64,000 nucleotides of DNA, taken from Candidatus Kerfeldbacteria bacterium. GTDB lineage: Bacteria; Patescibacteriota; Patescibacteriia; SBBC01. The stretch is from NCBI GenBank assembly GCA_016207275.1, contig JACQPY010000012.1, positions 1,706-65,705 on the forward strand. Direction: 5' to 3'. Position 1 is the first letter of the stretch, and each line of letters opens with the position of its first letter. The notes under the pieces were generated by a model. It saw nothing but the letters and a program-made list of their open reading frames with translations. It did not search any database and was not told the DNA's origin. Below, piece by piece: positions 1 through 64,000 of this stretch. Both the position numbers and the translations under genes were made by a program.

Positions 1-141
1 GAGGATGAAGAAGATGACGAAGACTTCGACGATGATGCCGACGACGACGGTCTCGATGACGACGCCGAAGATACTGACGACGACGATGACGGCGTTGCGG
101 ACGAAGTCGACGCTAACGCCTTATCCCGCTTCATTCGCTAA
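1..141 (+). CDS. 3' end of an upstream gene (partial); extremely acidic D/E-rich C-terminal tail ending ...ANALSRFIR*
   Basis: Open frame from position 1 to TAA at 139-141. Translation EDEEDDEDFDDDADDDGLDDDAEDTDDDDDGVADEVDANALSRFIR. Not in the ORF track because it is under 60 aa and has no start in the window. Confidence 0.3.
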   Translation, partial: EDEEDDEDFDDDADDDGLDDDAEDTDDDDDGVADEVDANALSRFIR

Positions 142-161
142 ATTTTAACCATCACCATTGA

Positions 162-203
162 CCCAGCACCACTTTTCCGGAATGACGGAAAAGTGGTGCT
201 GGG
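162..203. promoter_or_regulatory. Perfect 18-bp inverted repeat with a 6-nt loop (CCCAGCACCACTTTTCCG-gaatga-CGGAAAAGTGGTGCTGGG). Could be a U-tract-less terminator of the upstream gene or an operator abutting the rpsO -35.
   Basis: Read directly from the sequence. The right arm ends at 203 and TTGACA starts at 204. Confidence 0.5.
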
Positions 204-232
204 TTGACAGCGCCGGGAACGTATGGTACGCT
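204..232 (+). promoter_or_regulatory. Candidate sigma70-like promoter for rpsO (TTGACA-17-TACGCT)
   Basis: The -35 is a perfect hexamer. The -10 is weak (3/6). Confidence 0.3.
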
Positions 233-359
233 CTCGGCGATCTATTCTATGACCTTAAAACCTACGGCCACTTGGTGCTGCGAATAGCTACGAATTACAG
301 CGAATGTAATCGTCTATTGCGCGCAACTTGGTGACCGCGGACGAAAGCCGCCGACACGC

Positions 360-629
360 ATGCCACTCGAAAAGTCAGCCAAAGATCGGATTATCAAAAA
401 GTACAAAACGCACGAAGGTGACACCGGTTCGCCGGAAGTGCAAATCGCCATTCTGACGGCCGAGATCGATCAGCTGACCGGCCATCTTAAGTCGCACAAA
501 AAAGACTTCTCGTCTCGTCGCGGTCTCCTCCGCAAGGTCGGCCTCCGTCGGCGCCTCTTAAGCTACTTAAAGAAAGAGAATCCGACCGGCGCCCAGGCGC
601 TCGCCGAAAAGCTCAAGCTGAAGATTTAG
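360..629 (+). CDS. rpsO: 30S ribosomal protein S15
   Basis: 89 aa. Sequence of the form [33 protein letters not shown]...RRGLL..LSYL is a characteristic S15 sequence. Confidence 0.95.
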
Positions 630-1202
630 ATGGACACCAAGGCTTCCAAGCACAAAGATCAGCGGGTCGGCGTTTTCGTCGACGGCTCGAACATGTACCA
701 TTCGTCGAAGGCGCTCTACCAAACCAACGTCAACTTTGGGAAGATTCTCGAGCAGGCAGTGGCCGGCCGTCGGCTGCTCCGCGCCCTCGCCTATGTTATT
801 AAATCGTCGGCCCAGGACGAACAGTTGTTCTTTGACGCCCTGAAGAAGCAAGGTTTTGAAGTCAGGTCAAAGGATTTGCAAGTTTTTTCCAGCGGCGCGA
901 AAAAGGGCGACTGGGACGTTGGCATTGCGCTCGACACCATTTCCTTAGCCGAACGACTGGATACGGTCGTGCTCGTCTCCGGCGACGGCGACTTCGTTCC
1001 GTTGGTCGAGTATTTGCAGCGAACGAATGGTTGCCGAGTCGAGGTGATGGCCTTCGGCGAGTCGGCGTCGCTCAAACTGAAGGAAGTCGCCGACGAGTTC
1101 GTTGATTTGTCAGCCGATCGCAAGACCTTTCTGCTGCCGTTACGACCGTTCCGCAATCGCCTCATTCGGGGCAACCGCCAGCCGGAACAACCAGCAAACT
1201 GA
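630..1202 (+). CDS. NYN-domain (LabA/PIN-like) putative ribonuclease
   Basis: VFVDGSNMYH...VLVSGDGDF pattern of NYN/LabA-like domains. Its ATG directly abuts the rpsO stop (TAGATG), so it is translationally coupled and sits between rpsO and pnp. Confidence 0.7.
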   Translation: MDTKASKHKDQRVGVFVDGSNMYHSSKALYQTNVNFGKILEQAVAGRRLLRALAYVIKSSAQDEQLFFDALKKQGFEVRSKDLQVFSSGAKKGDWDVGIALDTISLAERLDTVVLVSGDGDFVPLVEYLQRTNGCRVEVMAFGESASLKLKEVADEFVDLSADRKTFLLPLRPFRNRLIRGNRQPEQPAN

Positions 1203-1404
1203 AGGCGCGCGACGCCAACCATTCGCGGAGCGACCGCCACCCTGCTCTTTCATCGGTCACTACCATTAATAGCTGTTGGTCGGCAGACCGATAGACTATA
1301 CCAGCTTTCGCCCGTCACCAGCAGCTTTCCGCCAACCGCCGAAAGCCGCGGCCGAACGCTGTCAGTAGTCTAGAGCCTGCTGGCCAGCTCAGAGGATTAG
1401 ACTT

Positions 1405-3765
1405 GTGCCAAAACAATTTTCGATTGAACTCGGCGGTCGAACCCTGACCATCGAGACCGGTCAGTACGCCGCCCAAGCCCACGGCAGCGTCACCGTTCGC
1501 TACGGCGATACGGTGGTGCTCGGTACGGTGGTAATGAGCAGCGAGCAGCGTGAAGGCATCGATTACTTCCCGCTCCTGGTTGATTACGAGGAACGGCTCT
1601 ATGCCGCCGGCAAGATTAAGGGTTCGCGCTTCATTAAGCGCGAGGGTCGGCCGTCCGATGAAGCGATCTTGACCGCCCGTTTGGTCGATCGCTCCATTCG
1701 ACCGCTGTTTAGCGACCAGCTGCGCCACGACGTGCAGGTGGTTATCACCGTCTTGTCGTACGACCAGGAAAACGATCCCGACATCGTCGCCCTGGTGGCG
1801 GCTTCGGCGGCCTTGGCGATTTCTAGAATTCCCTGGGGCGGTCCGATCGGTGCGGCTCGCGTCGGCCGAATTAACAACGAGTGGGTCCTCAACCCGACCA
1901 ACACGGCGCGCGAGAAGAGCGAGCTCGACCTGGTGCTGGCCGGGACCAAGAACGAGGAAGTGATGATTGAGGCGGCGGCCAAGGAAGTGTCGGAGGACGT
2001 CATTGATGAGGCTTTGGTTTTTGCCCAGAAGAACGTCCGCCAGGTTATTCGCTTGATTGAAGACGTGACGAGTGCGGTGGGCGCACCGAAGCAGGAAATT
2101 ATCGACGAGTTCAGCCCGGCAGACCGGGCGCAGCTCAGTCAGGTTGAAGCAAAGGTTCGCGAGATTGTGGGCGATCGTTTGAAGAACGTCCTCAAGACCA
2201 AAGATATGACTGAGCGCGAGGCCAAACGGACGGTCCTGGTGGTTGAGCTTGACGAGAAGCTCAAGGCTGACAGCGAGGTCTCAAAGGAACTGCGGGCGAA
2301 AGGACTGACGATGGTTGATCGGCTGGTCGAGGAAGCTTCTCGCCAGCTGGTGCTGGACGACGGCGTCCGGGTCGACGGCCGGAAACTCGACGAGATTCGG
2401 CCGCTGTCCGCCGCCGTCGGCATCCTGCCGCGAACGCATGGTTCTGGTTTGTTCCAGCGCGGCGAGACGCAAGTATTGTCGATCGTCACCCTGGGCAGCC
2501 CTGGCGACGAGCAGCTGCTCGATACCATGGAGCTGTCCGGTAAGAAGCGTTACATGCACCACTACAACTTCCCTGGCTTTTCGACGGGCGAAGTAAAGCC
2601 GATCCGACAGCCCGCCCGACGGGAAATCGGTCACGGCGCCTTGGCCGAAAAAGCCATGCTCCCGGTCTTGCCGCCGAAAGAGGAGTTCCCCTACACCATC
2701 CGGGTGGTCTCCGAGGTCTTGAGCTCGAACGGCTCGACCTCGCAAGCTTCGATCTGCGGCTCGACCCTAGCGTTGATGGACGCTGGCGTGCCAATTACGG
2801 CACCGGTCGCCGGCATTTCCATGGGGTTAATTACCAATCACCAGACCAAGGAACACAAGCTCCTGACCGATATTCAGGGCTTTGAAGACCACTACGGCGA
2901 CATGGACTACAAGGTCGCCGGCACAACCAAGGGCGTGACCGCCATCCAACTCGACATCAAGCTTGGCGGCATTCCGCATCAGGTTTCCGTTGAGGTCTTG
3001 GCTGGCGCTCAGAAAGCCCGCGAACAGATACTGGCCGTGATGCGCAAAGCCATTGCCGAACCGCGGGCTGAACTATCGCCGTACGCGCCGCGCATCGTCT
3101 CCATCCAGATTGCTCCGGATAAGATACGCGAAGTCATCGGTAAGGGAGGCGAAACGATTAACAAGATTATTGACGAGTGCGACGGTCCGGACGTCACCAA
3201 GATCGATATCGAAGACTCTGGTTTGGTAATGGTCACCTCGCACAATCAAGAAATGTCCGACCGGGCGATCGCCTGGATTCAGAACTTGACCCGTGAAATT
3301 CAACCGGGTGAAATCATTGCGGGCACGGTCAGCCAGATTGTCAAAGACCGGATGAGCGGTAAGGAGATTGGCGCGGTGGTTGATCTCTTTCCGGGTAAGG
3401 ACGGTATGGTCCACATTTCCGAACTGGCGATTAACCACGTACCCTCGGTATCTGACGTGGTCAAGATCGGCGACAAGGTCAAAGTCAAAGTGGTCGAAGT
3501 TGATAAGGAGCGCGGGCGCATCTCGTTGTCCATGAAGCAGCTCGATCCGAACTATGACCCGAACGCCTTTCCGCCGCGCGATCGGAATGGCGGACGCGGC
3601 GGCTTCGGTCGCGGGCCGCGCTTCGGCGGGGGGTTCCGTCGCGGGGGCGATCGCGGCGGATTTAGCCGTGACCGTGGACCGCGTCGAGAGTTCCGACGCG
3701 ACGACCGGCCGCGCGGAGACGGCGGACCAACGATTGATCCGCTCAACCCAATGAGTGATATGTAA
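1405..3765 (+). CDS. pnp: Polyribonucleotide nucleotidyltransferase (PNPase) with KH and S1 domains and an RGG/Arg-Gly-rich C-terminal extension
   Basis: 786 aa. Two RNase PH-like domains, then a KH-like segment (IGKGGETINKI) and an S1 domain, then the tail GGRGGFGRGPRFGGGFRRGGDRGGFSRDRGPRREFRRDDRPRGDGG. GTG start preceded by AGAGGA. Confidence 0.95.
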   Translation: MPKQFSIELGGRTLTIETGQYAAQAHGSVTVRYGDTVVLGTVVMSSEQREGIDYFPLLVDYEERLYAAGKIKGSRFIKREGRPSDEAILTARLVDRSIRPLFSDQLRHDVQVVITVLSYDQENDPDIVALVAASAALAISRIPWGGPIGAARVGRINNEWVLNPTNTAREKSELDLVLAGTKNEEVMIEAAAKEVSEDVIDEALVFAQKNVRQVIRLIEDVTSAVGAPKQEIIDEFSPADRAQLSQVEAKVREIVGDRLKNVLKTKDMTEREAKRTVLVVELDEKLKADSEVSKELRAKGLTMVDRLVEEASRQLVLDDGVRVDGRKLDEIRPLSAAVGILPRTHGSGLFQRGETQVLSIVTLGSPGDEQLLDTMELSGKKRYMHHYNFPGFSTGEVKPIRQPARREIGHGALAEKAMLPVLPPKEEFPYTIRVVSEVLSSNGSTSQASICGSTLALMDAGVPITAPVAGISMGLITNHQTKEHKLLTDIQGFEDHYGDMDYKVAGTTKGVTAIQLDIKLGGIPHQVSVEVLAGAQKAREQILAVMRKAIAEPRAELSPYAPRIVSIQIAPDKIREVIGKGGETINKIIDECDGPDVTKIDIEDSGLVMVTSHNQEMSDRAIAWIQNLTREIQPGEIIAGTVSQIVKDRMSGKEIGAVVDLFPGKDGMVHISELAINHVPSVSDVVKIGDKVKVKVVEVDKERGRISLSMKQLDPNYDPNAFPPRDRNGGRGGFGRGPRFGGGFRRGGDRGGFSRDRGPRREFRRDDRPRGDGGPTIDPLNPMSDM

Positions 3766-3771
3766 CTTACG

Positions 3772-3821
3772 GCACAGCGCGCCCCGAGTGCAGGCTTAAA
3801 CCTGCGTTATAGGCGCGCTGT
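3772..3821. terminator. Complex hairpin after pnp: perfect 11-bp outer stem (CACAGCGCGCC/GGCGCGCTGTG) enclosing an inner 5-bp hairpin (GCAGG-cttaaa-CCTGC). Terminator-like, with no clear U tract.
   Basis: Inverted repeat read from the sequence. Followed by an A-rich stretch before the next gene. Confidence 0.3.
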
Positions 3822-3835
3822 GTTATGATAAAAAG

Positions 3836-4393
3836 GTGATCATCACCATCAGCGGCACGCCGGGGTCGGGCAAGAGCACCATCGGTCAGATGCTGGCCCG
3901 ACGACTGCGGTACCGACGAGTTGACATCGGCCAGATTCGGCGGCGACTGGCCAAAAAACGTGGCCTAACGCTCGAACAGTACACCGCCTTGAGCGAGACT
4001 GATCCGCGCTACGACCGATTGGTTGACGATTACCAGCGCCGCCTCGGCCGCCGCCGTAAAAACTACATCATGGAAGGGCGTCTGTCGTTCCACTTCATTC
4101 CCCGTTCGTTCAAGATTTTTCTGTACGTCTCACCGACCGTTGGTGCACAGCGGGTTTGGCGCGACATCAAGCTCCGTCGTTCGCGCAACGAAGGTCGTCG
4201 CTTAACCAGTTTGTCTCGCGTGGCCGCTTCACTTCGGCGACGGATGAAGAGCGACCGACAGCGGTATCAGCAGTACTACGGTCTCAACCCATTCACCAGG
4301 GACCATTACGATCTTTACCTCGATACCTCAAAACTTAGGCCACGGCAGGCGTTTAAGGTTGTTTGGCAAGCGGTTCAGGCGAAACTTAGATAA
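3836..4393 (+). CDS. Cytidylate kinase-like P-loop NMP kinase
   Basis: 185 aa. N-terminal ISGTPGSGKST P-loop. Size and pattern fit the short (archaeal-type) CMP kinase family. Confidence 0.55.
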   Translation: MIITISGTPGSGKSTIGQMLARRLRYRRVDIGQIRRRLAKKRGLTLEQYTALSETDPRYDRLVDDYQRRLGRRRKNYIMEGRLSFHFIPRSFKIFLYVSPTVGAQRVWRDIKLRRSRNEGRRLTSLSRVAASLRRRMKSDRQRYQQYYGLNPFTRDHYDLYLDTSKLRPRQAFKVVWQAVQAKLR

Positions 4394-4410
4394 CTGAAGA
4401 TATCCACAAT

Positions 4411-4439
4411 TTGACACTGGTGTACGTGCGTGCTATACT
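4411..4439 (+). promoter_or_regulatory. Strong sigma70-like promoter TTGACA-17-TATACT
   Basis: Perfect -35 at 4411-4416, 17-nt spacer, TATACT at 4434-4439. Shares the GTGCTATA context with the promoter at 18451. Confidence 0.6.
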
Positions 4440-4445
4440 AGCGGC

Positions 4446-4830
4446 AGCTCGTAAAAATATGAAAAAGTATGATGGTCGAAGAGCTCTGGCGCTTGAGAGG
4501 CGACAGCGCTTCTCGACTATCCGTATCGAGGGTTTCCGAGACCCTGAAACAAAACAAAATTTGGGTGTTCTGCTGTCCCATTTATGGGCGGCGGATTCAC
4601 CAGAAGGACGGTCGAGAAAACGCGCTCATTCTAGACTCGGATACGAATCGAGCATTAGCTTCTAAGGCCGTGATCGCCTTGGCTGCGATGCGATGCACCG
4701 AAGTGAGCCGGCTCGGCGCATGGTATCGCGGCCACGGCGTTAGCCTCAGGAGCTTCAGGGCGCGTTTGGCCTCAATTTTCTATATTCCCCATTTGGGGAG
4801 GGGGCGCACAACGCGCCCTCTTCCTTTATT
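4446..4830 (+). ncRNA. Candidate ~385-nt non-coding transcript (unclassified) or long structured leader, bounded by a strong promoter and a GC hairpin
   Basis: No convincing protein ORF. The two track ORFs overlap in different frames, start upstream of the promoter, and have Arg-rich, unprotein-like composition. Several internal hairpins. Does not match RNase P, tmRNA or SRP conserved motifs by eye. Confidence 0.3.
4797..4830 (+). terminator. GC-rich hairpin (GGGCGC-acaac-GCGCCC) followed by TCTTCCTTTATT; candidate intrinsic terminator or attenuator just upstream of lspA
   Basis: Stem-loop plus T-rich tail read from the sequence. The T tract is short. Confidence 0.4.
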
Positions 4831-4860
4831 GAGAACGCAGTCAGTGGTATAGATGATGGT

Positions 4861-5310
4861 ATGAGGTATGGCCGTCAGGCTGCCGGGTTAGTGGCGCTCG
4901 GGCTGGTCGGTTTTGTGATTGATCGGGGGCTGAAGGCCTTAGCCCTGGCTGGCCAGACGTTCGGACCGGCTGACGGCGGGGTACGGTTCGAGCTGTTTCC
5001 CAATCCGGACATTGGTTTTAGCCTCCGCTTTCCCGCCGCGGCTAGTTTGCTGTTAATACCGATGGCCTTAATGGCATTCGTCTGGCTCGGCTGGCGGTGG
5101 TGGCGACGCGGTGATCTGGTTCGTTCAGCCGCGACGATGGTGATCATCATGTCCGCGGTCAGCAACTACCTCGATCGGCTCAGACATGGCTACGTAGTTG
5201 ACTACGTCAGCCTCGGCACCTGGTTTCCCGTATTCAACTTGAGCGACGTGGTGATTGTCTGCGGCTTGGTCTTGATGGCGGTGGCCGCAAAAAGGAAGTT
5301 AGGTAGTTAG
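4861..5310 (+). CDS. lspA: Lipoprotein signal peptidase (signal peptidase II)
   Basis: 149 aa, 4 TM. Conserved SNYLDR, VVDY and FNLSD motifs of LspA. Confidence 0.85.
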   Translation: MRYGRQAAGLVALGLVGFVIDRGLKALALAGQTFGPADGGVRFELFPNPDIGFSLRFPAAASLLLIPMALMAFVWLGWRWWRRGDLVRSAATMVIIMSAVSNYLDRLRHGYVVDYVSLGTWFPVFNLSDVVIVCGLVLMAVAAKRKLGS

Positions 5311-5400
5311 GGGTTAGGTTGCTAGGGCCATTAGAAGAGTGGTTAGTGGTTAGTAGGGAGTAGTGAGCATGAGGTGTTTGGTGTAAGAAGGTCAGTAGCA
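5296..5400. repeat. Degenerate TTAGG/GTTAG purine-rich tandem repeat tract overlapping the lspA stop codon
   Basis: gttaggtagttaggggttaggttgctagggccattagaag...ggttagtggttagtagggagtag. Same family as the tracts at 7024-7068, 7454-7500 and 51172-51262. Confidence 0.5.
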
Positions 5401-5513
5401 GGGGATGAATACAAGAATTGTTCATCGGGCAACAAGGGCTTGACAGGTTGACTGGCATGGTCTAGGCTTTACCGTAGACATTCGCGTGGCGCTGATTGGA
5501 GCCGCGCGTTTTC

Positions 5514-7028
5514 ATGCTTGCCCGCGTTACGACCGCGGCGGTGGTCGGAATCGAGGCCGAACCGATTACCGTTGAGGCCGACATTACCAGCAACGTGCCG
5601 AAGTTCTTCATGGTCGGTTTGCCGGATACCGCGGTGACCGAGGCGCAAGAGCGCATCCGTTCAGCCATTAAGAACACGCCGGGTGTTGACTGGCCGTTGC
5701 AGCGAATCACCATCAACCTGGCGCCGGCTGACCTGCGCAAAGAAGGGACGGGTTTTGATTTGGCGTTGGCGATGGCGATCGTTTGTGCCCGCGGTGACGC
5801 ACCGCTGCCTCCCGACAGCACCTGCTTTCTCGGTGAGCTAAGCTTAGAAGGGAAGCTGCGACCGACCAGCGGCGTCCTGCCGATTGTCGCCTGTTTGCGC
5901 GACCGCGGCGTCGACACGTTTATCGTGCCTGAGCCGAATGCGGCCGAGGCGGGGTTGGTCCACGGGGTAACCGTTTTTCCGGCGCAAACCCTCCGCGACG
6001 TCGTCCGCCACGTCCGCGGCAGGCGATTACTCGATCCGTACGTGCCGACGGCGTCGACCGTCGCGGCCTCGGCGCCGGGCGTTGATCTGGCTGATATTGC
6101 CGGACAGCCGCAGGCCAAGCGCTGCCTGGAAATCGCCGCGGCCGGCGGCCACAACGTCCTGTTGTCCGGGCCGCCGGGCTCAGGCAAGACCCTGCTGGCC
6201 CGGGTCTTATCGGGCATTTTACCGCCGCTGACCGATCCGGAAGCCTTGGAAGTAACCAGGATTTACAGCGTCGCCGGCCTGGTTGATCCCGATCAGCCGC
6301 TCCTGGTCGAACGTCCATTCCGCAGTCCGCACCATACGGCCTCAACCGTGGCTGTGGTCGGCGGCGGATCGTCGCCTCGGCCCGGCGAAATCACGCTGGC
6401 GCATCGCGGCGTTCTGTTTTTGGACGAATTTCCTGAGTTTCCTCGGGCCGTCCTGGAAGCGCTGCGTCAGCCGCTCGAAGACGGGTTTGTCAGCGTCAGT
6501 CGGGCCCAGGCCAGTGTTCGGTTTCCGGCTCGCTTCACGCTGTTGGCCAGTCAAAACCCTTGTCCGTGCGGCTACCTCGGCGATTCGGCGCACCGTTGTC
6601 GTTGCACGCCGTCGCAACTCGAACGCTACCGCCGGCGCGTATCCGGGCCGTTGCTTGACCGGATCGACTTGCACTGTCTCGTGCCGCGGCTGCCGCCCGA
6701 GGATTTGGAAGCAAAAGTGAAGTCAGAACCGTCAAGCGCGGTTCGCGATCGCGTCGTGCTGGCCCGAAAACGGCAGCAGCAGCGGTTCGTCGGCACCGAG
6801 CTGATTGCCAATGCGGAAATGCGGTTGGTCGAGTTGAAGCATTACTGCGCCTTGGATGACGAAACGTTGCAGCTATTGCGGTCAGCGGCCAGTGTGTTGC
6901 AGCTGTCCGGCCGCGCCTACCATCGGGTGATGCGCGTGAGTCGGACGATTGCCGATTTGGAAGGTGCTGAGCGAATTGACAGTCAACACGTGGCCGAGGC
7001 GTTGCAGTATCGGCAGCGGGCTGGGTAA
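5514..7028 (+). CDS. yifB: YifB/ComM family Mg-chelatase-like AAA+ ATPase
   Basis: N-terminus MLARVTTAAVVGIEAEPITVEADI, Walker A LSGPPGSGKT, C-terminal Mg-chelatase ChlI-like domain. An upstream TTG at 5496 is possible, but ATG 5514 matches the family N-terminus. Confidence 0.9.
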   Translation: MLARVTTAAVVGIEAEPITVEADITSNVPKFFMVGLPDTAVTEAQERIRSAIKNTPGVDWPLQRITINLAPADLRKEGTGFDLALAMAIVCARGDAPLPPDSTCFLGELSLEGKLRPTSGVLPIVACLRDRGVDTFIVPEPNAAEAGLVHGVTVFPAQTLRDVVRHVRGRRLLDPYVPTASTVAASAPGVDLADIAGQPQAKRCLEIAAAGGHNVLLSGPPGSGKTLLARVLSGILPPLTDPEALEVTRIYSVAGLVDPDQPLLVERPFRSPHHTASTVAVVGGGSSPRPGEITLAHRGVLFLDEFPEFPRAVLEALRQPLEDGFVSVSRAQASVRFPARFTLLASQNPCPCGYLGDSAHRCRCTPSQLERYRRRVSGPLLDRIDLHCLVPRLPPEDLEAKVKSEPSSAVRDRVVLARKRQQQRFVGTELIANAEMRLVELKHYCALDDETLQLLRSAASVLQLSGRAYHRVMRVSRTIADLEGAERIDSQHVAEALQYRQRAG

Positions 7029-7068
7029 GGGATAAGGGGTAAGTATGAAGGGGTATGGTATCAAGAAT
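7024..7068. repeat. Left purine-rich GGTAAGG/GGTATGG repeat arm. Overlaps the 5' end of the four-helix-bundle gene. Inverted relative to 7454-7500.
   Basis: ggtaagggataaggggtaagtatgaaggggtatggtat. The reverse complement of the right arm contains ggggtaagg and ggggtatgg. Confidence 0.5.
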
Positions 7069-7461
7069 GACGGGAATATCGGGAGAGGAAAAGTCGTCAC
7101 GTTTACTGATTTGATGGCGTGGAAACAAGGGCATGCGTTAGCGTTGAAGATTTACCAAATAACCAAAGATTTTCCAAACCGTGAAAAGTTTGGCCTGACA
7201 AGTCAAATACGGAGATGTGCACTGTCAGTCACTTCAAATATCGCGGAGGGATTCAGTCGGAAGTCATTTCGAGAAAAAGCACAATTCTACTCGACAGCGC
7301 TTGGGTCGTTGACCGAATTACAAAATCAACTCATGCTCGCACGCGACGTGCAATACGTCTCACCAGACGTATACGCGGATACGTATCGATACTCTGTGCT
7401 CGTTCATAAACTCATCACCGGATTGATCAAATACGCAAAGAACGCAAGTCGTACCCCTTAG
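7045..7461 (+). CDS. Four-helix-bundle protein (the family often annotated as 23S rRNA intervening-sequence protein)
   Basis: 138 aa. Residues such as ALALKIY, SQIRRCALSVTSNIAEGFSRKS and LGSLTELQNQL are typical of this family (TIGR02436/PF05635-like). Confidence 0.8.
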   Translation: MKGYGIKNDGNIGRGKVVTFTDLMAWKQGHALALKIYQITKDFPNREKFGLTSQIRRCALSVTSNIAEGFSRKSFREKAQFYSTALGSLTELQNQLMLARDVQYVSPDVYADTYRYSVLVHKLITGLIKYAKNASRTP

Positions 7462-7500
7462 CCCTAACCGCCTTACCCCTTAATACTACCCCCATACCCC
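7454..7500. repeat. Right arm of the inverted repeat flanking the four-helix-bundle gene (C-rich on + strand; reverse complement GGGGTATGGGGGTAGTATTAAGGGGTAAGGCGGTTAGGGCTAAGGG)
   Basis: Read directly. Imperfect inverted copy of the 7024-7068 arm. Confidence 0.5.
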
Positions 7501-7665
7501 ATCTCTCTTACTAACCACGAAAGGAGGTTATACTCTTTACAAAGCCGTCCTTCCGCAGTACAGTCACCCCGCTCATTGACAACTGAATAAAGCAGAAAAT
7601 CGCGAATTCGGTTGTCGCTCACGGAAACCGTTGTGATGTCTGACTTTCAAGAGGAGGCAGTGAAG

Positions 7666-7902
7666 GTGAAGAAGCTCATCGTGTTGTTTGCGTTCTGCGC
7701 TGTTGCGCTGCTGTCTGTCTCATTAGCCTTTGCCGAAGACTCGCCGCCGTTCATCCTGAAGTGGGGGGAGCAGGGAACGGGGCCGGGGCAGTTCAACACA
7801 GCACGTGGCATCGCCGTTGATCAGTCGGGCAATGTCTTTGTTACTGACGGCTCCGAAAGAGTTCAGAAGTTCACCCAGCCCCACGGAAGCCACGGGTGTT
7901 AA
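7666..7902 (+). pseudogene. Truncated NHL-repeat secreted protein: signal peptide plus a single NHL repeat, stop inside a palindromic element
   Basis: AGAGGAGG SD then GTG at 7666, giving MKKLIVLFAFCAVALLSVSLAFA signal peptide and an NHL motif (GQFNTARGIAVDQSGNVFVTDGSERVQKF). Full NHL proteins have several repeats; here the frame ends at TAA in the loop of the 7890-7909 palindrome. Confidence 0.4.
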
Positions 7903-7909
7903 CCCGTGG
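7890..7909. repeat. Palindromic element CCACGGGTGTTAACCCGTGG (copy 1)
   Basis: Perfect inverted repeat. A related copy at 7951-7970 and a third CCACGTGGAACGTGG at 7995-8009. Confidence 0.6.
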
Positions 7910-7950
7910 AAGAAGTGGAGAAGTAATCCCGAGGTGCAACCACCCCGAGG

Positions 7951-7970
7951 CCACGGCTGTAAAGCCGTGG
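7951..7970. repeat. Palindromic element CCACGGCTGTAAAGCCGTGG (copy 2)
   Basis: Perfect inverted repeat with the same CCACGG...CCGTGG architecture as copy 1. Confidence 0.6.
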
Positions 7971-8011
7971 AGCTGGGTTCACTCTTTCCAAAGTCCACGT
8001 GGAACGTGGCC

Positions 8012-8053
8012 GCCCCCGCGCTTGTTCATCAGGCGGGGGCTTTGATTTTTTTG
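8012..8053 (+). terminator. Rho-independent terminator (GCCCCCGC-loop-GCGGGGGC followed by TTTGATTTTTTTG)
   Basis: 8-bp GC stem plus a long T tract, read directly. Confidence 0.65.
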
Positions 8054-8103
8054 CGTCCTTGTGATGAGCCTCGATCTGAGGCGTATGGTACAATGTTCTC
8101 GGT

Positions 8104-9441
8104 ATGCAGGTCACCCCAGGCATTTTTAAAACCTACGACATTCGGGGGATTTGGGGGAAAGACCTGACGCCCGAAATTGCGAAGGCCATCGGCAAGGCTT
8201 ACGCTACGTTTTTGCAACCGAAACGGATAGTCTGTGGCCACGACGTGCGGAACTCGAGTCCGGCTCTATCCGAAGCGTTGATGGATGGAATGAGCAGCGG
8301 GGGGGTCGAGGTGACGGATATCGGCCTGGTCACCTCCGACGCGCTGTACTTCGCCGTTGGCAAACACGGATTTGACGGCGGCGCGATGGTGACCGCGTCA
8401 CACAACCCGCCGGAATGGAATGGGGTCAAGTTGACGCGGGATCGAGCCATTCCGATTGTTGGTGACGAGAATAAAACGATCGGAAGAATTGTTGAGCGAG
8501 AATCATTTGCATCCGTCGATGGACCGGGAAAACGATTGTCGTTCGACATTGCGGCTCAGTATATTGCCCAGGTCTTGTCCTTCAGTACGCATGAGGCCGG
8601 TCGATCGATGAAGGTCGTCATTGATGCCGGTAACGGAACAGTTATTCCCTTTCTACCAGCGATCATGGCCAAATTGCCCTTTGCCTGGGAAGGCATGAAC
8701 ATGACGCCGGACGGAAATTTCCCGGGACGCAATCCGAATCCGCTGGCCGAGGGGGCGCTCGACGGTTTGCAGCGGAGGATTGTGGCCACCACGGCCGACG
8801 TGGGGGTGGCCTTCGACGCCGACGCTGACCGAATGTTCTTCTTGGACGAGCATGGGGAACGAGTGCTCGGTGATGTCCTGACGGCGCTCTTGGCCAAGCA
8901 GTTCCTGCGGCAGCATCCCGGCTCGACGATCGTCTATAATCTCATCAGCTCCCACATGGTTCCCGAAGAAATCCTCAAAGCCGGCGGGAAACCTATTCGA
9001 TCAGCCGTTGGTCATGCGCATATGAAGCCGGCGATGCGACAGCGCCAGGCTGTGTTCGGTGGCGAAATTTCCGGGCACTACTTCTTCCGCGACCACTACT
9101 ACGCCGATTCCGGCCTGATTGCCATGGTGGTGGGCTTAAGTTATTTGAACCAGCAAGACAAACCATTATCCGAGCTGGTCCGCGAGATTGACGTTTACGC
9201 TCACACCGCCGAGGTCAACTCCGCGGTTGAGGACATTCCTGGCACACTGGCAAAAATCAAAGCCGCCTACCAGGGTGGCCAGCTCGACGAAACCGACGGG
9301 GTGACGGTGGAGTACCGTGACTGGTGGTTCAACGTCCGGCCGTCGAATACCGAGCCCTTGCTGCGCTTGAGCGTGGAAGCAAAAACGCCGGCGGAGATGG
9401 AGCGGCGGCGGGATGAGATTTTGCGAATTATTCGCGGTTAG
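8104..9441 (+). CDS. manB: Phosphomannomutase/phosphoglucomutase (alpha-D-phosphohexomutase family)
   Basis: 445 aa. TASHNPPEWNG active-site serine loop, GDxDxDR metal-binding loop (FDADADRMF) and sugar-binding loop of PGM/PMM enzymes. Confidence 0.9.
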   Translation: MQVTPGIFKTYDIRGIWGKDLTPEIAKAIGKAYATFLQPKRIVCGHDVRNSSPALSEALMDGMSSGGVEVTDIGLVTSDALYFAVGKHGFDGGAMVTASHNPPEWNGVKLTRDRAIPIVGDENKTIGRIVERESFASVDGPGKRLSFDIAAQYIAQVLSFSTHEAGRSMKVVIDAGNGTVIPFLPAIMAKLPFAWEGMNMTPDGNFPGRNPNPLAEGALDGLQRRIVATTADVGVAFDADADRMFFLDEHGERVLGDVLTALLAKQFLRQHPGSTIVYNLISSHMVPEEILKAGGKPIRSAVGHAHMKPAMRQRQAVFGGEISGHYFFRDHYYADSGLIAMVVGLSYLNQQDKPLSELVREIDVYAHTAEVNSAVEDIPGTLAKIKAAYQGGQLDETDGVTVEYRDWWFNVRPSNTEPLLRLSVEAKTPAEMERRRDEILRIIRG

Positions 9442-9481
9442 AAAAAGTACCGGCCGGAATCTCGCGACCTCACGCGAGTTG

Positions 9482-9529
9482 ATGGAGCAAGAGCGGGACG
9501 AGGTACTGGCGATGATTCAGCGGCAGTAG
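9482..9529 (+). other. Short duplicated relic of the manB 3' end (encodes MEQERDEVLAMIQRQ*, compare manB C-terminus MERRRDEILRIIRG*)
   Basis: Sequence similarity seen by eye 40 nt downstream of the manB stop. Confidence 0.35.
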
Positions 9530-9549
9530 TTACGGTTTTTTGTAACTAC
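9526..9549. terminator. Hairpin GTAGTTAC-ggtttttt-GTAACTAC between the convergent manB and M23 peptidase genes
   Basis: Perfect 8-bp stem with a T-rich loop, read directly. Confidence 0.4.
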
Positions 9550-9613
9550 CCAGCAACGCGGTGTCTGGGGATCCTTCGCGTTTGCTCAGGGTGAATCCCC
9601 TTTCTTTGTTTAC

Positions 9614-10990
9614 TTATAGATAGGTCAGTGGGTTGACCTTCCGGCCACTGACCCAGGTTTCGAAGTGGACGTGCGTACCAGAGGACCGGCCGGTTGAACC
9701 GCACATCGCAATCGTTTGGCCGCGGCTGACACGCTGGCCGGGCTTGACGAAGATTTTGGAGGCGTGGCCGTAGAGCGTCTGCAAGCCGCCGCCGTGGTTA
9801 ATCACAATGTGGTAGCCGTAGCCCCAGCGCTGGTAGACCACGGCCGAAACCGTACCTTCGCGGGCGGCGAAGAGGGGATTGCCGTAGGCGCACTCGGCGT
9901 CAATGCCGGTATGCCCGTAGCGGAAGTATTGGTTGATGCGCCGACCAACCGTCGGCCAGTTGAGCCGACCGCCGCCAATCGCCGGGGCCGGACCAGGGAT
10001 CGGACCAACAAAGCCAGGCCGACCAGGTGCCGCCAACGACGGTCGTTCAGCCGGAAGCTCGGGAATCTCGCCGCCCGGCACGATGATGGTTTGGTCAACG
10101 CTGATGGCCGAGGCGTCAGCCAGGTGATTAAAGTCGAGGATCTCTTGGGCTTCGACTTTATACTTAGTAGCGATTGAAGCAATCGTGTCGCCTTTAACCA
10201 CTTTGTGGAGCACGCCGGTGATGGGCGGGATGAGGAGTTCTTGACCCGGCTTAATGAAATCCGCGTTCGACATCTTGTTAGCGGCCAAGATAGTTTTCTG
10301 GGTCACGCCGAAGCGGTTGGCAATGCCGCCGATGGTGTCGCCGCCCTGGATAATGTAGGTGACCACGTCTGACCGTTGCTGAACTTCGCTACTGCTGGCG
10401 ACGGGAATCTGGAGGGCGCTGCCGTCGGCGCTGACCGCCGCTTCGGCATCGACGACGCTGCCGATCTCGGCTTCGAGCAAATCATCCGGGGCAATAGCGT
10501 TTTGACGGCTGACGTAGGCGACTTTTCGGGCTGGCGCGCGCTCGACGATGTCCTGCTCTTCTGGGTTGGTCGCGCTGACCACTTGGCTCAAGACGCTGTC
10601 GCCAGCCACGTCAGCCAACCCGGCGCCGCGGGCGCTGAGGTTGTTGACCGCGACGCTGACGGTCAAGAGGAAGACGGCGGTATGGACGACGTAGCGGCTG
10701 GTCAGGACCGAGAGGACGGTGGCTTGGGCTGACGAACCGCGGCGAAGGGCGATGGTGCGGTGCTTGGCGGTGAAGAGCAGGCGGTAGAGCGGGAGTAAGA
10801 GGCGCACGGTCAACCGGCTGACCAGCCGCAGCGGTCGGACCGTCAGTTGCATCAAAACCAAGCCCACGGTTCGACCGAGCCAGGTCAGCAGCCGCGCGAG
10901 ACCGACTAAGATCCGGAGGGCGAGTTGTGTCAGGCGATTACGAATAGCGTTATTCCGTCTGCGCGCCGGGCCCACCAACTGTAAAAACAA
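9614..10990 (-). CDS. Membrane-anchored LysM-domain M23 family metallopeptidase (peptidoglycan endopeptidase)
   Basis: 458 aa. N-terminal TM, two LysM-like segments (YIIQGGDTIGGIANRFGV..., HKVVKGDTIASIATKYKV...), C-terminal M23 motifs HTGIDAECAYGNPLFAAREGTV and GSTGRSSGTHVHFE. Confidence 0.85.
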   Translation of the reverse strand: MFLQLVGPARRRNNAIRNRLTQLALRILVGLARLLTWLGRTVGLVLMQLTVRPLRLVSRLTVRLLLPLYRLLFTAKHRTIALRRGSSAQATVLSVLTSRYVVHTAVFLLTVSVAVNNLSARGAGLADVAGDSVLSQVVSATNPEEQDIVERAPARKVAYVSRQNAIAPDDLLEAEIGSVVDAEAAVSADGSALQIPVASSSEVQQRSDVVTYIIQGGDTIGGIANRFGVTQKTILAANKMSNADFIKPGQELLIPPITGVLHKVVKGDTIASIATKYKVEAQEILDFNHLADASAISVDQTIIVPGGEIPELPAERPSLAAPGRPGFVGPIPGPAPAIGGGRLNWPTVGRRINQYFRYGHTGIDAECAYGNPLFAAREGTVSAVVYQRWGYGYHIVINHGGGLQTLYGHASKIFVKPGQRVSRGQTIAMCGSTGRSSGTHVHFETWVSGRKVNPLTYL

Positions 10991-11131
10991 CTGATGTTAA
11001 TGCAGTCAGTTAGGAAACACGCAACAGACAGATTACCATGCGCAGCCGTCAGTGTCAACACTCGGTATGATAGTATCATACAATACGTAAACGGTGGACG
11101 GCGGCGAGCGCGACCGCTAGAATGAACGCGT

Positions 11132-14116
11132 ATGGAAAAGTACAACCACCGCGCGGTCGAAGCGAAGTGGCAGCAGCGTTGGGAAGAGGCGGGAGTGTTT
11201 GCGGCGAAGGACCTCACCCCCGCCCGCTCCGCCGTGCGGAGCATGGCGGGCGGGTCGGCCTCCAGCAGCTCCCACCCCCTCAGCGCTTCGCGCAGCTCCC
11301 CCTCAGGCAGGGGGAGCAACTCCGTGTACGTCCTCGACATGTTTCCCTACCCGTCGAGCGACGGATTGCATGTCGGACACCCCGAGGGTTACACGGCCAG
11401 TGACATTGTGGCGCGCTACATGCGGATGAACGGCAAGAACGTCCTGCACCCGATGGGCTGGGACGCATTCGGTTTGCCAGCGGAAAACGCGGCGATCAAG
11501 AAAGGCGTCCACCCGCGGATCGTGACTGAGCAGAACGTCAACAATTTCAAGCGGCAGATCAAGTCGCTGGGCTTTTCCTACGACTGGTCGCGCGAAGTCA
11601 ACACCACTGATCCTCGGTATTACAAGTGGACCCAGTGGATTTTTCTGCAGCTCTTCAAGATGGGCTTGGCTTACGAAGCCGAGGTGCCGATTTGGTGGTG
11701 TCCGAAAGACAAAACCGGACTGGCGAATGAGGAGGTGGTGAATGGTTGTTGTGAGCGGTGTGGAACGAAAGTGGAACGAAAAAAACTGCGTCAATGGTTA
11801 TTGCGAATCACGAAGTACGCCGATCGCTTGCTCGCCGGTTTGGAAAAACTCGATTGGCCCGAGTCAATTAAGGCCTTGCAGCGGAATTGGATTGGGAAGA
11901 GCGAGGGAGCGGAGGTGGTGTTTGAAGTAGGAAGTATGGAGTATGAAGTATGGGGTAAGGGAGGCGAAAGGGTTGCTGATACCATGCAGTTTGTTCCGGA
12001 GCTAGTGCCGTTGGTGCTCAACGGTTCGAAGTTCAAGACGTATCGCTTTTTTGAACCGAAAAATGTCCGTAAGGGTGATAGTGTTGAGTTTATTAATGCA
12101 TCCACAAAAGAGAGTTTTGCGATGGCGCGGATCACCAAGGTGGAAAAACGAAATTTCATCGACATTCCGCTGCACGACAAAGGCCATGAGCCAGATGTTT
12201 CCATTGAAGCGAGAAGGAAAAGGTACGAAGGGTACTATAAGAAAATAGTGAATAATGATACTCCGGTATGGATTTACTCGTTTATTTTGGAAAAAACGAA
12301 GGGAAAAGCGAGATTCCGGATCAAGTCCGGAATGACAGATAAGAAAAAGCATAGTGTGCCTGTCTTCACCACCCGTCCAGACACGTTGTTTGGCGCGACG
12401 TACCTCGTGCTCTCGCCGGAACATCCGCTCGTGGACATGATTACGAGCGAGAAACAGAAGAAGGCGGTGGAGAAATACAAGAAGGATGTCGCAAGCAAGA
12501 CGGACCTTGAACGTACTTCTCTGGAAAAGGAAAAAACTGGCGTGTTCACTGGCGCGTATGCGGTGAATCCGGTGAACAACGAGAAAATTCCAGTTTGGAT
12601 TGCCGATTACGTGTTGATGTCCTACGGCACCGGCGCGATTATGGCCGTGCCGGCGCATGATGAGCGGGATTATGAATTTGCCAAGAAGTTTAAGTTGCCG
12701 ATTTTGAAAGTAATCAAGCCGCCGTCGGTCATGCCGAAGAACCCCGTGGAAACCATCATCAGTCCTGGAGGGTGGGGACATCTCGGCAGCGAACTTGAGA
12801 GCGATTGCTGGACCGGCGAAGGAACGATGGTGAACTCAGGGAAGTTTGATGGCCTCTTGAGCGAAAAAGGGCGGAAGAAAATCATCGAGTGGCTCGAACA
12901 CGAAGGTAAAGGAAGATTTGCCGTCAACTACAAACTCCGCGACTGGGTGTTTTCACGGCAGCGTTATTGGGGCGAGCCGATTCCGCTGGTGCACTGTCCA
13001 AACCACGGCGTCGTGCCAGTGCCGGAAGATCAATTACCAGTGCTGTTACCGGACGTGGAGAAGTACGAGCCGACGGGGACTGGAAAGTCTCCTCTGGCAG
13101 GGATGAAGGAATGGGTGCAAACGCAATGCCCGCTGGGAGACGGTCCGGCAGAGCGCGAAACCAACACCATGCCGCAGTGGGCTGGTTCGTGCTGGTATTA
13201 CTTGCGCTACCTTGATCCGAAGAACGAGCAGGCGTTGGCCGATCCGGAAACAATGAAGCAGTGGCTGCCGGTTGATGTGTACGTCGGTGGGGCAGAGCAC
13301 GCCGTGCTGCATTTGCTGTACTCACGTTTCTGGCATATGGCGCTCTACGATGCTGGCGTACTTCCAAAGGACGTTGGCGATGAGCCTTTCATAAAATTGA
13401 AGAACCAAGGCCTCATCCTAGGTCCGGACGGCGAAAAAATGTCGAAGTCGCGCGGTAACGTCATCAACCCCGACCCATTGATAGCCAAGTTCGGAGCAGA
13501 CAGCTTCCGGATGTACGAAATGTTCATGGGGCCGTTTGAAGACGCCAAGCCGTGGAGCACGAACGGGATCGTGGGGGTGAGGAGGTTTTTGCAAAGAATC
13601 TGGAATATAGCGCATAGCGGTAGAGTTCAAAAAACAACACTTATAGAAGACCCGAATCTTCGTAGACGGCATATATATACAGCTTCCATTGAATATGGTA
13701 TCGATAGTTTCAAATTTAATACTTGTGTTAGTGAGTTAATGAAGTGGAGCAATAGTTGGGATGAACCAACAAAAGATGCGTACGTCGATAAAGACGAATT
13801 CGAAGTTTTCTTAAAGCTTCTTTCGCCCTTTGCTCCGCATATTTCAGAGGAGCTTTGGTCAAAGCTAGGACACGGAACATTGCTAGTGCAGGAGGAATGG
13901 CCAATATTCAATCGTGATTTAATAAGACCTAGCGAAGTCAGGATCGCAATTCAAGTCAACGGTAAATTGCGGGGAACAGTAACAATGCCAAGCGGTTCCG
14001 CAAAGCATGATGTGGAAGCGGCGGCCAAAGCCGAGCCGAATGTGGCGAAGTATTTGAACGGTAAGCCGAAGAAGGTAGTATATATAAAAGATCGTTTACT
14101 GAATTATGTAGTCTAA
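11132..14116 (+). CDS. leuS: Leucyl-tRNA synthetase carrying two in-frame insertions (low-complexity Ser/Arg-rich N-terminal insert; ~144-aa ASCH/PUA-like insert before the editing domain) and an AT-rich 3' portion
   Basis: 994 aa. YVLDMFPYPSSDGLHVGHPEGY (HIGH region), VFTTRPDTLFGATY editing domain, KMSKS as KMSKSRGN, C-terminal IQVNGKLRG. Bacterial LeuS is typically ~800-870 aa. Confidence 0.95.
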   Translation: MEKYNHRAVEAKWQQRWEEAGVFAAKDLTPARSAVRSMAGGSASSSSHPLSASRSSPSGRGSNSVYVLDMFPYPSSDGLHVGHPEGYTASDIVARYMRMNGKNVLHPMGWDAFGLPAENAAIKKGVHPRIVTEQNVNNFKRQIKSLGFSYDWSREVNTTDPRYYKWTQWIFLQLFKMGLAYEAEVPIWWCPKDKTGLANEEVVNGCCERCGTKVERKKLRQWLLRITKYADRLLAGLEKLDWPESIKALQRNWIGKSEGAEVVFEVGSMEYEVWGKGGERVADTMQFVPELVPLVLNGSKFKTYRFFEPKNVRKGDSVEFINASTKESFAMARITKVEKRNFIDIPLHDKGHEPDVSIEARRKRYEGYYKKIVNNDTPVWIYSFILEKTKGKARFRIKSGMTDKKKHSVPVFTTRPDTLFGATYLVLSPEHPLVDMITSEKQKKAVEKYKKDVASKTDLERTSLEKEKTGVFTGAYAVNPVNNEKIPVWIADYVLMSYGTGAIMAVPAHDERDYEFAKKFKLPILKVIKPPSVMPKNPVETIISPGGWGHLGSELESDCWTGEGTMVNSGKFDGLLSEKGRKKIIEWLEHEGKGRFAVNYKLRDWVFSRQRYWGEPIPLVHCPNHGVVPVPEDQLPVLLPDVEKYEPTGTGKSPLAGMKEWVQTQCPLGDGPAERETNTMPQWAGSCWYYLRYLDPKNEQALADPETMKQWLPVDVYVGGAEHAVLHLLYSRFWHMALYDAGVLPKDVGDEPFIKLKNQGLILGPDGEKMSKSRGNVINPDPLIAKFGADSFRMYEMFMGPFEDAKPWSTNGIVGVRRFLQRIWNIAHSGRVQKTTLIEDPNLRRRHIYTASIEYGIDSFKFNTCVSELMKWSNSWDEPTKDAYVDKDEFEVFLKLLSPFAPHISEELWSKLGHGTLLVQEEWPIFNRDLIRPSEVRIAIQVNGKLRGTVTMPSGSAKHDVEAAAKAEPNVAKYLNGKPKKVVYIKDRLLNYVV

Positions 14117-14161
14117 TTATTTACTCATCACTTATCAATTAATGGGCGATCCATATGAATC

Positions 14162-14725
14162 ATGAATAACGAAGGCGGCGAGTCAAAGTTTGCTGACTGG
14201 AAGGCGCCGGACGAAGAAGCCGAGCGAAAACCATTTGGCGAAGCAGACGAAGCCGAACAAATTGAACGTACCAAACATCTACGTGAAACTTTCAGCCGCG
14301 AGTCTTCTTTGGGTGAATTTTGGGGCAATGCATATAAGTATTCAGAAAAACTACCAATTTTAGGGAAAACTCCTGATGAGGCAAGAAAATTAATCGCCGA
14401 AGCCGCCAGCGGAGTGAAATTGATCGAACAGGCACTCGAAACATTCAAATCAATCAAATTGCGCGAAACGGGCCAAGAGAATTACTTGATCCTTGGCGTG
14501 AACGAACTACAAGAAACAAACAACTGGCAATCTTTTTTGCAGGCCGGGAAACTCGACGTGCCGAAACTCAAGGAACTTATCCGCTGGTTGCTCGAAAGCC
14601 ACCGCCTCAAAGGGGCTGAGTTGGGTCGGCCGAGTGAACTCAAGCCCTCTGATATTGAGGAAATCTTTGATGATATGGACTATGTCTTGAAAAAAGTGAA
14701 CGATTATCTGCCGAGCAAAAAATGA
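14162..14725 (+). CDS. Hypothetical protein in a low-GC island
   Basis: 187-aa acidic protein with no recognisable motifs. About 40% GC versus ~60% for the surrounding chromosome. Followed by a conserved ~45-nt 3' element. Confidence 0.5.
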   Translation: MNNEGGESKFADWKAPDEEAERKPFGEADEAEQIERTKHLRETFSRESSLGEFWGNAYKYSEKLPILGKTPDEARKLIAEAASGVKLIEQALETFKSIKLRETGQENYLILGVNELQETNNWQSFLQAGKLDVPKLKELIRWLLESHRLKGAELGRPSELKPSDIEEIFDDMDYVLKKVNDYLPSKK

Positions 14726-14763
14726 TTTTCATGAATGATCAGTTGATTAATTTTGTGGTGTAG
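14723..14763 (+). repeat. Conserved 3' element copy 1 (TGATTTTCATGAATGATCAGTTGATTAATTTTGTGGTGTAG)
   Basis: About 80% identical to copy 2 at 15552-15597. Starts at the stop codon of the preceding gene and ends 2 nt before the next ATG. Confidence 0.55.
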
Positions 14764-14765
14764 TT

Positions 14766-15554
14766 ATGGAGTACAAAGGCGAACTGCCACAGAATCCAGA
14801 CCAAAAAGACTCATCGGAACTTGAAGCCGAGCGTCAACGGATTCGCGAAGAAATCCAATTAGAGCTAGAACAGCTCCCCGATGATGAGTCTGGACGTGAG
14901 CGTCGTGAGTTCCTCACTCGAGAGCCAGCATTTTATGCTTATGGTGGAAAGAGTTTCGAAGGACGCCGTCAAACCCCAGGATTCAGAATATCCAGTGCCG
15001 ATGCAAGAATGGGGGTGCTGCAAGATGTTTACGGCCTAAGGAGAGACCATGTTACCTTTGGGGTCGGACGGGGCTGGAATAGAAAGTACATAATTCATCG
15101 TGAACTTCAAAATCCGGATTATCGCGGCGGGTACCCATACACCTTCCTCTTCGATCCCGGTGAAGAGACCTGGCGTCTGTATGGGCAGAATGGAGCTTTG
15201 CTGCTTAGAAACGTTCAGCGCGACACGGAGATTCATGAATGGTTTACTCTCAAACCAGAAAAGATGACCGAGGCGCGCATGCAAGAATACGTTGAACGCC
15301 TTAACCAAGCCGATCGATCGGTTGAACCTCAGTCAAATGCCAGCTTGGAACAATTTCTCAAGACTTCAGGCCATCAAACGGACGTTCAACGGGTTGGATC
15401 GCGAGAAATGGCAGAACCAAACGTCGAACAGATGGCCGCTGCCCTGGCCGCGATGCCCGAATCAGCACGGAGGGAGAGTACGTGGCTGATTGGTGGAGGC
15501 AGTCTTCATGGTGAAGAATTGGGGGCACGAATAGTGTGGGACCCGAGAAAGTGA
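14766..15554 (+). CDS. Hypothetical protein in a low-GC island
   Basis: 262 aa, no recognisable motifs. Followed by copy 2 of the 3' element. Confidence 0.5.
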   Translation: MEYKGELPQNPDQKDSSELEAERQRIREEIQLELEQLPDDESGRERREFLTREPAFYAYGGKSFEGRRQTPGFRISSADARMGVLQDVYGLRRDHVTFGVGRGWNRKYIIHRELQNPDYRGGYPYTFLFDPGEETWRLYGQNGALLLRNVQRDTEIHEWFTLKPEKMTEARMQEYVERLNQADRSVEPQSNASLEQFLKTSGHQTDVQRVGSREMAEPNVEQMAAALAAMPESARRESTWLIGGGSLHGEELGARIVWDPRK

Positions 15555-15597
15555 TTTTCGTGCGTGAAGGATAAGCTGATTAATTTCGTAGTGTGAA
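15552..15597 (+). repeat. Conserved 3' element copy 2 (TGATTTTCGTGCGTGAAGGATAAGCTGATTAATTTCGTAGTGTGA)
   Basis: See copy 1. Followed immediately by a ~70% GC palindrome-dense segment. Confidence 0.55.
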
Positions 15598-15920
15598 GCG
15601 CCGCTCCCACCACCCCCGCCCGCGTAATTCCGTCCCTCGACCTCCCGATGGGATCGAGGTCGCCCCGAGCAAGGTCGAGGGGCGACAAGCTCGGGACGGA
15701 AAACGCGAGGCGGCCCCTCCCCCTTCGGCCTCCCGTTCAGGGTCTGAGGACCCCTCAGGGTCTCGAACGACGAGCTCATCTCGATGCCGAGCCCTCGATG
15801 CCGAGGCAGGGCTGAGAGGTCGGGCAGGAGGGGGAGACCACCCCGTCCCGACCGCGGAGCGCGTCGGGACACCCCTCCTTACAAAGGCGGAGATGAGATG
15901 AAGGTCGGCACCTCATCACA

Positions 15921-16475
15921 ATGGCATCATTAAAACAAGCGGTATCTATTATCAAAGCGGGAGGAGTAGTGGCCTATCCAACCGAGTCCTTTTATGCGCT
16001 GGGCGCGGACGCGACGAACCCCGCCGCGATTGCTCGGGTATTTCGCTTAAAAGGGCGGGACAAAAAACCGATCGCCTTGGTCGCATCGGACGAGCAACAA
16101 GTATCCAGGTTTTTTGCAGCTGATAAAGTGGAACGCGAAGTGGCCCGCTGGCATTGGCCAGGCGCGCTGACGATTGTCTTGAAACCAAAGAAGAGATTGG
16201 CAGCCAGCGCGCTTGGGTCACTGCGCATTGGTGTGAGAGTGCCGAAGCACAAGCTCGCGGCGGGGTTAGCCCGCCTGGTTGGAAAACCGATTACCGCGAC
16301 CAGCGCCAATCCGTCTGGCGGGCGGCCGACGAAGTCGGCCCGTCGCGTCCGAGCCTGGTGGCCGAACGTGCCGGTGGTCGCCGGAGCGTGCGGGCGCGCC
16401 ACTAAGCCGTCGACCGTAGTGGCCGTCGACGGTGGACAATTGATAACGTTACGCGCCGGCGCGACAAAAATCTAA
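15921..16475 (+). CDS. tsaC: L-threonylcarbamoyladenylate synthase (YrdC/TsaC family)
   Basis: 184 aa. VVAYPTESFYALGADATNP and KGRDKKPIALV motifs of the YrdC/Sua5 fold. Confidence 0.85.
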   Translation: MASLKQAVSIIKAGGVVAYPTESFYALGADATNPAAIARVFRLKGRDKKPIALVASDEQQVSRFFAADKVEREVARWHWPGALTIVLKPKKRLAASALGSLRIGVRVPKHKLAAGLARLVGKPITATSANPSGGRPTKSARRVRAWWPNVPVVAGACGRATKPSTVVAVDGGQLITLRAGATKI

Positions 16476-16479
16476 AACC

Positions 16480-17628
16480 ATGCGTCCACTATTTCACTTC
16501 CATTATTTTAAAATCCACCTGCCGGTCCAGCTGGAGGAACTGTACCTGACCGCGGCCTTGATGGATTTTGCCGGCGCGGCGATTGCGCTCTTCGAGCCAA
16601 TTTTCCTGTGGACACTCGGCTACGGCATCCGTCAGATCATGATGTTTTACTTGCTGCTCTATGGCGTGTATTTCTTTTTGCTGCCGCTCGGCGGAAAATT
16701 TGTCGCTCGGTTTGGTCCGGAACGGTCGATCATGATCTCGACCATCTGTTTGATCGGGTACTTCTTAGCACTGGTGGGGATTCAAGCCTACTCGATGCTG
16801 TTTATGGTGGCACCGCTGCTGTTTGCGCTGCAGAAAACCTTTTACTGGCCGGCCTACCATTTCGAGTTCATGCGGTATTCGCCGAAGCAAGAACGCGGCC
16901 GCGAGTTTTCCGGCATCTGGACCATCACCACCCTGATGTACGTGCTCGGCCCGGTGACCGGCGGGTTGGTAGTCAAGTTCTTTGGGTTTACGGCCCTGTT
17001 CGTCGGCGCCGCGGCCATTATTTTGTTGTCCAGTCTGCCGCTCTTCGCCACGAAGAACCAGCCCAAACGCGAAGCCTACTCGTACCTGAAGAGTTTGGTG
17101 TTGCCGTTCCGGCGACGGTACCTAAAAAGTACCTTCGGCTACGTTGGTTTGGGCGCCGAATTGATCGGTATGACAGTGTGGCCAATCTTCATCTTTTTGA
17201 TCTACAAGGATTTGTTCAACCTCGGTTTACTGGTCGGCGCGGCCGCTTTGGTGACGGCCGTAACGACGTTGGCGGCCGGTAAGTGGACCGACCGGACGGC
17301 CAAGCGACACGTGCTCACTGTTAGTAGCATCAGCGAAGCGGTCACCTGGCTGCTGCGGATCTTCACCCGCTTCCCGCCGTTTGTCTTCTTGCTTGATGCC
17401 CTCGGTCGGATTACGCACAACAGCGTCTTTGTCAGCTTGACGGCAATGACCTACGATCGGGCGCACGACGATGATTACTCGTGGCACGGCGTGTACTACG
17501 AGCAAGGATTTGCGCTGGGCAAGTCGCTGATGGCCGTGATGGTCATCGGCCTGGCCGCGGCCGGCGATCCGTTCAACGTCGCTTTCTTGCTGGCTAGTTT
17601 GTTTAGCTTCTTGCACCTTGCCTTCTAG
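16480..17628 (+). CDS. MFS-type transporter (about 11-12 TM)
   Basis: 382 aa, highly hydrophobic with repeated TM segments. 4-nt gap after tsaC and 11-nt overlap with rsmA, giving an operon arrangement. Confidence 0.65.
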   Translation: MRPLFHFHYFKIHLPVQLEELYLTAALMDFAGAAIALFEPIFLWTLGYGIRQIMMFYLLLYGVYFFLLPLGGKFVARFGPERSIMISTICLIGYFLALVGIQAYSMLFMVAPLLFALQKTFYWPAYHFEFMRYSPKQERGREFSGIWTITTLMYVLGPVTGGLVVKFFGFTALFVGAAAIILLSSLPLFATKNQPKREAYSYLKSLVLPFRRRYLKSTFGYVGLGAELIGMTVWPIFIFLIYKDLFNLGLLVGAAALVTAVTTLAAGKWTDRTAKRHVLTVSSISEAVTWLLRIFTRFPPFVFLLDALGRITHNSVFVSLTAMTYDRAHDDDYSWHGVYYEQGFALGKSLMAVMVIGLAAAGDPFNVAFLLASLFSFLHLAF

Positions 17629-18454
17629 CCAGCTGGTGGCCAACCGCGCGGCCCTGAAAACCATCCTGGCGCAGTTGGGAATCAGGCCGCGGCGCAGCGC
17701 CGGCCAGCATTTTTTGGTTGACCCTCAAACCGTCGACGACTTAGTTGACGCGGCCGATGTCCGAGCGAGCGAGACCGTCCTCGAGGTTGGTCCGGGCTTG
17801 GGCGTGGTGACTGAGGCACTGGCAAATCGTGGCGCCACGGTACTGGCCATCGAGCTCGATCGAACGCTGGCGGCGTGGTTGACGAGACGGTACCGGGGAC
17901 GTCCAAATATCACCGTTGTTCAAGGTGACATCCGGCGCTGGCGCCTGCCCGAGTATGTCCAGGATGGCCGATACAAAGTGGTCTCGAGTTTGCCGTTCAA
18001 CGTCACCTCGCTCGTCCTGCGCCGGTGGCTTGAGCACCCGCCCCGGCCGACCGTGCTGAGTTTGCTGATCCAGAAGGAAGTGGCTGAACGGGTGACGGCG
18101 CCACCCGGCCGCATGAGCTTGCTGAGCGTATCAGTTCAGTACCTCGGGACGCCGACCATCGTTCGCCCGGTGTCACAAGAACTGTTCTGGCCGCCGCCCG
18201 AGGTTGACGGGGCGGTCATTCGCATCGAGGTCAAGCCGTTGCCGCCGGAAGCCGAACGGAAAAAACTGTGGCGGTTGGCGCGAATCGGCTATTCGGCTCG
18301 ACGAAAAATGTTGTACCGCAACCTGGCGGCTGGATTACGAATCGAGCCGGCCAAGGTTAACGACGCGCTACGGTCGGCGGGTCTTAACGAGGGCTGTCGC
18401 GCCCAAGATGTACGCGTTGAACAGTGGCTAGCGTTGGCCAAAAAGTTACTTTGA
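17618..18454 (+). CDS. rsmA: 16S rRNA (adenine1518/1519-N6)-dimethyltransferase
   Basis: 278 aa. GQHFLVD, VLEVGPGLGVVTEALA (SAM-binding) and LPFNVTS motifs of KsgA/RsmA. Confidence 0.9.
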   Translation: MPSSQLVANRAALKTILAQLGIRPRRSAGQHFLVDPQTVDDLVDAADVRASETVLEVGPGLGVVTEALANRGATVLAIELDRTLAAWLTRRYRGRPNITVVQGDIRRWRLPEYVQDGRYKVVSSLPFNVTSLVLRRWLEHPPRPTVLSLLIQKEVAERVTAPPGRMSLLSVSVQYLGTPTIVRPVSQELFWPPPEVDGAVIRIEVKPLPPEAERKKLWRLARIGYSARRKMLYRNLAAGLRIEPAKVNDALRSAGLNEGCRAQDVRVEQWLALAKKLL

Positions 18455-18479
18455 CGTGAACGCCTAGATGTGCTATAAT
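18451..18479 (+). promoter_or_regulatory. Near-consensus sigma70 promoter TTGACG-17-TATAAT driving the 18499-51169 gene supercluster
   Basis: TTGACG 18451-18456, 17-nt spacer, TATAAT 18474-18479. Same GTGCTATA context as the promoter at 4411. Confidence 0.6.
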
Positions 18480-18498
18480 TTTTGCATAAAATGAAACA

Positions 18499-19209
18499 AT
18501 GGAGCAGCGATTTTCTTCAGAAACTGAACGTCAGCCTGGAGCACCAGATTCAGGTGAATCATTGGAACGCGCGGCTCAACGAAAACGGTTGTTCACCGTC
18601 CTGGCCGCCATCGGTGGGGCGGCCTTAGTACTGGGCGTGGTCGGTTTAGTCAACACGATTACCTCGCCGTTTCCGCGTCCGACCGTGCCGAACACGAACG
18701 GTCAGGAGCGGGTGCTCGAGGAACTGAAGCAACAGGACACGGACGGCGATGGCCTGAAGGACTACGACGAGGTTTTCACGTACCGGACTAGCGCTTTTGT
18801 CCGCGACAGCGACAGCGACGGTTTGTCTGATGGCGACGAAGTGGCGGCGCGAGCCGATCCGAACTGTCCGCCGGGCCAGTCGTGCGGCGCGGTGGCCGTG
18901 ACTAACGTCAACATCAACGGCGTGATCAGCAATCCGACGGCCAGCGCCCTGCGTAAAGCGTTAAAGCAGGCGGGCGCGCCGGCCTACATTATTGACCAGA
19001 CCGACGACCAGACGTTGCTCGAGCAGTACCGTGGCGTCCTGGTCGGCACCAATGCCAACGTCAGCCTTAAGCAAAGCGATTTGACGAACCTTTCAGCGGC
19101 CCAGATTAGGGAGTTGCTCAGATCGAACGGCGTGGCCGACGACGCGTCGCTGGCCCAGATTGATGACGAAACCTTGATTGCCATCTATCAAGATGCCTTG
19201 TCGAATTAA
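18499..19209 (+). CDS. Membrane-anchored protein with thrombospondin type-3-like Ca-binding repeats
   Basis: 236 aa. TM LFTVLAAIGGAALVLGVVGLV. DTDGDGLKDYDE and DSDSDGLSDGDE (DxDxDGxxDxxE) motifs. Confidence 0.55.
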   Translation: MEQRFSSETERQPGAPDSGESLERAAQRKRLFTVLAAIGGAALVLGVVGLVNTITSPFPRPTVPNTNGQERVLEELKQQDTDGDGLKDYDEVFTYRTSAFVRDSDSDGLSDGDEVAARADPNCPPGQSCGAVAVTNVNINGVISNPTASALRKALKQAGAPAYIIDQTDDQTLLEQYRGVLVGTNANVSLKQSDLTNLSAAQIRELLRSNGVADDASLAQIDDETLIAIYQDALSN

Positions 19210-22200
19210 TGCCCGCTGTGAACGTTTATCGAAAAAAGCTGGCGACTAAACCGGGAACTGAGTTGAGCGTCTCTGACGGTCGGGCTTCACGCTCTCCGAC
19301 ACGGCGAACGCTGCCGTACTTCGCCGTACCGTTCGCCACGGTCGTGGTGATTGGCAGCTTGCTGTTGCTGCCGCGCGCCGTGCCAGTTAAAGCTTTCTTC
19401 CCTCCCTTTCTTAATATTGGTCAGGAACTTTCCACGGTAGTCGGGGTTGGTGTTCCGGTTACCGAAACCGGCAGCATTCCCCAGGCCAAGACCAATATCG
19501 TCAATCGGATCCGCGAGCGCCTTAAAGATCTGCTCAAGGTCGCCGGCGACGTCGCCTACAAAACGGGCGTCCGAATTTTCTACCAGCAGCTGACCAACGT
19601 CACCACCGAGTTTATTCGCACCGCCGGCACCGGCCAAAAACCAATTTTCATCACTGATCCGCACTACTGGGAAAAGGTTTTTGACGCCGCCCAGAACGAC
19701 TTTCTCGACTCGGTCGGCAAGCAAGTGTTTGGTATTGAGCTGAGCCGACCGCTCGATGCCGAGAAGGAAAAGCAGATTGGCTTGCTGGTGCGAGGCATTC
19801 TTAACCCCGGCACGGTCTGCGAGGACGACTGCCAGAAGCGGTACAACGAGAAGCAGGTTAGGATTAAAGAAATCCAACAAGACCTCGGCATCGTCAAGCG
19901 CATGGAACCGGATCCGAACGTCGATCCGAACTGTCCGAAGTGCATTCCCTGCCCGATTGCCGGCGACCCGAACAAGAACCCGGCCTGGGATTCAAAAGGT
20001 CAGCAGTTCATTGATAAAAAGAAATGTCAGGCCGTGCTCGGCGACATCCTGTCGATCGAACGCGCTCAAGTGACCAGGGACTACACCAACTGTACGAACT
20101 CATGCCGGCGGCAACGCGGGGCCGTCCGGACCGACCCGATCCTGAAAGAAGTCGTCGGCAACGAAGCCGTCGCCGCCGCGGTCCAGGAGTACTACGATCC
20201 GCGAAAGAACGACTTCGGCAACATCCTGGCGGTTCTCAACAAGGCGGCTGACCGAAGTCAGAGCGCCGTCCGCGCTGAACAGACTGCTTTCGGGACAAAC
20301 ATCGCGCCGAGCCGAACGACCGCCGGCATCATCACGGCCCCGGCCGTGTTGGTGGAAGAACGTGCCAAGAAGGCGCTTCAAACGGCGACCAACGACGTTG
20401 ACATCGTCACCGGCTCGCGAATTGCCGACGTGATCAGCAAGGCGATCGGCAACGCCTTGATCCAACGGATCACTCGCGAGTGGTTTAATCGCAAGTGCGG
20501 CTTAAACCCGGACGCCTGCCGTCAGCCGGTCGGCACGTCGCCACAAGCGAGGTTCTTGTTTGGCAACCAACCGGCCCAGCTGGCCGCCGACATCAAACCT
20601 GTCCAGATTGGTCGTAATGATATTGTCCTGGGCGAGCCGTCGCGGAATCCCGTGCCGACCGCGGACATCCTGGAAGCGAGTGGTTTGATCGATTCGCGAT
20701 TTCGACAGGCCATTGAACAGCGACTGACAGTTCGCGAAGCACTCGACCAGGGCTTTCTCGACGCGACTCGGACCTTTGGGTATGACCGGGAAGGTAAGGA
20801 GCCGCTCGATGGCTACCCCTACCAGAGCATTTTGTACTTGAAAAAGTCGCGAATCGTGCCGGTCGGTTGGCAACTAGTAGCCGAATACATCCGTCAAGCT
20901 GAACCTCAGGACACCAGCCTTGGTGAGCTGATTAACCAATTCTCGATGTGCGGTCAGGATGCTGCGCATGACGCTGATCCAGCAGCCACCAAAGCCTGCT
21001 CAAATAATCGAACGCAAGTTTGTGCGGCTGACAGAGACTGTACGCCGACGCCGGGCGGAACGTGTCTCTCGACGACGAGTACGTGTGTTGGTGGTCCGCA
21101 GCCGGGCGCGGCTTGTACGTCTGACGTTGACTGTGCGTTTCCTGCTCCGACGTGTATGGAAACCTACTCACCGAGTCCATTCTGCGGCTTAGTCGATCCA
21201 GACTGGGTCTTGAAAGCGCCACTGACCTACTGCCGTAAGCAAGGTGCCGGCGAAGAATTAGTGACCAGGATTTTCCTGTGCGACGAAGATACCAACGCCA
21301 ACGGCCGGATTGACTGCAGCGAGGGTGTCGGCGGCGGCGACATCGGCCATTTTGAAATTCAACGCAAAGACGAGGTCTGTGTCGATGAGCCGACCTGCGT
21401 GGCCGAGAATGAAGACGGTTCGTGCTTGTCGTATGGGTACTGCTTCCAGGATCGTCGCACGTTCAGGTTCGACGGCGACCGCTGTCCCTCGTACTACGCC
21501 TCGTGTCAGGCCTACGCCGATCCGGATGGCAACAGCGTGTCCTTTCTCAAAAAGACGATCGACGTCAATGGCTGCTCGTCGGACAGTGCCGGTTGCAGCG
21601 CTTTCTGCAGCGACCGGCGCGACAAGGACGGCAGTTGGCTGTGCACGTCCGATCCTGGCCGCGATCCGGCCGTGGCCGCCGCGGCGACCAAGTGTCCGGT
21701 CGGCGAAACCTGCACGTGTCGATTGCCGAGCGGTGAGACCTGCACGGTCGGCAACGGCACAGATAATTGCACCACTAATTCTGGCGCCCGCTGTACGCTG
21801 GGCGCGAACTACAGCTACTTCGACCGCGACGTTGAAGTCTGCAGTGAAACCGACGCCGGTTGCCGGGAATTCATTGACGCGAATGGCTCTGCGAACCTGC
21901 TCGCCAACGGCGGCTTCGAGCTCTTCGAGGGTACGGCTGATGACAGCGGCGCGGCCGCCGACGACGTGGTCAAAGGCTGGGGCGGCGTGACGGCATTTAT
22001 CAGTACCTCGCATGCCCAAGTCGTGACGTCGGACCTGGGGGTGACGAACAATAACAAGTCGGCTGTCCGCCTGCCGGCCACGGGCGGCTCGACGCAGGGG
22101 CTGGTTTTCACCAACGACCGGCCGTCGAATACGCCGGCCCGGCAAGGTATTGATACCGGGCGGCCGCTCAGCTTCCGGACGTTTACCTTGTCGTACTACG

Positions 22201-24959
22201 GTCGGGCAGAAAATCCTGGCACCTCGTGCAGCGGCGCCTACGGACTACGGGCGGCCAACTCCTCATATGTAACCAGTGACAACGCCGTCTACACGCCAAC
22301 CTGGACGCGATTCTCGACCGTCATCACCTGGCCTGATCGCGGGTACGACAACAACCCAGACAACCACGTGGTTCAGGCCTTCGTCGAGGCTTCGTCGGAT
22401 TGCAACGTGCTGATTGATAACGTTCAGTTGGAAGCGGCCGACCAGGTAAGTGCCTACGCCGACTACGGGACGGCCAACCTCATCTACCTCAATGCTGATC
22501 GCCGGACCTGCGACCGGGTCGACGTCGGCTGTGAGAAGTACACGCCTGTGACCGGCGGCGGCGAGGCGATCACCGGCGTAGTCAATACGAAAGACCGCTG
22601 CTCGGCTGAGGTGGTTGGCTGCAAGCAGTACCGGAAAGAAGCGATCGATCACATACCCTTCCGAGCGGCAGTTGACCCGCTTAACCTCGTGCCGACGTCA
22701 GCCCGACAGTGCCGGGCCGACCAGGTCGGCTGCGAAGAGTACACCAACCTCGACGTCTTGGCCCAAGGCGGCGAAGCGCGGGAGTTTTTTACGGCCATCC
22801 GCCAGTGCGTCAAACCGGTGACCGGCGCGGCCGACCAGGCGACCTACTTTACTTGGGTCGGTGATGACCGGACTGGCTTCCAGCTCAAGTCGTTCCGCTT
22901 GAAGCAGTCCAACGTCGACGGCGGTCCTTGCACGAACATCGCCTTGGGCACCTCAACCAGTGACAACAACCCAGCCTGCGTCGATGCGGGTGGGGCCAAC
23001 TCGAACATCGCCCAGTGCGATCCGGCCGACGTCGGCGTTAATCCGGACTGCGCGCAGTACTTTGATAGCAGCGGCAATGTTTTCCACCGCCGGCAGAGCC
23101 GAACCGTTCCAGTCAGCGACGATTGCCATCCCTACCGTAATACCATTGATGAACGCAATAACCAGTCGAACGTGTACCTGGTGCTGGCCAGAGAGAGCAC
23201 CACCTGCGCCGCCGAAGCCGCCGAGTGTCGCGCGTTTACCGGCAACGCTGGCAGTAACACTCGGGTGATAGTCAGTTATAATTTTGAGAACTCCAACGCG
23301 GTCTCGGCCGACTGGCAATACGTCGGCGCCGGTTCGAACGTCAGTCCCAGCCCGGCCAGCGTCTCGGCCGGCGGCAAGTCGATGAGCGCGACCGGCACCG
23401 TCGCCACCCAAGACCACGTTCTCCAAGACAAGCTGCAGCAGAACAAGAGCTACACACTGTCGTTCTGGGCCAGTCCGGATTCGGCCACGACGCTCGATGC
23501 CTACCTGCTGATTAACGGCACCGTCACGCGTCCGATCGTCACCAGCCTTAACCTGGCGTCGGAGTGGCACCCGTACACCGTTGGTCCGGTAACGGTCGAC
23601 GTTGATCCGCAGGGTGTGCCGGTCCAGCTGCGACTGACCCTCCGCGACGGCAGTGGCAACCCGGCCACCGCCTACCTTGACAACCTCCAACTGCGCGAGA
23701 TCACCGACAGTCTATTCCTGATTGATAATTCCTTCCGGACTTGCGCTGATGCCGATCTCGGCTGCGAAGCCTACGTTGACCGGGCCAATGCCCGACACAA
23801 CCTTAAGAGCTTTACCCGTTTGTGCAGCCCCGACGTGCTTGGTTGCAGCGCCCTGATCGACACCCAGAATTCGTCGAGTCCCTTCCTCAGCCTGCCTTTG
23901 CGCGGCGTCCAGGTGCCGGCCGACGCGACCGTGAGCTTGGTCAACGAAAAAAATGCCCAGTGCTCGGCTGACGCGAAAGGCTGTACGGCGTTTGGTCAGC
24001 CGACGCTCAACGTCAGCAAGCGGGTGGGCGCATTCCAGACGGTTTACCTCAAGGATCAACCAGACAAGCACCTGCAGATTCTCTGTACCGCCAATGAACT
24101 GTCGTGCACCGAGTACACGGCCGACAGCGGCAGCAAAGAGTACTTTAAGAATCCCGGCGCGCAGACCTGCGAATTCAAACGGTTGACCGGTGACACCGGC
24201 TACCATTGGTACATCACGGGGACGACGTTCCGCTGCCCGGTGAATACGCCGCCGACCGATGGCCTGCCGACCGGCCGGGCTTGCGTCAAGACCTGCACGG
24301 GCGGCGAACGAGGCGGCTTGGCCTGCGTCAGTAACAACGATTGTCTAGAAGCAGTCGGCATCTGCAGCAGCGGCATTTGCCAGGGCGGCGGCGCCAATGA
24401 CGGGACCAGTTGCTCAGCTAACAGCGACTGCCTGGAAACCGCGAGCTGCACCGGCGACGATGCCGTAGTCGGACGAACCTGTCGGATCAACGCTGATTGC
24501 GGCGGCGGCCTGACCTGCGACAGTTGGGTTGGCAGCTGCCCGGAAGAACAAAGCGGCTGCAACGAGTATCGTGATCCCTCGGATCCAAAGTCCTGTCGGA
24601 CTAACTGCCCGCTGGAACTGTCCGGCGGCAAGCCGCTGTACGTCGATGATTCGTGTCAGCCGACGGTATGCCGCGGCGGAAAGAAGGACGGCGATTCCTG
24701 CCGTGATAACTCCGACTGTCCCGGCGTCTGCTCGAATGCCGCCCTGGCCTGCACCTCGTCGTCACAGTGTCCAAGCGGCGGGACGTGTTCGACCGCGACC
24801 TGTTCGGGCGAGGGAATTCCCGGCTGCCGTTCGTACTACTACTTAAAGCAAACGATCGAGCAGAATGCGGCCGAATGCAATGGTCGCGTTGACATTGCTA
24901 ACGGCTGCCGACCGTTCAACGACACGTCGAACCAGACCCTTAACTTCCGAGCGTTCTAA
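19209..24959 (+). CDS. Giant (1916 aa) secreted/membrane-anchored cysteine-rich surface protein with repeated C-x-[AST]-[DN]-x-D-C-x(3-6)-C modules
   Basis: N-terminal TM (YFAVPFATVVVIGSLLLL). Dozens of Cys in repeated disulfide-type motifs (CVSNNDCLEAVGIC, CSANSDCLETASC, CRINADCGGGLTC, CRDNSDCPGVC, CAADRDCTPTPGGTC). Start is adjacent to the upstream stop. Confidence 0.7.
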   Translation: MPAVNVYRKKLATKPGTELSVSDGRASRSPTRRTLPYFAVPFATVVVIGSLLLLPRAVPVKAFFPPFLNIGQELSTVVGVGVPVTETGSIPQAKTNIVNRIRERLKDLLKVAGDVAYKTGVRIFYQQLTNVTTEFIRTAGTGQKPIFITDPHYWEKVFDAAQNDFLDSVGKQVFGIELSRPLDAEKEKQIGLLVRGILNPGTVCEDDCQKRYNEKQVRIKEIQQDLGIVKRMEPDPNVDPNCPKCIPCPIAGDPNKNPAWDSKGQQFIDKKKCQAVLGDILSIERAQVTRDYTNCTNSCRRQRGAVRTDPILKEVVGNEAVAAAVQEYYDPRKNDFGNILAVLNKAADRSQSAVRAEQTAFGTNIAPSRTTAGIITAPAVLVEERAKKALQTATNDVDIVTGSRIADVISKAIGNALIQRITREWFNRKCGLNPDACRQPVGTSPQARFLFGNQPAQLAADIKPVQIGRNDIVLGEPSRNPVPTADILEASGLIDSRFRQAIEQRLTVREALDQGFLDATRTFGYDREGKEPLDGYPYQSILYLKKSRIVPVGWQLVAEYIRQAEPQDTSLGELINQFSMCGQDAAHDADPAATKACSNNRTQVCAADRDCTPTPGGTCLSTTSTCVGGPQPGAACTSDVDCAFPAPTCMETYSPSPFCGLVDPDWVLKAPLTYCRKQGAGEELVTRIFLCDEDTNANGRIDCSEGVGGGDIGHFEIQRKDEVCVDEPTCVAENEDGSCLSYGYCFQDRRTFRFDGDRCPSYYASCQAYADPDGNSVSFLKKTIDVNGCSSDSAGCSAFCSDRRDKDGSWLCTSDPGRDPAVAAAATKCPVGETCTCRLPSGETCTVGNGTDNCTTNSGARCTLGANYSYFDRDVEVCSETDAGCREFIDANGSANLLANGGFELFEGTADDSGAAADDVVKGWGGVTAFISTSHAQVVTSDLGVTNNNKSAVRLPATGGSTQGLVFTNDRPSNTPARQGIDTGRPLSFRTFTLSYYGRAENPGTSCSGAYGLRAANSSYVTSDNAVYTPTWTRFSTVITWPDRGYDNNPDNHVVQAFVEASSDCNVLIDNVQLEAADQVSAYADYGTANLIYLNADRRTCDRVDVGCEKYTPVTGGGEAITGVVNTKDRCSAEVVGCKQYRKEAIDHIPFRAAVDPLNLVPTSARQCRADQVGCEEYTNLDVLAQGGEAREFFTAIRQCVKPVTGAADQATYFTWVGDDRTGFQLKSFRLKQSNVDGGPCTNIALGTSTSDNNPACVDAGGANSNIAQCDPADVGVNPDCAQYFDSSGNVFHRRQSRTVPVSDDCHPYRNTIDERNNQSNVYLVLARESTTCAAEAAECRAFTGNAGSNTRVIVSYNFENSNAVSADWQYVGAGSNVSPSPASVSAGGKSMSATGTVATQDHVLQDKLQQNKSYTLSFWASPDSATTLDAYLLINGTVTRPIVTSLNLASEWHPYTVGPVTVDVDPQGVPVQLRLTLRDGSGNPATAYLDNLQLREITDSLFLIDNSFRTCADADLGCEAYVDRANARHNLKSFTRLCSPDVLGCSALIDTQNSSSPFLSLPLRGVQVPADATVSLVNEKNAQCSADAKGCTAFGQPTLNVSKRVGAFQTVYLKDQPDKHLQILCTANELSCTEYTADSGSKEYFKNPGAQTCEFKRLTGDTGYHWYITGTTFRCPVNTPPTDGLPTGRACVKTCTGGERGGLACVSNNDCLEAVGICSSGICQGGGANDGTSCSANSDCLETASCTGDDAVVGRTCRINADCGGGLTCDSWVGSCPEEQSGCNEYRDPSDPKSCRTNCPLELSGGKPLYVDDSCQPTVCRGGKKDGDSCRDNSDCPGVCSNAALACTSSSQCPSGGTCSTATCSGEGIPGCRSYYYLKQTIEQNAAECNGRVDIANGCRPFNDTSNQTLNFRAF

Positions 24960-24961
24960 CT

Positions 24962-27900
24962 ATGGGCCGCCGGTCAACCTATCTCTGTCTTGCCTCAGTC
25001 GCCGCCCTGTCGACCGCGATGGTGCTGCTGTGGTCGACCTCCGCTCGGGCTTTGACGATTACGCCCATGCCGCCGACGGCGACCCAAGTCTCGCCAACGC
25101 AGGAGACGATTACCTGGCAGACTGACGCGACGACCACCTCCGACCAGGTCCAGTACGGATTGAGCTACAGCCTGCAGTGGACCGCCAAGCAGCTGAGCAT
25201 TAGCGGCTCGCCGCGAAATGAAACAGTGGTCGGGGTTAAGGCGGTCAACGCGCAGCGCGCATTCGTTGCAACTGCCCCGACCGGCGGGACGTCGGTGCTG
25301 TACGAAACCACAAACGGCGGAACCAGCTGGACCGAGCGGTGGTCGTACACACTCGAATCGCCGGGAGCGCTCGAAGTCGACGTGCCGGCTAACCGAGTGT
25401 ACGTCGGCACGGCCAATGGATTCGTCCATGTTTTGACGTTAAGCGGTAGCTCGGTGGCGCAGTGCGACACGCAGCTGGGCATTACCGATATGGCCCTGGC
25501 CAACAGAAAGTTGTGGGTAGTGGGGCTCGGAACGACCACGGTCAAAGAAGTTGATCCGGCCAGCTGCGCCGTCGTTAACCACGCCGTCAACCTCAGCGCG
25601 GTTGATCCGTCGGCGACCTACCTGACTGACATCGCCGCGATAACTATCGGTGGTACCACGACGCTGTGGGTGACGAGCAACGACGTATCGATCGCCACCT
25701 CGACCAACAGCGGTTCAACCTGGAGTACGGCCGTGCTCGGCACGCCTGGCTCGCCGCTGGGCTTCGAGGACATCGGGGCGGTTTCGAACGCTCGCGCCTA
25801 CGCGGTCGGCCGGAACGGCGGCATCTACCTGTACAGCGGCGGAACGTGGAGCGTCGCGCCGACGACAACCAGCCTTGACTTTTTGAGCCTCGGCGTGGGC
25901 AGCGACAGCAAGATTTTCGCCTTCGGCTGCTGCACCGGTGGGTTCGATTACTACTCGTTTAGCGGCGACGGCAGCAGCTGGTCGTCATTGGTGACGATGG
26001 CGACCAGCACCAATGCGCTGGCCGCTTCATTTGTTACGCCCAACGTCGGATGGCTGGGCGGTTTTTCCGGCCGGCTGGCGTTGCACAGCGTCGCTTACCC
26101 GAGCAGCACGCCGGCCAGCAACGGGACGAACCACACGGCTACGGTGAGCGGTCTGCAGGAGGCGACCTACTACCACGCCAGTGCTATTTCGAATACCTCG
26201 ACCCAAACCGCCGAGTCAGGTAACTTCGCGTTCAAAACGCAGGAACTAACCATTACTGATCCGCTCGGTCCGACGGCCACCACCACCTCGTCGAGTGCGA
26301 CAATTACCTGGAACACGCCGAATCAGGCGAGTTTGGCGGCGGATTCGAGAATATACTTATCGGCCAATCCTGGTTGGCAGTCAACTTCGATTAGCGGGTC
26401 GTCTCTAAGAGGAATCAGCGCCGTTGGTGACGGCGCTTACTTAGTTGGCCAAACCAGTAACGCCATTTTTAGAGCCAACGGCCTTGCCCCCAACCCCCCG
26501 TTGAGTTTAATAGCTCCACCCGGCAGAGCAGAAGGAATTGTGATGGTTGGTAATCGCGGGTGGGCGGTCGGACAGAACTTTATCATGCGGACGAATGACG
26601 CCGGAGCAATTCACGACGGAACGTCATGGGTGAGCCAATCGAATGGCGTTCCCTCCAGCACGTATTTCACCAACGTGACCGCTATTGACGATCAACACGC
26701 TTGGGTAGTCGGCGATAATATTATCCTCCGAACCACTGACGGAGGAAGTAATTGGAACACCGTCCTTGCTCCGCTCCGGGTCTTGTATGATACCGCAGTC
26801 GTTGACGCCCTGACGTTGGTGGCGGCCGGTGATAATGGTTATATTCACCGTAGTACCGATAGCGGGGCAACCTGGACGCAGCTTCCAAGAACATTGCCTG
26901 ACGCTGCCGTTTTTGGGTTGAGTTTTGCCAGCGCAACTGCGGGGTGGGCGGCTGGGTTTGGCGGAGTAATTGGTCAGAGTATCGATGGAGGAAAAACATG
27001 GTCGGAACCATTCAACGCTACCTCCTGTGGATTTAATACAACCACGTTCTACGATGTCGCCGCGATTTCCCCGAACGACGTGTGGTTCGTCGGAAGTGGC
27101 GGAAAAGTACTCCATTGGACTGGCGCCGGTTCGTGCCCCCAGACTGTTTTAATTGGTACCGCCACAAATTTGCGAAGCGTCGATGTTGATGGAGCGAATG
27201 TCTGGATAACTGGGGAAAATGGATTAGTCGCGCGGTACGGAGTCGATACAGCCAGCTCCAGCTATCGTTCACTCACTGATGCTTCGCTAACCCGGGCTCA
27301 TTCTTTGACCGTTAATGTTCCACCCCTTACCCCCAACACCACCTACAACTATTTTGTCCAATCCTACGACGCGGCCGGCTACACCGCCGTCAGTCCATTA
27401 AAAACATTTACTACCCAGGCCGTTCCGCAGCTTCAGGTAACACCGTCAAGCCTAAGCTTTACCGCGACGCAGGGACAAAATCCGGCGCCGCAGACCTTCC
27501 TCGTCAAAGACCAGAACAACGGCAACATCGGCGGGTGGAATCTAAGTTCAACCACCGCCTGGTTATCGTCCCCCGGCGCGGTCACACCGACCAGCGGGCC
27601 GGGCACGCCGTCCGATACGGTCAGCGTCACCCCGAACGTGGCCGGTCTTACGGTTGGGACGTACACTGGCACGGTCACCGTCAACGCCACTGATCCAGGC
27701 GTCGATCCGACCTCGACGCCGAAGACGGTTAACGTCTCATTGACGATCACGCCGCCGCCCAAGCTGACGGTATCGAGCACCTCGTTGTCGTTTACCGCCC
27801 AAGAGAACGGCTCGGCGCCCGGCCTCCAGACAGTGGACGTGACTAATGGCGGGGGCGGAACACTGACCTACACTACCGACACCGGCGGTACGACCTGGCT

Positions 27901-30118
27901 CAGCGCCACGCCGAACGTGCCGCCCGACGGCGCCAACCGGTACGCGACGCCGAGTAAAGTTAACGTGGCACCGACCACGACGGCCTTGGCGCCGGGCACC
28001 TACAACGCCACCATCACCCTTGACGGCGGCCCGGGTGTGGACAGCTCGCCGCAGCCGATCGCAGTAACCTACGTCATTACCGCCGCGCCGCGCTTACAAC
28101 TGACGCCCGGACCAAACCCGACTTTGGCGTTCACCGCCACCCAGTCGTCGGGAACCGACCCGGCGCCGCAGGACGTGGTCGTGCAGAACGCCGGCGGCGG
28201 GGCGATCACCTGGACGGCGACGAACCCGGTCAGCTGGATTACGTTGACTAATTCAAGTGACGGCAACGGGCCGACGACGATGCGGATTCAAGTGCGTAAT
28301 GTCCTGGCCGCCGGCGACTACACCGCCGCCATCACCGTCACCGCCACGACCGGCGGCGGGTCAGTCGTCGACAGCCCGCAAACCATTGCCGTCCAGTTCC
28401 ACGTTGACCCGGCGCCGGTGCTGTCGGTCAGCAAGTCCAGCCTGACGTTCACCACCACGCAGGGTACGAACCCGCCGGAACAAACGTTCATCGTTCAGAG
28501 CGGCGCGCCGGCCGGCTGGAGCGGCACGACCAGCGTCACGCCGCCCTTAAACTGGCTGTCGATCACGCCGACCACCGGCACCAACTACAATGACCCGAAT
28601 GATCCGGTGCACGTCCGGGTTGACGTCGCTGGCTTGGCCGTCGGTACCTACGCCGGCACGATCACCATCAGTTCGTCCGGCGCCGTGCCTTCCTCGATGA
28701 CCATCAATGTGACCTTGAACGTCACGGCGCCGCCAGTGCTCGACGTTAATCCGCGTTCGATCACGGTGACCACCGATGAGGGCACGACCGCCACGACTCA
28801 GCTTGGAATCTTCAACAACGGCGGGGCGGGCACGACCATGAACTGGGATATGGCCCAGCCGGCCGCCACCTGGGTTCGTTTATCGTTGACCGCCAGCTGC
28901 GCTGGTCCGTTCGGACCGATCAGCGGCGCGTTGGTCGGCGGACAGTCGGTCGTGGTCACGGTCTGTATCGACACGGTCAATCCGACGCTGTTGACGCCGG
29001 CGGCGTATGCTTCGACGCTGACCATCAACGCGCCGGGCGCGCAACCGGCGGCTGCCGGCGTCAACAACGTCCCGGTGACGCTGAACGTTCTGGCCGACAC
29101 CACCGGTCCGACGGTCGTCGCTGGCAGTATCATCATCGACGCCGACGGCGTGTGCGTCGGCGGCGGTCCGCCGTACTACTTCGGCCGAATCAAGTGGCAA
29201 ACCAGCGAACCAGCCGACTCGCGCGTCGAGTGGGGTGAGCAATTAGTGAGCGGAGTTCCGCCGTATGAACTCGGCTCACTGGTGAGGCCGGAGGGTCTCG
29301 ATACCGCGGCCCACACAGGCGGGGTGGTTGATCACGAGGTCATACTCGATAACTTAAACGGCATTGTCGGCGGCCACACCTACTACGTTCGGTTAACTTC
29401 AATGGATCGGTACCGCAATGTTAGTCCCTGGACCGACCACTTTGAGGTCCCACGCAGCAACGAATTCTTGAGCTTCACCGTGCCGAATGCCTGCGATACT
29501 ACGCCGCCGACCAACGTGATTCTGACCGTGCCGCCGGGCACCCTGTCGGGAACGGTCAACGTCAACCTCAGCGCCGAAGACCAGTCGCGGATTGATCGCT
29601 TTGAAATCTATGAGGGGTTAACGCCCGGTCGTTCGGTGGTGGCCACGGTAGCCGTTCCGGCCGCCGCCTGCTTCTCGACCGGACCGACCTTCAGCTGCAG
29701 CGTCACCTACGCGCTTGATACACGCCTGCTGCCTGACGGTCAGGCCCAACTGTACGCCCGGGCCTTCGACCTGGCCGGGAACTCGGCCGATTCGCCCAAC
29801 GTGGCGATTACCGTGAACAATGCCGTGCCGCGGGTGTCGAACGTCAAGGCCGTCCCGTCAGTACTGGCTAACGGCCTGTGGCAGGCGCTCGTTACCTGGG
29901 ACACTGATCTGCCGTCGAACTCGCTGGTGGACTACGGCATGGAAGACGACGACGGCAACTTCAACGGCTACACCGATCAGCAAAGTCCTGATGACAGCGG
30001 TCGGAACGACCTGATCGCCGGTCATCAAGTGACCCTGACCAATTTGCCGGCCGGCCACATCTTCCACTACCGCGTGACCTCCTGCTCATCGGCTAACCCG
30101 ACCTTGTGCGGAAACTAA
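24962..30118 (+). CDS. Giant (1718 aa) secreted protein: signal peptide, BNR/Asp-box beta-propeller region, then multiple Ig-like/BACON-like beta-sandwich repeats
   Basis: Signal peptide MGRRSTYLCLASVAALSTAMVLLWSTSARA. At least five S-x-D-x-G-x-T-W Asp-boxes (TTNGGTSW, STNSGSTW, TTDGGSNW, STDSGATW, SIDGGKTW). Repeated ~90-aa units with an L-x-V-S-x-S-S-L-S-F-T...W-L-S...G-T-Y-T-G-T-V-T-V pattern. Confidence 0.7.
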   Translation: MGRRSTYLCLASVAALSTAMVLLWSTSARALTITPMPPTATQVSPTQETITWQTDATTTSDQVQYGLSYSLQWTAKQLSISGSPRNETVVGVKAVNAQRAFVATAPTGGTSVLYETTNGGTSWTERWSYTLESPGALEVDVPANRVYVGTANGFVHVLTLSGSSVAQCDTQLGITDMALANRKLWVVGLGTTTVKEVDPASCAVVNHAVNLSAVDPSATYLTDIAAITIGGTTTLWVTSNDVSIATSTNSGSTWSTAVLGTPGSPLGFEDIGAVSNARAYAVGRNGGIYLYSGGTWSVAPTTTSLDFLSLGVGSDSKIFAFGCCTGGFDYYSFSGDGSSWSSLVTMATSTNALAASFVTPNVGWLGGFSGRLALHSVAYPSSTPASNGTNHTATVSGLQEATYYHASAISNTSTQTAESGNFAFKTQELTITDPLGPTATTTSSSATITWNTPNQASLAADSRIYLSANPGWQSTSISGSSLRGISAVGDGAYLVGQTSNAIFRANGLAPNPPLSLIAPPGRAEGIVMVGNRGWAVGQNFIMRTNDAGAIHDGTSWVSQSNGVPSSTYFTNVTAIDDQHAWVVGDNIILRTTDGGSNWNTVLAPLRVLYDTAVVDALTLVAAGDNGYIHRSTDSGATWTQLPRTLPDAAVFGLSFASATAGWAAGFGGVIGQSIDGGKTWSEPFNATSCGFNTTTFYDVAAISPNDVWFVGSGGKVLHWTGAGSCPQTVLIGTATNLRSVDVDGANVWITGENGLVARYGVDTASSSYRSLTDASLTRAHSLTVNVPPLTPNTTYNYFVQSYDAAGYTAVSPLKTFTTQAVPQLQVTPSSLSFTATQGQNPAPQTFLVKDQNNGNIGGWNLSSTTAWLSSPGAVTPTSGPGTPSDTVSVTPNVAGLTVGTYTGTVTVNATDPGVDPTSTPKTVNVSLTITPPPKLTVSSTSLSFTAQENGSAPGLQTVDVTNGGGGTLTYTTDTGGTTWLSATPNVPPDGANRYATPSKVNVAPTTTALAPGTYNATITLDGGPGVDSSPQPIAVTYVITAAPRLQLTPGPNPTLAFTATQSSGTDPAPQDVVVQNAGGGAITWTATNPVSWITLTNSSDGNGPTTMRIQVRNVLAAGDYTAAITVTATTGGGSVVDSPQTIAVQFHVDPAPVLSVSKSSLTFTTTQGTNPPEQTFIVQSGAPAGWSGTTSVTPPLNWLSITPTTGTNYNDPNDPVHVRVDVAGLAVGTYAGTITISSSGAVPSSMTINVTLNVTAPPVLDVNPRSITVTTDEGTTATTQLGIFNNGGAGTTMNWDMAQPAATWVRLSLTASCAGPFGPISGALVGGQSVVVTVCIDTVNPTLLTPAAYASTLTINAPGAQPAAAGVNNVPVTLNVLADTTGPTVVAGSIIIDADGVCVGGGPPYYFGRIKWQTSEPADSRVEWGEQLVSGVPPYELGSLVRPEGLDTAAHTGGVVDHEVILDNLNGIVGGHTYYVRLTSMDRYRNVSPWTDHFEVPRSNEFLSFTVPNACDTTPPTNVILTVPPGTLSGTVNVNLSAEDQSRIDRFEIYEGLTPGRSVVATVAVPAAACFSTGPTFSCSVTYALDTRLLPDGQAQLYARAFDLAGNSADSPNVAITVNNAVPRVSNVKAVPSVLANGLWQALVTWDTDLPSNSLVDYGMEDDDGNFNGYTDQQSPDDSGRNDLIAGHQVTLTNLPAGHIFHYRVTSCSSANPTLCGN

Positions 30119-30122
30119 TCGT

Positions 30123-33100
30123 ATGACCGTCCGACCTTGGCCACGATCGAAGATTAATCACCGGGCGTTTGTCCGCAGGCTACTTATTGCTTCCGCGACA
30201 ATGATTGTTGGGGTAGCGACAATATTCTCGTTGGTGCGAGTGGCCGCGATCCCAGACGCGGCCGAAGCGCGACAGTGTTTACCAGGTCAAGGTTACTGCC
30301 CGACCAGCCCGACCTCTCGGGTTTGTGACGGCGACTGCTACGGCAACCAGCGGTGCGTGGCTGAGCCGTTTGAAACCGTCGGTACGTTGGTGCCGGATTC
30401 GACATGCAGCGGTTCGACCACCCTGACCATTTCTAACGTCAGTCACGGCACGCCGGGGTCTGACCGAGCGACCATCACCTGGACGACTAACCTGGCCGCC
30501 AGCACCGAGCTTCGCTACGGCCTGACCAGCTTCCTCGGCTCCACGCAGGTTAATACCGTGCCGAGCTCAACCAGCCATTCAGTCACCATTACCGGCCTGC
30601 AGCCGTCAACCACCTACTATTATCAAGCCTACTCAGAAACCGGTCCTGACCCCGACGACCTGCGCGCGACCAGCAGCCTTCGTAACTTTACCACCTCGAG
30701 CGGCGCGCTCGGCGGGACCTTACCGACCATCGTCCTCGGACCCGAAGAACGGGTCAACATCGATACCGCCCGCATCACCTTCAAGACCAACGTTCCGACC
30801 GCGGCGCTGATTGAGTTCAGCACAGAACCGAACACTCAGCCTGATTCCGGTAATCCCGGCTACAGCCAGGTCTGCGACGCCTCGGCCAACTGCAGTTCGC
30901 CCCCACCGCAGCCGAACGTTTTAAACATCGATCACACCATCAATCTGACGGGCTTATCACAGCCGTCGAGCCCATACTTCTACCGCATCACGATTATTGA
31001 CGCCAACCGCAACGTCTTCGCGCTGCCTGATCGCTTTACCACGACGGCCAGCTCGAACGACTACATCTTTTCCACCGGCGACTGCGACGACGGTACGCCG
31101 CTGCGGCAGTGCAACGCCGATAAAAAGTTCTGCCGACCCGGCAACCGCGACCCGGTTTTCGACTGTCGGCCGAATATCGCCTGTCCCTACACCTGCCCGG
31201 GCGGGTCAACCTGCGCAGAATCCGGCGACTGCATACAAGATCCGGCCCTCGGCACCTCGCCGACCGAGTGCAATCCCAAGTCGTGTTACCTCAAGTGCGA
31301 CGGCAACAGCGGCAGCTTCAGCGGTCGTCGCTGCGGCATTGACGCCGACTGCAACGGCGGCAAGTGCATTGTCGGCTCGTTCACTACGCCGGCCGGGCCG
31401 GGCTGCTACGCCAGCTGGCCGTCGTGCGACGCGAACGTCATCCTGAAAGTCAGGCCCGACCGCGTCTGCGACAAGTGGCTGACCTGCAAGACCTCGCTGC
31501 CGGTGACCAACGCCCAGGGCCAGACCCAAAACCAGTGCTTAGATTTGACCATCTGCGATTCCTTGACGCCGAACGGCCAGTGCAACAACGTCCTCGAAGG
31601 CCGGCAGTGCGACAACGACCCGTTGCGGTTTTGCGCCGACGATGCTGACTGCCCGGGCGGCCGGTGCTCGCTCGCTAACGAACCGCGGGCCCTGACCTTC
31701 CGCACGCCGGAAGAAGTGTCGCAAATCAGCGGCTTGACCGGCTATTCCGTCGCTGGTCTCGACTGGCATGGCCAGCCGAACTCACTGAAGATTGATGGTT
31801 ACTACCCGCTGTCGGTCGCCAAGCAGGTCGGCACGCGCTTCGACATTCCCAACAGCAATTTCGAGGATTCGGTCGTGGTTCAGCGATGCCAGAACCCTAT
31901 TACGAAGTCGTGCACTCAGGACAACGACTGCACGCCGAGCAAGTGCATTTTCTTGAGCTCGCTGTCGCACCCGAACGTGCGCAACATCTTGGTCGCCGAG
32001 CACTGGGAGCCGGTCAATCCGGTCGGCTCGACCAAGAACGCGGCCGTGACGCTCGACAGTGAGACGTCGAAAACCAGCCCCAACCACATGCTGAAGATTA
32101 CCCCCTCGAACCTGGCTGATTCCGGTGCGCAGACGTCGGCCGGCGTTGAGCTGCGAACGTCTGCTCAGGCTGAGTACCTGCTCAGTTTCCGGATCCGGTC
32201 AGAGCAGAACGAGCAGCCCGTGACGGTCAGCCTGGTCAACCCGACGACCGGCGATCGGCAAGTCCTCGGCGACCTTTTCTTGACCACTGGCTGGCAGGCC
32301 TTGCTGCTCGGTCCGAAAGCGGGCGTCAACGGCGACACCCGAATTGCGTTTACCACGCCGGTCACCGGCGAACCGGTGTCGTTCTGGATTGATGATGTGG
32401 CGATGCTGCCGGCCCTGAAGGTCAGCGATACGAAGTACGTCCCGCAATCCTGCCGTCTCTACCCGAGCGACGGCGCGCCGACCTGCGACTTCACCGACCG
32501 CAACGGTTTGCTGTTTAAAGGATTAAAAGGCTACTGCCTGGAGCGCGACTCGCTCAATTCAGCGATCTGCTTGTCGTGGTGGCCGGTTGACGCAGTCTTT
32601 GGCGACAGCGTGTTTGGGGCGGCTGACCAGGAAGCCGGCTACCGCGACCGCCAGCCGCTCTATGCCTGCGCCGAGGCGGTCGGGCAGTCTTCGAGCTTTA
32701 ACACCGGCGCAACAATATTTACCGGCGTTGACTGCGATGCGGACACGGCCGGTCCAGTGATTGCGCTCTATCCGGGCGGATCCGGAGGGCTATGCAACGA
32801 GCAGCTCGGCCCGTACCGGCCAATGACGACAAAATTCCCTGCAACAGCTGATGCCATTAAATTATACGGCCAAAATTTCGGTGGGCCTTGTAATACGATA
32901 GAAGATAGAGCCGAATGTCGGGACGGTACTCAGCCGGGATTCTGCTTCTGTTCAAAGCTAGGATACGACTCGGGGTTGACAACGCCGTCCGCAACGGATC
33001 AGAAAATACACAAATATGACGTTGAGTACTTCCGTGTCCATATGATGCGGTATAACCAGAACGGCGACAGCACGTGGGACAGAATTGTGCCAATCGCGGG

Positions 33101-34763
33101 GGATATCATTCTCAACGAGGGCAATGGGTGGTTTGCCCGGGCAGGAGCGGACGCATCTAACTGTGCAGGCATGTGGTTTGAACTGAAGTGGGATTCGGTT
33201 GACCAACACCTCACGGGAATCAACTGGGGGGCGCAACGATGCGCAAATAGCAATGAGGCCGCGTCAGGATTCTGGGCTCAAGGTTTGTTCTTCATGAAGG
33301 AGCGCTGCACAAAACTGGTCCAGGTAGCAACTGACGATAGCGTGACAGCCTGGGCAGACCGGACTTCGAACGCAGCGACGTACGTGGTACCCGATCTCAA
33401 CTATCGCTACGTCAATGATTTGGCGCCGTTCGGCACGGCCGCCCCGCGGACCGTTGAAGAGCCGGATGACTGGAATAAGTTTGAGCCGTTGACAGTCCAA
33501 GGACCAGACGTCAGCCGGCCCTCGCCGAATCAAGTGCGAGCCGGCAGCGCCTACGCTTGCAAAGGAAATTGCAGCGGTCGGGTGTGTTCGAACTTGAGCG
33601 GCCGCCAGGCCGGGCAGTTCTGCCTGGATTCCTCCGACTGTTTCGACGACAATGGCACGCCGAAGGATTCAACTGACGACCGTCAGGGCACCTGCGAAGG
33701 CAATGGTTTTTGCGCCACGTACGATGCGGGCACAAAGACCTATGACTTCGACCAGGAAACAGCTAAAGCCTGCACTCGCGGTTACAGCACTGGCACGCGC
33801 TGCGACGCCAACAGCAGCGTCAATAAAGGAGCGACCTGCACGGCTGACGCGGATTGCCAATTTACGACTGGCCGGTGCGTGAATCTGCCAGGCCAACTGC
33901 GTGGCAAATGCGACGGCAACAGCGGCAGCAAGTCTAGCAGTTCGTGTTTCAATGACAGTGAATGCCGCGATACAGCTGGACGCTGCGTCACCGGCGTCTG
34001 TCCAGCTGGCCAGCAATGCTGCAGCCAGCCGAACGAAGAGTGCATTGGCGGCGCAGCCTCGAATCGCGGCACCCAGACGCTGAACTCGTCCGTACCGACG
34101 CTGGCGAGCGGCAGCTACGCCCAGTACAACTTAATGCGCCTGTTTGCCAAAACCTACGGCCTGTGGGAGTGGAACATAACCAGCGGCAAGTACGAGCAAC
34201 AAACATCGTTCAGTTCTTGGAACCCGCCAACGACGCTCTGCAAGGTCTGCTCTGGCGGAGCCGACGCGAACAAAGCCTGCACCGCTGACGGCGATTGCAC
34301 CGGCGGCACCTGCGTAGACGCGGTTCGTCACTCGTCTGAAGCGGTGACGAGCGAACCGACCGCTGACTACTGCGCCATCAAGCCGACCATCACCAACATT
34401 TCCAATCGTGACGTCGCCTCGGTCGTACTCGATGAAGGTGTAACGTACACCTTGCGGTTCAATAGCAACGTTGATCTGGAACAGCGGCCGCTGACCGAGG
34501 TAGCGATTGATTGGGGTGACGGCGATACTACGGTTGACGGCAACTTACGAATTGCCCCGCGCGACGATCCGAATCGGCCGCATGCCTACACTCACGTCTA
34601 CCACTGCGGGCGCAAAGGGATCTGTAATTACCAAGTGAAAGTGCGCATCCGCGACAACTGGGGCTGGTGCGACAACGGGGTGGCTAGTACGCCATGTAAG
34701 CCGACCGTCGGTACCAGCACGGCTGACTGGCAGAACGGCCCGCTCATCCAGGTAGTTCGCTAA
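30123..34763 (+). CDS. Giant (1546 aa) membrane-anchored cysteine-rich surface protein sharing the CxxDxDC-type modules with the 19209 gene
   Basis: N-terminal TM (LLIASATMIVGVATIFSLV). Motifs CADDADCPGGRC, CTQDNDCTPSKC, CTADADCQFTTGRC, CFNDSECRDTAGRC, CTADGDCTGGTC, CGIDADCNGGKC. Confidence 0.7.
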   Translation: MTVRPWPRSKINHRAFVRRLLIASATMIVGVATIFSLVRVAAIPDAAEARQCLPGQGYCPTSPTSRVCDGDCYGNQRCVAEPFETVGTLVPDSTCSGSTTLTISNVSHGTPGSDRATITWTTNLAASTELRYGLTSFLGSTQVNTVPSSTSHSVTITGLQPSTTYYYQAYSETGPDPDDLRATSSLRNFTTSSGALGGTLPTIVLGPEERVNIDTARITFKTNVPTAALIEFSTEPNTQPDSGNPGYSQVCDASANCSSPPPQPNVLNIDHTINLTGLSQPSSPYFYRITIIDANRNVFALPDRFTTTASSNDYIFSTGDCDDGTPLRQCNADKKFCRPGNRDPVFDCRPNIACPYTCPGGSTCAESGDCIQDPALGTSPTECNPKSCYLKCDGNSGSFSGRRCGIDADCNGGKCIVGSFTTPAGPGCYASWPSCDANVILKVRPDRVCDKWLTCKTSLPVTNAQGQTQNQCLDLTICDSLTPNGQCNNVLEGRQCDNDPLRFCADDADCPGGRCSLANEPRALTFRTPEEVSQISGLTGYSVAGLDWHGQPNSLKIDGYYPLSVAKQVGTRFDIPNSNFEDSVVVQRCQNPITKSCTQDNDCTPSKCIFLSSLSHPNVRNILVAEHWEPVNPVGSTKNAAVTLDSETSKTSPNHMLKITPSNLADSGAQTSAGVELRTSAQAEYLLSFRIRSEQNEQPVTVSLVNPTTGDRQVLGDLFLTTGWQALLLGPKAGVNGDTRIAFTTPVTGEPVSFWIDDVAMLPALKVSDTKYVPQSCRLYPSDGAPTCDFTDRNGLLFKGLKGYCLERDSLNSAICLSWWPVDAVFGDSVFGAADQEAGYRDRQPLYACAEAVGQSSSFNTGATIFTGVDCDADTAGPVIALYPGGSGGLCNEQLGPYRPMTTKFPATADAIKLYGQNFGGPCNTIEDRAECRDGTQPGFCFCSKLGYDSGLTTPSATDQKIHKYDVEYFRVHMMRYNQNGDSTWDRIVPIAGDIILNEGNGWFARAGADASNCAGMWFELKWDSVDQHLTGINWGAQRCANSNEAASGFWAQGLFFMKERCTKLVQVATDDSVTAWADRTSNAATYVVPDLNYRYVNDLAPFGTAAPRTVEEPDDWNKFEPLTVQGPDVSRPSPNQVRAGSAYACKGNCSGRVCSNLSGRQAGQFCLDSSDCFDDNGTPKDSTDDRQGTCEGNGFCATYDAGTKTYDFDQETAKACTRGYSTGTRCDANSSVNKGATCTADADCQFTTGRCVNLPGQLRGKCDGNSGSKSSSSCFNDSECRDTAGRCVTGVCPAGQQCCSQPNEECIGGAASNRGTQTLNSSVPTLASGSYAQYNLMRLFAKTYGLWEWNITSGKYEQQTSFSSWNPPTTLCKVCSGGADANKACTADGDCTGGTCVDAVRHSSEAVTSEPTADYCAIKPTITNISNRDVASVVLDEGVTYTLRFNSNVDLEQRPLTEVAIDWGDGDTTVDGNLRIAPRDDPNRPHAYTHVYHCGRKGICNYQVKVRIRDNWGWCDNGVASTPCKPTVGTSTADWQNGPLIQVVR

Positions 34764-34767
34764 GGCC

Positions 34768-37700
34768 ATGGTTCTTATTAACTTCATCCAGCGCCACCAA
34801 AAACCAACCGCCGTCATCCTGGCGGTCGTCTTACTGTCGGCATTCTGGCTGGCCGTGCCGCATGAAGTTAAGGCCGTCGGCGAGGGCATCATCGCCAACA
34901 TCCTGTCGTGGCTGGCGTACCAGTTGATCACCCTGATGGCCAACCTGCTGGTGGTGGTGGTCAACATCTTGGTCGCCGTCGCCCAGTACAACAACTTCCT
35001 CGGCGCGCCGGCGGTTGAGCGCGGCTGGGTGATTGTCCGCGACATCGCCAACATGTTCTTCATTGTGGTTTTGCTGATCATCGCCTTCGGCACGATTTTG
35101 CGACTGGAAAACTACCGCTACAACCGCCTGCTGGCACGGCTCATCGTCATGGCCATCTTGGTTAACTTCTCCAAGTTCATCGCCGGTTTCTTCATCGACT
35201 TCGGCCAGGTCATCATGCTGACCTTTGTCAATGCCTGGCGTGACGTGGCCGCCGGCAACATCACCCACGCCCTCGGCCTGACCGAGATCATTCAGCTCCG
35301 CAACCAACCGCTGCCCAGCGGCCAGGAGATCAGTTCGGGAGCGGTGCTGACCGCGCTGCTGCTCGGCTTGTTCCTGGTGACGGTGGCCGTTATCGTCCTG
35401 GCGATCATGGCGATCGTCCTGATTTTGCGCGTCCTGGCCCTGTGGTTCTTGGTTGTCCTGTCGCCGCTGGCATACCTCTTCCGGACCTACCCGGCGACCG
35501 AGAAATATGCGGCCCGCTGGTGGCAGGAATTCGGCCGTTACGTCGTGGTCGGGCCGGTGATGGCGTTTTTGCTGTGGTTAAGCTTGGCGGTCATGACGGC
35601 GCCGGTGCAGTTTAGCGAAGAAGTGTTTACCGTCGTTAAAACTACCGAGGGATCGGCAGTGATCGAGCCGACCGACAGCGCCACCGCCAACAACGTGGCC
35701 GCCGCCATTTCGACCATTGGCCAGTCCGACAAGCTGTTGGGTTACATCACCGGTATTATGCTCCTGGTCGGCACGCTGATGATTACCCGCGAGCTGGGCG
35801 TGGCCGGCGGCCAGCTGGCTGGGCAGTGGGCCGAGAAGATTCGGGGGTTTGCCACCAAGGCGGCGGTGGTCGGGGGCGCTGGTGCGGCTTTCGGAGCGTT
35901 AGGAGTAGCTGGCGTGACGGTTGGCAGGCCGGCGGCCAAGCTGGCCGGCAAAGGGATTGCGGCTGGCGCAAAAGGGCTTGGCAATGCGATTATCGACCGT
36001 GCACAAGTTGCCCTGGGAGGAATTCCGCTCAGACCGAGCGTCTGGGCCGAGGGATTCAAGCGCGCCAGCGCCCGGCGTCGCCATGATTGGGAGGAAAAAC
36101 GTTGGCAAGCGGCGAACAAGAACATGGAAGAGGCGCTCAAGCCGGCGGTCGGCAAGAAGATGAGCGCTGCCCGGCGAGCCTGGAAATTCGCAGTTGGCGC
36201 CGCCGGTTCGCCGGAATACTTTAAGTATAATCTTCTGACTTTTGGCAACTTCGGTAAAATGATAGCTGGCCGAGGCGGCGAGGTGTTGGGCGGGGATTTC
36301 TCCGAAGCCAGCGAGGACTACAACCGGACGCGAGAGCGAGCCAAGGCCATGGCTCGCGAACGGGAACTAATGCAGGGCTCGCGCGACCTTGGACAGTTTT
36401 ATGTTCAGGAGACCGCTGGTCAACGCGTCCAGTCAGACGTTAATGCGGAGGCAGAAAAAATCAGGTCCGAGCGGACCCGCGATCTTCGCGCTGACGTCAA
36501 CTTCTTCGAAGAGAAGGACCACGAAGGAAAGGTCGTGCGACGCCTGCCGCTGGCTGAATACATCAGCGGTTTGATGCGCGATGAGGGGTATGATCCGACC
36601 TCAGGCGACGAGCGGACCGTGCGACGTCGAGCGGCCCTGGAAAAAGAGCATGATGAGCAGTTGGCGCGGTCACGCCTGGTGAAAGAGGAACAGCAAGGAC
36701 AGCTAACGGCCAAGGTCGCCGAGGTCGCCAAGGACCGGGCTGCCAACCCGGCCAGCCGCTATGGCCGTAAGACGGTCAAAAAGGACAAAGAAGAGGTCGA
36801 AGTCAGCTTCGCCGATGCACTGGATGAAGCCATGGACAAGAAGTTCCCTAAGAATTTTAATCGCTATCTAGAGTCTCAGGGGATTGATCCGCGCGCCAAG
36901 GATGATGGGACTAAGTTGAAGATTGAGGCACTCCGGCCGGGATACGAGGCGATTTTCAAGAAAGAGTTTGAGGACAATTGGAATAAGGAACAGGCTGAAG
37001 CCGAACTGGAGTTAAGTCCAGAATACCAGGATCCGATGGCCACGCGGGAGGAGCGTTATCGCCAGGAAATCCTGAAATCAGCGCCGGAAAACGAGCTCCG
37101 ACGGCGGGGACAAGCAGTGCATGAGGAAGAGGTTAAAAAGCTGCGCGATCAGGCAGCCGCGATCAGGGCCGGCGGATTAACCGAGGGGCAGCATGAACGG
37201 AGAGAGAAGGAGCTGATTGAGGTCATTAAGAAGCTCGAACAGATTGACAAGGATTTGAAGACCCACTCTCCTGGAACGCCGGAGTACTCGCGGCTGATGG
37301 AGGAGCGCGCCGAACGCGAAAAGCAACGGCAGCTGCTTGAGCGTTACCTCAAGCCGAAACCTGGTGAAAAACCGCCGCTGAACGACGATGAGAAGAAAGA
37401 AGGCGAGAAAGAAGCCGAGAAACTGGAAGAGGCAGCCAACCTCCAAGAAGGAATGGCTAAGCGTCGCGTGACCGATACTGAGCTGCGGTTGATGGACGAA
37501 GCCATAGACGCGCAGGAGAAGAAAGTGCGCGACCAGGCTAAGGTCGTCAGCCGGCTCCGTCCGGCCGTGCCCAAGGAACTGCGACGCGAGCTGCGCGCGT
37601 CGATTGCCGAGAAAAAGAAGGAAATTACGACTGAGCAGTGGCAGGAGCAGCTGTCAATTTTCGAGGACGCGGTTCGGCGCGGCGATGCGAGTACGGCTGC

Positions 37701-38424
37701 GGCCGCGGGTATCCGGGCGGCCGAGGATTTTAACTTGAATGAGTTTCAAACCAACTTAGGATACGATTCCGACGCTGAAGGCCTGAAACAGATGATAGAC
37801 GATTACTTCATCGGCAAACTGGGCATGTCCGAGGATCAGGCGCTGTCGATCGCCAACGACATGTCGCATGCCGCCGAAAAGGTCAACCACTGGGGAGTGG
37901 CGCGGGCAGTCAAGACCGACACCGTTACCGGTCGGCAGCACTTCCAGGATGAGCTTGATCGAGAAATGGAGGTAAGCGCTGAGATCCGGAAAGGCGACTT
38001 TGAAGGCACTATCCGTCGCTTTAATCGTCTGGCCTGGGGCAAAGAAGTGATTGGCGCCGGTACTGACATGGAGCGCGCCTCGCCAGCAGAACGCGCCGAG
38101 TACTATCGCCAGACCGGTGACCGCAGCTTCGTTTCTCTGCCTTACGGCCTGGCCTTCTTGGCTGAAAACTTCGGAAAGTCCGAGCGGAACATCAAAACCG
38201 GTCGGTTCAACCCCAACTATGCCACCAAGTTGTTCGACCCGGCAAACCGCCAGATGCTTGAAATGTTAGTAAAAGCGCTTGGTAATTTTACCCAGCTCGG
38301 GGATTCGCGTAAGGTCACGATGCCGGAAATCTTAGCACTCATACGGCAGTTCGGCGCCAGGGATCGCAGCGCGGCAGGCGATTTCGACCGCTTGCGAGAC
38401 TTCTGGCGCCGGTCCGGCCGCTAG
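34768..38424 (+). CDS. VirB6/TrbL-like polytopic membrane protein with a ~900-aa charged/coiled-coil cytoplasmic tail
   Basis: 1218 aa. The N-terminal ~330 aa hold at least 6 hydrophobic helices rich in aromatic and small residues, typical of TrbL/VirB6. The remainder is a highly charged, low-complexity K/E/R-rich region. Confidence 0.5.
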   Translation: MVLINFIQRHQKPTAVILAVVLLSAFWLAVPHEVKAVGEGIIANILSWLAYQLITLMANLLVVVVNILVAVAQYNNFLGAPAVERGWVIVRDIANMFFIVVLLIIAFGTILRLENYRYNRLLARLIVMAILVNFSKFIAGFFIDFGQVIMLTFVNAWRDVAAGNITHALGLTEIIQLRNQPLPSGQEISSGAVLTALLLGLFLVTVAVIVLAIMAIVLILRVLALWFLVVLSPLAYLFRTYPATEKYAARWWQEFGRYVVVGPVMAFLLWLSLAVMTAPVQFSEEVFTVVKTTEGSAVIEPTDSATANNVAAAISTIGQSDKLLGYITGIMLLVGTLMITRELGVAGGQLAGQWAEKIRGFATKAAVVGGAGAAFGALGVAGVTVGRPAAKLAGKGIAAGAKGLGNAIIDRAQVALGGIPLRPSVWAEGFKRASARRRHDWEEKRWQAANKNMEEALKPAVGKKMSAARRAWKFAVGAAGSPEYFKYNLLTFGNFGKMIAGRGGEVLGGDFSEASEDYNRTRERAKAMARERELMQGSRDLGQFYVQETAGQRVQSDVNAEAEKIRSERTRDLRADVNFFEEKDHEGKVVRRLPLAEYISGLMRDEGYDPTSGDERTVRRRAALEKEHDEQLARSRLVKEEQQGQLTAKVAEVAKDRAANPASRYGRKTVKKDKEEVEVSFADALDEAMDKKFPKNFNRYLESQGIDPRAKDDGTKLKIEALRPGYEAIFKKEFEDNWNKEQAEAELELSPEYQDPMATREERYRQEILKSAPENELRRRGQAVHEEEVKKLRDQAAAIRAGGLTEGQHERREKELIEVIKKLEQIDKDLKTHSPGTPEYSRLMEERAEREKQRQLLERYLKPKPGEKPPLNDDEKKEGEKEAEKLEEAANLQEGMAKRRVTDTELRLMDEAIDAQEKKVRDQAKVVSRLRPAVPKELRRELRASIAEKKKEITTEQWQEQLSIFEDAVRRGDASTAAAAGIRAAEDFNLNEFQTNLGYDSDAEGLKQMIDDYFIGKLGMSEDQALSIANDMSHAAEKVNHWGVARAVKTDTVTGRQHFQDELDREMEVSAEIRKGDFEGTIRRFNRLAWGKEVIGAGTDMERASPAERAEYYRQTGDRSFVSLPYGLAFLAENFGKSERNIKTGRFNPNYATKLFDPANRQMLEMLVKALGNFTQLGDSRKVTMPEILALIRQFGARDRSAAGDFDRLRDFWRRSGR

Positions 38425-38427
38425 CCT

Positions 38428-39735
38428 ATGGATGCCCCTCGATCGTCATCAGCTAACATCGAACAGCTTGATCTCCTTGACCAAGCGGTATTCAAGCAGA
38501 TGCAGGAGTACGTAGATTGGATTGTAATTTACGACTCAGCCGAAGACGCTTTCTTTATCGCTCGGGGTTTGCCGCGGGTGCTGGCGCAATATCCCCAGCT
38601 GACTGGCCGACCGTCGGAGCTGGCTTCGGGCTACGAGCGGATGTTGGCGGTGACGCGGGCCGCGGCTTTACCGCGGCTGAACGACGAAGAAATTATGACC
38701 TTGTTTCAGAAAGGGATTGTGACCGTCGCCCGCACTTCCGAGATTGACCTGATCGGAAAAATCACCGCCAAGTTGGTCCAAATCCCATGGGTTGAGGACC
38801 GAGACGAATACCGGAAGAAACTCCGTTTCGAACTGCGACAGAATAACGAATGGTTGACGCTTCAGAACATTCGGACGACTGCCGGCGTTGTTCCGCCAAC
38901 GGTCAAGGAGTGGATTTCGCTGGCCGAAAAATCCGCGTTCGAAAACGAGCCGCTGACCTCCGCGATTTTTACTAACAAAGTCTTTCAGGGTCTATCCAGA
39001 AACGAACAGATCGTGGTCCAGCGCATCCTGGCGATTGACGACTTTTTGTCGCTCTCGTCGGCCTCGCCCGAAGGCTTTGAACTCGCCACAACGGTAGTGG
39101 ACGAGAACGGACAGCGATTGGTATTCGAGGGCGGAGAAGTCCGTCCAGCGGCTGATCCGAAATCTGAGCAGCTCCTGAAGCAGTATTTTACCATCCGCCG
39201 TTCGATCGTTCAACTTCGTACCGCCCATGCCGCCGCCGACGAAGCTCGCTACGAACAACAGGAAGCGCTGCTGCAGCAAACCGGCTCGGACATGAACAAG
39301 GTGCTGCCAATGCTCAAGGACGCGCTGGTGCGTTCGGATTTGCCGCGCGTCGTGACCGCCACGATGGTGCTGGTTCGGGCCGGCGCAATCAAAGACGTGC
39401 TCAAAGACCAGGCAGTTCGTGATGGCCTAGTAACCAACCTACTCAAGCCACTGGCTGACCGCGCTGGCGTGCCGCTGGCCACGGTGCTGGCCAAGTTGAA
39501 CGCGAACGTTGATCAGCCGGTATACGTCGGCGCCTGCCTGCGCTGGTTGCTGGAAACGGCCTTCCCGGGCAACCCGGCTGAGGCCGCGCGGGTCGGCCAC
39601 CAAGCCGAGCAGCTGCTCGGCGCGCTCGGCAACACCAGCCTGACTGGCCTAACCTACTTTGACACGCGAGCAAACCAGTTTGCCTGGACGCCGATGCGGA
39701 TGAATCCGGACGGAATGCTGGTGTGGCAACGGTGA
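38428..39735 (+). CDS. Hypothetical soluble protein; N-terminal region paralogous to the 40572 gene
   Basis: 435 aa. AAALPRLNDEEIMTLFQKGIVTVARTSEIDL aligns with ALALPLLTDREILAMFDQLVTIVADERIGL of the 40572 product. Confidence 0.5.
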   Translation: MDAPRSSSANIEQLDLLDQAVFKQMQEYVDWIVIYDSAEDAFFIARGLPRVLAQYPQLTGRPSELASGYERMLAVTRAAALPRLNDEEIMTLFQKGIVTVARTSEIDLIGKITAKLVQIPWVEDRDEYRKKLRFELRQNNEWLTLQNIRTTAGVVPPTVKEWISLAEKSAFENEPLTSAIFTNKVFQGLSRNEQIVVQRILAIDDFLSLSSASPEGFELATTVVDENGQRLVFEGGEVRPAADPKSEQLLKQYFTIRRSIVQLRTAHAAADEARYEQQEALLQQTGSDMNKVLPMLKDALVRSDLPRVVTATMVLVRAGAIKDVLKDQAVRDGLVTNLLKPLADRAGVPLATVLAKLNANVDQPVYVGACLRWLLETAFPGNPAEAARVGHQAEQLLGALGNTSLTGLTYFDTRANQFAWTPMRMNPDGMLVWQR

Positions 39736-39738
39736 GGT

Positions 39739-40038
39739 ATGAGGTTCACGGTGCCTCGTCCGGCCAACACCACGGTAGCCGTCCAACGCTGCGGCTACGC
39801 TCGCTTCCGCGATCCGCGGACCGGGCAAGAAAGCTACACACTGCGGTTAGGTTCGGGATTTTATCCACGATGGCACTTGTATGCGGAAGAACGTGCTGAT
39901 GAGCTGGTGTTGAATTTGCACTTGGACCAGAAAAAACCGTCATACGGTGTTGGCCACGCGCATAGTGGCGAGTACGAAGGCGCGATTGTTGAAACAGAGA
40001 CTTTACGTTTGAAATCACTTTTGAACAACAGGAGTTAA
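39739..40038 (+). CDS. Hypothetical small protein
   Basis: 99-aa ORF, tightly spaced after the preceding gene. No recognisable motifs. Confidence 0.35.
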   Translation: MRFTVPRPANTTVAVQRCGYARFRDPRTGQESYTLRLGSGFYPRWHLYAEERADELVLNLHLDQKKPSYGVGHAHSGEYEGAIVETETLRLKSLLNNRS

Positions 40039-40097
40039 GAAAATTATCCTTGCTTGATAGGCAGACCGCGGCAATTCCACAAGTTATCCAAAAAGTT

Positions 40098-40131
40098 TCG
40101 AGGCCCTGATCACTTCGTATCAAGGCCTCGA
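40098..40131. terminator. Hairpin TCGAGGCC-(18 nt)-GGCCTCGA between convergent genes; candidate bidirectional terminator
   Basis: Perfect 8-bp inverted repeat, read directly. Confidence 0.4.
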
Positions 40132-40138
40132 TTGGCAT

Positions 40139-40327
40139 CTAATAGCCTGACTCAATTACTGCTCCAGCGGTGCCGATTATTTCTCCACAACTCTTGCAGA
40201 AGATGATGAAAACGAAATCCTCTCGTTTTCCCCCCGGTGCGCGGAGCGGAAACTCCCGGCCAATGTCCTTGTAATCGAATTCTATTCCTTCACATTCCGG
40301 ACACCTCGGCTCTTCCACTTTACTCAC
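40139..40327 (-). CDS. Small zinc-ribbon protein (CPEC...CKSC)
   Basis: 62-aa ORF with two CxxC pairs. GGAGG SD on the minus strand. The true start may be the internal GTG three codons downstream. Confidence 0.45.
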   Translation of the reverse strand: MSKVEEPRCPECEGIEFDYKDIGREFPLRAPGGKREDFVFIIFCKSCGEIIGTAGAVIESGY

Positions 40328-40522
40328 CTCCTTAAGGAACGAACCCTAGCTGGTAATTGAGCATCCTTTTGGCCAATTAGTATTTTAGTATTATTGAAGG
40401 AACTACTCTCGAACGAACAGGGAAGTATATAAGTTTGTACAAAAAAGTCAAGGTACTTCTCGACTCGGTCGCTAACGCGCCCTCGCTCGAAGAGCAAGCT
40501 TTTTTCTAACAAATCCACCGTT

Positions 40523-40549
40523 TTCAGGACGGCTGATTTATGGTATACT
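40523..40549 (+). promoter_or_regulatory. Candidate promoter with extended -10 (TGgTATACT) in an AT-rich divergent intergenic region upstream of the 40572 gene
   Basis: TTCAGG-15-TGGTATACT. The surrounding 240 nt are conspicuously AT-rich relative to the window. Confidence 0.4.
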
Positions 40550-40571
40550 ATAGCCACTTTTCCGCTACACC

Positions 40572-42326
40572 ATGATCGATTTTGTTGAGCTTGAGCAGTT
40601 GGATTTCCGGGGAGGGGATGCCCTTACCAAACTTGATGATGTACTGTCCGAGGTCGCGGCCTATGCCGAGGCCCGAACCGCAGTCCAGGTGGCGCAGATC
40701 TTGCAACGCCAGCGGCAGGCCGATCCCGAACTGGCCAGAACGATTGATCCGTACCTGATTAAATTTCGCGCCCTGGCCTTGCCGCTGCTGACTGACCGCG
40801 AAATTTTAGCCATGTTCGACCAGTTGGTTACCATCGTCGCCGACGAGCGGATCGGCCTGTACGAGCGGCTGCGGGCCAGGTTGCTGGCCCTGCCCGTAAC
40901 GCGTCGGACCACCCTGGCGCAGCAGATTCTGGGCGTACTTCGGCAGAGTCGCCAGCCCTTAGGGTCAGACACGGTCGGTTCCTGGATCCAGCTCTTCGAA
41001 GCACGAGGCGGACAGCGCAGTCCACAGGCCTTGTTCCAACTGCCGGAGTTTAAACGCCTGAATGACCAGGACGACCACAGCCTGCGTCACATCGTCCACG
41101 TGGTTAGCTTGCTGGCTTCGCCCGAGACGATTGAGCTAGCCGTGCCGCCACCGGTACCAACGGCTGAATCGGCCCCGACGGCGACCGCGGTTCCGCCGGC
41201 GCCGCCAGCCAACCTGCCAGTCGCCCCCGCTCCAGCTGACGTCCCGGTCGGGGCGGCGCCGGTCCTGAGGCCGAGCAGGGTTGAACCCCCGGCCGCTCGG
41301 CCGCCGCCGCTTTCCCGCACTGATCACGGGCCGACGATGGCCTCGGTCATGGCCCGACTGCAGCAGTCGCAGCAGGCGACGGCCGCGATCCCGCCGACGG
41401 TCGCCCACCTGACGCCGGACGATGAGCAGGAAATCCGGCAGCAGGCTGACGTCTTAGCCGGATTGCCAGCCGGTCCGAATGTCCACGACGTGGTCGCCGA
41501 CGCGATTAACCGTTTGATCCGCGAAAACAATTTGATCTTCACCGACGACAACCTGCGACGACGGTTCGTGACCATCATGACGGCGCGGATCAAAGACATC
41601 CGAACTTCGAACGAGACCATTGAACTACTGGTCCGGGCGGAGAAAATAGGCGGTTTGGGTTTTGAATCAACGCTGGCCGATAAGCTGGTCGCCGCCGCCA
41701 GCCTGGAAGCCGCTCGCTTCCATAACCACGACGAAGTCCGACGCCTGGTCACCCAGCAAGCCGTTAAGCAGTCGTCGCCGCTGCCGTCACCGCCGCGGGT
41801 ACCGGCCGCCCCGCCGCCGTCGAGCGCGCCGCTGACCGCGCCGGTTCCGCTTCGCGCCACCATGCCGACGCCACCACCGTCACGGCCGTCGCCGGCACTC
41901 GAGCCGACCGCAGCGGTTCTGACCCCGCCGCTGCCGACCGCCGCTACTAGGCCGGCCCAGCCGGAACGGGCAACGGTGGCAGATATTCGCGGCCGGTCGC
42001 GTCTGGTCGGACCGGTGGAAGAGTTGCGCGGTCTGACCGTGGTCGATTTCCGACGTCTCGGTGCTGATCCGGTGGCCTGCGTTCGGCGGGTCTACGAAAA
42101 AATCCAACAGCTGGCTCGCGAATCGTTCACCAAGCGAGCCGACGGTATCAAAGCCTGGCGCGAATCAGAACCCCATCGCCTGTACGTCGCCATGGGTCAA
42201 CAGGGTTTACTGTCGTCGAAATCGGTCCGCGAGGTCCTGTATGCTCGACAGCAAGCCGGCCAAGCAGCTTTGACCGAACAGGAGTTTACCTTGATCGCCG
42301 ATCTCAATCGTAAACTCAGATTCTAG
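40572..42326 (+). CDS. Hypothetical protein with long Pro-rich linkers; N-terminal domain paralogous to the 38428 gene
   Basis: 584 aa. PPVPTAESAPTATAVPPAPPANLPVAPAPADVP and PLPSPPRVPAAPPPSSAPLTAPVP low-complexity linkers. Confidence 0.5.
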   Translation: MIDFVELEQLDFRGGDALTKLDDVLSEVAAYAEARTAVQVAQILQRQRQADPELARTIDPYLIKFRALALPLLTDREILAMFDQLVTIVADERIGLYERLRARLLALPVTRRTTLAQQILGVLRQSRQPLGSDTVGSWIQLFEARGGQRSPQALFQLPEFKRLNDQDDHSLRHIVHVVSLLASPETIELAVPPPVPTAESAPTATAVPPAPPANLPVAPAPADVPVGAAPVLRPSRVEPPAARPPPLSRTDHGPTMASVMARLQQSQQATAAIPPTVAHLTPDDEQEIRQQADVLAGLPAGPNVHDVVADAINRLIRENNLIFTDDNLRRRFVTIMTARIKDIRTSNETIELLVRAEKIGGLGFESTLADKLVAAASLEAARFHNHDEVRRLVTQQAVKQSSPLPSPPRVPAAPPPSSAPLTAPVPLRATMPTPPPSRPSPALEPTAAVLTPPLPTAATRPAQPERATVADIRGRSRLVGPVEELRGLTVVDFRRLGADPVACVRRVYEKIQQLARESFTKRADGIKAWRESEPHRLYVAMGQQGLLSSKSVREVLYARQQAGQAALTEQEFTLIADLNRKLRF

Positions 42327-42328
42327 CC

Positions 42329-42841
42329 ATGCCGCAGTTTATCGTCCCGCAGTTCATCGATGTCGAGGACAAAATCATTGGTCCGATCTCGGTCCGCCAA
42401 TTCCTGACTTTCCTGGTCGGGGCCGCGCTCATTTTTGCCAACTATCAGATTGTCTACAAAGTTTTGTACCCCAATTTCTGGGTTTTTGCCATTAGTTCAA
42501 TCTTCATTTTCGCCGTGGCCGGCACCTTTGCCTTTTTGAAAATAAACGGCCGAACCTTCCACTACTTTCTACTCAACTTATTTGTCACTATGCAAAAGCC
42601 GCGGCTACGAGTCTGGAATAAACGACTGCGCCGCAGCGATTTCCTCACCAAGGAAGAAGCGGTTGAGATCGCCGCCCCCCTACCGGTCAAAGCACCCCTG
42701 ACCATGCGCAAGCTGACCGAGCTGTCGTTGATCGTCGATACCGGCGGCGCCTACCGCGAAGAGCTTCCCGAAGAGTCCACCCCGCCGTCCACAACCACTA
42801 AACCCGGCACGGTCACTGACATCTTCGCCGACCTCGCCTAG
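42329..42841 (+). CDS. PrgI-like (VirB3-like) small membrane protein of Gram-positive/CPR-type T4SS
   Basis: 170 aa. N-terminus MPQFIVPQFIDVEDKIIGPISVRQFLTFLVGAALIF matches the characteristic PrgI-family start, followed by two TM helices. Confidence 0.5.
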   Translation: MPQFIVPQFIDVEDKIIGPISVRQFLTFLVGAALIFANYQIVYKVLYPNFWVFAISSIFIFAVAGTFAFLKINGRTFHYFLLNLFVTMQKPRLRVWNKRLRRSDFLTKEEAVEIAAPLPVKAPLTMRKLTELSLIVDTGGAYREELPEESTPPSTTTKPGTVTDIFADLA

Positions 42842-42845
42842 CGAT

Positions 42846-43547
42846 ATGGTCAAAACGAAAGTCGTCAAACCGAAACCCAGCGTCAAAATTCAGAAGAAAG
42901 CTGAGTCGACTCAACGGTACCTCGACATCCTCGAGATTAAAGATGACGTGGTCGTGCTCAAGGATGGTTCGGTCCGCGCGGTCGTCTTGGTCGCATCGAT
43001 TAACTTCGACCTGAAGAGCGAGGAAGAGCAAGCGGCGGTCATTTCCAGCTACGTCCAGTTTCTCAACGCGATTGATTTTCCCCTCCAGATCGTAGTCCAA
43101 TCGCGCAAGCTCAACATTGACAGCTACTTGGATAAACTCAAGGACCTCGAAAAGCAGCAAACCAACGAGCTGCTGAAGCAACAAACGGTTGAGTACCGCC
43201 AATACATTCAAGAGTTGGTCGAAATCGCCGACATCATGACTAAGCGATTTTACGTGGTGGTGCCGTACTCGGAACAGTCGGGACGACCAAAGAGGTTCTG
43301 GTCGCGAGCGGTCGACGCTTTTTCGCCGACCAACGTGATCCACCTCAAACAGAAGAAGTTTGAAGAGTTCCGGACCGAGCTCTTCAAGCGGGTCGAGTAC
43401 GTCATCGACGGCCTGGCTTCGGCCGGGCTAAAATCGGCGGTGCTCGATACCCAGAGCTTGATCGAGCTGTACTACAACACCTACAACCCCGAGACCTCGG
43501 CTGAACAGCATTTGGTTGAGGTCGGGAAGATCCAATTAGAAGCTTAG
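42846..43547 (+). CDS. VirB4-family N-terminal domain encoded as a separate ORF (first piece of a split VirB4)
   Basis: 233 aa. YLDILEIKDDVVVLKDGSVRAVVLVASINFDLKSEEEQAAVISSYVQFLNAIDFPLQIVVQSRKL follows the conserved N-terminal pattern of Gram-positive VirB4/TcpF/PrgJ-type ATPases. Confidence 0.5.
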   Translation: MVKTKVVKPKPSVKIQKKAESTQRYLDILEIKDDVVVLKDGSVRAVVLVASINFDLKSEEEQAAVISSYVQFLNAIDFPLQIVVQSRKLNIDSYLDKLKDLEKQQTNELLKQQTVEYRQYIQELVEIADIMTKRFYVVVPYSEQSGRPKRFWSRAVDAFSPTNVIHLKQKKFEEFRTELFKRVEYVIDGLASAGLKSAVLDTQSLIELYYNTYNPETSAEQHLVEVGKIQLEA

Positions 43548-43662
43548 AGCTTGTAGCGGTTAGCTTTTAGGGACCCATCGAATAACCACTTGCCTGATGA
43601 AAATTAATCACTCTTCGCTACCGCTACCAGCTACCAGCTAAAAGCTATCAGCTTCTTCAACC

Positions 43663-45564
43663 ATGGCTGACATCAACCTATCCAAACTTAAAGCTGGTCA
43701 GACCCTGCCGACCAAGCAGGAAATCCAGCGTGAACGACCGCCGGCGCCGGTCAGCGCCGCCGAGCTGATCGAGGCCGAGCGGATCTACCGTCGCGGCGTC
43801 ATTTCAGTCCGTGACCTAATCGCCCCGGCGGCCCTGCGCGTCGATACCAACTTCATTCAGCTTGGCGCCAAGCACGTTCGGACCCTGTTTGTCGTGACCT
43901 ACCCGCGTTACATTGCGGTCGGCTGGTTTGCGCCGATCATCAACTTCAATTCGCCGCTTGACATCGGCATGTTCTTCTACCCGGTCGAGTCGAAAATCAT
44001 TTTGAAGCAGCTGAAGAACAAGGTTGGTGCGCTCGAGGCGCAAATCCTGTCCGACGCCGAGAAGGGCGCGCCGCGTGACCCGATCCGCGAGACGGCGCTG
44101 CGCGATATCGAGAAGCTGCGCGACGACCTGACCCAAGGCACCGAGCGGTTTTTCCAGTTCGCCCTCTACGTTACGCTCTACGCCAACTCGCGCGACGAGC
44201 TCGATCGCTTGACCGAAAAGATCGAGGGCTTGTTCGGCTCGCGGTTGGTCTACAGCAAGCGGGCGTTATTCCAGGCAGAGCAAGGATTTGTCTCGACCGT
44301 GCCGCTCGGCCTTGACCAACTACTGGTCACCTTCAACATGAACTCCAGCCCGGTGGCCAGTTCGTTCCCCTTCATCTCCAGCGACTTGACCAGCGACAAC
44401 GGCATTCTCTACGGCATTAACCGACACAACAACTCGTTGATTCTGTTCGATCGGTTTAGCTTGCAGAACGCCAATTTTACGGTTTTTGCCACCTCGGGCG
44501 CCGGCAAGAGTTACGCGGTTAAGTTAGAAATTCTCCGTTCGATGATGTTCGGCACTGATATGATTGTCATCGATCCGGAGAACGAGTACAAGTATTTATC
44601 GGACGCGGTTGGCGGTACCTACGTCAGCATTTCGCTTAACTCCGATTCGAAAATCAACCCGTTTGACTTGCCGCGAGCCGTCCACGGCGATGAAAAGCCG
44701 GCCGACATCATCCGCTCCGCGGTCATTACCCTGAAATCGCTCATTCGCTTGATGCTGGGCGAGCTGACTAACGAAGAAGATTCGATCATTGATCGAGCGC
44801 TGTTAGAAACCTACGCCAAGAAAGACATCACCCCGGACAGTGACCTGGCGACGGTTGAACCGCCACTGATGAAGGACTTTGAAGAGGTCCTGGCCGGCAT
44901 GGTCGGGGCGGAAAATCTGGTCCAGCGGCTGAAGAAGTACACCGAAGGCACCTTTGCCGGCTTGTTCAACAGCCCAACCAACGTCGAGGTCAACAACCAG
45001 CTGATGGTTTTCTCGGTTCGGGATTTGGAAGACGAGCTGCGGTCGATCGGCATTTCGATGATTGTCAGCTACATTTGGAACGTCGCCCGCTCCAAGCTCA
45101 AGAAGCGCATTCTGACGATTGATGAGGCTTGGTGGCTGATGCAGAACGAAGATTCGGCCAAGTTCATCTACTCGCTGGTCAAGCGGGCCCGTAAGTACTA
45201 CCTCGGCGTGACCACCATCACCCAGGACGTCAATGATTTCCTCCGCTCGCCCTACGGTCAGGCGATCGTCAACAACTCGGCCTTGCAGCTGTTGATGAAG
45301 CAGTCGCCGGCCGGCATCGATATTGTGGCCAAAACCTTTTTGCTGACCCAGAGCGAGCGCTACCTCTTGCTCGAAGCTGGCGTCGGCGAGGGGATCTTCT
45401 TTGCCGGCGCCAAGCACGCCGCCATCAAGGTGGTGGCCAGTTACACCGAGGATCAAGTGATTACCTCCGACCCGCGGCAGCTGCTGGAGATCGAGGAAGC
45501 CAAGAAGGAGTTTGAAGAGTCGCTGGCCCGCGGTGAGGTTCCAACCACCGCCGATGTCCGCTGA
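43663..45564 (+). CDS. virB4: VirB4/TrbE/CagE-family T4SS ATPase (second piece; contains the ATPase domain)
   Basis: 633 aa. DLIAP...YIAVGWF, DIGMFFYP, Walker A FATSGAGKSYAV, IVIDPENEY, TQ sensor region. Confidence 0.85.
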   Translation: MADINLSKLKAGQTLPTKQEIQRERPPAPVSAAELIEAERIYRRGVISVRDLIAPAALRVDTNFIQLGAKHVRTLFVVTYPRYIAVGWFAPIINFNSPLDIGMFFYPVESKIILKQLKNKVGALEAQILSDAEKGAPRDPIRETALRDIEKLRDDLTQGTERFFQFALYVTLYANSRDELDRLTEKIEGLFGSRLVYSKRALFQAEQGFVSTVPLGLDQLLVTFNMNSSPVASSFPFISSDLTSDNGILYGINRHNNSLILFDRFSLQNANFTVFATSGAGKSYAVKLEILRSMMFGTDMIVIDPENEYKYLSDAVGGTYVSISLNSDSKINPFDLPRAVHGDEKPADIIRSAVITLKSLIRLMLGELTNEEDSIIDRALLETYAKKDITPDSDLATVEPPLMKDFEEVLAGMVGAENLVQRLKKYTEGTFAGLFNSPTNVEVNNQLMVFSVRDLEDELRSIGISMIVSYIWNVARSKLKKRILTIDEAWWLMQNEDSAKFIYSLVKRARKYYLGVTTITQDVNDFLRSPYGQAIVNNSALQLLMKQSPAGIDIVAKTFLLTQSERYLLLEAGVGEGIFFAGAKHAAIKVVASYTEDQVITSDPRQLLEIEEAKKEFEESLARGEVPTTADVR

Positions 45565-45640
45565 TCCCGTTAGAAAGCCTTTCGCTACAACGAGAAATAG
45601 TCGACTCTTATGAAACAACACAGGCTGACTTTCTAACGGG

Positions 45641-46183
45641 ATGATGCGACGCTGGCTGATTATCAGCGCGTTGTTGGCGGCGGCGGGAGCGGCGGCGCTG
45701 GTCGTCGTGCGACAGCCGAAGACCGGCCCGGCGACGAATACGGCGCCGATTTCTACGGTCAACCGAACAGTCATCCCTGAAAACACCAACGCCGAACCCG
45801 CGCCAACGACCGACCAACTTTTAGCCACGGCGCGAGTTTTTGCCGAGCGGTTCGGTTCGACCTCGAGCGACGCGCCGACCGCGCACCTCCAGGCTGTCCT
45901 ACCGTTTTGCAGCTCCGCTTTGACCCAGTCATTTCGCCGATTAATCAACCAGCCGACCAACTCGCCGGGCAACGCCACCCGTACGACCAGTCGTGCCTTG
46001 GCTTTCGCAACGCCGTCGGTCGATGAACGGCTTGGGTTAGCGGAGGTGGTAGTTACGCTTCAGCGGCAGGAGCAAATCGGGACTGAACCAGCGACGATTT
46101 ACAACCAAGAGCTGGCGCTCCAGTTCGTTCGCGAAAGCGGCGCCTGGAAAGTGAACGTCGCGACCTGGGGTAAGCAATCGTAA
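45641..46183 (+). CDS. Hypothetical secreted/membrane-anchored protein
   Basis: 180 aa. N-terminal hydrophobic segment LIISALLAAAGAAALVVV. Confidence 0.45.
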   Translation: MMRRWLIISALLAAAGAAALVVVRQPKTGPATNTAPISTVNRTVIPENTNAEPAPTTDQLLATARVFAERFGSTSSDAPTAHLQAVLPFCSSALTQSFRRLINQPTNSPGNATRTTSRALAFATPSVDERLGLAEVVVTLQRQEQIGTEPATIYNQELALQFVRESGAWKVNVATWGKQS

Positions 46184-46189
46184 CGTCGC

Positions 46190-46894
46190 ATGGCAGTCAA
46201 AGCCTCCAACCCGAAGCAAGCGATCAAGGAACAAGAACGTCGGTTCCGCGAAGAAACGCGGCGCCTGCGTCAGGAGCCAGCCACCGGCAGCGAGGGGTAC
46301 ACTAACGTCTACCTTAAAGAACCTGTCGAGCCCGAAGAGGAGCAGCCAGCCGATGATCAAGCTTCCGGCCAAGTTTCCACAGCTCGATTTCCTCGGCGGC
46401 AGTCGTTCCGGCCAGCCAGCGTTGAAGAAGAACCTTCGCCCACCCCCAAAACAAGCGGCCAGACCGGGCCAGGCCAAGGACCTGAGCCTGCACCCACCGC
46501 CGCTGAGCCGAGCGGACGGACTTCAACTGAGCAGCTGTCTCGCGGCGCCCAGTTTGCCGAGCGAACCAGGGCTTTGCAACAAGCGGCCGGCACGGCTCAG
46601 CAAGCGGCTCAGACTGAGCGTACGGTGGCAGCGACTGCCCGCGGAATAGCGGCGACTGCCCGGGGCGCCGCAGCGGTAGGACGGGGCATCGCCTTACTTT
46701 TCTCTCCACCAACCTGGCCGGTCTGGATCGGCGTGCTGATCGCCGCCAGCATCTTTTTCGTCGTCCTCTTGGTGCTGGCCGCGGCCTGCATTCCACTCGG
46801 CACCGGCGAAGGATTGACCGAAAAAGCTGCGCTGGGGAGCGCCATCCTGAGCCTGCGATTGGCGCTGGGAATTGATTGCGGCGGGTCGCCATGA
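46190..46894 (+). CDS. Hypothetical protein with a low-complexity N-terminal half and a C-terminal two-helix membrane anchor
   Basis: 234 aa. WPVWIGVLIAASIFFVVLLVLAAACIPLG. Possibly pilin-like. Confidence 0.4.
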   Translation: MAVKASNPKQAIKEQERRFREETRRLRQEPATGSEGYTNVYLKEPVEPEEEQPADDQASGQVSTARFPRRQSFRPASVEEEPSPTPKTSGQTGPGQGPEPAPTAAEPSGRTSTEQLSRGAQFAERTRALQQAAGTAQQAAQTERTVAATARGIAATARGAAAVGRGIALLFSPPTWPVWIGVLIAASIFFVVLLVLAAACIPLGTGEGLTEKAALGSAILSLRLALGIDCGGSP

Positions 46895-48381
46895 AACGCA
46901 ACCGCGCGGTTAGCCTGATCCTCGCCGCGGTAGCGTGGTCAGCCTTGATCACAACGGTCAGCGCCCAGATCCGCCCGGCCGAACTTGATGCTGGCGACGG
47001 CGCCGGCACTACCGCCCCGCAGCTGGTTGACTTCGGCTCTTGCACGTACCAAACCGACGATGGCCGGGAGTCGTGCGTCAATAACGTGACCGCCACCGAT
47101 TGCGCCAAAAGAAAGGGAGGCCAGTTCGCCGCCCTGACCAGCTGCCGGCTGACCTTCACGCCGAACGTGCCGATTCCGGGATTGTTTGAGGGGACGCAGC
47201 GCGTTGATGAAACGCTGCTCGGTCGGTACATCAGCGGCTTCTACGTTTTCTTCGCCGGCGTGGCCGGGATTTTGGCGGTGGTGATGATGATGTGGGGCGG
47301 TTTCCACTACATTACGGCCGCCGGCAACCCGCAGCGGATGAACGAAGGCAAGAGCATCATTAGCGGCGCAATCATCGGACTGATCCTAGTGCTCATCTCG
47401 TACCTGTTGCTGAACGCCATTAATCCGCGGTTGATTCAGTTCCAGGTGCCGAGCTTACGGTACATTCCGCAAATTTTGGTGGCCGATCAGTACTGTGAAG
47501 CGCAGGGGCCGAAAGCCATTGCCGCCGCTCAGCAGGCCGGGGCCGAGTGCGGCGACTACGTTGATTACGAAGACAACGGCGTTCGACGGACGTGCATTTC
47601 CTTGTACATTCCCGGTCAGATAGCCTTACCCTGGGACCAGCAGCTGGCTTGCTTCCCACGGGTAGGAATTGACAAAGTCACCGACCCCAGCGGCAAAACC
47701 TCGACCAGTACGCACACCGTCTACGAACGGCGGAAAGCGGCGGGCAAAGACGGCGTTTGCGAAAACAATAACTACACCGCTGACGATCGGTGTGTTTATA
47801 CGCAGCGGATTCTCGGTTTGCAAACGTGGCTGGCCGGAGCGTGTAAAAAGGCGAAGTATGAAACCAAAATAACAGCTCCAAGTCAGGGAAAGGATATTTG
47901 TCACTACACCAAGTTTTTGTTTTGCCCGACCAGCGATTCGGAACAGGTGCGGTGTGATGCGGGGGTGCGCACACGCGAGACGGACTGCTGGAGTGGTGGG
48001 AAGCCTAGAGAGATGACTTCTGCTCCAACCGCCTTTTCCGGTTTGACCGCTGTTTGTCGAGATCCCAACGTCGGCACCCGGCCAATCGAATTAATCGACG
48101 GTATCTGTTGTCAGGCTAACCTAAAACGCGATATATTTTGTACGAGTCGAGAAGTTGAAGATACCGTTGAGTTGTCGACAGAAGAGTGTGCCGCTCTCAG
48201 TGCCGATGCGGGTACGCCGTTTGCCCAAGTGTGTTACACTGAACGCCTCGGTGACCGGGGAACGATTCGAAGGATCTGTGAGGACGTCGTTACCCGATGC
48301 GATTTACCGAAGAAATGCAAGGCGCGAATCGATTTCATTTTTGTCAACACCGACCCGCCGGGCTCCCCGCTGTTCAAATAA
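46876..48381 (+). CDS. Secreted Cys-rich protein containing a VirB2/TrbC-like (pilin-like) two-helix hydrophobic hairpin; paralog of the 49637 gene
   Basis: 501 aa. Signal peptide, then TFTPNVPIPGLFEG...FYVFFAGVAGILAVVMMMWGGFHYITAAGNPQRMNEGKSIISGAIIGLILVLISYLLLNAINP (about nt 47170-47430) is about 70% identical to the equivalent segment of the 49637 product. 14+ Cys in the C-terminal half. Confidence 0.5.
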   Translation: MRRVAMKRNRAVSLILAAVAWSALITTVSAQIRPAELDAGDGAGTTAPQLVDFGSCTYQTDDGRESCVNNVTATDCAKRKGGQFAALTSCRLTFTPNVPIPGLFEGTQRVDETLLGRYISGFYVFFAGVAGILAVVMMMWGGFHYITAAGNPQRMNEGKSIISGAIIGLILVLISYLLLNAINPRLIQFQVPSLRYIPQILVADQYCEAQGPKAIAAAQQAGAECGDYVDYEDNGVRRTCISLYIPGQIALPWDQQLACFPRVGIDKVTDPSGKTSTSTHTVYERRKAAGKDGVCENNNYTADDRCVYTQRILGLQTWLAGACKKAKYETKITAPSQGKDICHYTKFLFCPTSDSEQVRCDAGVRTRETDCWSGGKPREMTSAPTAFSGLTAVCRDPNVGTRPIELIDGICCQANLKRDIFCTSREVEDTVELSTEECAALSADAGTPFAQVCYTERLGDRGTIRRICEDVVTRCDLPKKCKARIDFIFVNTDPPGSPLFK

Positions 48382-48396
48382 TCCTGCCCCTTCACC

Positions 48397-49635
48397 ATGG
48401 CTATTAACTGGAAACGACTGCTGCTGGTGCTCGGGTTCCTCTTGGTTACCATTGGTATTGGCGTGACGATTTACTTCGTCTTCTTCCGCAATATCTTCGG
48501 TCCGCCGGCCGCTAACCAGAACATCAACGGCGTCATTTTCCCGCTGGCGAATGAAAACCGCAATGCCGGCGTGGGACCAGCTAACGTTAATGCCTTGCCA
48601 AACGTCAACGCGGCGGTCGGTCAACCGCGGCCAGTGGCTGACGGCGGGCCGACGCAGGTGGTGCCGATCGTCAGCACGCTGCCGGGCGGGGCGACGCTGG
48701 CCAACAACGGCCGTGATCTACTCTACTACGATCCGCGGACCGGCAAGTTCTACCAAATTTCTCCCGACGGCCGGACCCGGACCGAGCTGACGCCGGACCG
48801 CTATCCGGCGGCCGACAAGGTGACCTGGGCGCCGCTTCGTGACAAGGCGGCGATCGAGTTTCCCGACGGCAGCAAGTTCATCTACGACTTTCGACAGCAG
48901 AAGCAGTATACCCTGGCCCCGGAAATGGAAGAAATCACTTTCTCGCCGACCGGCGACAAGATTTCGTTCAAGTTCATTGGCGACGACCCGGCTGACCGGT
49001 TGTTGGTGACGGCAAATTTCGACGGCACCGGCGCGACCACCATTGAGCCGCTGGCCGACAAAGCTGACCAGTTTGACGTTAACTGGTCACCGCTCGGCAA
49101 CGTCGTCGCTACCTTCCGCGAATCGATCGATGCCGATCGGCAGCGGGTCATCCCGATTGGGTTATTGGGGGAAAATTTTTCCTCCTTTAACGTCCCTGGT
49201 CGCGGTTTCCAACACATCTGGTCGACCGACGGCAGTAACATTTTGTTCAGCGTCTTCCGCAAAGACACCGGCTACAATCCAAACTTGTACATTGCCAGCG
49301 GGCGGACCGAATCGCTCGGCAACAACATGATTAACCTGGACTTGCAAACGTGGCCGGACAAGTGCGTCTTCGGGTCGGCGGCCGCCTTGTTCTGCGCCGT
49401 GCCGCAGTACTTGGAACAGGGAACCGGCTTGTTCCCGAACCTGGCCAGCGAAGTGCCGGACGACTTCTACCGAATCGACTTGGCCACTGGTCAGAAGCAG
49501 CTGATCGCCCGGCCGGTCAATGCCGACGGCGAGTCGTCTTACACCGCCTCGCAGCTGATACTGTCAGCCGATGAGACCGTGCTGTACTTCTTTGACCAGC
49601 GGACCAATCAGGTCCAGAAAATTCAGTTGAAGTAG
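48397..49635 (+). CDS. Membrane-anchored beta-propeller (TolB/PD40-like) protein
   Basis: 412 aa. N-terminal TM LLLVLGFLLVTIGIGVTIYFVFF. Repeated hydrophobic/Gly/Asp beta-strand patterns. Confidence 0.45.
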   Translation: MAINWKRLLLVLGFLLVTIGIGVTIYFVFFRNIFGPPAANQNINGVIFPLANENRNAGVGPANVNALPNVNAAVGQPRPVADGGPTQVVPIVSTLPGGATLANNGRDLLYYDPRTGKFYQISPDGRTRTELTPDRYPAADKVTWAPLRDKAAIEFPDGSKFIYDFRQQKQYTLAPEMEEITFSPTGDKISFKFIGDDPADRLLVTANFDGTGATTIEPLADKADQFDVNWSPLGNVVATFRESIDADRQRVIPIGLLGENFSSFNVPGRGFQHIWSTDGSNILFSVFRKDTGYNPNLYIASGRTESLGNNMINLDLQTWPDKCVFGSAAALFCAVPQYLEQGTGLFPNLASEVPDDFYRIDLATGQKQLIARPVNADGESSYTASQLILSADETVLYFFDQRTNQVQKIQLK

Positions 49636-49636
49636 C

Positions 49637-51169
49637 ATGCGACGCTGGTGGGTGGTGTTAAGCTTGACAGTAGGGCTGACGATTGCGGTCGGCGCGTCGG
49701 CTCAGAGTACTGGCTGCTGCGTTACGTCAAGCCAAACGTGTGTCCCAAACCTAACCCAGTTGGCCTGCGATCAAACCTACCCGGGCGGCAGCGCCGGCGG
49801 CAACTTTTACGCAGTCGCCAGCTGCAACGACGTGCCTTTTTGCGCCACGCTGGGCAAGTGCGAACGGACCAGCCCGGCTGACTGCAAGAACCTGAAGCGC
49901 TGGGAGTGCGACCAGTTGAGCGGCCAGGGCTACAATTTTTTTGCGAACCAGGTTTGCGGCGGCGGCGTGGCCACGGGACGTTGCTGCGCCGAGGACAAAT
50001 CAGCGCGTAACCCGTCGTGTCGCGAAGACCTTGATCGTAATAGTTGCCAGTTGATTGGCTGGGAGTACTACACCACCGCCTGCAGCGCTGTCGCTCACTG
50101 TCCGCAAGCGCGGTCCGGAACGCCGTTCGGCAAAGTCATCGGTTCCTGTACCTTGCCTGACGGCACGTGCACGAATAGCTTGAGCCTCGAAGACTGTACT
50201 AAGCGGCAAGGCAAGTTTGCAAAGGATCAGGTATGCCCGTTATTTTTCACGCCCAACGTCCCAATTCCGGGGCTGTTCGAAGGCGAGCAGCAGGTCAGCG
50301 GCACGTTATTTTCCCGCTACCTCGGCGCTTTTTTCGTCTACTTCATCGGCGTGGTCGGTATCTTGGCCGTGGTCATGATGATGTGGGGCGGGTACCACTA
50401 CATCGTGTCAGCCGGAAATCCGCAGAAGATGAACCAGGGCAAGGAAATCATCAGCGGGGCGATCATTGGCTTGGTACTGGCCCTAACCTCATTCTTACTG
50501 TTGCAGACGATTAACCCGGCCTTGGTCAACTTTCGCGGGATTCTACCGATCTACATCGGCCAGATTTTAGTCAGGGAAGAGCGCGAGGCCACGCCGCTGA
50601 AGAAAGACGTGGCGACCAAAGCGGACGTGAGCACCTCGACGCTCAAATCGATATTGTCGCTGGTCAAGCAAAATAGCTACGATCGGATGGTTCTATCTGA
50701 AGCGAACAACGATAAGGAGGTTGCCTATCGGGCCCTGTCCATCCTCTTCATTGAGTCGTCAGGCGTTGCTAACGCAAAATCAATCGCCAACGCTTACGGA
50801 CTGATGCAGTTGCTTCCGGCGACAGCGGAAACCTGCGGCGTCGCTGTCAACGATCTGTTCGATCCAGCCAAGAACATCAAGGCCGGCGTTTGTTACCTCA
50901 AGAGTCTCTTGAGCAATCCTTGCCCGACGCCGGAACAGATGAAAAAAAGAAATGTCGTGTGCCGAGTTGGTGAGGTTTGCAAAAAAAGCGAGATCAAGTT
51001 TGTCTACGCTGCCTACAACGGCGGATCAGCCGCAAACTTCTGTTCCAGCACTTGTCTCGGCCAAACCTGGTGGCAGTGCACGGAAAACCCTGGATATGAG
51101 GAAACGAGAGTCTACGCTCAAAAGGCTCAGCTGGTGTATGACTGGCTGTGGGAGCAGAAGGTGTACTAG
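49637..51169 (+). CDS. Tripartite protein: Cys-rich secreted N-domain, pilin-like hydrophobic hairpin, then a C-terminal lytic transglycosylase (SLT/VirB1-like) domain
   Basis: 510 aa. Signal peptide. Pilin-like block FFTPNVPIPGLFEGEQQV...MMMWGGYHYIVSAGNPQKMNQGKEIISGAIIGLVLALTSFLLLQTINP. SLT motifs ESSGVANAKS...AYGLMQLLPATAETCGV...AAYNGG. Confidence 0.6.
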   Translation: MRRWWVVLSLTVGLTIAVGASAQSTGCCVTSSQTCVPNLTQLACDQTYPGGSAGGNFYAVASCNDVPFCATLGKCERTSPADCKNLKRWECDQLSGQGYNFFANQVCGGGVATGRCCAEDKSARNPSCREDLDRNSCQLIGWEYYTTACSAVAHCPQARSGTPFGKVIGSCTLPDGTCTNSLSLEDCTKRQGKFAKDQVCPLFFTPNVPIPGLFEGEQQVSGTLFSRYLGAFFVYFIGVVGILAVVMMMWGGYHYIVSAGNPQKMNQGKEIISGAIIGLVLALTSFLLLQTINPALVNFRGILPIYIGQILVREEREATPLKKDVATKADVSTSTLKSILSLVKQNSYDRMVLSEANNDKEVAYRALSILFIESSGVANAKSIANAYGLMQLLPATAETCGVAVNDLFDPAKNIKAGVCYLKSLLSNPCPTPEQMKKRNVVCRVGEVCKKSEIKFVYAAYNGGSAANFCSSTCLGQTWWQCTENPGYEETRVYAQKAQLVYDWLWEQKVY

Positions 51170-51171
51170 GA

Positions 51172-51262
51172 GGTTAGGTCTTAGGAAATTAGGAAGTTAG
51201 GTTTTAGGGGATTAGGGAATTAGGGGTTAGGAAATTAGGCAGTTAGGAAGTTAGGTTGTTAG
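51172..51262. repeat. Tandem array of about 13 TTAGG units separated by 1-3 purine-rich nt (degenerate telomere-like (TTAGG)n)
   Basis: ggTTAGGtcTTAGGaaaTTAGGaagTTAGGttTTAGGGgaTTAGGGaaTTAGGGgTTAGGaaaTTAGGcagTTAGGaagTTAGG, read directly. Confidence 0.75.
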
Positions 51263-51265
51263 CAA

Positions 51266-51310
51266 TAAAAAGAAAGCCCGTGAGCACGGAGTTGAACCAT
51301 GCGCACGGGC
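51266..51310 (-). terminator. Hairpin (GCCCGTG-21 nt-CACGGGC) followed on the minus strand by TTTCTTTTT; candidate terminator of the minus-strand zinc-ribbon gene
   Basis: Read directly. The loop is large, so stability is moderate. Confidence 0.45.
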
Positions 51311-51369
51311 GGATCTTCGGCTACCAACCTCCTTGTGGTGGGGGAATTACGTTCACCGAAGCGAACGTA

Positions 51370-51636
51370 CTAGCTGGTCGTCCCGTACTGCCGGGCGAGG
51401 ACGCCATCGATGACGCCATCGCAGGGCTTGCAGAACGGCCCGGTCTCGCCCGAAGCCAAAGGCTCCAGGCACCGCGAGCACAGCTGCTTGGGGCCATCCG
51501 AGATGGTCAGGAACCCTCCCTTGCCGAGCACCAGGACCTTATCGTCCACGTGTACGGCTCGTCTGATCGGGTCGCTCTGAACCTCGGTGAGAGGCAGTGT
51601 GCGCATGATCGCGGGACCAGCAGGTGGTGCTTCCAT
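51370..51636 (-). CDS. Small zinc-ribbon domain protein (C-x2-C-x12-FC-x2-C)
   Basis: 88 aa. AAGGAAG SD 5 nt upstream of the ATG on the minus strand. LCSRCLEPLASGETGPFCKPCDG resembles zinc_ribbon_2-type motifs. The overlapping + strand ORF has poor composition. Confidence 0.55.
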   Translation of the reverse strand: MEAPPAGPAIMRTLPLTEVQSDPIRRAVHVDDKVLVLGKGGFLTISDGPKQLCSRCLEPLASGETGPFCKPCDGVIDGVLARQYGTTS

Positions 51637-51945
51637 GTTAAACTTCCTTGTTTTTGACCCCCTCAGTAAGGGTCAGGTGTACATCACAAACAACAAGGGG
51701 AAAGATGGCTAGATGCCGCTCAGGCGGCGTCGGTACTCAATAGGAAATCCTCCATGGGTTGAAGGCAGCTTCGAAGTGGAAAGGTCAAGGGAGGGGGCGG
51801 CCGCAGACTGGTGGGCTACAACCCGTACGAACATGCTGATGGTAGCAGTCTCCAGCATGCCGATGCGAGCCTGATGGGATGTTGTCCCAACTGAGTTTTC
51901 AGGCCTCTGGGCCAAACCCCCTCCACGTTGAGACGAGCGAATAGT
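51637..51945 (-). ncRNA. About 300-nt 5' leader or structured RNA element between a consensus promoter and the zinc-ribbon gene (possible riboswitch or cis-regulatory RNA; unclassified)
   Basis: Long-range complementarity (GGAGGGGGTTTGGCC ... GGCCGCCCCCTCC) closes a domain containing internal hairpins (GGCATGCTGGAGACTGCTACCATCAGCATG). No ORF. Confidence 0.3.
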
Positions 51946-51950
51946 TAAAG

Positions 51951-51978
51951 ACTATACCTCTTGTGTTGAGTGTGTCAA
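51951..51978 (-). promoter_or_regulatory. Consensus sigma70 promoter on the minus strand: TTGACA-16-TATAGT
   Basis: Minus-strand TTGACA is the complement of 51973-51978. TATAGT is the complement of 51951-51956. Confidence 0.6.
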
Positions 51979-51980
51979 CC

Positions 51981-54068
51981 CTACTCCCGGTGCAGCGTCC
52001 GGTAAAAGGCTTGGGCTTTACGGGCCAGCAGGCGATGCTGGGCTAAGTCAGGATCGGCTTGGAGCAGCGATGTGGCACTATCGTGAGCCCGCTTCATCAA
52101 GGGCAGATCGGTCAGCGTCGCCAGTCGGAATGCCGGCAACCCGGACTGGCGAATGCCGTAGAGGTCGCCGGGACCGCGCCGGCGGAGGTCTTCCTCGGCC
52201 AGCGCAAAGCCGTCGGTGGTCCGTTCGACAATCGCCAGCCGGTCGCGGACCTCGGAATCGTCGCTTTCGGTGAGCAAAAAGCAGGACGACGGCTTGGCGC
52301 TGCGGCCGACGCGACCGCGCAGCTGGTGGAGCTGGGCCAGGCCAAACCGCTCGGCGCCGAGAATGACCATGGTCGTCGCGTTGGGCACGTCGACGCCGAC
52401 CTCGACCACCGGCGTCGCGACCAGGACGTCGAGCGAACCAGCGGCGAACTGCTGTAAGACAGCAGTTTTTTCTTTGGCTGGCAGTTTGCCGTGGAGCATG
52501 CCGATGGTCAGGTTGACGAGCGGGCCGGTCCGCAACCGTTCGTATTCGGTGGTCGCGGCGGCGACGCCCAATTCATCTGACTCCTCAATCAGCGGACAGA
52601 CCACGTAGGTTTGCTCGTCGGCCGCGGCGCGGTCCTGAACGTGCTGCCAGACCTGCGCCGCAGCCTGGGGAGCCACAACCGCGGTGGCGATTGGTTGCCG
52701 CCCCGGCGGCAGCTGGCGCAGGAACGAAAGGGTCAGGTCGCCGTAGAGGGATAAGGCTAAGGTTCGGGGAATGGGCGTGGCGGTCATTGAGAGGAGGTGC
52801 GGCACCAGGCCGTTTGCGCCTTTCAGCTGGAGCGCGTGTCGCTGCTCTACGCCAAAGCGCTGCTGCTCGTCTACCACCACCAAGGTCAGACGATGAAAGT
52901 TGACGGTTTCGGTCAGCAGGGCGTGTGTTCCGACCACCACGTCGATGCGGCCGTCGGCTAGCAGTTTCAAGAAGGAGCGTTTAGAGTTTGCTGGCTGGTT
53001 GCCGGCCTCGCGTTGCGTTCGGGTCAAGAGGCCAATCCGCAGGGATGAACTAAAGAAACGTTTCAACGTTTCGTAGTGCTGTCGAGCGAGGATGTCAGTC
53101 GGCGCCAGCAGGGCGGTTTGTGTGCTGGCTGAGGCGACACCGTGGGCGGCCACGGCCGCCACCGCTGTTTTGCCCGAGCCGACGTCGCCTTCGAGCAGCC
53201 GATTCATCGGCTGTTTCCTGGTCAGGTCTTTAAGGATTTCCCAGGCTGCCCGACGTTGGTCGTTGGTTAGAGTGAACGGTAACGACCGGACGAAAGCAGC
53301 AGTCTTTTCCTTGTTGAATGGCACGGGTGCGGCTTGACTGCTCGTTCGCAACTGGTCGGCGCGGAGGATTGCCAAACTGAAGAGCAACAGTTCGCCAAAC
53401 TTCAGCCGCTCCAACGACCGGGCAAGGACCTGTGGTGAGGGCGGAAAGTGAATGTCGTGAATAGCAGTTGGTAGCCGAACCAATCGTTCAGACGTCCGGA
53501 TTTTTTCGGGCAGCCAATCGGAGAGTGACTCAGCCAGGGGAAGCACCCGATGCATCAGTAACCGGATTTGCCGCTGCGTCAAACCGGCGGCGGCCCGGTA
53601 GACCGGCAAGATTCGACCGGCCAGGAGCTGCCGATCACCGACGCGTTCGATCAGCGGGGATTGCAACTGCTGGCCGTAGGGCGTGACCGCTAATTTACCC
53701 ACGGCAAACAGTTCGTCGCCCTGGCGAAAACTAGTCGCCAGGTAAGGCTGGTTAAACCAGATAATTTTAACGGTGCCGCTGTGGTCAGTCAGCAGCGCTT
53801 CAGTAATGGTCAGGCGTCGCCGGCGCCAGCCGCGACGAGATTGGATTAGCTGCAACCGTCCGCGCACGACCGCGGTTTGACCAACCCGTAGCTGCGCGAT
53901 CGGCGTCACGCGTCGGAGGTCTTCGTGTCGAATGGGAAAGTGCGACAGCACATCAACCGCCCGGAGGATGCCGAGGCGCCTGAGCTTGCTGGCTGTGGTC
54001 GGCCCGACCCCGGGCAGGTCAGCGACCGGCGTTGTGAGGGATAGCATACTGCTTTGCGACGCGGCCAA
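51981..54068 (-). CDS. recG: ATP-dependent DNA helicase RecG
   Basis: 695 aa. Wedge/OB N-terminal region, helicase motifs I (LEGDVGSGKT), II (VVDEQQRFGV) and VI (QLRGRVGR). Confidence 0.9.
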   Translation of the reverse strand: MAASQSSMLSLTTPVADLPGVGPTTASKLRRLGILRAVDVLSHFPIRHEDLRRVTPIAQLRVGQTAVVRGRLQLIQSRRGWRRRRLTITEALLTDHSGTVKIIWFNQPYLATSFRQGDELFAVGKLAVTPYGQQLQSPLIERVGDRQLLAGRILPVYRAAAGLTQRQIRLLMHRVLPLAESLSDWLPEKIRTSERLVRLPTAIHDIHFPPSPQVLARSLERLKFGELLLFSLAILRADQLRTSSQAAPVPFNKEKTAAFVRSLPFTLTNDQRRAAWEILKDLTRKQPMNRLLEGDVGSGKTAVAAVAAHGVASASTQTALLAPTDILARQHYETLKRFFSSSLRIGLLTRTQREAGNQPANSKRSFLKLLADGRIDVVVGTHALLTETVNFHRLTLVVVDEQQRFGVEQRHALQLKGANGLVPHLLSMTATPIPRTLALSLYGDLTLSFLRQLPPGRQPIATAVVAPQAAAQVWQHVQDRAAADEQTYVVCPLIEESDELGVAAATTEYERLRTGPLVNLTIGMLHGKLPAKEKTAVLQQFAAGSLDVLVATPVVEVGVDVPNATTMVILGAERFGLAQLHQLRGRVGRSAKPSSCFLLTESDDSEVRDRLAIVERTTDGFALAEEDLRRRGPGDLYGIRQSGLPAFRLATLTDLPLMKRAHDSATSLLQADPDLAQHRLLARKAQAFYRTLHRE

Positions 54069-54699
54069 CGAACGACCGCAACTGACGGTACGTTCGACCG
54101 GGGTACGGCGAGCGTTTGAATGCCGACCCCACCACGATTTCAGTGGCGCCAGCCGTGATGGCCGCTGGAATGGTGCGTTCGTTCATGGCGCCGTCAACGC
54201 TGATTTTCAAACGCGGAAATCGACGCCGCAGCGAGCGGACTACCTTGAGCTGGTTTGTGAGAAACGGTCTGCCCTGCTTTCCCGGACGGACGGTCATGAC
54301 CTGAATGGCTGAAGCGTAGCGGCGGTATGGGGAGAGAGCAGCGGGGGAGGTGCCTGGTTTCATGGCCAGGGTGATTTGAAATTGCCCTCTAAGTTTTTGG
54401 AGAAACTTTTGAGTGATCTTGGATTCTAGGTGGAGGATTAGGGTTCGAATACCGACCTTGGCGCAGGCTTGAATCCATGATGCCGGATTGGCAACCATCA
54501 GGTGGGCCGAGGAGTTTGGCGGGAGTTTCAGGCGCGCCAACGACGGCGGTCCAAATGAGCGGGTGGATACAAATCTGCCATCCGTCAGGTCGAGGTGGAT
54601 TGGGGCATGGAGTATACGCAAACGGTTGATGGACCGTTGCGCTTCGTGACGGGTTCGCCCCAAGACAGCGGGAACGATCCTAACGTGTGGCATGCTCAA
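54019..54699 (-). CDS. rpe: Ribulose-phosphate 3-epimerase-like TIM-barrel protein
   Basis: 226 aa. IHLDLTDGRFV, HLMV, MTVRPGKQGRPF, ISVDGAMN, VVGSAF motifs parallel Rpe (HxD...DG.FVP, HLM, PGFGGQ, VDGG, AGS). Confidence 0.75.
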   Translation of the reverse strand: MSMPHVRIVPAVLGRTRHEAQRSINRLRILHAPIHLDLTDGRFVSTRSFGPPSLARLKLPPNSSAHLMVANPASWIQACAKVGIRTLILHLESKITQKFLQKLRGQFQITLAMKPGTSPAALSPYRRYASAIQVMTVRPGKQGRPFLTNQLKVVRSLRRRFPRLKISVDGAMNERTIPAAITAGATEIVVGSAFKRSPYPGRTYRQLRSFVGRVAKQYAIPHNAGR

Positions 54700-55165
54700 T
54701 GGCCTTGATCTGTCGGATCCGTCGGCGGTCGCGCGTCGTATTTCGAAACCTCGTGGCCAAGAAGGTGCGAATGATTTTCCAGGAGGCGGCAGCGGTCAAG
54801 CGGTCGGCTGGCAGCGCCAGGACGTTGATGTTGTCGTCTCGTCGCGCACGTCTGGCAAGCCAAGGATCCGGAGCGACCGTAGCCCGGACGCCCATCACTT
54901 TATTTGCGACTACCGCCACGCCAACGCCAGAACGACACAGGAGAATGCCGCGGTTTCCTTGGTCACGAGTGACGGCTCGGGCAACTCGCGCAGCGATTGG
55001 TGGGTAGTCGTCAGACGGATCGAGGCGGCGGGCGCCTATGTCGATGAATGGAATTTTTGCTTTAGCCAGCATGTGCTTGAGCTGTTCTTTGAGTTTGTAT
55101 CCGCCGTGGTCGGTTCCGAGGAAGATTGTTAGACGTTTGACGTTTGACATGTGACTTTTGACCAA
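54680..55165 (-). CDS. rpiB: Ribose-5-phosphate isomerase B (RpiB/LacAB family)
   Basis: 161 aa. LGTDHGGYKLKE, GILLCRSGVGVAVVANK motifs. Confidence 0.85.
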   Translation of the reverse strand: MVKSHMSNVKRLTIFLGTDHGGYKLKEQLKHMLAKAKIPFIDIGARRLDPSDDYPPIAARVARAVTRDQGNRGILLCRSGVGVAVVANKVMGVRATVAPDPWLARRARRDDNINVLALPADRLTAAASWKIIRTFLATRFRNTTRDRRRIRQIKAIEHATR

Positions 55166-55199
55166 AGGGTTCGTTTCATAAAAACATACAGCGCAGACT

Positions 55200-56057
55200 T
55201 TAGTCTGCGCGCCGCTTGTTCTGTTTCAACAATTCAAGGGCGCCGTACAGGCCGCCGACGTCGCCGAGTTGGGCTCGGGCGAGTTTGGGCATTCGGTAAC
55301 TGCTGAGAAGATGTCGCAGCTGCGTGCGCACCTCGTTGACGTCGATGCCGGGTTTTTTCATCATCGACCCGCCCAGAACAACTGCTTCGGGTGACCAAAA
55401 ATACGCGACATTTACTAAACCAACCGCCAACCTTTTCGCCGCTTCCTTCCAAACGGTTACGCTTCGAATCTGTCTCGGTGGTCGGTGGTAGCGATGTTGG
55501 ATGGCGGTTCCGGAAATTAAAGCCTCGAGCGTCCCACGCAAGTACGGGTTATGGTACGGTGGGTAGGTCGGACCGTCGAATTTGATGATTTGATGTCCGG
55601 GTTCGAGTCCGATCGCGGCCCGGTCTATCCGCCCACCGACAATCCGAGTACCGCCGACGCCGGTGCTGATGGTTAGGTAGGCCAGGATTGAGTAACCACG
55701 GCCGGCCCCATAGTGAGCCTCGCCAAGACCAGCTAAGTCGGCGTCGTTTTCCAATCGGACTGTCGTTTTCAGGTGGGTTGCTAGATCGCGAACCAACGGT
55801 TTTCCTGCCCAGCGGGGCAAATGCGTGCTGCTGAGCAGTCGGTCTTTATTCGGACTGAGTGCGCCGGGAACACCTCCGGTTGCCGCCGTAATTCGAGCGG
55901 AGCCGGTCAGCTGTCGAGCAAGGAGTGTAATCGTCGCGATCGCTGCTCGGTATTCTTTTGGACTCTTCGTAATGATCGGCGAACCAAAACGTCGGCCGTC
56001 GCGCGTGACTGCCAGCCGCATATTCGTTCCGCCGATGTCGAAGAGAAGGGCGTTCAT
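55200..56057 (-). CDS. ROK-family sugar kinase (glucokinase-like)
   Basis: 285 aa. LLFDIGGTNMRLAV N-terminal ATPase motif and ROK signature region. Confidence 0.8.
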   Translation of the reverse strand: MNALLFDIGGTNMRLAVTRDGRRFGSPIITKSPKEYRAAIATITLLARQLTGSARITAATGGVPGALSPNKDRLLSSTHLPRWAGKPLVRDLATHLKTTVRLENDADLAGLGEAHYGAGRGYSILAYLTISTGVGGTRIVGGRIDRAAIGLEPGHQIIKFDGPTYPPYHNPYLRGTLEALISGTAIQHRYHRPPRQIRSVTVWKEAAKRLAVGLVNVAYFWSPEAVVLGGSMMKKPGIDVNEVRTQLRHLLSSYRMPKLARAQLGDVGGLYGALELLKQNKRRAD

Positions 56058-56908
56058 TTCACTGCGGCCTGGAGAAGACTGTTCCAGTCTTCGGAGAATT
56101 TCGTTATTCCTTTGTCGGTGAGTTCATGGTGGAGATCGAAGCTCTGCCAATCTGCATTGAGGTTGAGTTCTTCGTAGGGTATGGATTGTAGTGGGGGTTG
56201 TGGCAGCGTGGAGATTTCTTCTCCTTTTGTCCACGCCAGGAGCACTTTTGCCGGCGCGGTGATGATATCAGCTTGGAGGTTAAGCAGGCTTTGTAGGTGT
56301 GCGACTGAACGGACGCTGGCGGCGAGTACCATGACGTGACCGCCGCCCTTCTGGTACATCTGTTGAATGTTCTTGATGAGATCGAGTCCTTGCTGGCCAA
56401 TGTCGTCAAGCCGTCCGATGAACGGCGACAGAAAAACGTCGCCGCGGGAGGCACCGGTGGTGGCGGAATATACCGCGGCCGCTTGGGATTGGGAAAATAC
56501 CAACGTCATGTTCACCCGGATCCCTTCGGCCAGTGCTTGACCAGCCGCCTTCAACCCCTCAGCGGTGGTTGGGAACTTGATGTGGGCATTGGGAATCCAG
56601 GAGTTGAACTCGCGTGCTTGCTTCAGCATCTTCTGGGCAGTGGTGGTAAGGTCAGCGTACGTCTCGATGGAGATCGACCCCTGAGGAACCAGACCGGAAA
56701 TTTCTTGGACCACGCGTTTGTAAAATTCCCAGAGCTCCTCGTTGGTAAAGGGCTGCCGCCGTTCCTTCCTGGCCGCAGCCTCGGGGGATTTGGCAATCAG
56801 CGTTGGGTTTGTAGTCTGGCCGTCGAGAAAGCCGAGGGTCTGAAGAACGGCTCTCGTCTCCCCGGGATCACCGCTATCAAGGAACATCTTTGTTGACGGA
56901 CGCTTCAT
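56054..56908 (-). CDS. tal: Transaldolase / fructose-6-phosphate aldolase family
   Basis: 284 aa. FLDSGD...GQTTNPTLI, active-site Lys region IKFPTT, RVNMTLVFS. Confidence 0.85.
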   Translation of the reverse strand: MKRPSTKMFLDSGDPGETRAVLQTLGFLDGQTTNPTLIAKSPEAAARKERRQPFTNEELWEFYKRVVQEISGLVPQGSISIETYADLTTTAQKMLKQAREFNSWIPNAHIKFPTTAEGLKAAGQALAEGIRVNMTLVFSQSQAAAVYSATTGASRGDVFLSPFIGRLDDIGQQGLDLIKNIQQMYQKGGGHVMVLAASVRSVAHLQSLLNLQADIITAPAKVLLAWTKGEEISTLPQPPLQSIPYEELNLNADWQSFDLHHELTDKGITKFSEDWNSLLQAAVK

Positions 56909-58791
56909 CGGAATTTCTTCACGACACGGACAATTGCTTGACTGTCAATGCCTTGGAAACGAAGCTGCTCCTCCGATTTGCCGCTCCTTGGGATTTTTGT
57001 GACCGCCAACGAGATGACGGTTCCGGCCAGCGGACCGAGCGCGCTGCGGACTGCCTCAGCCATGCCACCGGCCGGGTGGTGGTCCTCGACCGTGATCAGA
57101 TGTTTCGTCTCTCGCGCTGCCTGTCGTAGAGTGTTCGAATCGATCGGCTTGATGCTGTAGAGATCAATGACGCGGACATTAATCTTGCGTTTGGCTAATT
57201 CTTGGGCGGCTTTAAGCGCCTGGTGGAGAGTGATGCCAGCCGCAATAATGGTCGCACGGTCATGGTTACTTTTTCGCAGTATCGTACTTCCGCCGATCGT
57301 GAAGCGCGTGGTTGGTTTGTAAATGACCGGGGTGACACCTCGGGTGGCTCGAACATAGACTATGCCGCGCGCTTTCAAAGCACGCTCCACCAGACGTTCC
57401 ATCGAGATGGCATCCGACGGATAGAGCACCACTGAATCTTGGAGCGTTCGGAACATGGCGATGTCCTCTAGTCCCATCTGCGAAGCGCCATCCTCGCCTA
57501 TGGAAACCCCAACGTGGGTGCCGACGAACACGAGGTGCTGCTGGCTGTACTGCGCCATGCGGAGCTGGTCAAAGGCGCGGGTGAAAAAGGCGGCAAAGGT
57601 TGAGACCACCGGCAATTTACCTCGGGTGGCCAACCCCAGGGCCGTTCCCACCAAATTCTGTTCAGCAATGTACGATTGGATGAATTTTTTGGGGAATCGT
57701 TCGGCCAAAAGTTCGGTGAAAGTCGAATTCTTGACCTCGCCGTCGAGCACCATCAAGTTCGGGAAGGCCGGGGCGAGACGGACCAGCGCCTGGCCAAAGG
57801 CCTTACGCGTGGCGATCGCGTCATTCATTTTATACCGAAGCTCCTTAGCTGGTTTGCGAAGCGCCAGGGTCGGTCGGCGTTTCTCCGGAAGCTCAATGAC
57901 GGCGTGAAGTTTAGTGTTAATCGGCCCTAGTTCAGTTAGTGCAGTTTTTAGCTCCTCGGTGTTTAGAGCCTTGCCATGCCAGCCTTCTTTGTTTTCGAGA
58001 AACGATACGCCCTTGCCTTTGAGCGTTTTGGCAACGATCATGGTTGGTTTGTTTCTCGTGTTCGAAGCGCTGGCGTAGGCGCCGAGAACCTGTGACAAAT
58101 CGTGACCGTCAATGGCGATTGTCCGCCAGCCGAAACCGCCGACCCGCCGTTCGTACGCCCGAAGGTCGTGGCCAAGCATGGTTGGGCCGGACTGGCCTAA
58201 TTTATTGACGTCAAGAATAGCAGTTAGATTATCAAGGCGGTTAAACGATGCGAACTGAATGGCTTCCCAAATTGAACCTTCGGCCATTTCGCTGTCGCCG
58301 AGCAAGACGTATGTTCGGTATGGCAGCCGATCTAACTTAGCGGCCAGCGCCATACCCACGCCGACTGACAAACCTTGGCCGAGCGAACCGGTCGGGAATT
58401 CGGTGTAGGGGAATCTCGGCATCGGATGGCCTTCCAACCGACTACCGAATTTTCGAAGGCGCAGCAGTTCGCTCGGTTTGATTCGGCCAACCGCAGCGTA
58501 GAGTGCGTAAAGCAACGGAGCGGCATGTCCTTTGGAAAAGATTAAACGGTCGTTGTTGGGATTGTGCGGCCGGTTGAGATCTGATCGGAACGCGCCGCCA
58601 AACATTAAACCAACCATTAATTCCACGGCCGAGAGCGACGACGTCGGATGGCCAGAACCGGCAGCCGTGGTTGAGCGAAGGATATGAGAACGGACAAGTC
58701 GGGCGAGTGCCTTGAGGTGGTCCTGGGTTGTTGAAATTTTTTCTTTCATTATCCTTAAGTATGGCACATTATCCGTCGTTCTTCGAGCCAC
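56905..58791 (-). CDS. tkt: Transketolase
   Basis: 628 aa. TPP-binding GSGHPTSSLSAVEL and GDSEMAEGSIWEA motifs, pyrimidine-binding and C-terminal domains. Confidence 0.9.
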   Translation of the reverse strand: MARRTTDNVPYLRIMKEKISTTQDHLKALARLVRSHILRSTTAAGSGHPTSSLSAVELMVGLMFGGAFRSDLNRPHNPNNDRLIFSKGHAAPLLYALYAAVGRIKPSELLRLRKFGSRLEGHPMPRFPYTEFPTGSLGQGLSVGVGMALAAKLDRLPYRTYVLLGDSEMAEGSIWEAIQFASFNRLDNLTAILDVNKLGQSGPTMLGHDLRAYERRVGGFGWRTIAIDGHDLSQVLGAYASASNTRNKPTMIVAKTLKGKGVSFLENKEGWHGKALNTEELKTALTELGPINTKLHAVIELPEKRRPTLALRKPAKELRYKMNDAIATRKAFGQALVRLAPAFPNLMVLDGEVKNSTFTELLAERFPKKFIQSYIAEQNLVGTALGLATRGKLPVVSTFAAFFTRAFDQLRMAQYSQQHLVFVGTHVGVSIGEDGASQMGLEDIAMFRTLQDSVVLYPSDAISMERLVERALKARGIVYVRATRGVTPVIYKPTTRFTIGGSTILRKSNHDRATIIAAGITLHQALKAAQELAKRKINVRVIDLYSIKPIDSNTLRQAARETKHLITVEDHHPAGGMAEAVRSALGPLAGTVISLAVTKIPRSGKSEEQLRFQGIDSQAIVRVVKKFR

Positions 58792-59594
58792 CGAAGTAGC
58801 CTTTCCAGCGGCCAGGTGTTGATCACTCGTGATGCCGGAAAGCGTTGTTGCTGGAGTTGCCTAATGACCGGAATCGAGCTTAGTGAACCGCTGGCAATGG
58901 TCTGTTCACGGATCATGTTGCCGTGAATGTCGGAACCAAGGCTGATCAGCACCCCGCTTCGTACAATCGAGGTTATCAGCTCGGCTCCGAAGGGGTTTCT
59001 AAGATTGAGCTCAAAGGCAATTTCGAACTCGGTACAGAGTTGTAACAGTTGGCGGTATTGTGGCAGGGTGGCCGGTACGACGTAGCGCGTCGGGTGGCCG
59101 AGGATGTTGACCGGGCAATGGACAAAAAGATGTTGCAGCCGTCGGAGAGTTTCGTCCATGCGCCATTCCGTAGAATTGCCGTGTCGGGAAGCAATGACGA
59201 CTGAGAGCGAACAGAGAGTTTCTTTGGTTACATCGACATCGCCAGAAGCCAAGAGACTGGCCTCCACGCCGGCCAGAAGCACAGGCCCGGTTGGCCCGGC
59301 CTCGTTCCTGACTCGTTCAATGATATCTTTGTGTTCTCGGACAAGTTTTTCGGATGAGGCCGTTGGGGGTTCGGGAGCAAGCGGGTTGGTGGCATGATTG
59401 ACGATGGCCAAGTACTCGTATTCGCGCTTCGAAAGATAGGATCGCATTTCTTCAATCGCGCCTACGCCGCAGGTCTGGCCGTATTCAACCGGATCCCCTG
59501 ATTTGTGACTGTCGCAGATCGTGTGCTGGGCGTGGACATGGAGATCGCCACGAATCTGCCACGGTGAGCGAGTGGGCATAGCGGAGCGGTTCAA
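58755..59594 (-). CDS. PHP-domain (histidinol-phosphatase-like) metal-dependent phosphoesterase
   Basis: 279 aa. GDLHVHAQHT N-terminal His cluster, later His/Asp motifs. 37-nt overlap with the tkt start. Confidence 0.7.
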   Translation of the reverse strand: MNRSAMPTRSPWQIRGDLHVHAQHTICDSHKSGDPVEYGQTCGVGAIEEMRSYLSKREYEYLAIVNHATNPLAPEPPTASSEKLVREHKDIIERVRNEAGPTGPVLLAGVEASLLASGDVDVTKETLCSLSVVIASRHGNSTEWRMDETLRRLQHLFVHCPVNILGHPTRYVVPATLPQYRQLLQLCTEFEIAFELNLRNPFGAELITSIVRSGVLISLGSDIHGNMIREQTIASGSLSSIPVIRQLQQQRFPASRVINTWPLERLLRWLEERRIMCHT

Positions 59595-59712
59595 TCAACT
59601 ACCAATCCGGCACCAGTTCGAAAATGAGTGAAAACCTGTCTTGAGTGCATCGAAGGGCGGGCTTTTCTCCCACCATCATCAGACCATTTAAAACTATAGC
59701 ATAGAGCTACGT

Positions 59713-60240
59713 TCATACAAATGATTTTCCGCTCTCTTCTTTGATACATTTTTCGCAGGGTTTATCGAGATGACGGAGAGTAAAGATGATGGAAATGAGC
59801 ATAAACACTATGGCAACTAGCACTACGTACCAACGGTACTGGATGATTGTCAACACAGTACCAAAACCGAGGAAGCCAAGAATCGCCGCAACACACGACG
59901 AGCATGCCGCAGATGCCAGGATCGCCGCGAGTGTGGCTGAAGCCCCGCCTGCACCAGCCTTGCCGATTGCTTGCCACCGCTTGCCTCCCCGGTGGCGGCG
60001 GAAGAGTTCAATCTGGATCACGGTGAATAATGAAGCAAGAAGCGCCAGTCCGGCCATGAGGACATAGTCTCGGTCCGTGAAGATGCTCAATTGGAACGCG
60101 AGACTGTTACCTGGGATGGTCAGGACGGGGATGCCGACGAACACCATGTACCACCCCACGGTCAGAAATAACAGAAGCAAAACATTGGTTCTCAATCGGA
60201 AGATGCGCGCTATCGTCTTAGTAAGGGCCATGTTAAACAA
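59713..60240 (-). CDS. MerT-like membrane protein (Cys-pair in first TM) in a low-GC island
   Basis: 175 aa. ILASAACSSCVAAILGFLGFG resembles the MerT TM1 Cys-containing motif. C-terminal CEKC. Confidence 0.4.
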   Translation of the reverse strand: MFNMALTKTIARIFRLRTNVLLLLFLTVGWYMVFVGIPVLTIPGNSLAFQLSIFTDRDYVLMAGLALLASLFTVIQIELFRRHRGGKRWQAIGKAGAGGASATLAAILASAACSSCVAAILGFLGFGTVLTIIQYRWYVVLVAIVFMLISIIFTLRHLDKPCEKCIKEESGKSFV

Positions 60241-60676
60241 CCTTCCGAAAACCGTTCATTCGGTAAATGGCGAATATCAGCAGCGCAATCGAAACCAATG
60301 AGAAGATCGGAGCGACACGACTCAAGAACACGTTGGCGGAAAGTGGCAGGAAGACCGCGATGGCGGGAATACAAGCTGGGCATGCGCCGAAGAACACGCC
60401 GACAAACGAGCCGGTCGCACCGGTTTTGACGCTTCCGACCGGACAGCAGGGTTGCACGGTTTTGTGGTATGTGTAGGTGCCAACGACAGTGCCAGACAAG
60501 AGGGCAATGGTCGGGTACAGATACGTGAGATACGATGAGCTGAGGTAGACGCGAAACCAGTCATCCAGCCCGCGGAGGGGGATGGCCGGCCACAAGAAGA
60601 TGGCTGCCGTGGTTCCCAACGCTGCCAGGACCGGCCAACGATGTCGAAAGATTTTTAGAATGAGGAAATTACTCAT
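60233..60676 (-). CDS. Membrane protein with CCP and CPAC thiol motifs (MerT/DsbD-like metal or thiol handling)
   Basis: 147 aa, 4 TM. QPCCPVGS and GACPAC. Confidence 0.4.
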   Translation of the reverse strand: MSNFLILKIFRHRWPVLAALGTTAAIFLWPAIPLRGLDDWFRVYLSSSYLTYLYPTIALLSGTVVGTYTYHKTVQPCCPVGSVKTGATGSFVGVFFGACPACIPAIAVFLPLSANVFLSRVAPIFSLVSIALLIFAIYRMNGFRKVV

Positions 60677-60681
60677 ATCCG

Positions 60682-61239
60682 TTAACCGACGATAGAACGA
60701 ACGAGCTTGAGATACTGTTCGTCGACAATCTGCGTGTTAAAGTCTCGGACAGTGCCATCTCCGTTGAGCAGGTACTTCGAGTCGAGAAATTTAATTTTGC
60801 TGCTGGCTGCCAGTCCGTTGTTCAGTGCCAACCTCCAGGATGGCCTGGCAAATTGTTCTCTCCATCTCCGAAGATCCGACGGTTGTTCCTTAGGATCAAC
60901 AAAGATCACCAGCACGTTGAAGCTTTGGGGCCCCAGTTCATCTTGGAGTTTCGCTACTGCTTCGGCGCCGATCTGGCACGGCGTGCACCAGGTTGCCGTG
61001 AACCAGATGATCGCCGGTTTCCCCTTGAGTGTACCGTTAGAAATTTTCTGTCCGTCAATATCTGTCACGCTAAACTCAGGAAAAGCGTTGTGAGCAGGAG
61101 TATTGACGCTTTGATTCCCGGGTTGATTTGCATTGGCGGAACGGCTAGTCGATCCGCCACGGTAAAAGAAAATGAATCCAATAATTATGAACGGCAAGGC
61201 GCAACAAATTCCGGCAATGGTGATGAATTTTTTCATCAT
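60682..61239 (-). CDS. TlpA/ResA-like thioredoxin-fold thiol-disulfide oxidoreductase lipoprotein
   Basis: 185 aa. Signal peptide with lipobox-like ...ITIAGIC. WCTPC active site. Confidence 0.75.
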   Translation of the reverse strand: MMKKFITIAGICCALPFIIIGFIFFYRGGSTSRSANANQPGNQSVNTPAHNAFPEFSVTDIDGQKISNGTLKGKPAIIWFTATWCTPCQIGAEAVAKLQDELGPQSFNVLVIFVDPKEQPSDLRRWREQFARPSWRLALNNGLAASSKIKFLDSKYLLNGDGTVRDFNTQIVDEQYLKLVRSIVG

Positions 61240-61280
61240 TTATTCATGAAGTCTCGCCACTGATAACACAGGCAATATTT

Positions 61281-62228
61281 TCAATCAACAATTGGGCTGA
61301 TTGTATGGCCGAACATTTTAGAAGCCTGTTCAGTATAATCGGCGATGTTTTCTTTAAAATACGGCGGATGGGATTTTTGAATCTGCCCGATAACGTAATA
61401 ACCAACCGCCATCATCGCCGCGTATCCCGCGTCGGCCGGCAGCGGTACATTCAGTCGATTTTCCGGCTGACCCCACATACGGTTTTCTTCGCCAAAACTT
61501 ACGAAGAGCTCATCGGCCGGCACCACTGTTACGGCGTGCTTCATATATTCGCTCGTTTCAACATCGCGAGCGATTTTTCGGCCAAACAACTCAATAAATT
61601 TGACCTGGAGCATTCTGACAATCTCGGAAAACTGCGGCGGAACGATCAGAAAGTATTTGTCGTAGCGAGAAAAATAAGGCCGGGAGAAGGTGTGTACGTT
61701 CTCCTCAATAAAGCGATACATGTCTGCCGGATTCTCTTTCGTGTAGCCTAATATCATCCCCATATACGTTGAGGTATTGTAGGTGTAGGGCTCGCGGTTT
61801 TTTGGGAAAACGTACTCGTCGTAGGAATGCGCTTGGTCCAATTCTTTGCTGGCTAAGGAATCAGCCGTGTTGGTAATGAGGGTTACATGCTTACCGTATT
61901 GCTTTGCTGTTCTAGCGATAAGCGGGGCATGTTTCCCTCCCGAGGCGGAAACAACTACCATTCCGTCAATGCTGTTAATGTTTTTCAATTTCTCCTCATA
62001 CGTGCTTTCGGAAGCGAAGACAGCGTCAAAATCTTTGAACATGATTCTGCCGGTTGCCTCCGCGTTGCCAGAGCCCACAACAAGCGGCCGGTCATACACG
62101 TCTTTCAATTCAATTTTGGGCAATGGCTCTTTTTGAAAAAGCTCCAGTGCCCCAAGCACCGCTACATCCAAGTCGGGCAAGTTTTCAAGCGTAAAAGTTT
62201 TGAGTTTAGAAATATATTTGACGCTCAT
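61281..62228 (-). CDS. Hypothetical protein (low GC)
   Basis: 315-aa ORF with no confident motif. Possible nucleotide/sugar-binding fold. Confidence 0.45.
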   Translation of the reverse strand: MSVKYISKLKTFTLENLPDLDVAVLGALELFQKEPLPKIELKDVYDRPLVVGSGNAEATGRIMFKDFDAVFASESTYEEKLKNINSIDGMVVVSASGGKHAPLIARTAKQYGKHVTLITNTADSLASKELDQAHSYDEYVFPKNREPYTYNTSTYMGMILGYTKENPADMYRFIEENVHTFSRPYFSRYDKYFLIVPPQFSEIVRMLQVKFIELFGRKIARDVETSEYMKHAVTVVPADELFVSFGEENRMWGQPENRLNVPLPADAGYAAMMAVGYYVIGQIQKSHPPYFKENIADYTEQASKMFGHTISPIVD

Positions 62229-62325
62229 GGTTTATCATTCCTATTTTTTACCTGCTGACCGCCGAATTGTTCTCGCCGGGCAGATAAAATTTTACCTATA
62301 ACATCTAAGGTGAATCCAGATAAAT

Positions 62326-62985
62326 TCATATATTTTTATGGCTATTGCCGAAACGCCGATAAAATGCGAGGGGCAAGAACGAACTTAAAAGAATAATCAT
62401 TCCGACCCACAGAAACACTGTTTGAAATCCTGCGCGGTCAATCAAAAATCCGCCCAAAGCAGTTGTCCCGGCCACGCCAAAACCAATAATGGTGTTATAA
62501 ATACTCCACTCAAACGCCGCTTGTTGTTTATCAATATGGTGGGTAAAAAGCGCATTCCAAGAAGGGTAGCTTAAGGCGTTGCCTAAACCACAGAAGAAAT
62601 TGGCCAAGAATACGTGCCAAGGAAGAGTACTGAAAGCGAGGACTAAGGGGCACAGAGCAATGACCGCGTAACCGCCCGAAAGAATGCCGACAATCCTGTT
62701 TTCGCTCGACGTTTTATCAACGAACCGGGAAAAAGGAATTTGTAGTGTAGATTTAGTGATCAAAAAAACCATTGAGGCGATGCCAACCACCGTTATCGTC
62801 CCGCCACTAATCCCTTTAGCAACAAACACAGCAACAAAGGGTCCGGCCATGGCAAAAATGGAAGTGAAAAAAAGTTCAGTGCCAATGAGTAGAAAAACAA
62901 GCCTGTTAATAGCGGTCTTTTTGTGAAAGGTGCACGCACCTTCAGGAGACCGCTGACATTCACTTATTGAGGTGAACAGCGGCAT
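62326..62985 (-). CDS. Half-size MFS-like transporter (6 TM; possibly a truncated gene)
   Basis: 219 aa, corresponding to the C-terminal six helices of an MFS permease. Only 117 nt separate it from merA upstream. Confidence 0.45.
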   Translation of the reverse strand: MPLFTSISECQRSPEGACTFHKKTAINRLVFLLIGTELFFTSIFAMAGPFVAVFVAKGISGGTITVVGIASMVFLITKSTLQIPFSRFVDKTSSENRIVGILSGGYAVIALCPLVLAFSTLPWHVFLANFFCGLGNALSYPSWNALFTHHIDKQQAAFEWSIYNTIIGFGVAGTTALGGFLIDRAGFQTVFLWVGMIILLSSFLPLAFYRRFGNSHKNI

Positions 62986-63102
62986 GGGGTAGATTGGAGA
63001 ATTTTTAGCAGTGAATTTCTAAACTAACACCCGCAACCGCCCTTTGGATCATCACCATAAATCTGGTCCATAATTCGTTCCTGACTCACCTTTTTAAGGC
63101 CT

Positions 63103-64000
63103 TTATATGCAGCAGGAAAGTTTAGAAATATCTTTGGTAAATGACAAGGCCACCGTTTTGATGGATTCGGAGAGTGTCGGGAACATTGGCAAAGAATTTA
63201 CCACATCATCAATCGTGTTTTTGTTTTTTATGAGCATCATCGCTTCGGCGATTAACTCGCCAGCGTTTGGCGCGAGAATGTGGACGCCCAAGATTTGTTT
63301 TGTTTGCGGATGAATCGCCATTTTGATAAGCCCTTCGGTGCGGCGCATGATAATTGCTTTCGGTATATCCTCAAACGAAACAGTGCGGCAGGCACAAACG
63401 CCCATTTGCTTCATTTGCTCTTCTTCGGTAAAGCCGACCCCGGCAAGCTGGGGATCGGTAAAAATCGTATAGGGCACAGTATGGTAATCAATCGAAAGTG
63501 TTGTGCCTTTTCCGCCAAAGGCGGATCCGCCTTGGGAGGAGAGCGCGTTTTCTGCCGCAAGCGTTCCTTCCCGTCCGGCGGTCGGTTCAAGACGCAGCGG
63601 GCCGTTAGTAACATCGCCAACTGCAAAAACGCTCTTATTGGAAGTTTGGAAATTTTGATTGACGACAACTGCCTGTCGCTTGTCAATTTCAACACCAGCA
63701 ACATCGAGGCCGAGTCCCTGTGTGTTTGGTGTTTTGCCTGCCGCTAGAAGTATCTCATCCGCGGATTCTTCTTCTTGCGTGCCGTTGATAGCGTAAGAAA
63801 TAACTTTTTTGTCGGCCTCCTTGCGCGCACTTTTTACCTCAGCATTTGTTTTGATAACGATTCCTTCTTTGGTAAGTACTTCGGTAAGACGATCGGTAAG
63901 CGTTTTTTCAGAGTGGGGAAAAATTGAAGGCTCGCGCTGTAAAACGGTTACTTTTGTTCCAAAACGCGCGAACATTTGAGCAAACTCCAAGCCAAGCGGG
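63103..64000 (-). CDS. merA: Mercuric reductase MerA (C-terminal part; gene continues beyond the window edge)
   Basis: Pyridine nucleotide-disulfide oxidoreductase NAD and dimerisation domains ending in the MerA-specific vicinal Cys pair (KLSCCI, compare LSCCAG in MerA). Confidence 0.7.
   Translation of the reverse strand, partial: PLGLEFAQMFARFGTKVTVLQREPSIFPHSEKTLTDRLTEVLTKEGIVIKTNAEVKSARKEADKKVISYAINGTQEEESADEILLAAGKTPNTQGLGLDVAGVEIDKRQAVVVNQNFQTSNKSVFAVGDVTNGPLRLEPTAGREGTLAAENALSSQGGSAFGGKGTTLSIDYHTVPYTIFTDPQLAGVGFTEEEQMKQMGVCACRTVSFEDIPKAIIMRRTEGLIKMAIHPQTKQILGVHILAPNAGELIAEAMMLIKNKNTIDDVVNSLPMFPTLSESIKTVALSFTKDISKLSCCI

Follow-up and report, generated by a model that had tools for sequence, protein, structure and literature searches.

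VirB2-like pilins, essential in S. epibionticum, are already known from the T4SS loci of Patescibacteria (PMC10633639, PMC12102498, PMC12857230). The Saccharibacteria VirB2-like arrays (Wang et al. 2023, PMC10633639; Quinonero-Coronel et al. 2025, PMC12102498) belong to the same Pfam family, PF18895, as the proteins described here. Patescibacterial arrays also share with the present locus its chromosomal, MPF_FATA-like organisation with PrgI/VirB3, TrsD and VirB4, the finding of no relaxase or coupling protein nearby and, in class ABY1, an adjoining recG. Both the published Saccharibacteria arrays and the Saccharibacteria loci fetched for this work include 5-10 small pilins of about 90-200 aa. 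In the available part of PMC12102498, VirB1 is treated as a separate, mostly missing component and a VirB2-VirB1 fusion is not mentioned. No description of a pilin-hydrolase fusion was found in the literature.

Genes of the T4SS locus

The window, i.e. the whole stretch of 64 kb that was analysed, includes a chromosomal Gram-positive-type (MPF_FATA-like) T4SS cluster of a Candidatus Kerfeldbacteria bacterium (Patescibacteria, class ABY1), which is ultrasmall and uncultivated, with housekeeping genes on the flanks. All features described below are on the + strand. A candidate for a VirB6-like platform is a 1218-aa protein (34768..38424) with a weak N-terminal match to TrbL/VirB6 (PF04610, E 0.0057) that stays under the gathering score. 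Further downstream are genes for a PrgI/VirB3-like T4SS protein (42329..42841; PF12666, 32.7 bits versus 27), a TrsD/TraC-like protein (42846..43547; PF26593 in orthologs) and a VirB4-like ATPase of the CD1110 (Gram-positive conjugation) family (43663..45564; NF045971, 342 bits versus a cut-off of 325). The TrsD/TraC-like protein is a separate polypeptide resembling the N-terminal domain of VirB4, and as its split from VirB4 is conserved in homolog loci, the possibility that its gene is a pseudogene was rejected. Two conserved membrane-anchored proteins of 180 and 234 aa (45641..46894), the orthologs of which occupy the same position in homolog loci, are encoded between virB4 and the first of two paralogous genes, designated A and B.

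The conserved middle gene of the A-B cassette (48397..49635) encodes a 412-aa protein with an N-terminal TM segment, and its stop is separated from the start of B by 1 nt. The original prediction described this product as a membrane-anchored beta-propeller, and a TolB/PD40-like assignment bears this out: the PD40 match is weak, and a profile of the orthologs matched TolB (about 2-6e-4) and designed beta-propellers (down to 4e-11) in the PDB. A separate M23/LysM hydrolase is also encoded in the window, in which no VirB5-like or VirB11-like genes were found.

Paralogs A and B share a pilin module

Paralog A (46876..48381) is 501 aa long if read from the TTG at 46876, and the real start is probably the ATG at 46891, which shares the sequence ATGA with the stop of the preceding ORF and gives a 496-aa protein that is 100% identical to a database protein (P0023) from a Ca. 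Kerfeldbacteria MAG. Its layout is a signal peptide, one 4-Cys unit, the pilin module and a 300-aa ectodomain with 20 Cys. Paralog B (49637..51169; 510 aa) consists of a signal peptide, four 4-Cys units, the pilin module, a linker and an SLT lytic transglycosylase domain. There are 24 cysteines in A and 28 in B. The two are ancient paralogs, 52% identical over 187 aa in BLASTP (E 7e-56) and 67% identical in a core module of 113 aa. A shared block with the motifs FTPNVPIPGLFEG, MMMWGG[FY]HYI, AGNPQ[RK]MN[EQ]GK, IISGAIIGL and INP had been recognised at the outset, and all of these motifs are present in the core; only its length required correction, from ~90 aa to about 113 aa, or 187 aa with one upstream Cys unit. 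Inspection of the sequences indicated in each protein an N-terminal signal-type hydrophobic segment with an AXA-type cleavage site (in A at 46891..46965, MKRNRAVSLILAAVAWSALITTVSA with Q following the site) and two strong hydrophobic TM helices.

In A, the module (47143..47481; aa 90-202) comprises, in order, the motif FTPNVPIPG, TM1, the loop GNPQRMNEGK, TM2 and the motif INP; the module of B is at 50234..50572 (aa 200-312). In an HMM search, T4SS_pilin (PF18895) matched aa 117-181 of A with 42.6 bits and aa 229-290 of B with 44.9 bits, both above the Pfam gathering score of 26.6 bits. The Mbov_0395 pilin-like model (NF045849) gave E-values of 5.5e-7 and, for B, 1.6e-6, at scores of 29.2 and 27.7 bits, neither of which reaches the curated equivalog cut-off of 40. 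The likeness to VirB2/TrbC-type pilins proposed earlier therefore stands with respect to PF18895 and topology, but not with respect to the classical family: the profile search found no direct match of PF04956 (TrbC/VirB2) to A or B, and comparison of the module with an Agrobacterium-type VirB2 profile (121 sequences) was not significant (hhalign probability 1-1.5%). The module profile had no sequence matches in the PDB, and pilin structures were absent from the Foldseek matches to full-length models of A and B. Neither profile-profile nor fold searches could demonstrate homology to classical VirB2. PF04956 is matched by the relatives P0067 (33.1 bits versus a cut-off of 27.9) and P0041 (E 0.001), in both cases at the residues of the module. 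The label VirB2/TrbC-type is supported by the Pfam family definition, these cross-matches of relatives, topology and gene context.

The predicted helices span residues 112-147 and 152-182 in A and 224-257 and 262-292 in B, and the confidence of the hairpin models is moderate (pLDDT 60-83). Mean pairwise identity is 82% in TM1 and 76% in TM2 among A orthologs (n=25), and 72% and 67%, respectively, among B orthologs, versus 41% in the SLT core, 37% in the A ectodomain and 20% in the signal peptide. Conservation of the hairpin extends over all helical faces. As no other part of the proteins is as well conserved as the hairpin (67-82%), a generic signal-anchor, the outcome that would have undone the pilin assignment, was ruled out.

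SLT domain and ectodomains

The SLT family-1 lytic transglycosylase domain of B (50702..51166; aa 356-510; PF01464, 55.5 bits versus a cut-off of 21.3) ends in a conserved Cys-containing tail and includes the strings ESSGVANAKS, GLMQLLPATA and AAYNGG, in which the Glu-Ser, GLMQ and AYNGG motifs are invariant. The catalytic Glu373-Ser374 (50753..50758) is found in 22/22 sequences, and G388, Q391, Y460, N461 and G463 are likewise invariant in these homologs. When the SLT profile was compared with MltC (6.8e-17), Glu-Ser aligned to the IESS motif, the ESS of which presumably holds the catalytic Glu of MltC and other family-1 enzymes. The predicted fold is MltF/MltE-like (pLDDT above 90), and Foldseek matched the SLT model to MltF, MltE, Slt70 and MltC with E-values down to 1e-5. 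Hence, the SLT domain expected from the original prediction possesses its catalytic glutamate, and B has a C-terminal domain, predicted to be outside, that shows every catalytic motif of the family-1 lytic transglycosylases. In the model, TM2 and this domain are connected by about 40 disordered residues.

With a signal peptide followed by a two-helix hairpin, the domains on either side of the hairpin would lie outside the membrane, and the short basic loop GNPQK..GK, which carries 2 Lys, in the cytoplasm. VirB2-type pilins have this same arrangement before polymerisation. Cys-rich domains flank the hairpin on both sides, and the embedding originally described, with a Cys-rich N-terminal domain upstream and either a Cys-rich C-terminal domain (A) or SLT (B) downstream, was found. 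The C-terminal ectodomain of A (47482..48378; aa 203-501) is predicted to be beta-rich (pLDDT about 90), and most of its 20 Cys are invariant or nearly so among orthologs; it has no Pfam match and no significant match in the PDB or BFVD. The N-terminal ectodomain of B (49703..50233; aa 23-199) also has 20 Cys, in roughly four units of about 40-45 aa that are predicted to form a small beta-hairpin/helix (pLDDT 70-85); among orthologs, the number of units varies, with 0-20 Cys. The ectodomains of A and B would be disulfide-bonded. A DsbA gene is inserted into the cassette in one ortholog locus, L005.

Conservation of the cassette

The cassette of pilin A, beta-propeller and pilin-hydrolase was found in 15 independent loci, and relatives in CPR genomes (Ca. 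Kerfeldbacteria and kin) keep the fusion. Each of the 15 loci includes two large module proteins, no more and no fewer, with about 1.25 kb between them and no small pilins within 10 kb. VirB4 is present in 14/15, the exception being L006, which is cut by the contig end. The order PrgI, TrsD, VirB4, two small genes, A, propeller, B is identical in L001, L002, L003 and L005, and gene junctions in 14/15 cassette loci are 1-15 nt or overlapping. The B slot encodes a peptidoglycan hydrolase in every case, with SLT in 13/15 and Peptidase_M15_4 in 2/15. The 64-kb window includes two pilin modules only, and the usual small-pilin set appears from gene content to be replaced at this locus by two large secreted hairpin proteins. 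Among 77 representative module proteins, SLT is present in 11, M15_4 in 3, and M23, YkuD, VanY/M15, NlpC/P60 and CHAP in one each. In some proteins, SLT comes after 2-4 tandem modules, and there are relatives with 2-17 covalently linked modules and linkers of only about 10 residues.

The source is a metagenome-assembled genome and B itself is absent from the protein collection (best match 73% identity), as might be expected if a pilin gene and a separate SLT gene had been joined by sequencing error. However, continuous ORFs of the same architecture are found in at least 25 database proteins and in 13 independent loci from different studies, the alignment is colinear through linker and SLT in every one of them, and another enzyme is fused in parallel at this position. 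These observations effectively refute an artefact of assembly or ORF calling, the likelihood of which is negligible.

It is also quite improbable that A and B are ordinary membrane-anchored wall-remodelling enzymes or surface proteins, for example for growth, division or feeding, that merely adjoin T4SS genes and bear a nominal pilin label. Patescibacteria do have many surface lytic transglycosylases, for which an attack on host envelopes has been proposed (PMC11665869), no link to classical VirB2 can be demonstrated statistically, the window has another hydrolase, and the chromosomal locus lies between housekeeping genes. However, the PrgI/TrsD/VirB4 order is strictly kept, with tight junctions, in 14/15 cassette loci, the PF18895 scores exceed the curated threshold, and the hairpin is far better conserved than the enzyme domain, which is unexpected for a plain anchor. 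Furthermore, the same module makes essential pilin arrays in Saccharibacterial T4SS loci (PMC10633639).

Proposed role

A and B are likely to represent a VirB1-type enzyme and a partner ectodomain that are docked to the T4SS via VirB2-like modules and open peptidoglycan for the apparatus. The original suggestion that the peptidoglycan-cutting enzyme is tethered gains support from PF18895, the predicted topology, the catalytic residues and the homologs in CPR genomes. The hairpin would be a specific docking or oligomerisation module between proteins, not a lipid anchor, and would engage the membrane platform (VirB6-like, VirB3, VirB4) at which a T4SS normally handles its pilin subunits. A, with a binding or structural ectodomain, B, as the wall cutter, and the propeller would thereby be held at the machine, and peptidoglycan opened by them would allow the apparatus to cross the cell's own wall and possibly that of a host at the contact site.

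If A and/or B were instead true pilus subunits, their hairpins would polymerise into a VirB2-type filament with the N- and C-terminal domains on its surface. Covered in adhesin-like and lytic transglycosylase (or M15 peptidase) domains, such a filament could bind the wall of a host cell and cut it from a distance. Reviews have speculated about pili built by Patescibacterial T4SSs (PMC12857230), and A and B are the only VirB2-like genes in the locus, in place of small-pilin arrays. The extreme all-face conservation of the hairpin is equally expected of a true polymerising pilin as a lattice-forming subunit, and the disordered linker could let the SLT domain splay outward. Both termini of A and B would be on the same, outer side, and solved pili expose both termini of VirB2/TraA at the surface. 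However, extra domains of 20-35 kDa would be present per subunit, on both ends, and as an 8-nm five-start filament offers an estimated ~700 square angstroms of surface per subunit, a homopolymer would need a very wide, crowded outer shell. The relatives with 2-17 linked modules resemble polytopic membrane assemblies rather than extractable subunits, the window has neither VirB5-like nor VirB11-like genes among those found, and the models have no structural match to solved pilins. True pilus subunits are therefore considered unlikely. The docked VirB1-type enzyme and its partner would more probably form a short stub or a heteromeric base than a long homopolymeric pilus.

Comparison with known systems

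Classical TrbC/VirB2 pilins (PF04956; A. tumefaciens VirB2, RP4 TrbC) resemble A and B in the signal peptide, two-helix hairpin, short basic loop and a gene adjoining virB3 and virB4, and some module relatives exceed the PF04956 threshold. In contrast to A and B, which lack a PF04956 match, the mature classical pilins are peptides of about 70 aa to which no further domains are appended. The pilin-like proteins of Mycoplasma ICE (Mbov_0395/MMCAP2_0565), likewise of a monoderm MPF_FATA-type system, are aligned by A and B over model positions 9-76 of 80, but they are small proteins that stand alone (model length 80). Two products of the locus, VirB4 and the TrsD-like protein, match the Mycoplasma ICE VirB4 model.

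VirB1 and the Gram-positive T4SS hydrolases (PrgK of pCF10, TraG of pIP501, CwlT of ICEBs1, TcpG of pCW3) are, like B, of SLT or peptidase type, encoded in the T4SS operon and membrane-tethered with the catalytic domain outside, and glycosidase and peptidase activities alternate or combine across systems. However, the Gram-positive enzymes have a single N-terminal TM anchor, whereas B would be anchored by an internal pilin-type hairpin and has an additional Cys-rich N-terminal ectodomain. They often pair SLT with CHAP/NlpC, as stated in part in PMC12102498, whereas B has one catalytic domain only. With respect to the Saccharibacteria arrays, the present locus differs in encoding exactly two module proteins of about 500 aa, in which the modules carry predicted disulfide-rich ectodomains on both sides, one of them a peptidoglycan hydrolase.

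Organisation of the A/propeller/B cassette and its T4SS locus

The two ORFs originally predicted to encode paralogous Cys-rich proteins were borne out as genuine. Paralog A (46876-48381, + strand) encodes 501 aa when read from a TTG codon, or 496 aa from the ATG at 46891. It is 100% identical to P0023, a database protein listed as 'hypothetical protein HY567_02040 [Candidatus Kerfeldbacteria bacterium]' that has this ATG as its start, and the same ATG overlaps the stop codon of the upstream ORF as ATGA. Paralog B (49637-51169, + strand) encodes 510 aa and starts 1 nt past the stop codon of the middle gene (48397-49635, + strand), whose 412-aa product has an N-terminal TM anchor and an ortholog profile that matches TolB and designed beta-propellers. 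Given the ATGA overlap and the 1-nt junction, A, the propeller gene and B look like one translationally coupled unit.

The A and B products are 52% identical over 187 aa (BLASTP, E 7e-56), and their 113-aa core block, which is 67% identical, contains all of the shared motifs quoted in the original prediction. Each protein begins with a hydrophobic signal segment and contains two helices of strong hydrophobicity; A has 24 cysteines and B 28. In one ortholog cassette (locus L005), a gene of the DsbA/thioredoxin family at 9333-9965 sits between the propeller and pilin-SLT genes, which suggests that the Cys-rich ectodomains have their own means of disulfide formation.

Genes for PrgI, a TrsD-like protein and VirB4 are located 1.3-4.5 kb upstream of A and B on the same strand, an arrangement kept in 14 of 15 cassette loci. 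Two small membrane proteins are likewise encoded upstream on this strand. The PrgI/VirB3-like protein matches PF12666 (32.7 bits against 27), the 233-aa TrsD/TraC-like protein gives a sub-threshold match to the NF041427 TrsD model (E 4.7e-7), and the VirB4 ATPase belongs to the CD1110 family (NF045971, 342 bits against a cut-off of 325). A 1218-aa protein with a weak TrbL/VirB6 match is encoded farther upstream. Scanning of the cluster proteins revealed neither a relaxase nor a T4CP domain. The possibility that the adjacent TrsD-like and VirB4 genes are a split VirB4 pseudogene was rejected, as the 233 + 633 aa split is kept in all ortholog loci and the 233-aa part matches TrsD, a known component. 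Four ortholog loci (L001, L002, L003 and L005) have a common gene order, consisting of a ~430-630 aa protein, PrgI, TrsD, VirB4, two small genes, A-type, propeller and B-type, and hence the split is genuine.

Three giant tandem ORFs (1916, 1718 and 1546 aa) occupy 19209-34763, immediately before the VirB6-like gene and on its strand. BNR/YCF48-like, BACON, fn3 and purple-acid-phosphatase-N (fn3-like) domains were found in the two that were scanned, and the three may be T4SS-associated surface adhesins.

The flanks carry housekeeping genes (PNPase, LeuRS, KsgA, recG and pentose-phosphate genes), with recG directly downstream of the cassette. In LeuRS (11132-14116, 994 aa), the editing domain is preceded by an inserted ASCH domain (PF04266, aa 285-385). 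A tRNA scan for integration-site signals of a mobile element found no tRNA in the window. The unannotated cluster proteins had no matches in PHROGs. The G+C content is 0.46-0.51 at 12001-16000 and 60001-64000, as compared with 0.54-0.64 elsewhere in the window. In all four ortholog loci, radA lies between the pilin-hydrolase gene and recG (L001 11318-12670, L002 11491-12834, L003 11366-12709 and L005 12005-13348). The corresponding interval here (51170-51980) is an 811-bp gap containing one 133-aa ORF of doubtful status, and tblastn found no radA match in the whole 64-kb window and no remnant between B and recG.

The wall hydrolase domain of B and the ectodomain of A

The C-terminal domain of B matches SLT (PF01464) at 55.5 bits, the Pfam gathering score being 21.3. 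In an alignment of 22 fusion proteins, residues E373, S374, G388, Q391, Y460, N461 and G463 are invariant, and the ES dipeptide is found within the SLT match in 13 of 13 further fusions. The SLT family profile of B matches E. coli-type MltC (E 6.8e-17), placing the Glu-Ser of B on the 'IESS' motif of MltC, which we take to be the position at which family-1 lytic transglycosylases carry the catalytic Glu. The catalytic Glu expected for an SLT enzyme is therefore present as E373, together with the GLMQ and AYNxG motifs. The AlphaFold2 model of B has pLDDT >90 over aa 330-510, and a Foldseek search with it returned 42 PDB matches at E<=1e-3; MltF, MltE, Slt70, MltC, LtgA and MltD are among the best 50 matches. 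By profile, catalytic motifs and modelled fold, this domain is a predicted family-1 lytic transglycosylase. B had been likened to VirB1; no VirB1-type model in NCBIfam matched it, and the matches obtained were weak generic ones to MltF, MltC and flagellar lytic transglycosylase. It is encoded within the T4SS operon, on the same strand, with tight junctions and at a position conserved in ortholog loci. A separate wall hydrolase with LysM and Peptidase_M23 domains is encoded at 9614-10990 (- strand), so the genome has further wall-remodelling enzymes outside the T4SS cluster.

The N-terminal region of B was modelled as small beta-hairpin/helix Cys units. The model of A (pLDDT 78.8) has a confident, beta-rich C-terminal domain, in which most of the 20 Cys show little or no variation among 25 orthologs. 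This domain had no Pfam match, and the full-length A model returned nothing significant from the PDB or BFVD in Foldseek searches. The C-terminal domain of A is an orphan ectodomain.

Family, topology and conservation of the pilin module

The hydrophobic block common to A and B had been described as resembling T4SS pilins, and both proteins exceed the gathering score (26.6) of the Pfam family PF18895, T4SS_pilin, with 42.6 bits for A (aa 117-181) and 44.9 bits for B (aa 229-290). Hydropathy and sequence reveal in both a signal peptide followed by two hydrophobic helices with a short polar loop. The helices were modelled at 112-147 and 152-182 in A, and at 224-257 and 262-292 in B, where they form a hairpin of two long helices at moderate confidence; the A model has the same hairpin. 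Neither protein has the size of a stand-alone pilin (~90-200 aa), A being 496-501 aa and B 510 aa; the Saccharibacteria pilins in the loci fetched are 89-230 aa. A and B are, on their sequences, PF18895 members of atypical size.

The designation 'VirB2/TrbC-type' was upheld in part. In its favour are the PF18895 matches and the fact that modules of two relatives match PF04956 on the same residues (P0067, 33.1 bits against 27.9; P0041, E 0.001). Against it, neither A nor B matched PF04956 at E<=1, and hhalign comparisons of a narrow module profile and a broad 221-sequence module profile with Agrobacterium tumefaciens VirB2, alone or as a 121-sequence PF04956 alignment, gave probabilities of 0.6-1.5%, which are not significant. 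Moreover, the module profile had no match among PDB sequences even at E<=10. Pilin structures were absent among the Foldseek matches listed for the full-length A and B models. As the hhalign result is not significant, no demonstrated homology to classical VirB2 is claimed here. PF18895 proteins are treated as VirB2-like in the literature (PMC12102498, PMC12857230). According to PMC12857230, filament polymerisation has been shown for no member of the T4SS_pilin family. Applied to A and B, 'VirB2-like' describes how the proteins probably work, and does not denote demonstrated homology.

A and B also cover positions 9-76 of the 80 in the NCBIfam model for the Mycoplasma ICE 'Mbov_0395 pilin-like conjugal transfer protein', with significant E values (~1e-6) that fall under the curated cut-off, and the VirB4 and TrsD-like proteins in the window match the Mycoplasma ICE VirB4 model. 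These matches hint that the Patescibacterial pilin module arrived with the monoderm MPF_FATA system, rather than by co-option from diderm T4SSs. PMC12102498 leaves that question open.

Each signal peptide terminates in an AXA-type site, VSA|Q for A and ASA|Q for B. Given an exported N-terminus and two TM helices, both flanking domains of A and B would lie outside the membrane, and the hairpin loop, VSAGNPQKMNQGKE with its two Lys, would be cytoplasmic. This predicted topology fits the Cys-rich flanks, the requirement of an SLT enzyme for access to peptidoglycan, and the DsbA-type gene in L005. VirB2-type pilins have the same membrane topology before assembly.

Mean pairwise identity was determined by region for B-type and A-type proteins separately. 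In B-type proteins, TM1 (72%), TM2 (67%) and the juxtamembrane motifs (63-72%) are far more conserved than the SLT core (41%), the linker (26%) and the signal peptide (20%). In A-type proteins, TM1 and TM2 are 82% and 76% identical, and the ectodomain 37%. A hairpin acting as a generic signal-anchor, or mere anchor, is ruled out by these values. Because conservation spans consecutive positions, all helical faces are constrained, which implies that the hairpin would pack tightly against protein, either in an oligomer or lattice or by docking into a machine.

Recurrence of the cassette and exchange of wall hydrolases

Species-representative genomes were scanned and 82 loci were subjected to ORF and HMM analysis, revealing a clear dichotomy. 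Saccharibacteria-type loci include 5-10 small pilins of ~90-200 aa, as published, whereas each of 15 Kerfeldbacteria-type loci encodes exactly two large module proteins, ~1.25 kb apart, with no small pilin within 10 kb in any of the 15. VirB4 is also present in 14 of these cassette loci, and the remaining one (L006) ends at a contig edge. On account of this synteny and recurrence, the suggestion that the fusion is an assembly artefact can be set aside with near certainty. The same two observations speak against A and B being wall enzymes unrelated to the T4SS, which we regard as very unlikely.

The B slot is occupied by SLT in 13 of the 15 loci and by Peptidase_M15_4 in two (P0020 in L003, and L018), and VanY/M15 or FGE-sulfatase-like domains are found in related clusters. 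Large pilin-module proteins with an FGE-sulfatase-like domain in place of the wall hydrolase include P0036 and the product of L023 5113-6822; in P0036, which bears the label Ca. Methylomirabilis, the module is preceded by a DUF7107 Cys-rich unit. At E<=1e-3, the module family comprises 96,300 representatives. In a sample of the best 77, fused domains include SLT (11), M15_4 (3), and M23, YkuD, M15/VanY, NlpC/P60, CHAP and SLT_2 (one each), and some proteins carry 2-4 tandem modules followed by SLT. A glycan-cutting SLT and a peptide-cutting M15 thus substitute for each other on the pilin module. That non-homologous wall hydrolases recurrently take each other's place on one module is the strongest evidence for a joint function of module and hydrolase, and by a Rosetta-stone-type argument the pilin module and wall cleavage would work together. 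The module tolerates, or serves to position, large extracellular cargo.

Many-module polypeptides were also found (P0074, P0076, P0099, P0083, P0089 and P0065, and also P0062, P0064 and P0073), the largest number being 17 matched stretches within 1775 aa; the 552-aa P0063 has six modules (236 bits). The linkers are just ~10 residues, and some of these proteins have a terminal SLT domain. No mention of such polytopic 'poly-pilin' proteins was found in the Patescibacterial T4SS papers examined. The NCBI label of P0073, which has three modules and SLT, gives a 'Candidatus Nanoarchaeia archaeon' MAG as its source, and several Kerfeldbacteria-type loci are labelled 'uncultured Gammaproteobacteria'. 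These labels probably reflect mis-binning or mislabelling, the alternative being occurrence in DPANN.

Proposed role of A, B and the propeller

The identities of the domains, their catalytic motifs, the logic of the topology, synteny, the exchange of hydrolases and the constraint on the hairpin are shown or can be read from the sequence; we infer that A and B associate physically with the T4SS, and likewise infer which wall they attack (the cell's own or the host's) and the stoichiometry. The explanation that we favour, and consider moderately probable, is that the hairpin is a module for docking or oligomerisation that is specific to the T4SS. It would position the VirB1-type wall hydrolase (B) at the T4SS, and would also place there the orphan ectodomain (A), which may bind or scaffold, and the membrane-anchored propeller. 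The three would jointly open the peptidoglycan for the apparatus.

As the main alternative, A and/or B could be true pilus subunits that display enzyme and adhesin domains. They are the sole pilin-like genes in the locus, and hairpin conservation on all faces fits a lattice. However, the bulk of the appended domains, by our own steric estimate from pilus geometry, and the existence of covalently concatenated modules both argue against a classical homopolymeric filament, and we consider pilus subunits of this kind unlikely. A bolder proposal, to which we give a rather low probability, is that the T4SS of Kerfeldbacteria-type Patescibacteria builds a filament or stub in which each subunit bears an enzyme or adhesin ectodomain, amounting to a 'wall-drilling' conjugative-type pilus of a monoderm epibiont. 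Were this so, a polymerising VirB2-like hairpin would display, in B, an M15 peptidase or lytic transglycosylase and, in A, a domain that binds the host, these domains would be carried into the host peptidoglycan, opening a conduit for uptake of host molecules, and the 2-17-module proteins of relatives would be pre-linked lattice segments.

Comparison with known Patescibacterial T4SS

Few machines have been shown to be indispensable to Patescibacteria living as epibionts, and the T4SS is among them; VirB2-like pilins are regarded as its most surprising feature, since Gram-positive-type T4SSs are thought to lack them (PMC10633639, PMC12857230). According to a 2025 survey (PMC12102498), most Patescibacteria with VirB2-like pilins are without VirB1, and the survey left open what breaches the cell wall. 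One lineage has its wall hydrolase built into a pilin-module protein, and surveys that score VirB1 and VirB2 as separate genes can therefore miscount both. In full-text literature searches and in the T4SS papers examined, no description was found of pilin-module proteins with large ectodomains, of the two-gene A/propeller/B cassette, or of a VirB2-like/VirB1-like fusion; in databases such proteins are labelled 'lytic transglycosylase domain-containing protein', 'pilin' or 'hypothetical'. Though purely computational and drawn from uncultivated organisms, the fusion bears on what the essential Patescibacterial T4SS does and how walls are crossed.

VirB2-like pilins, paralog arrays with intervening non-pilin genes, and the recG/radA context in class ABY1 are already published (PMC10633639, PMC12102498, PMC12857230), as is the MPF_FATA-like chromosomal T4SS adjacent to recG/radA in that class (PMC12102498). 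The locus matches this chromosomal MPF_FATA-like T4SS of Patescibacteria, including the adjacency of recG. Kerfeldbacteria belong to class ABY1.
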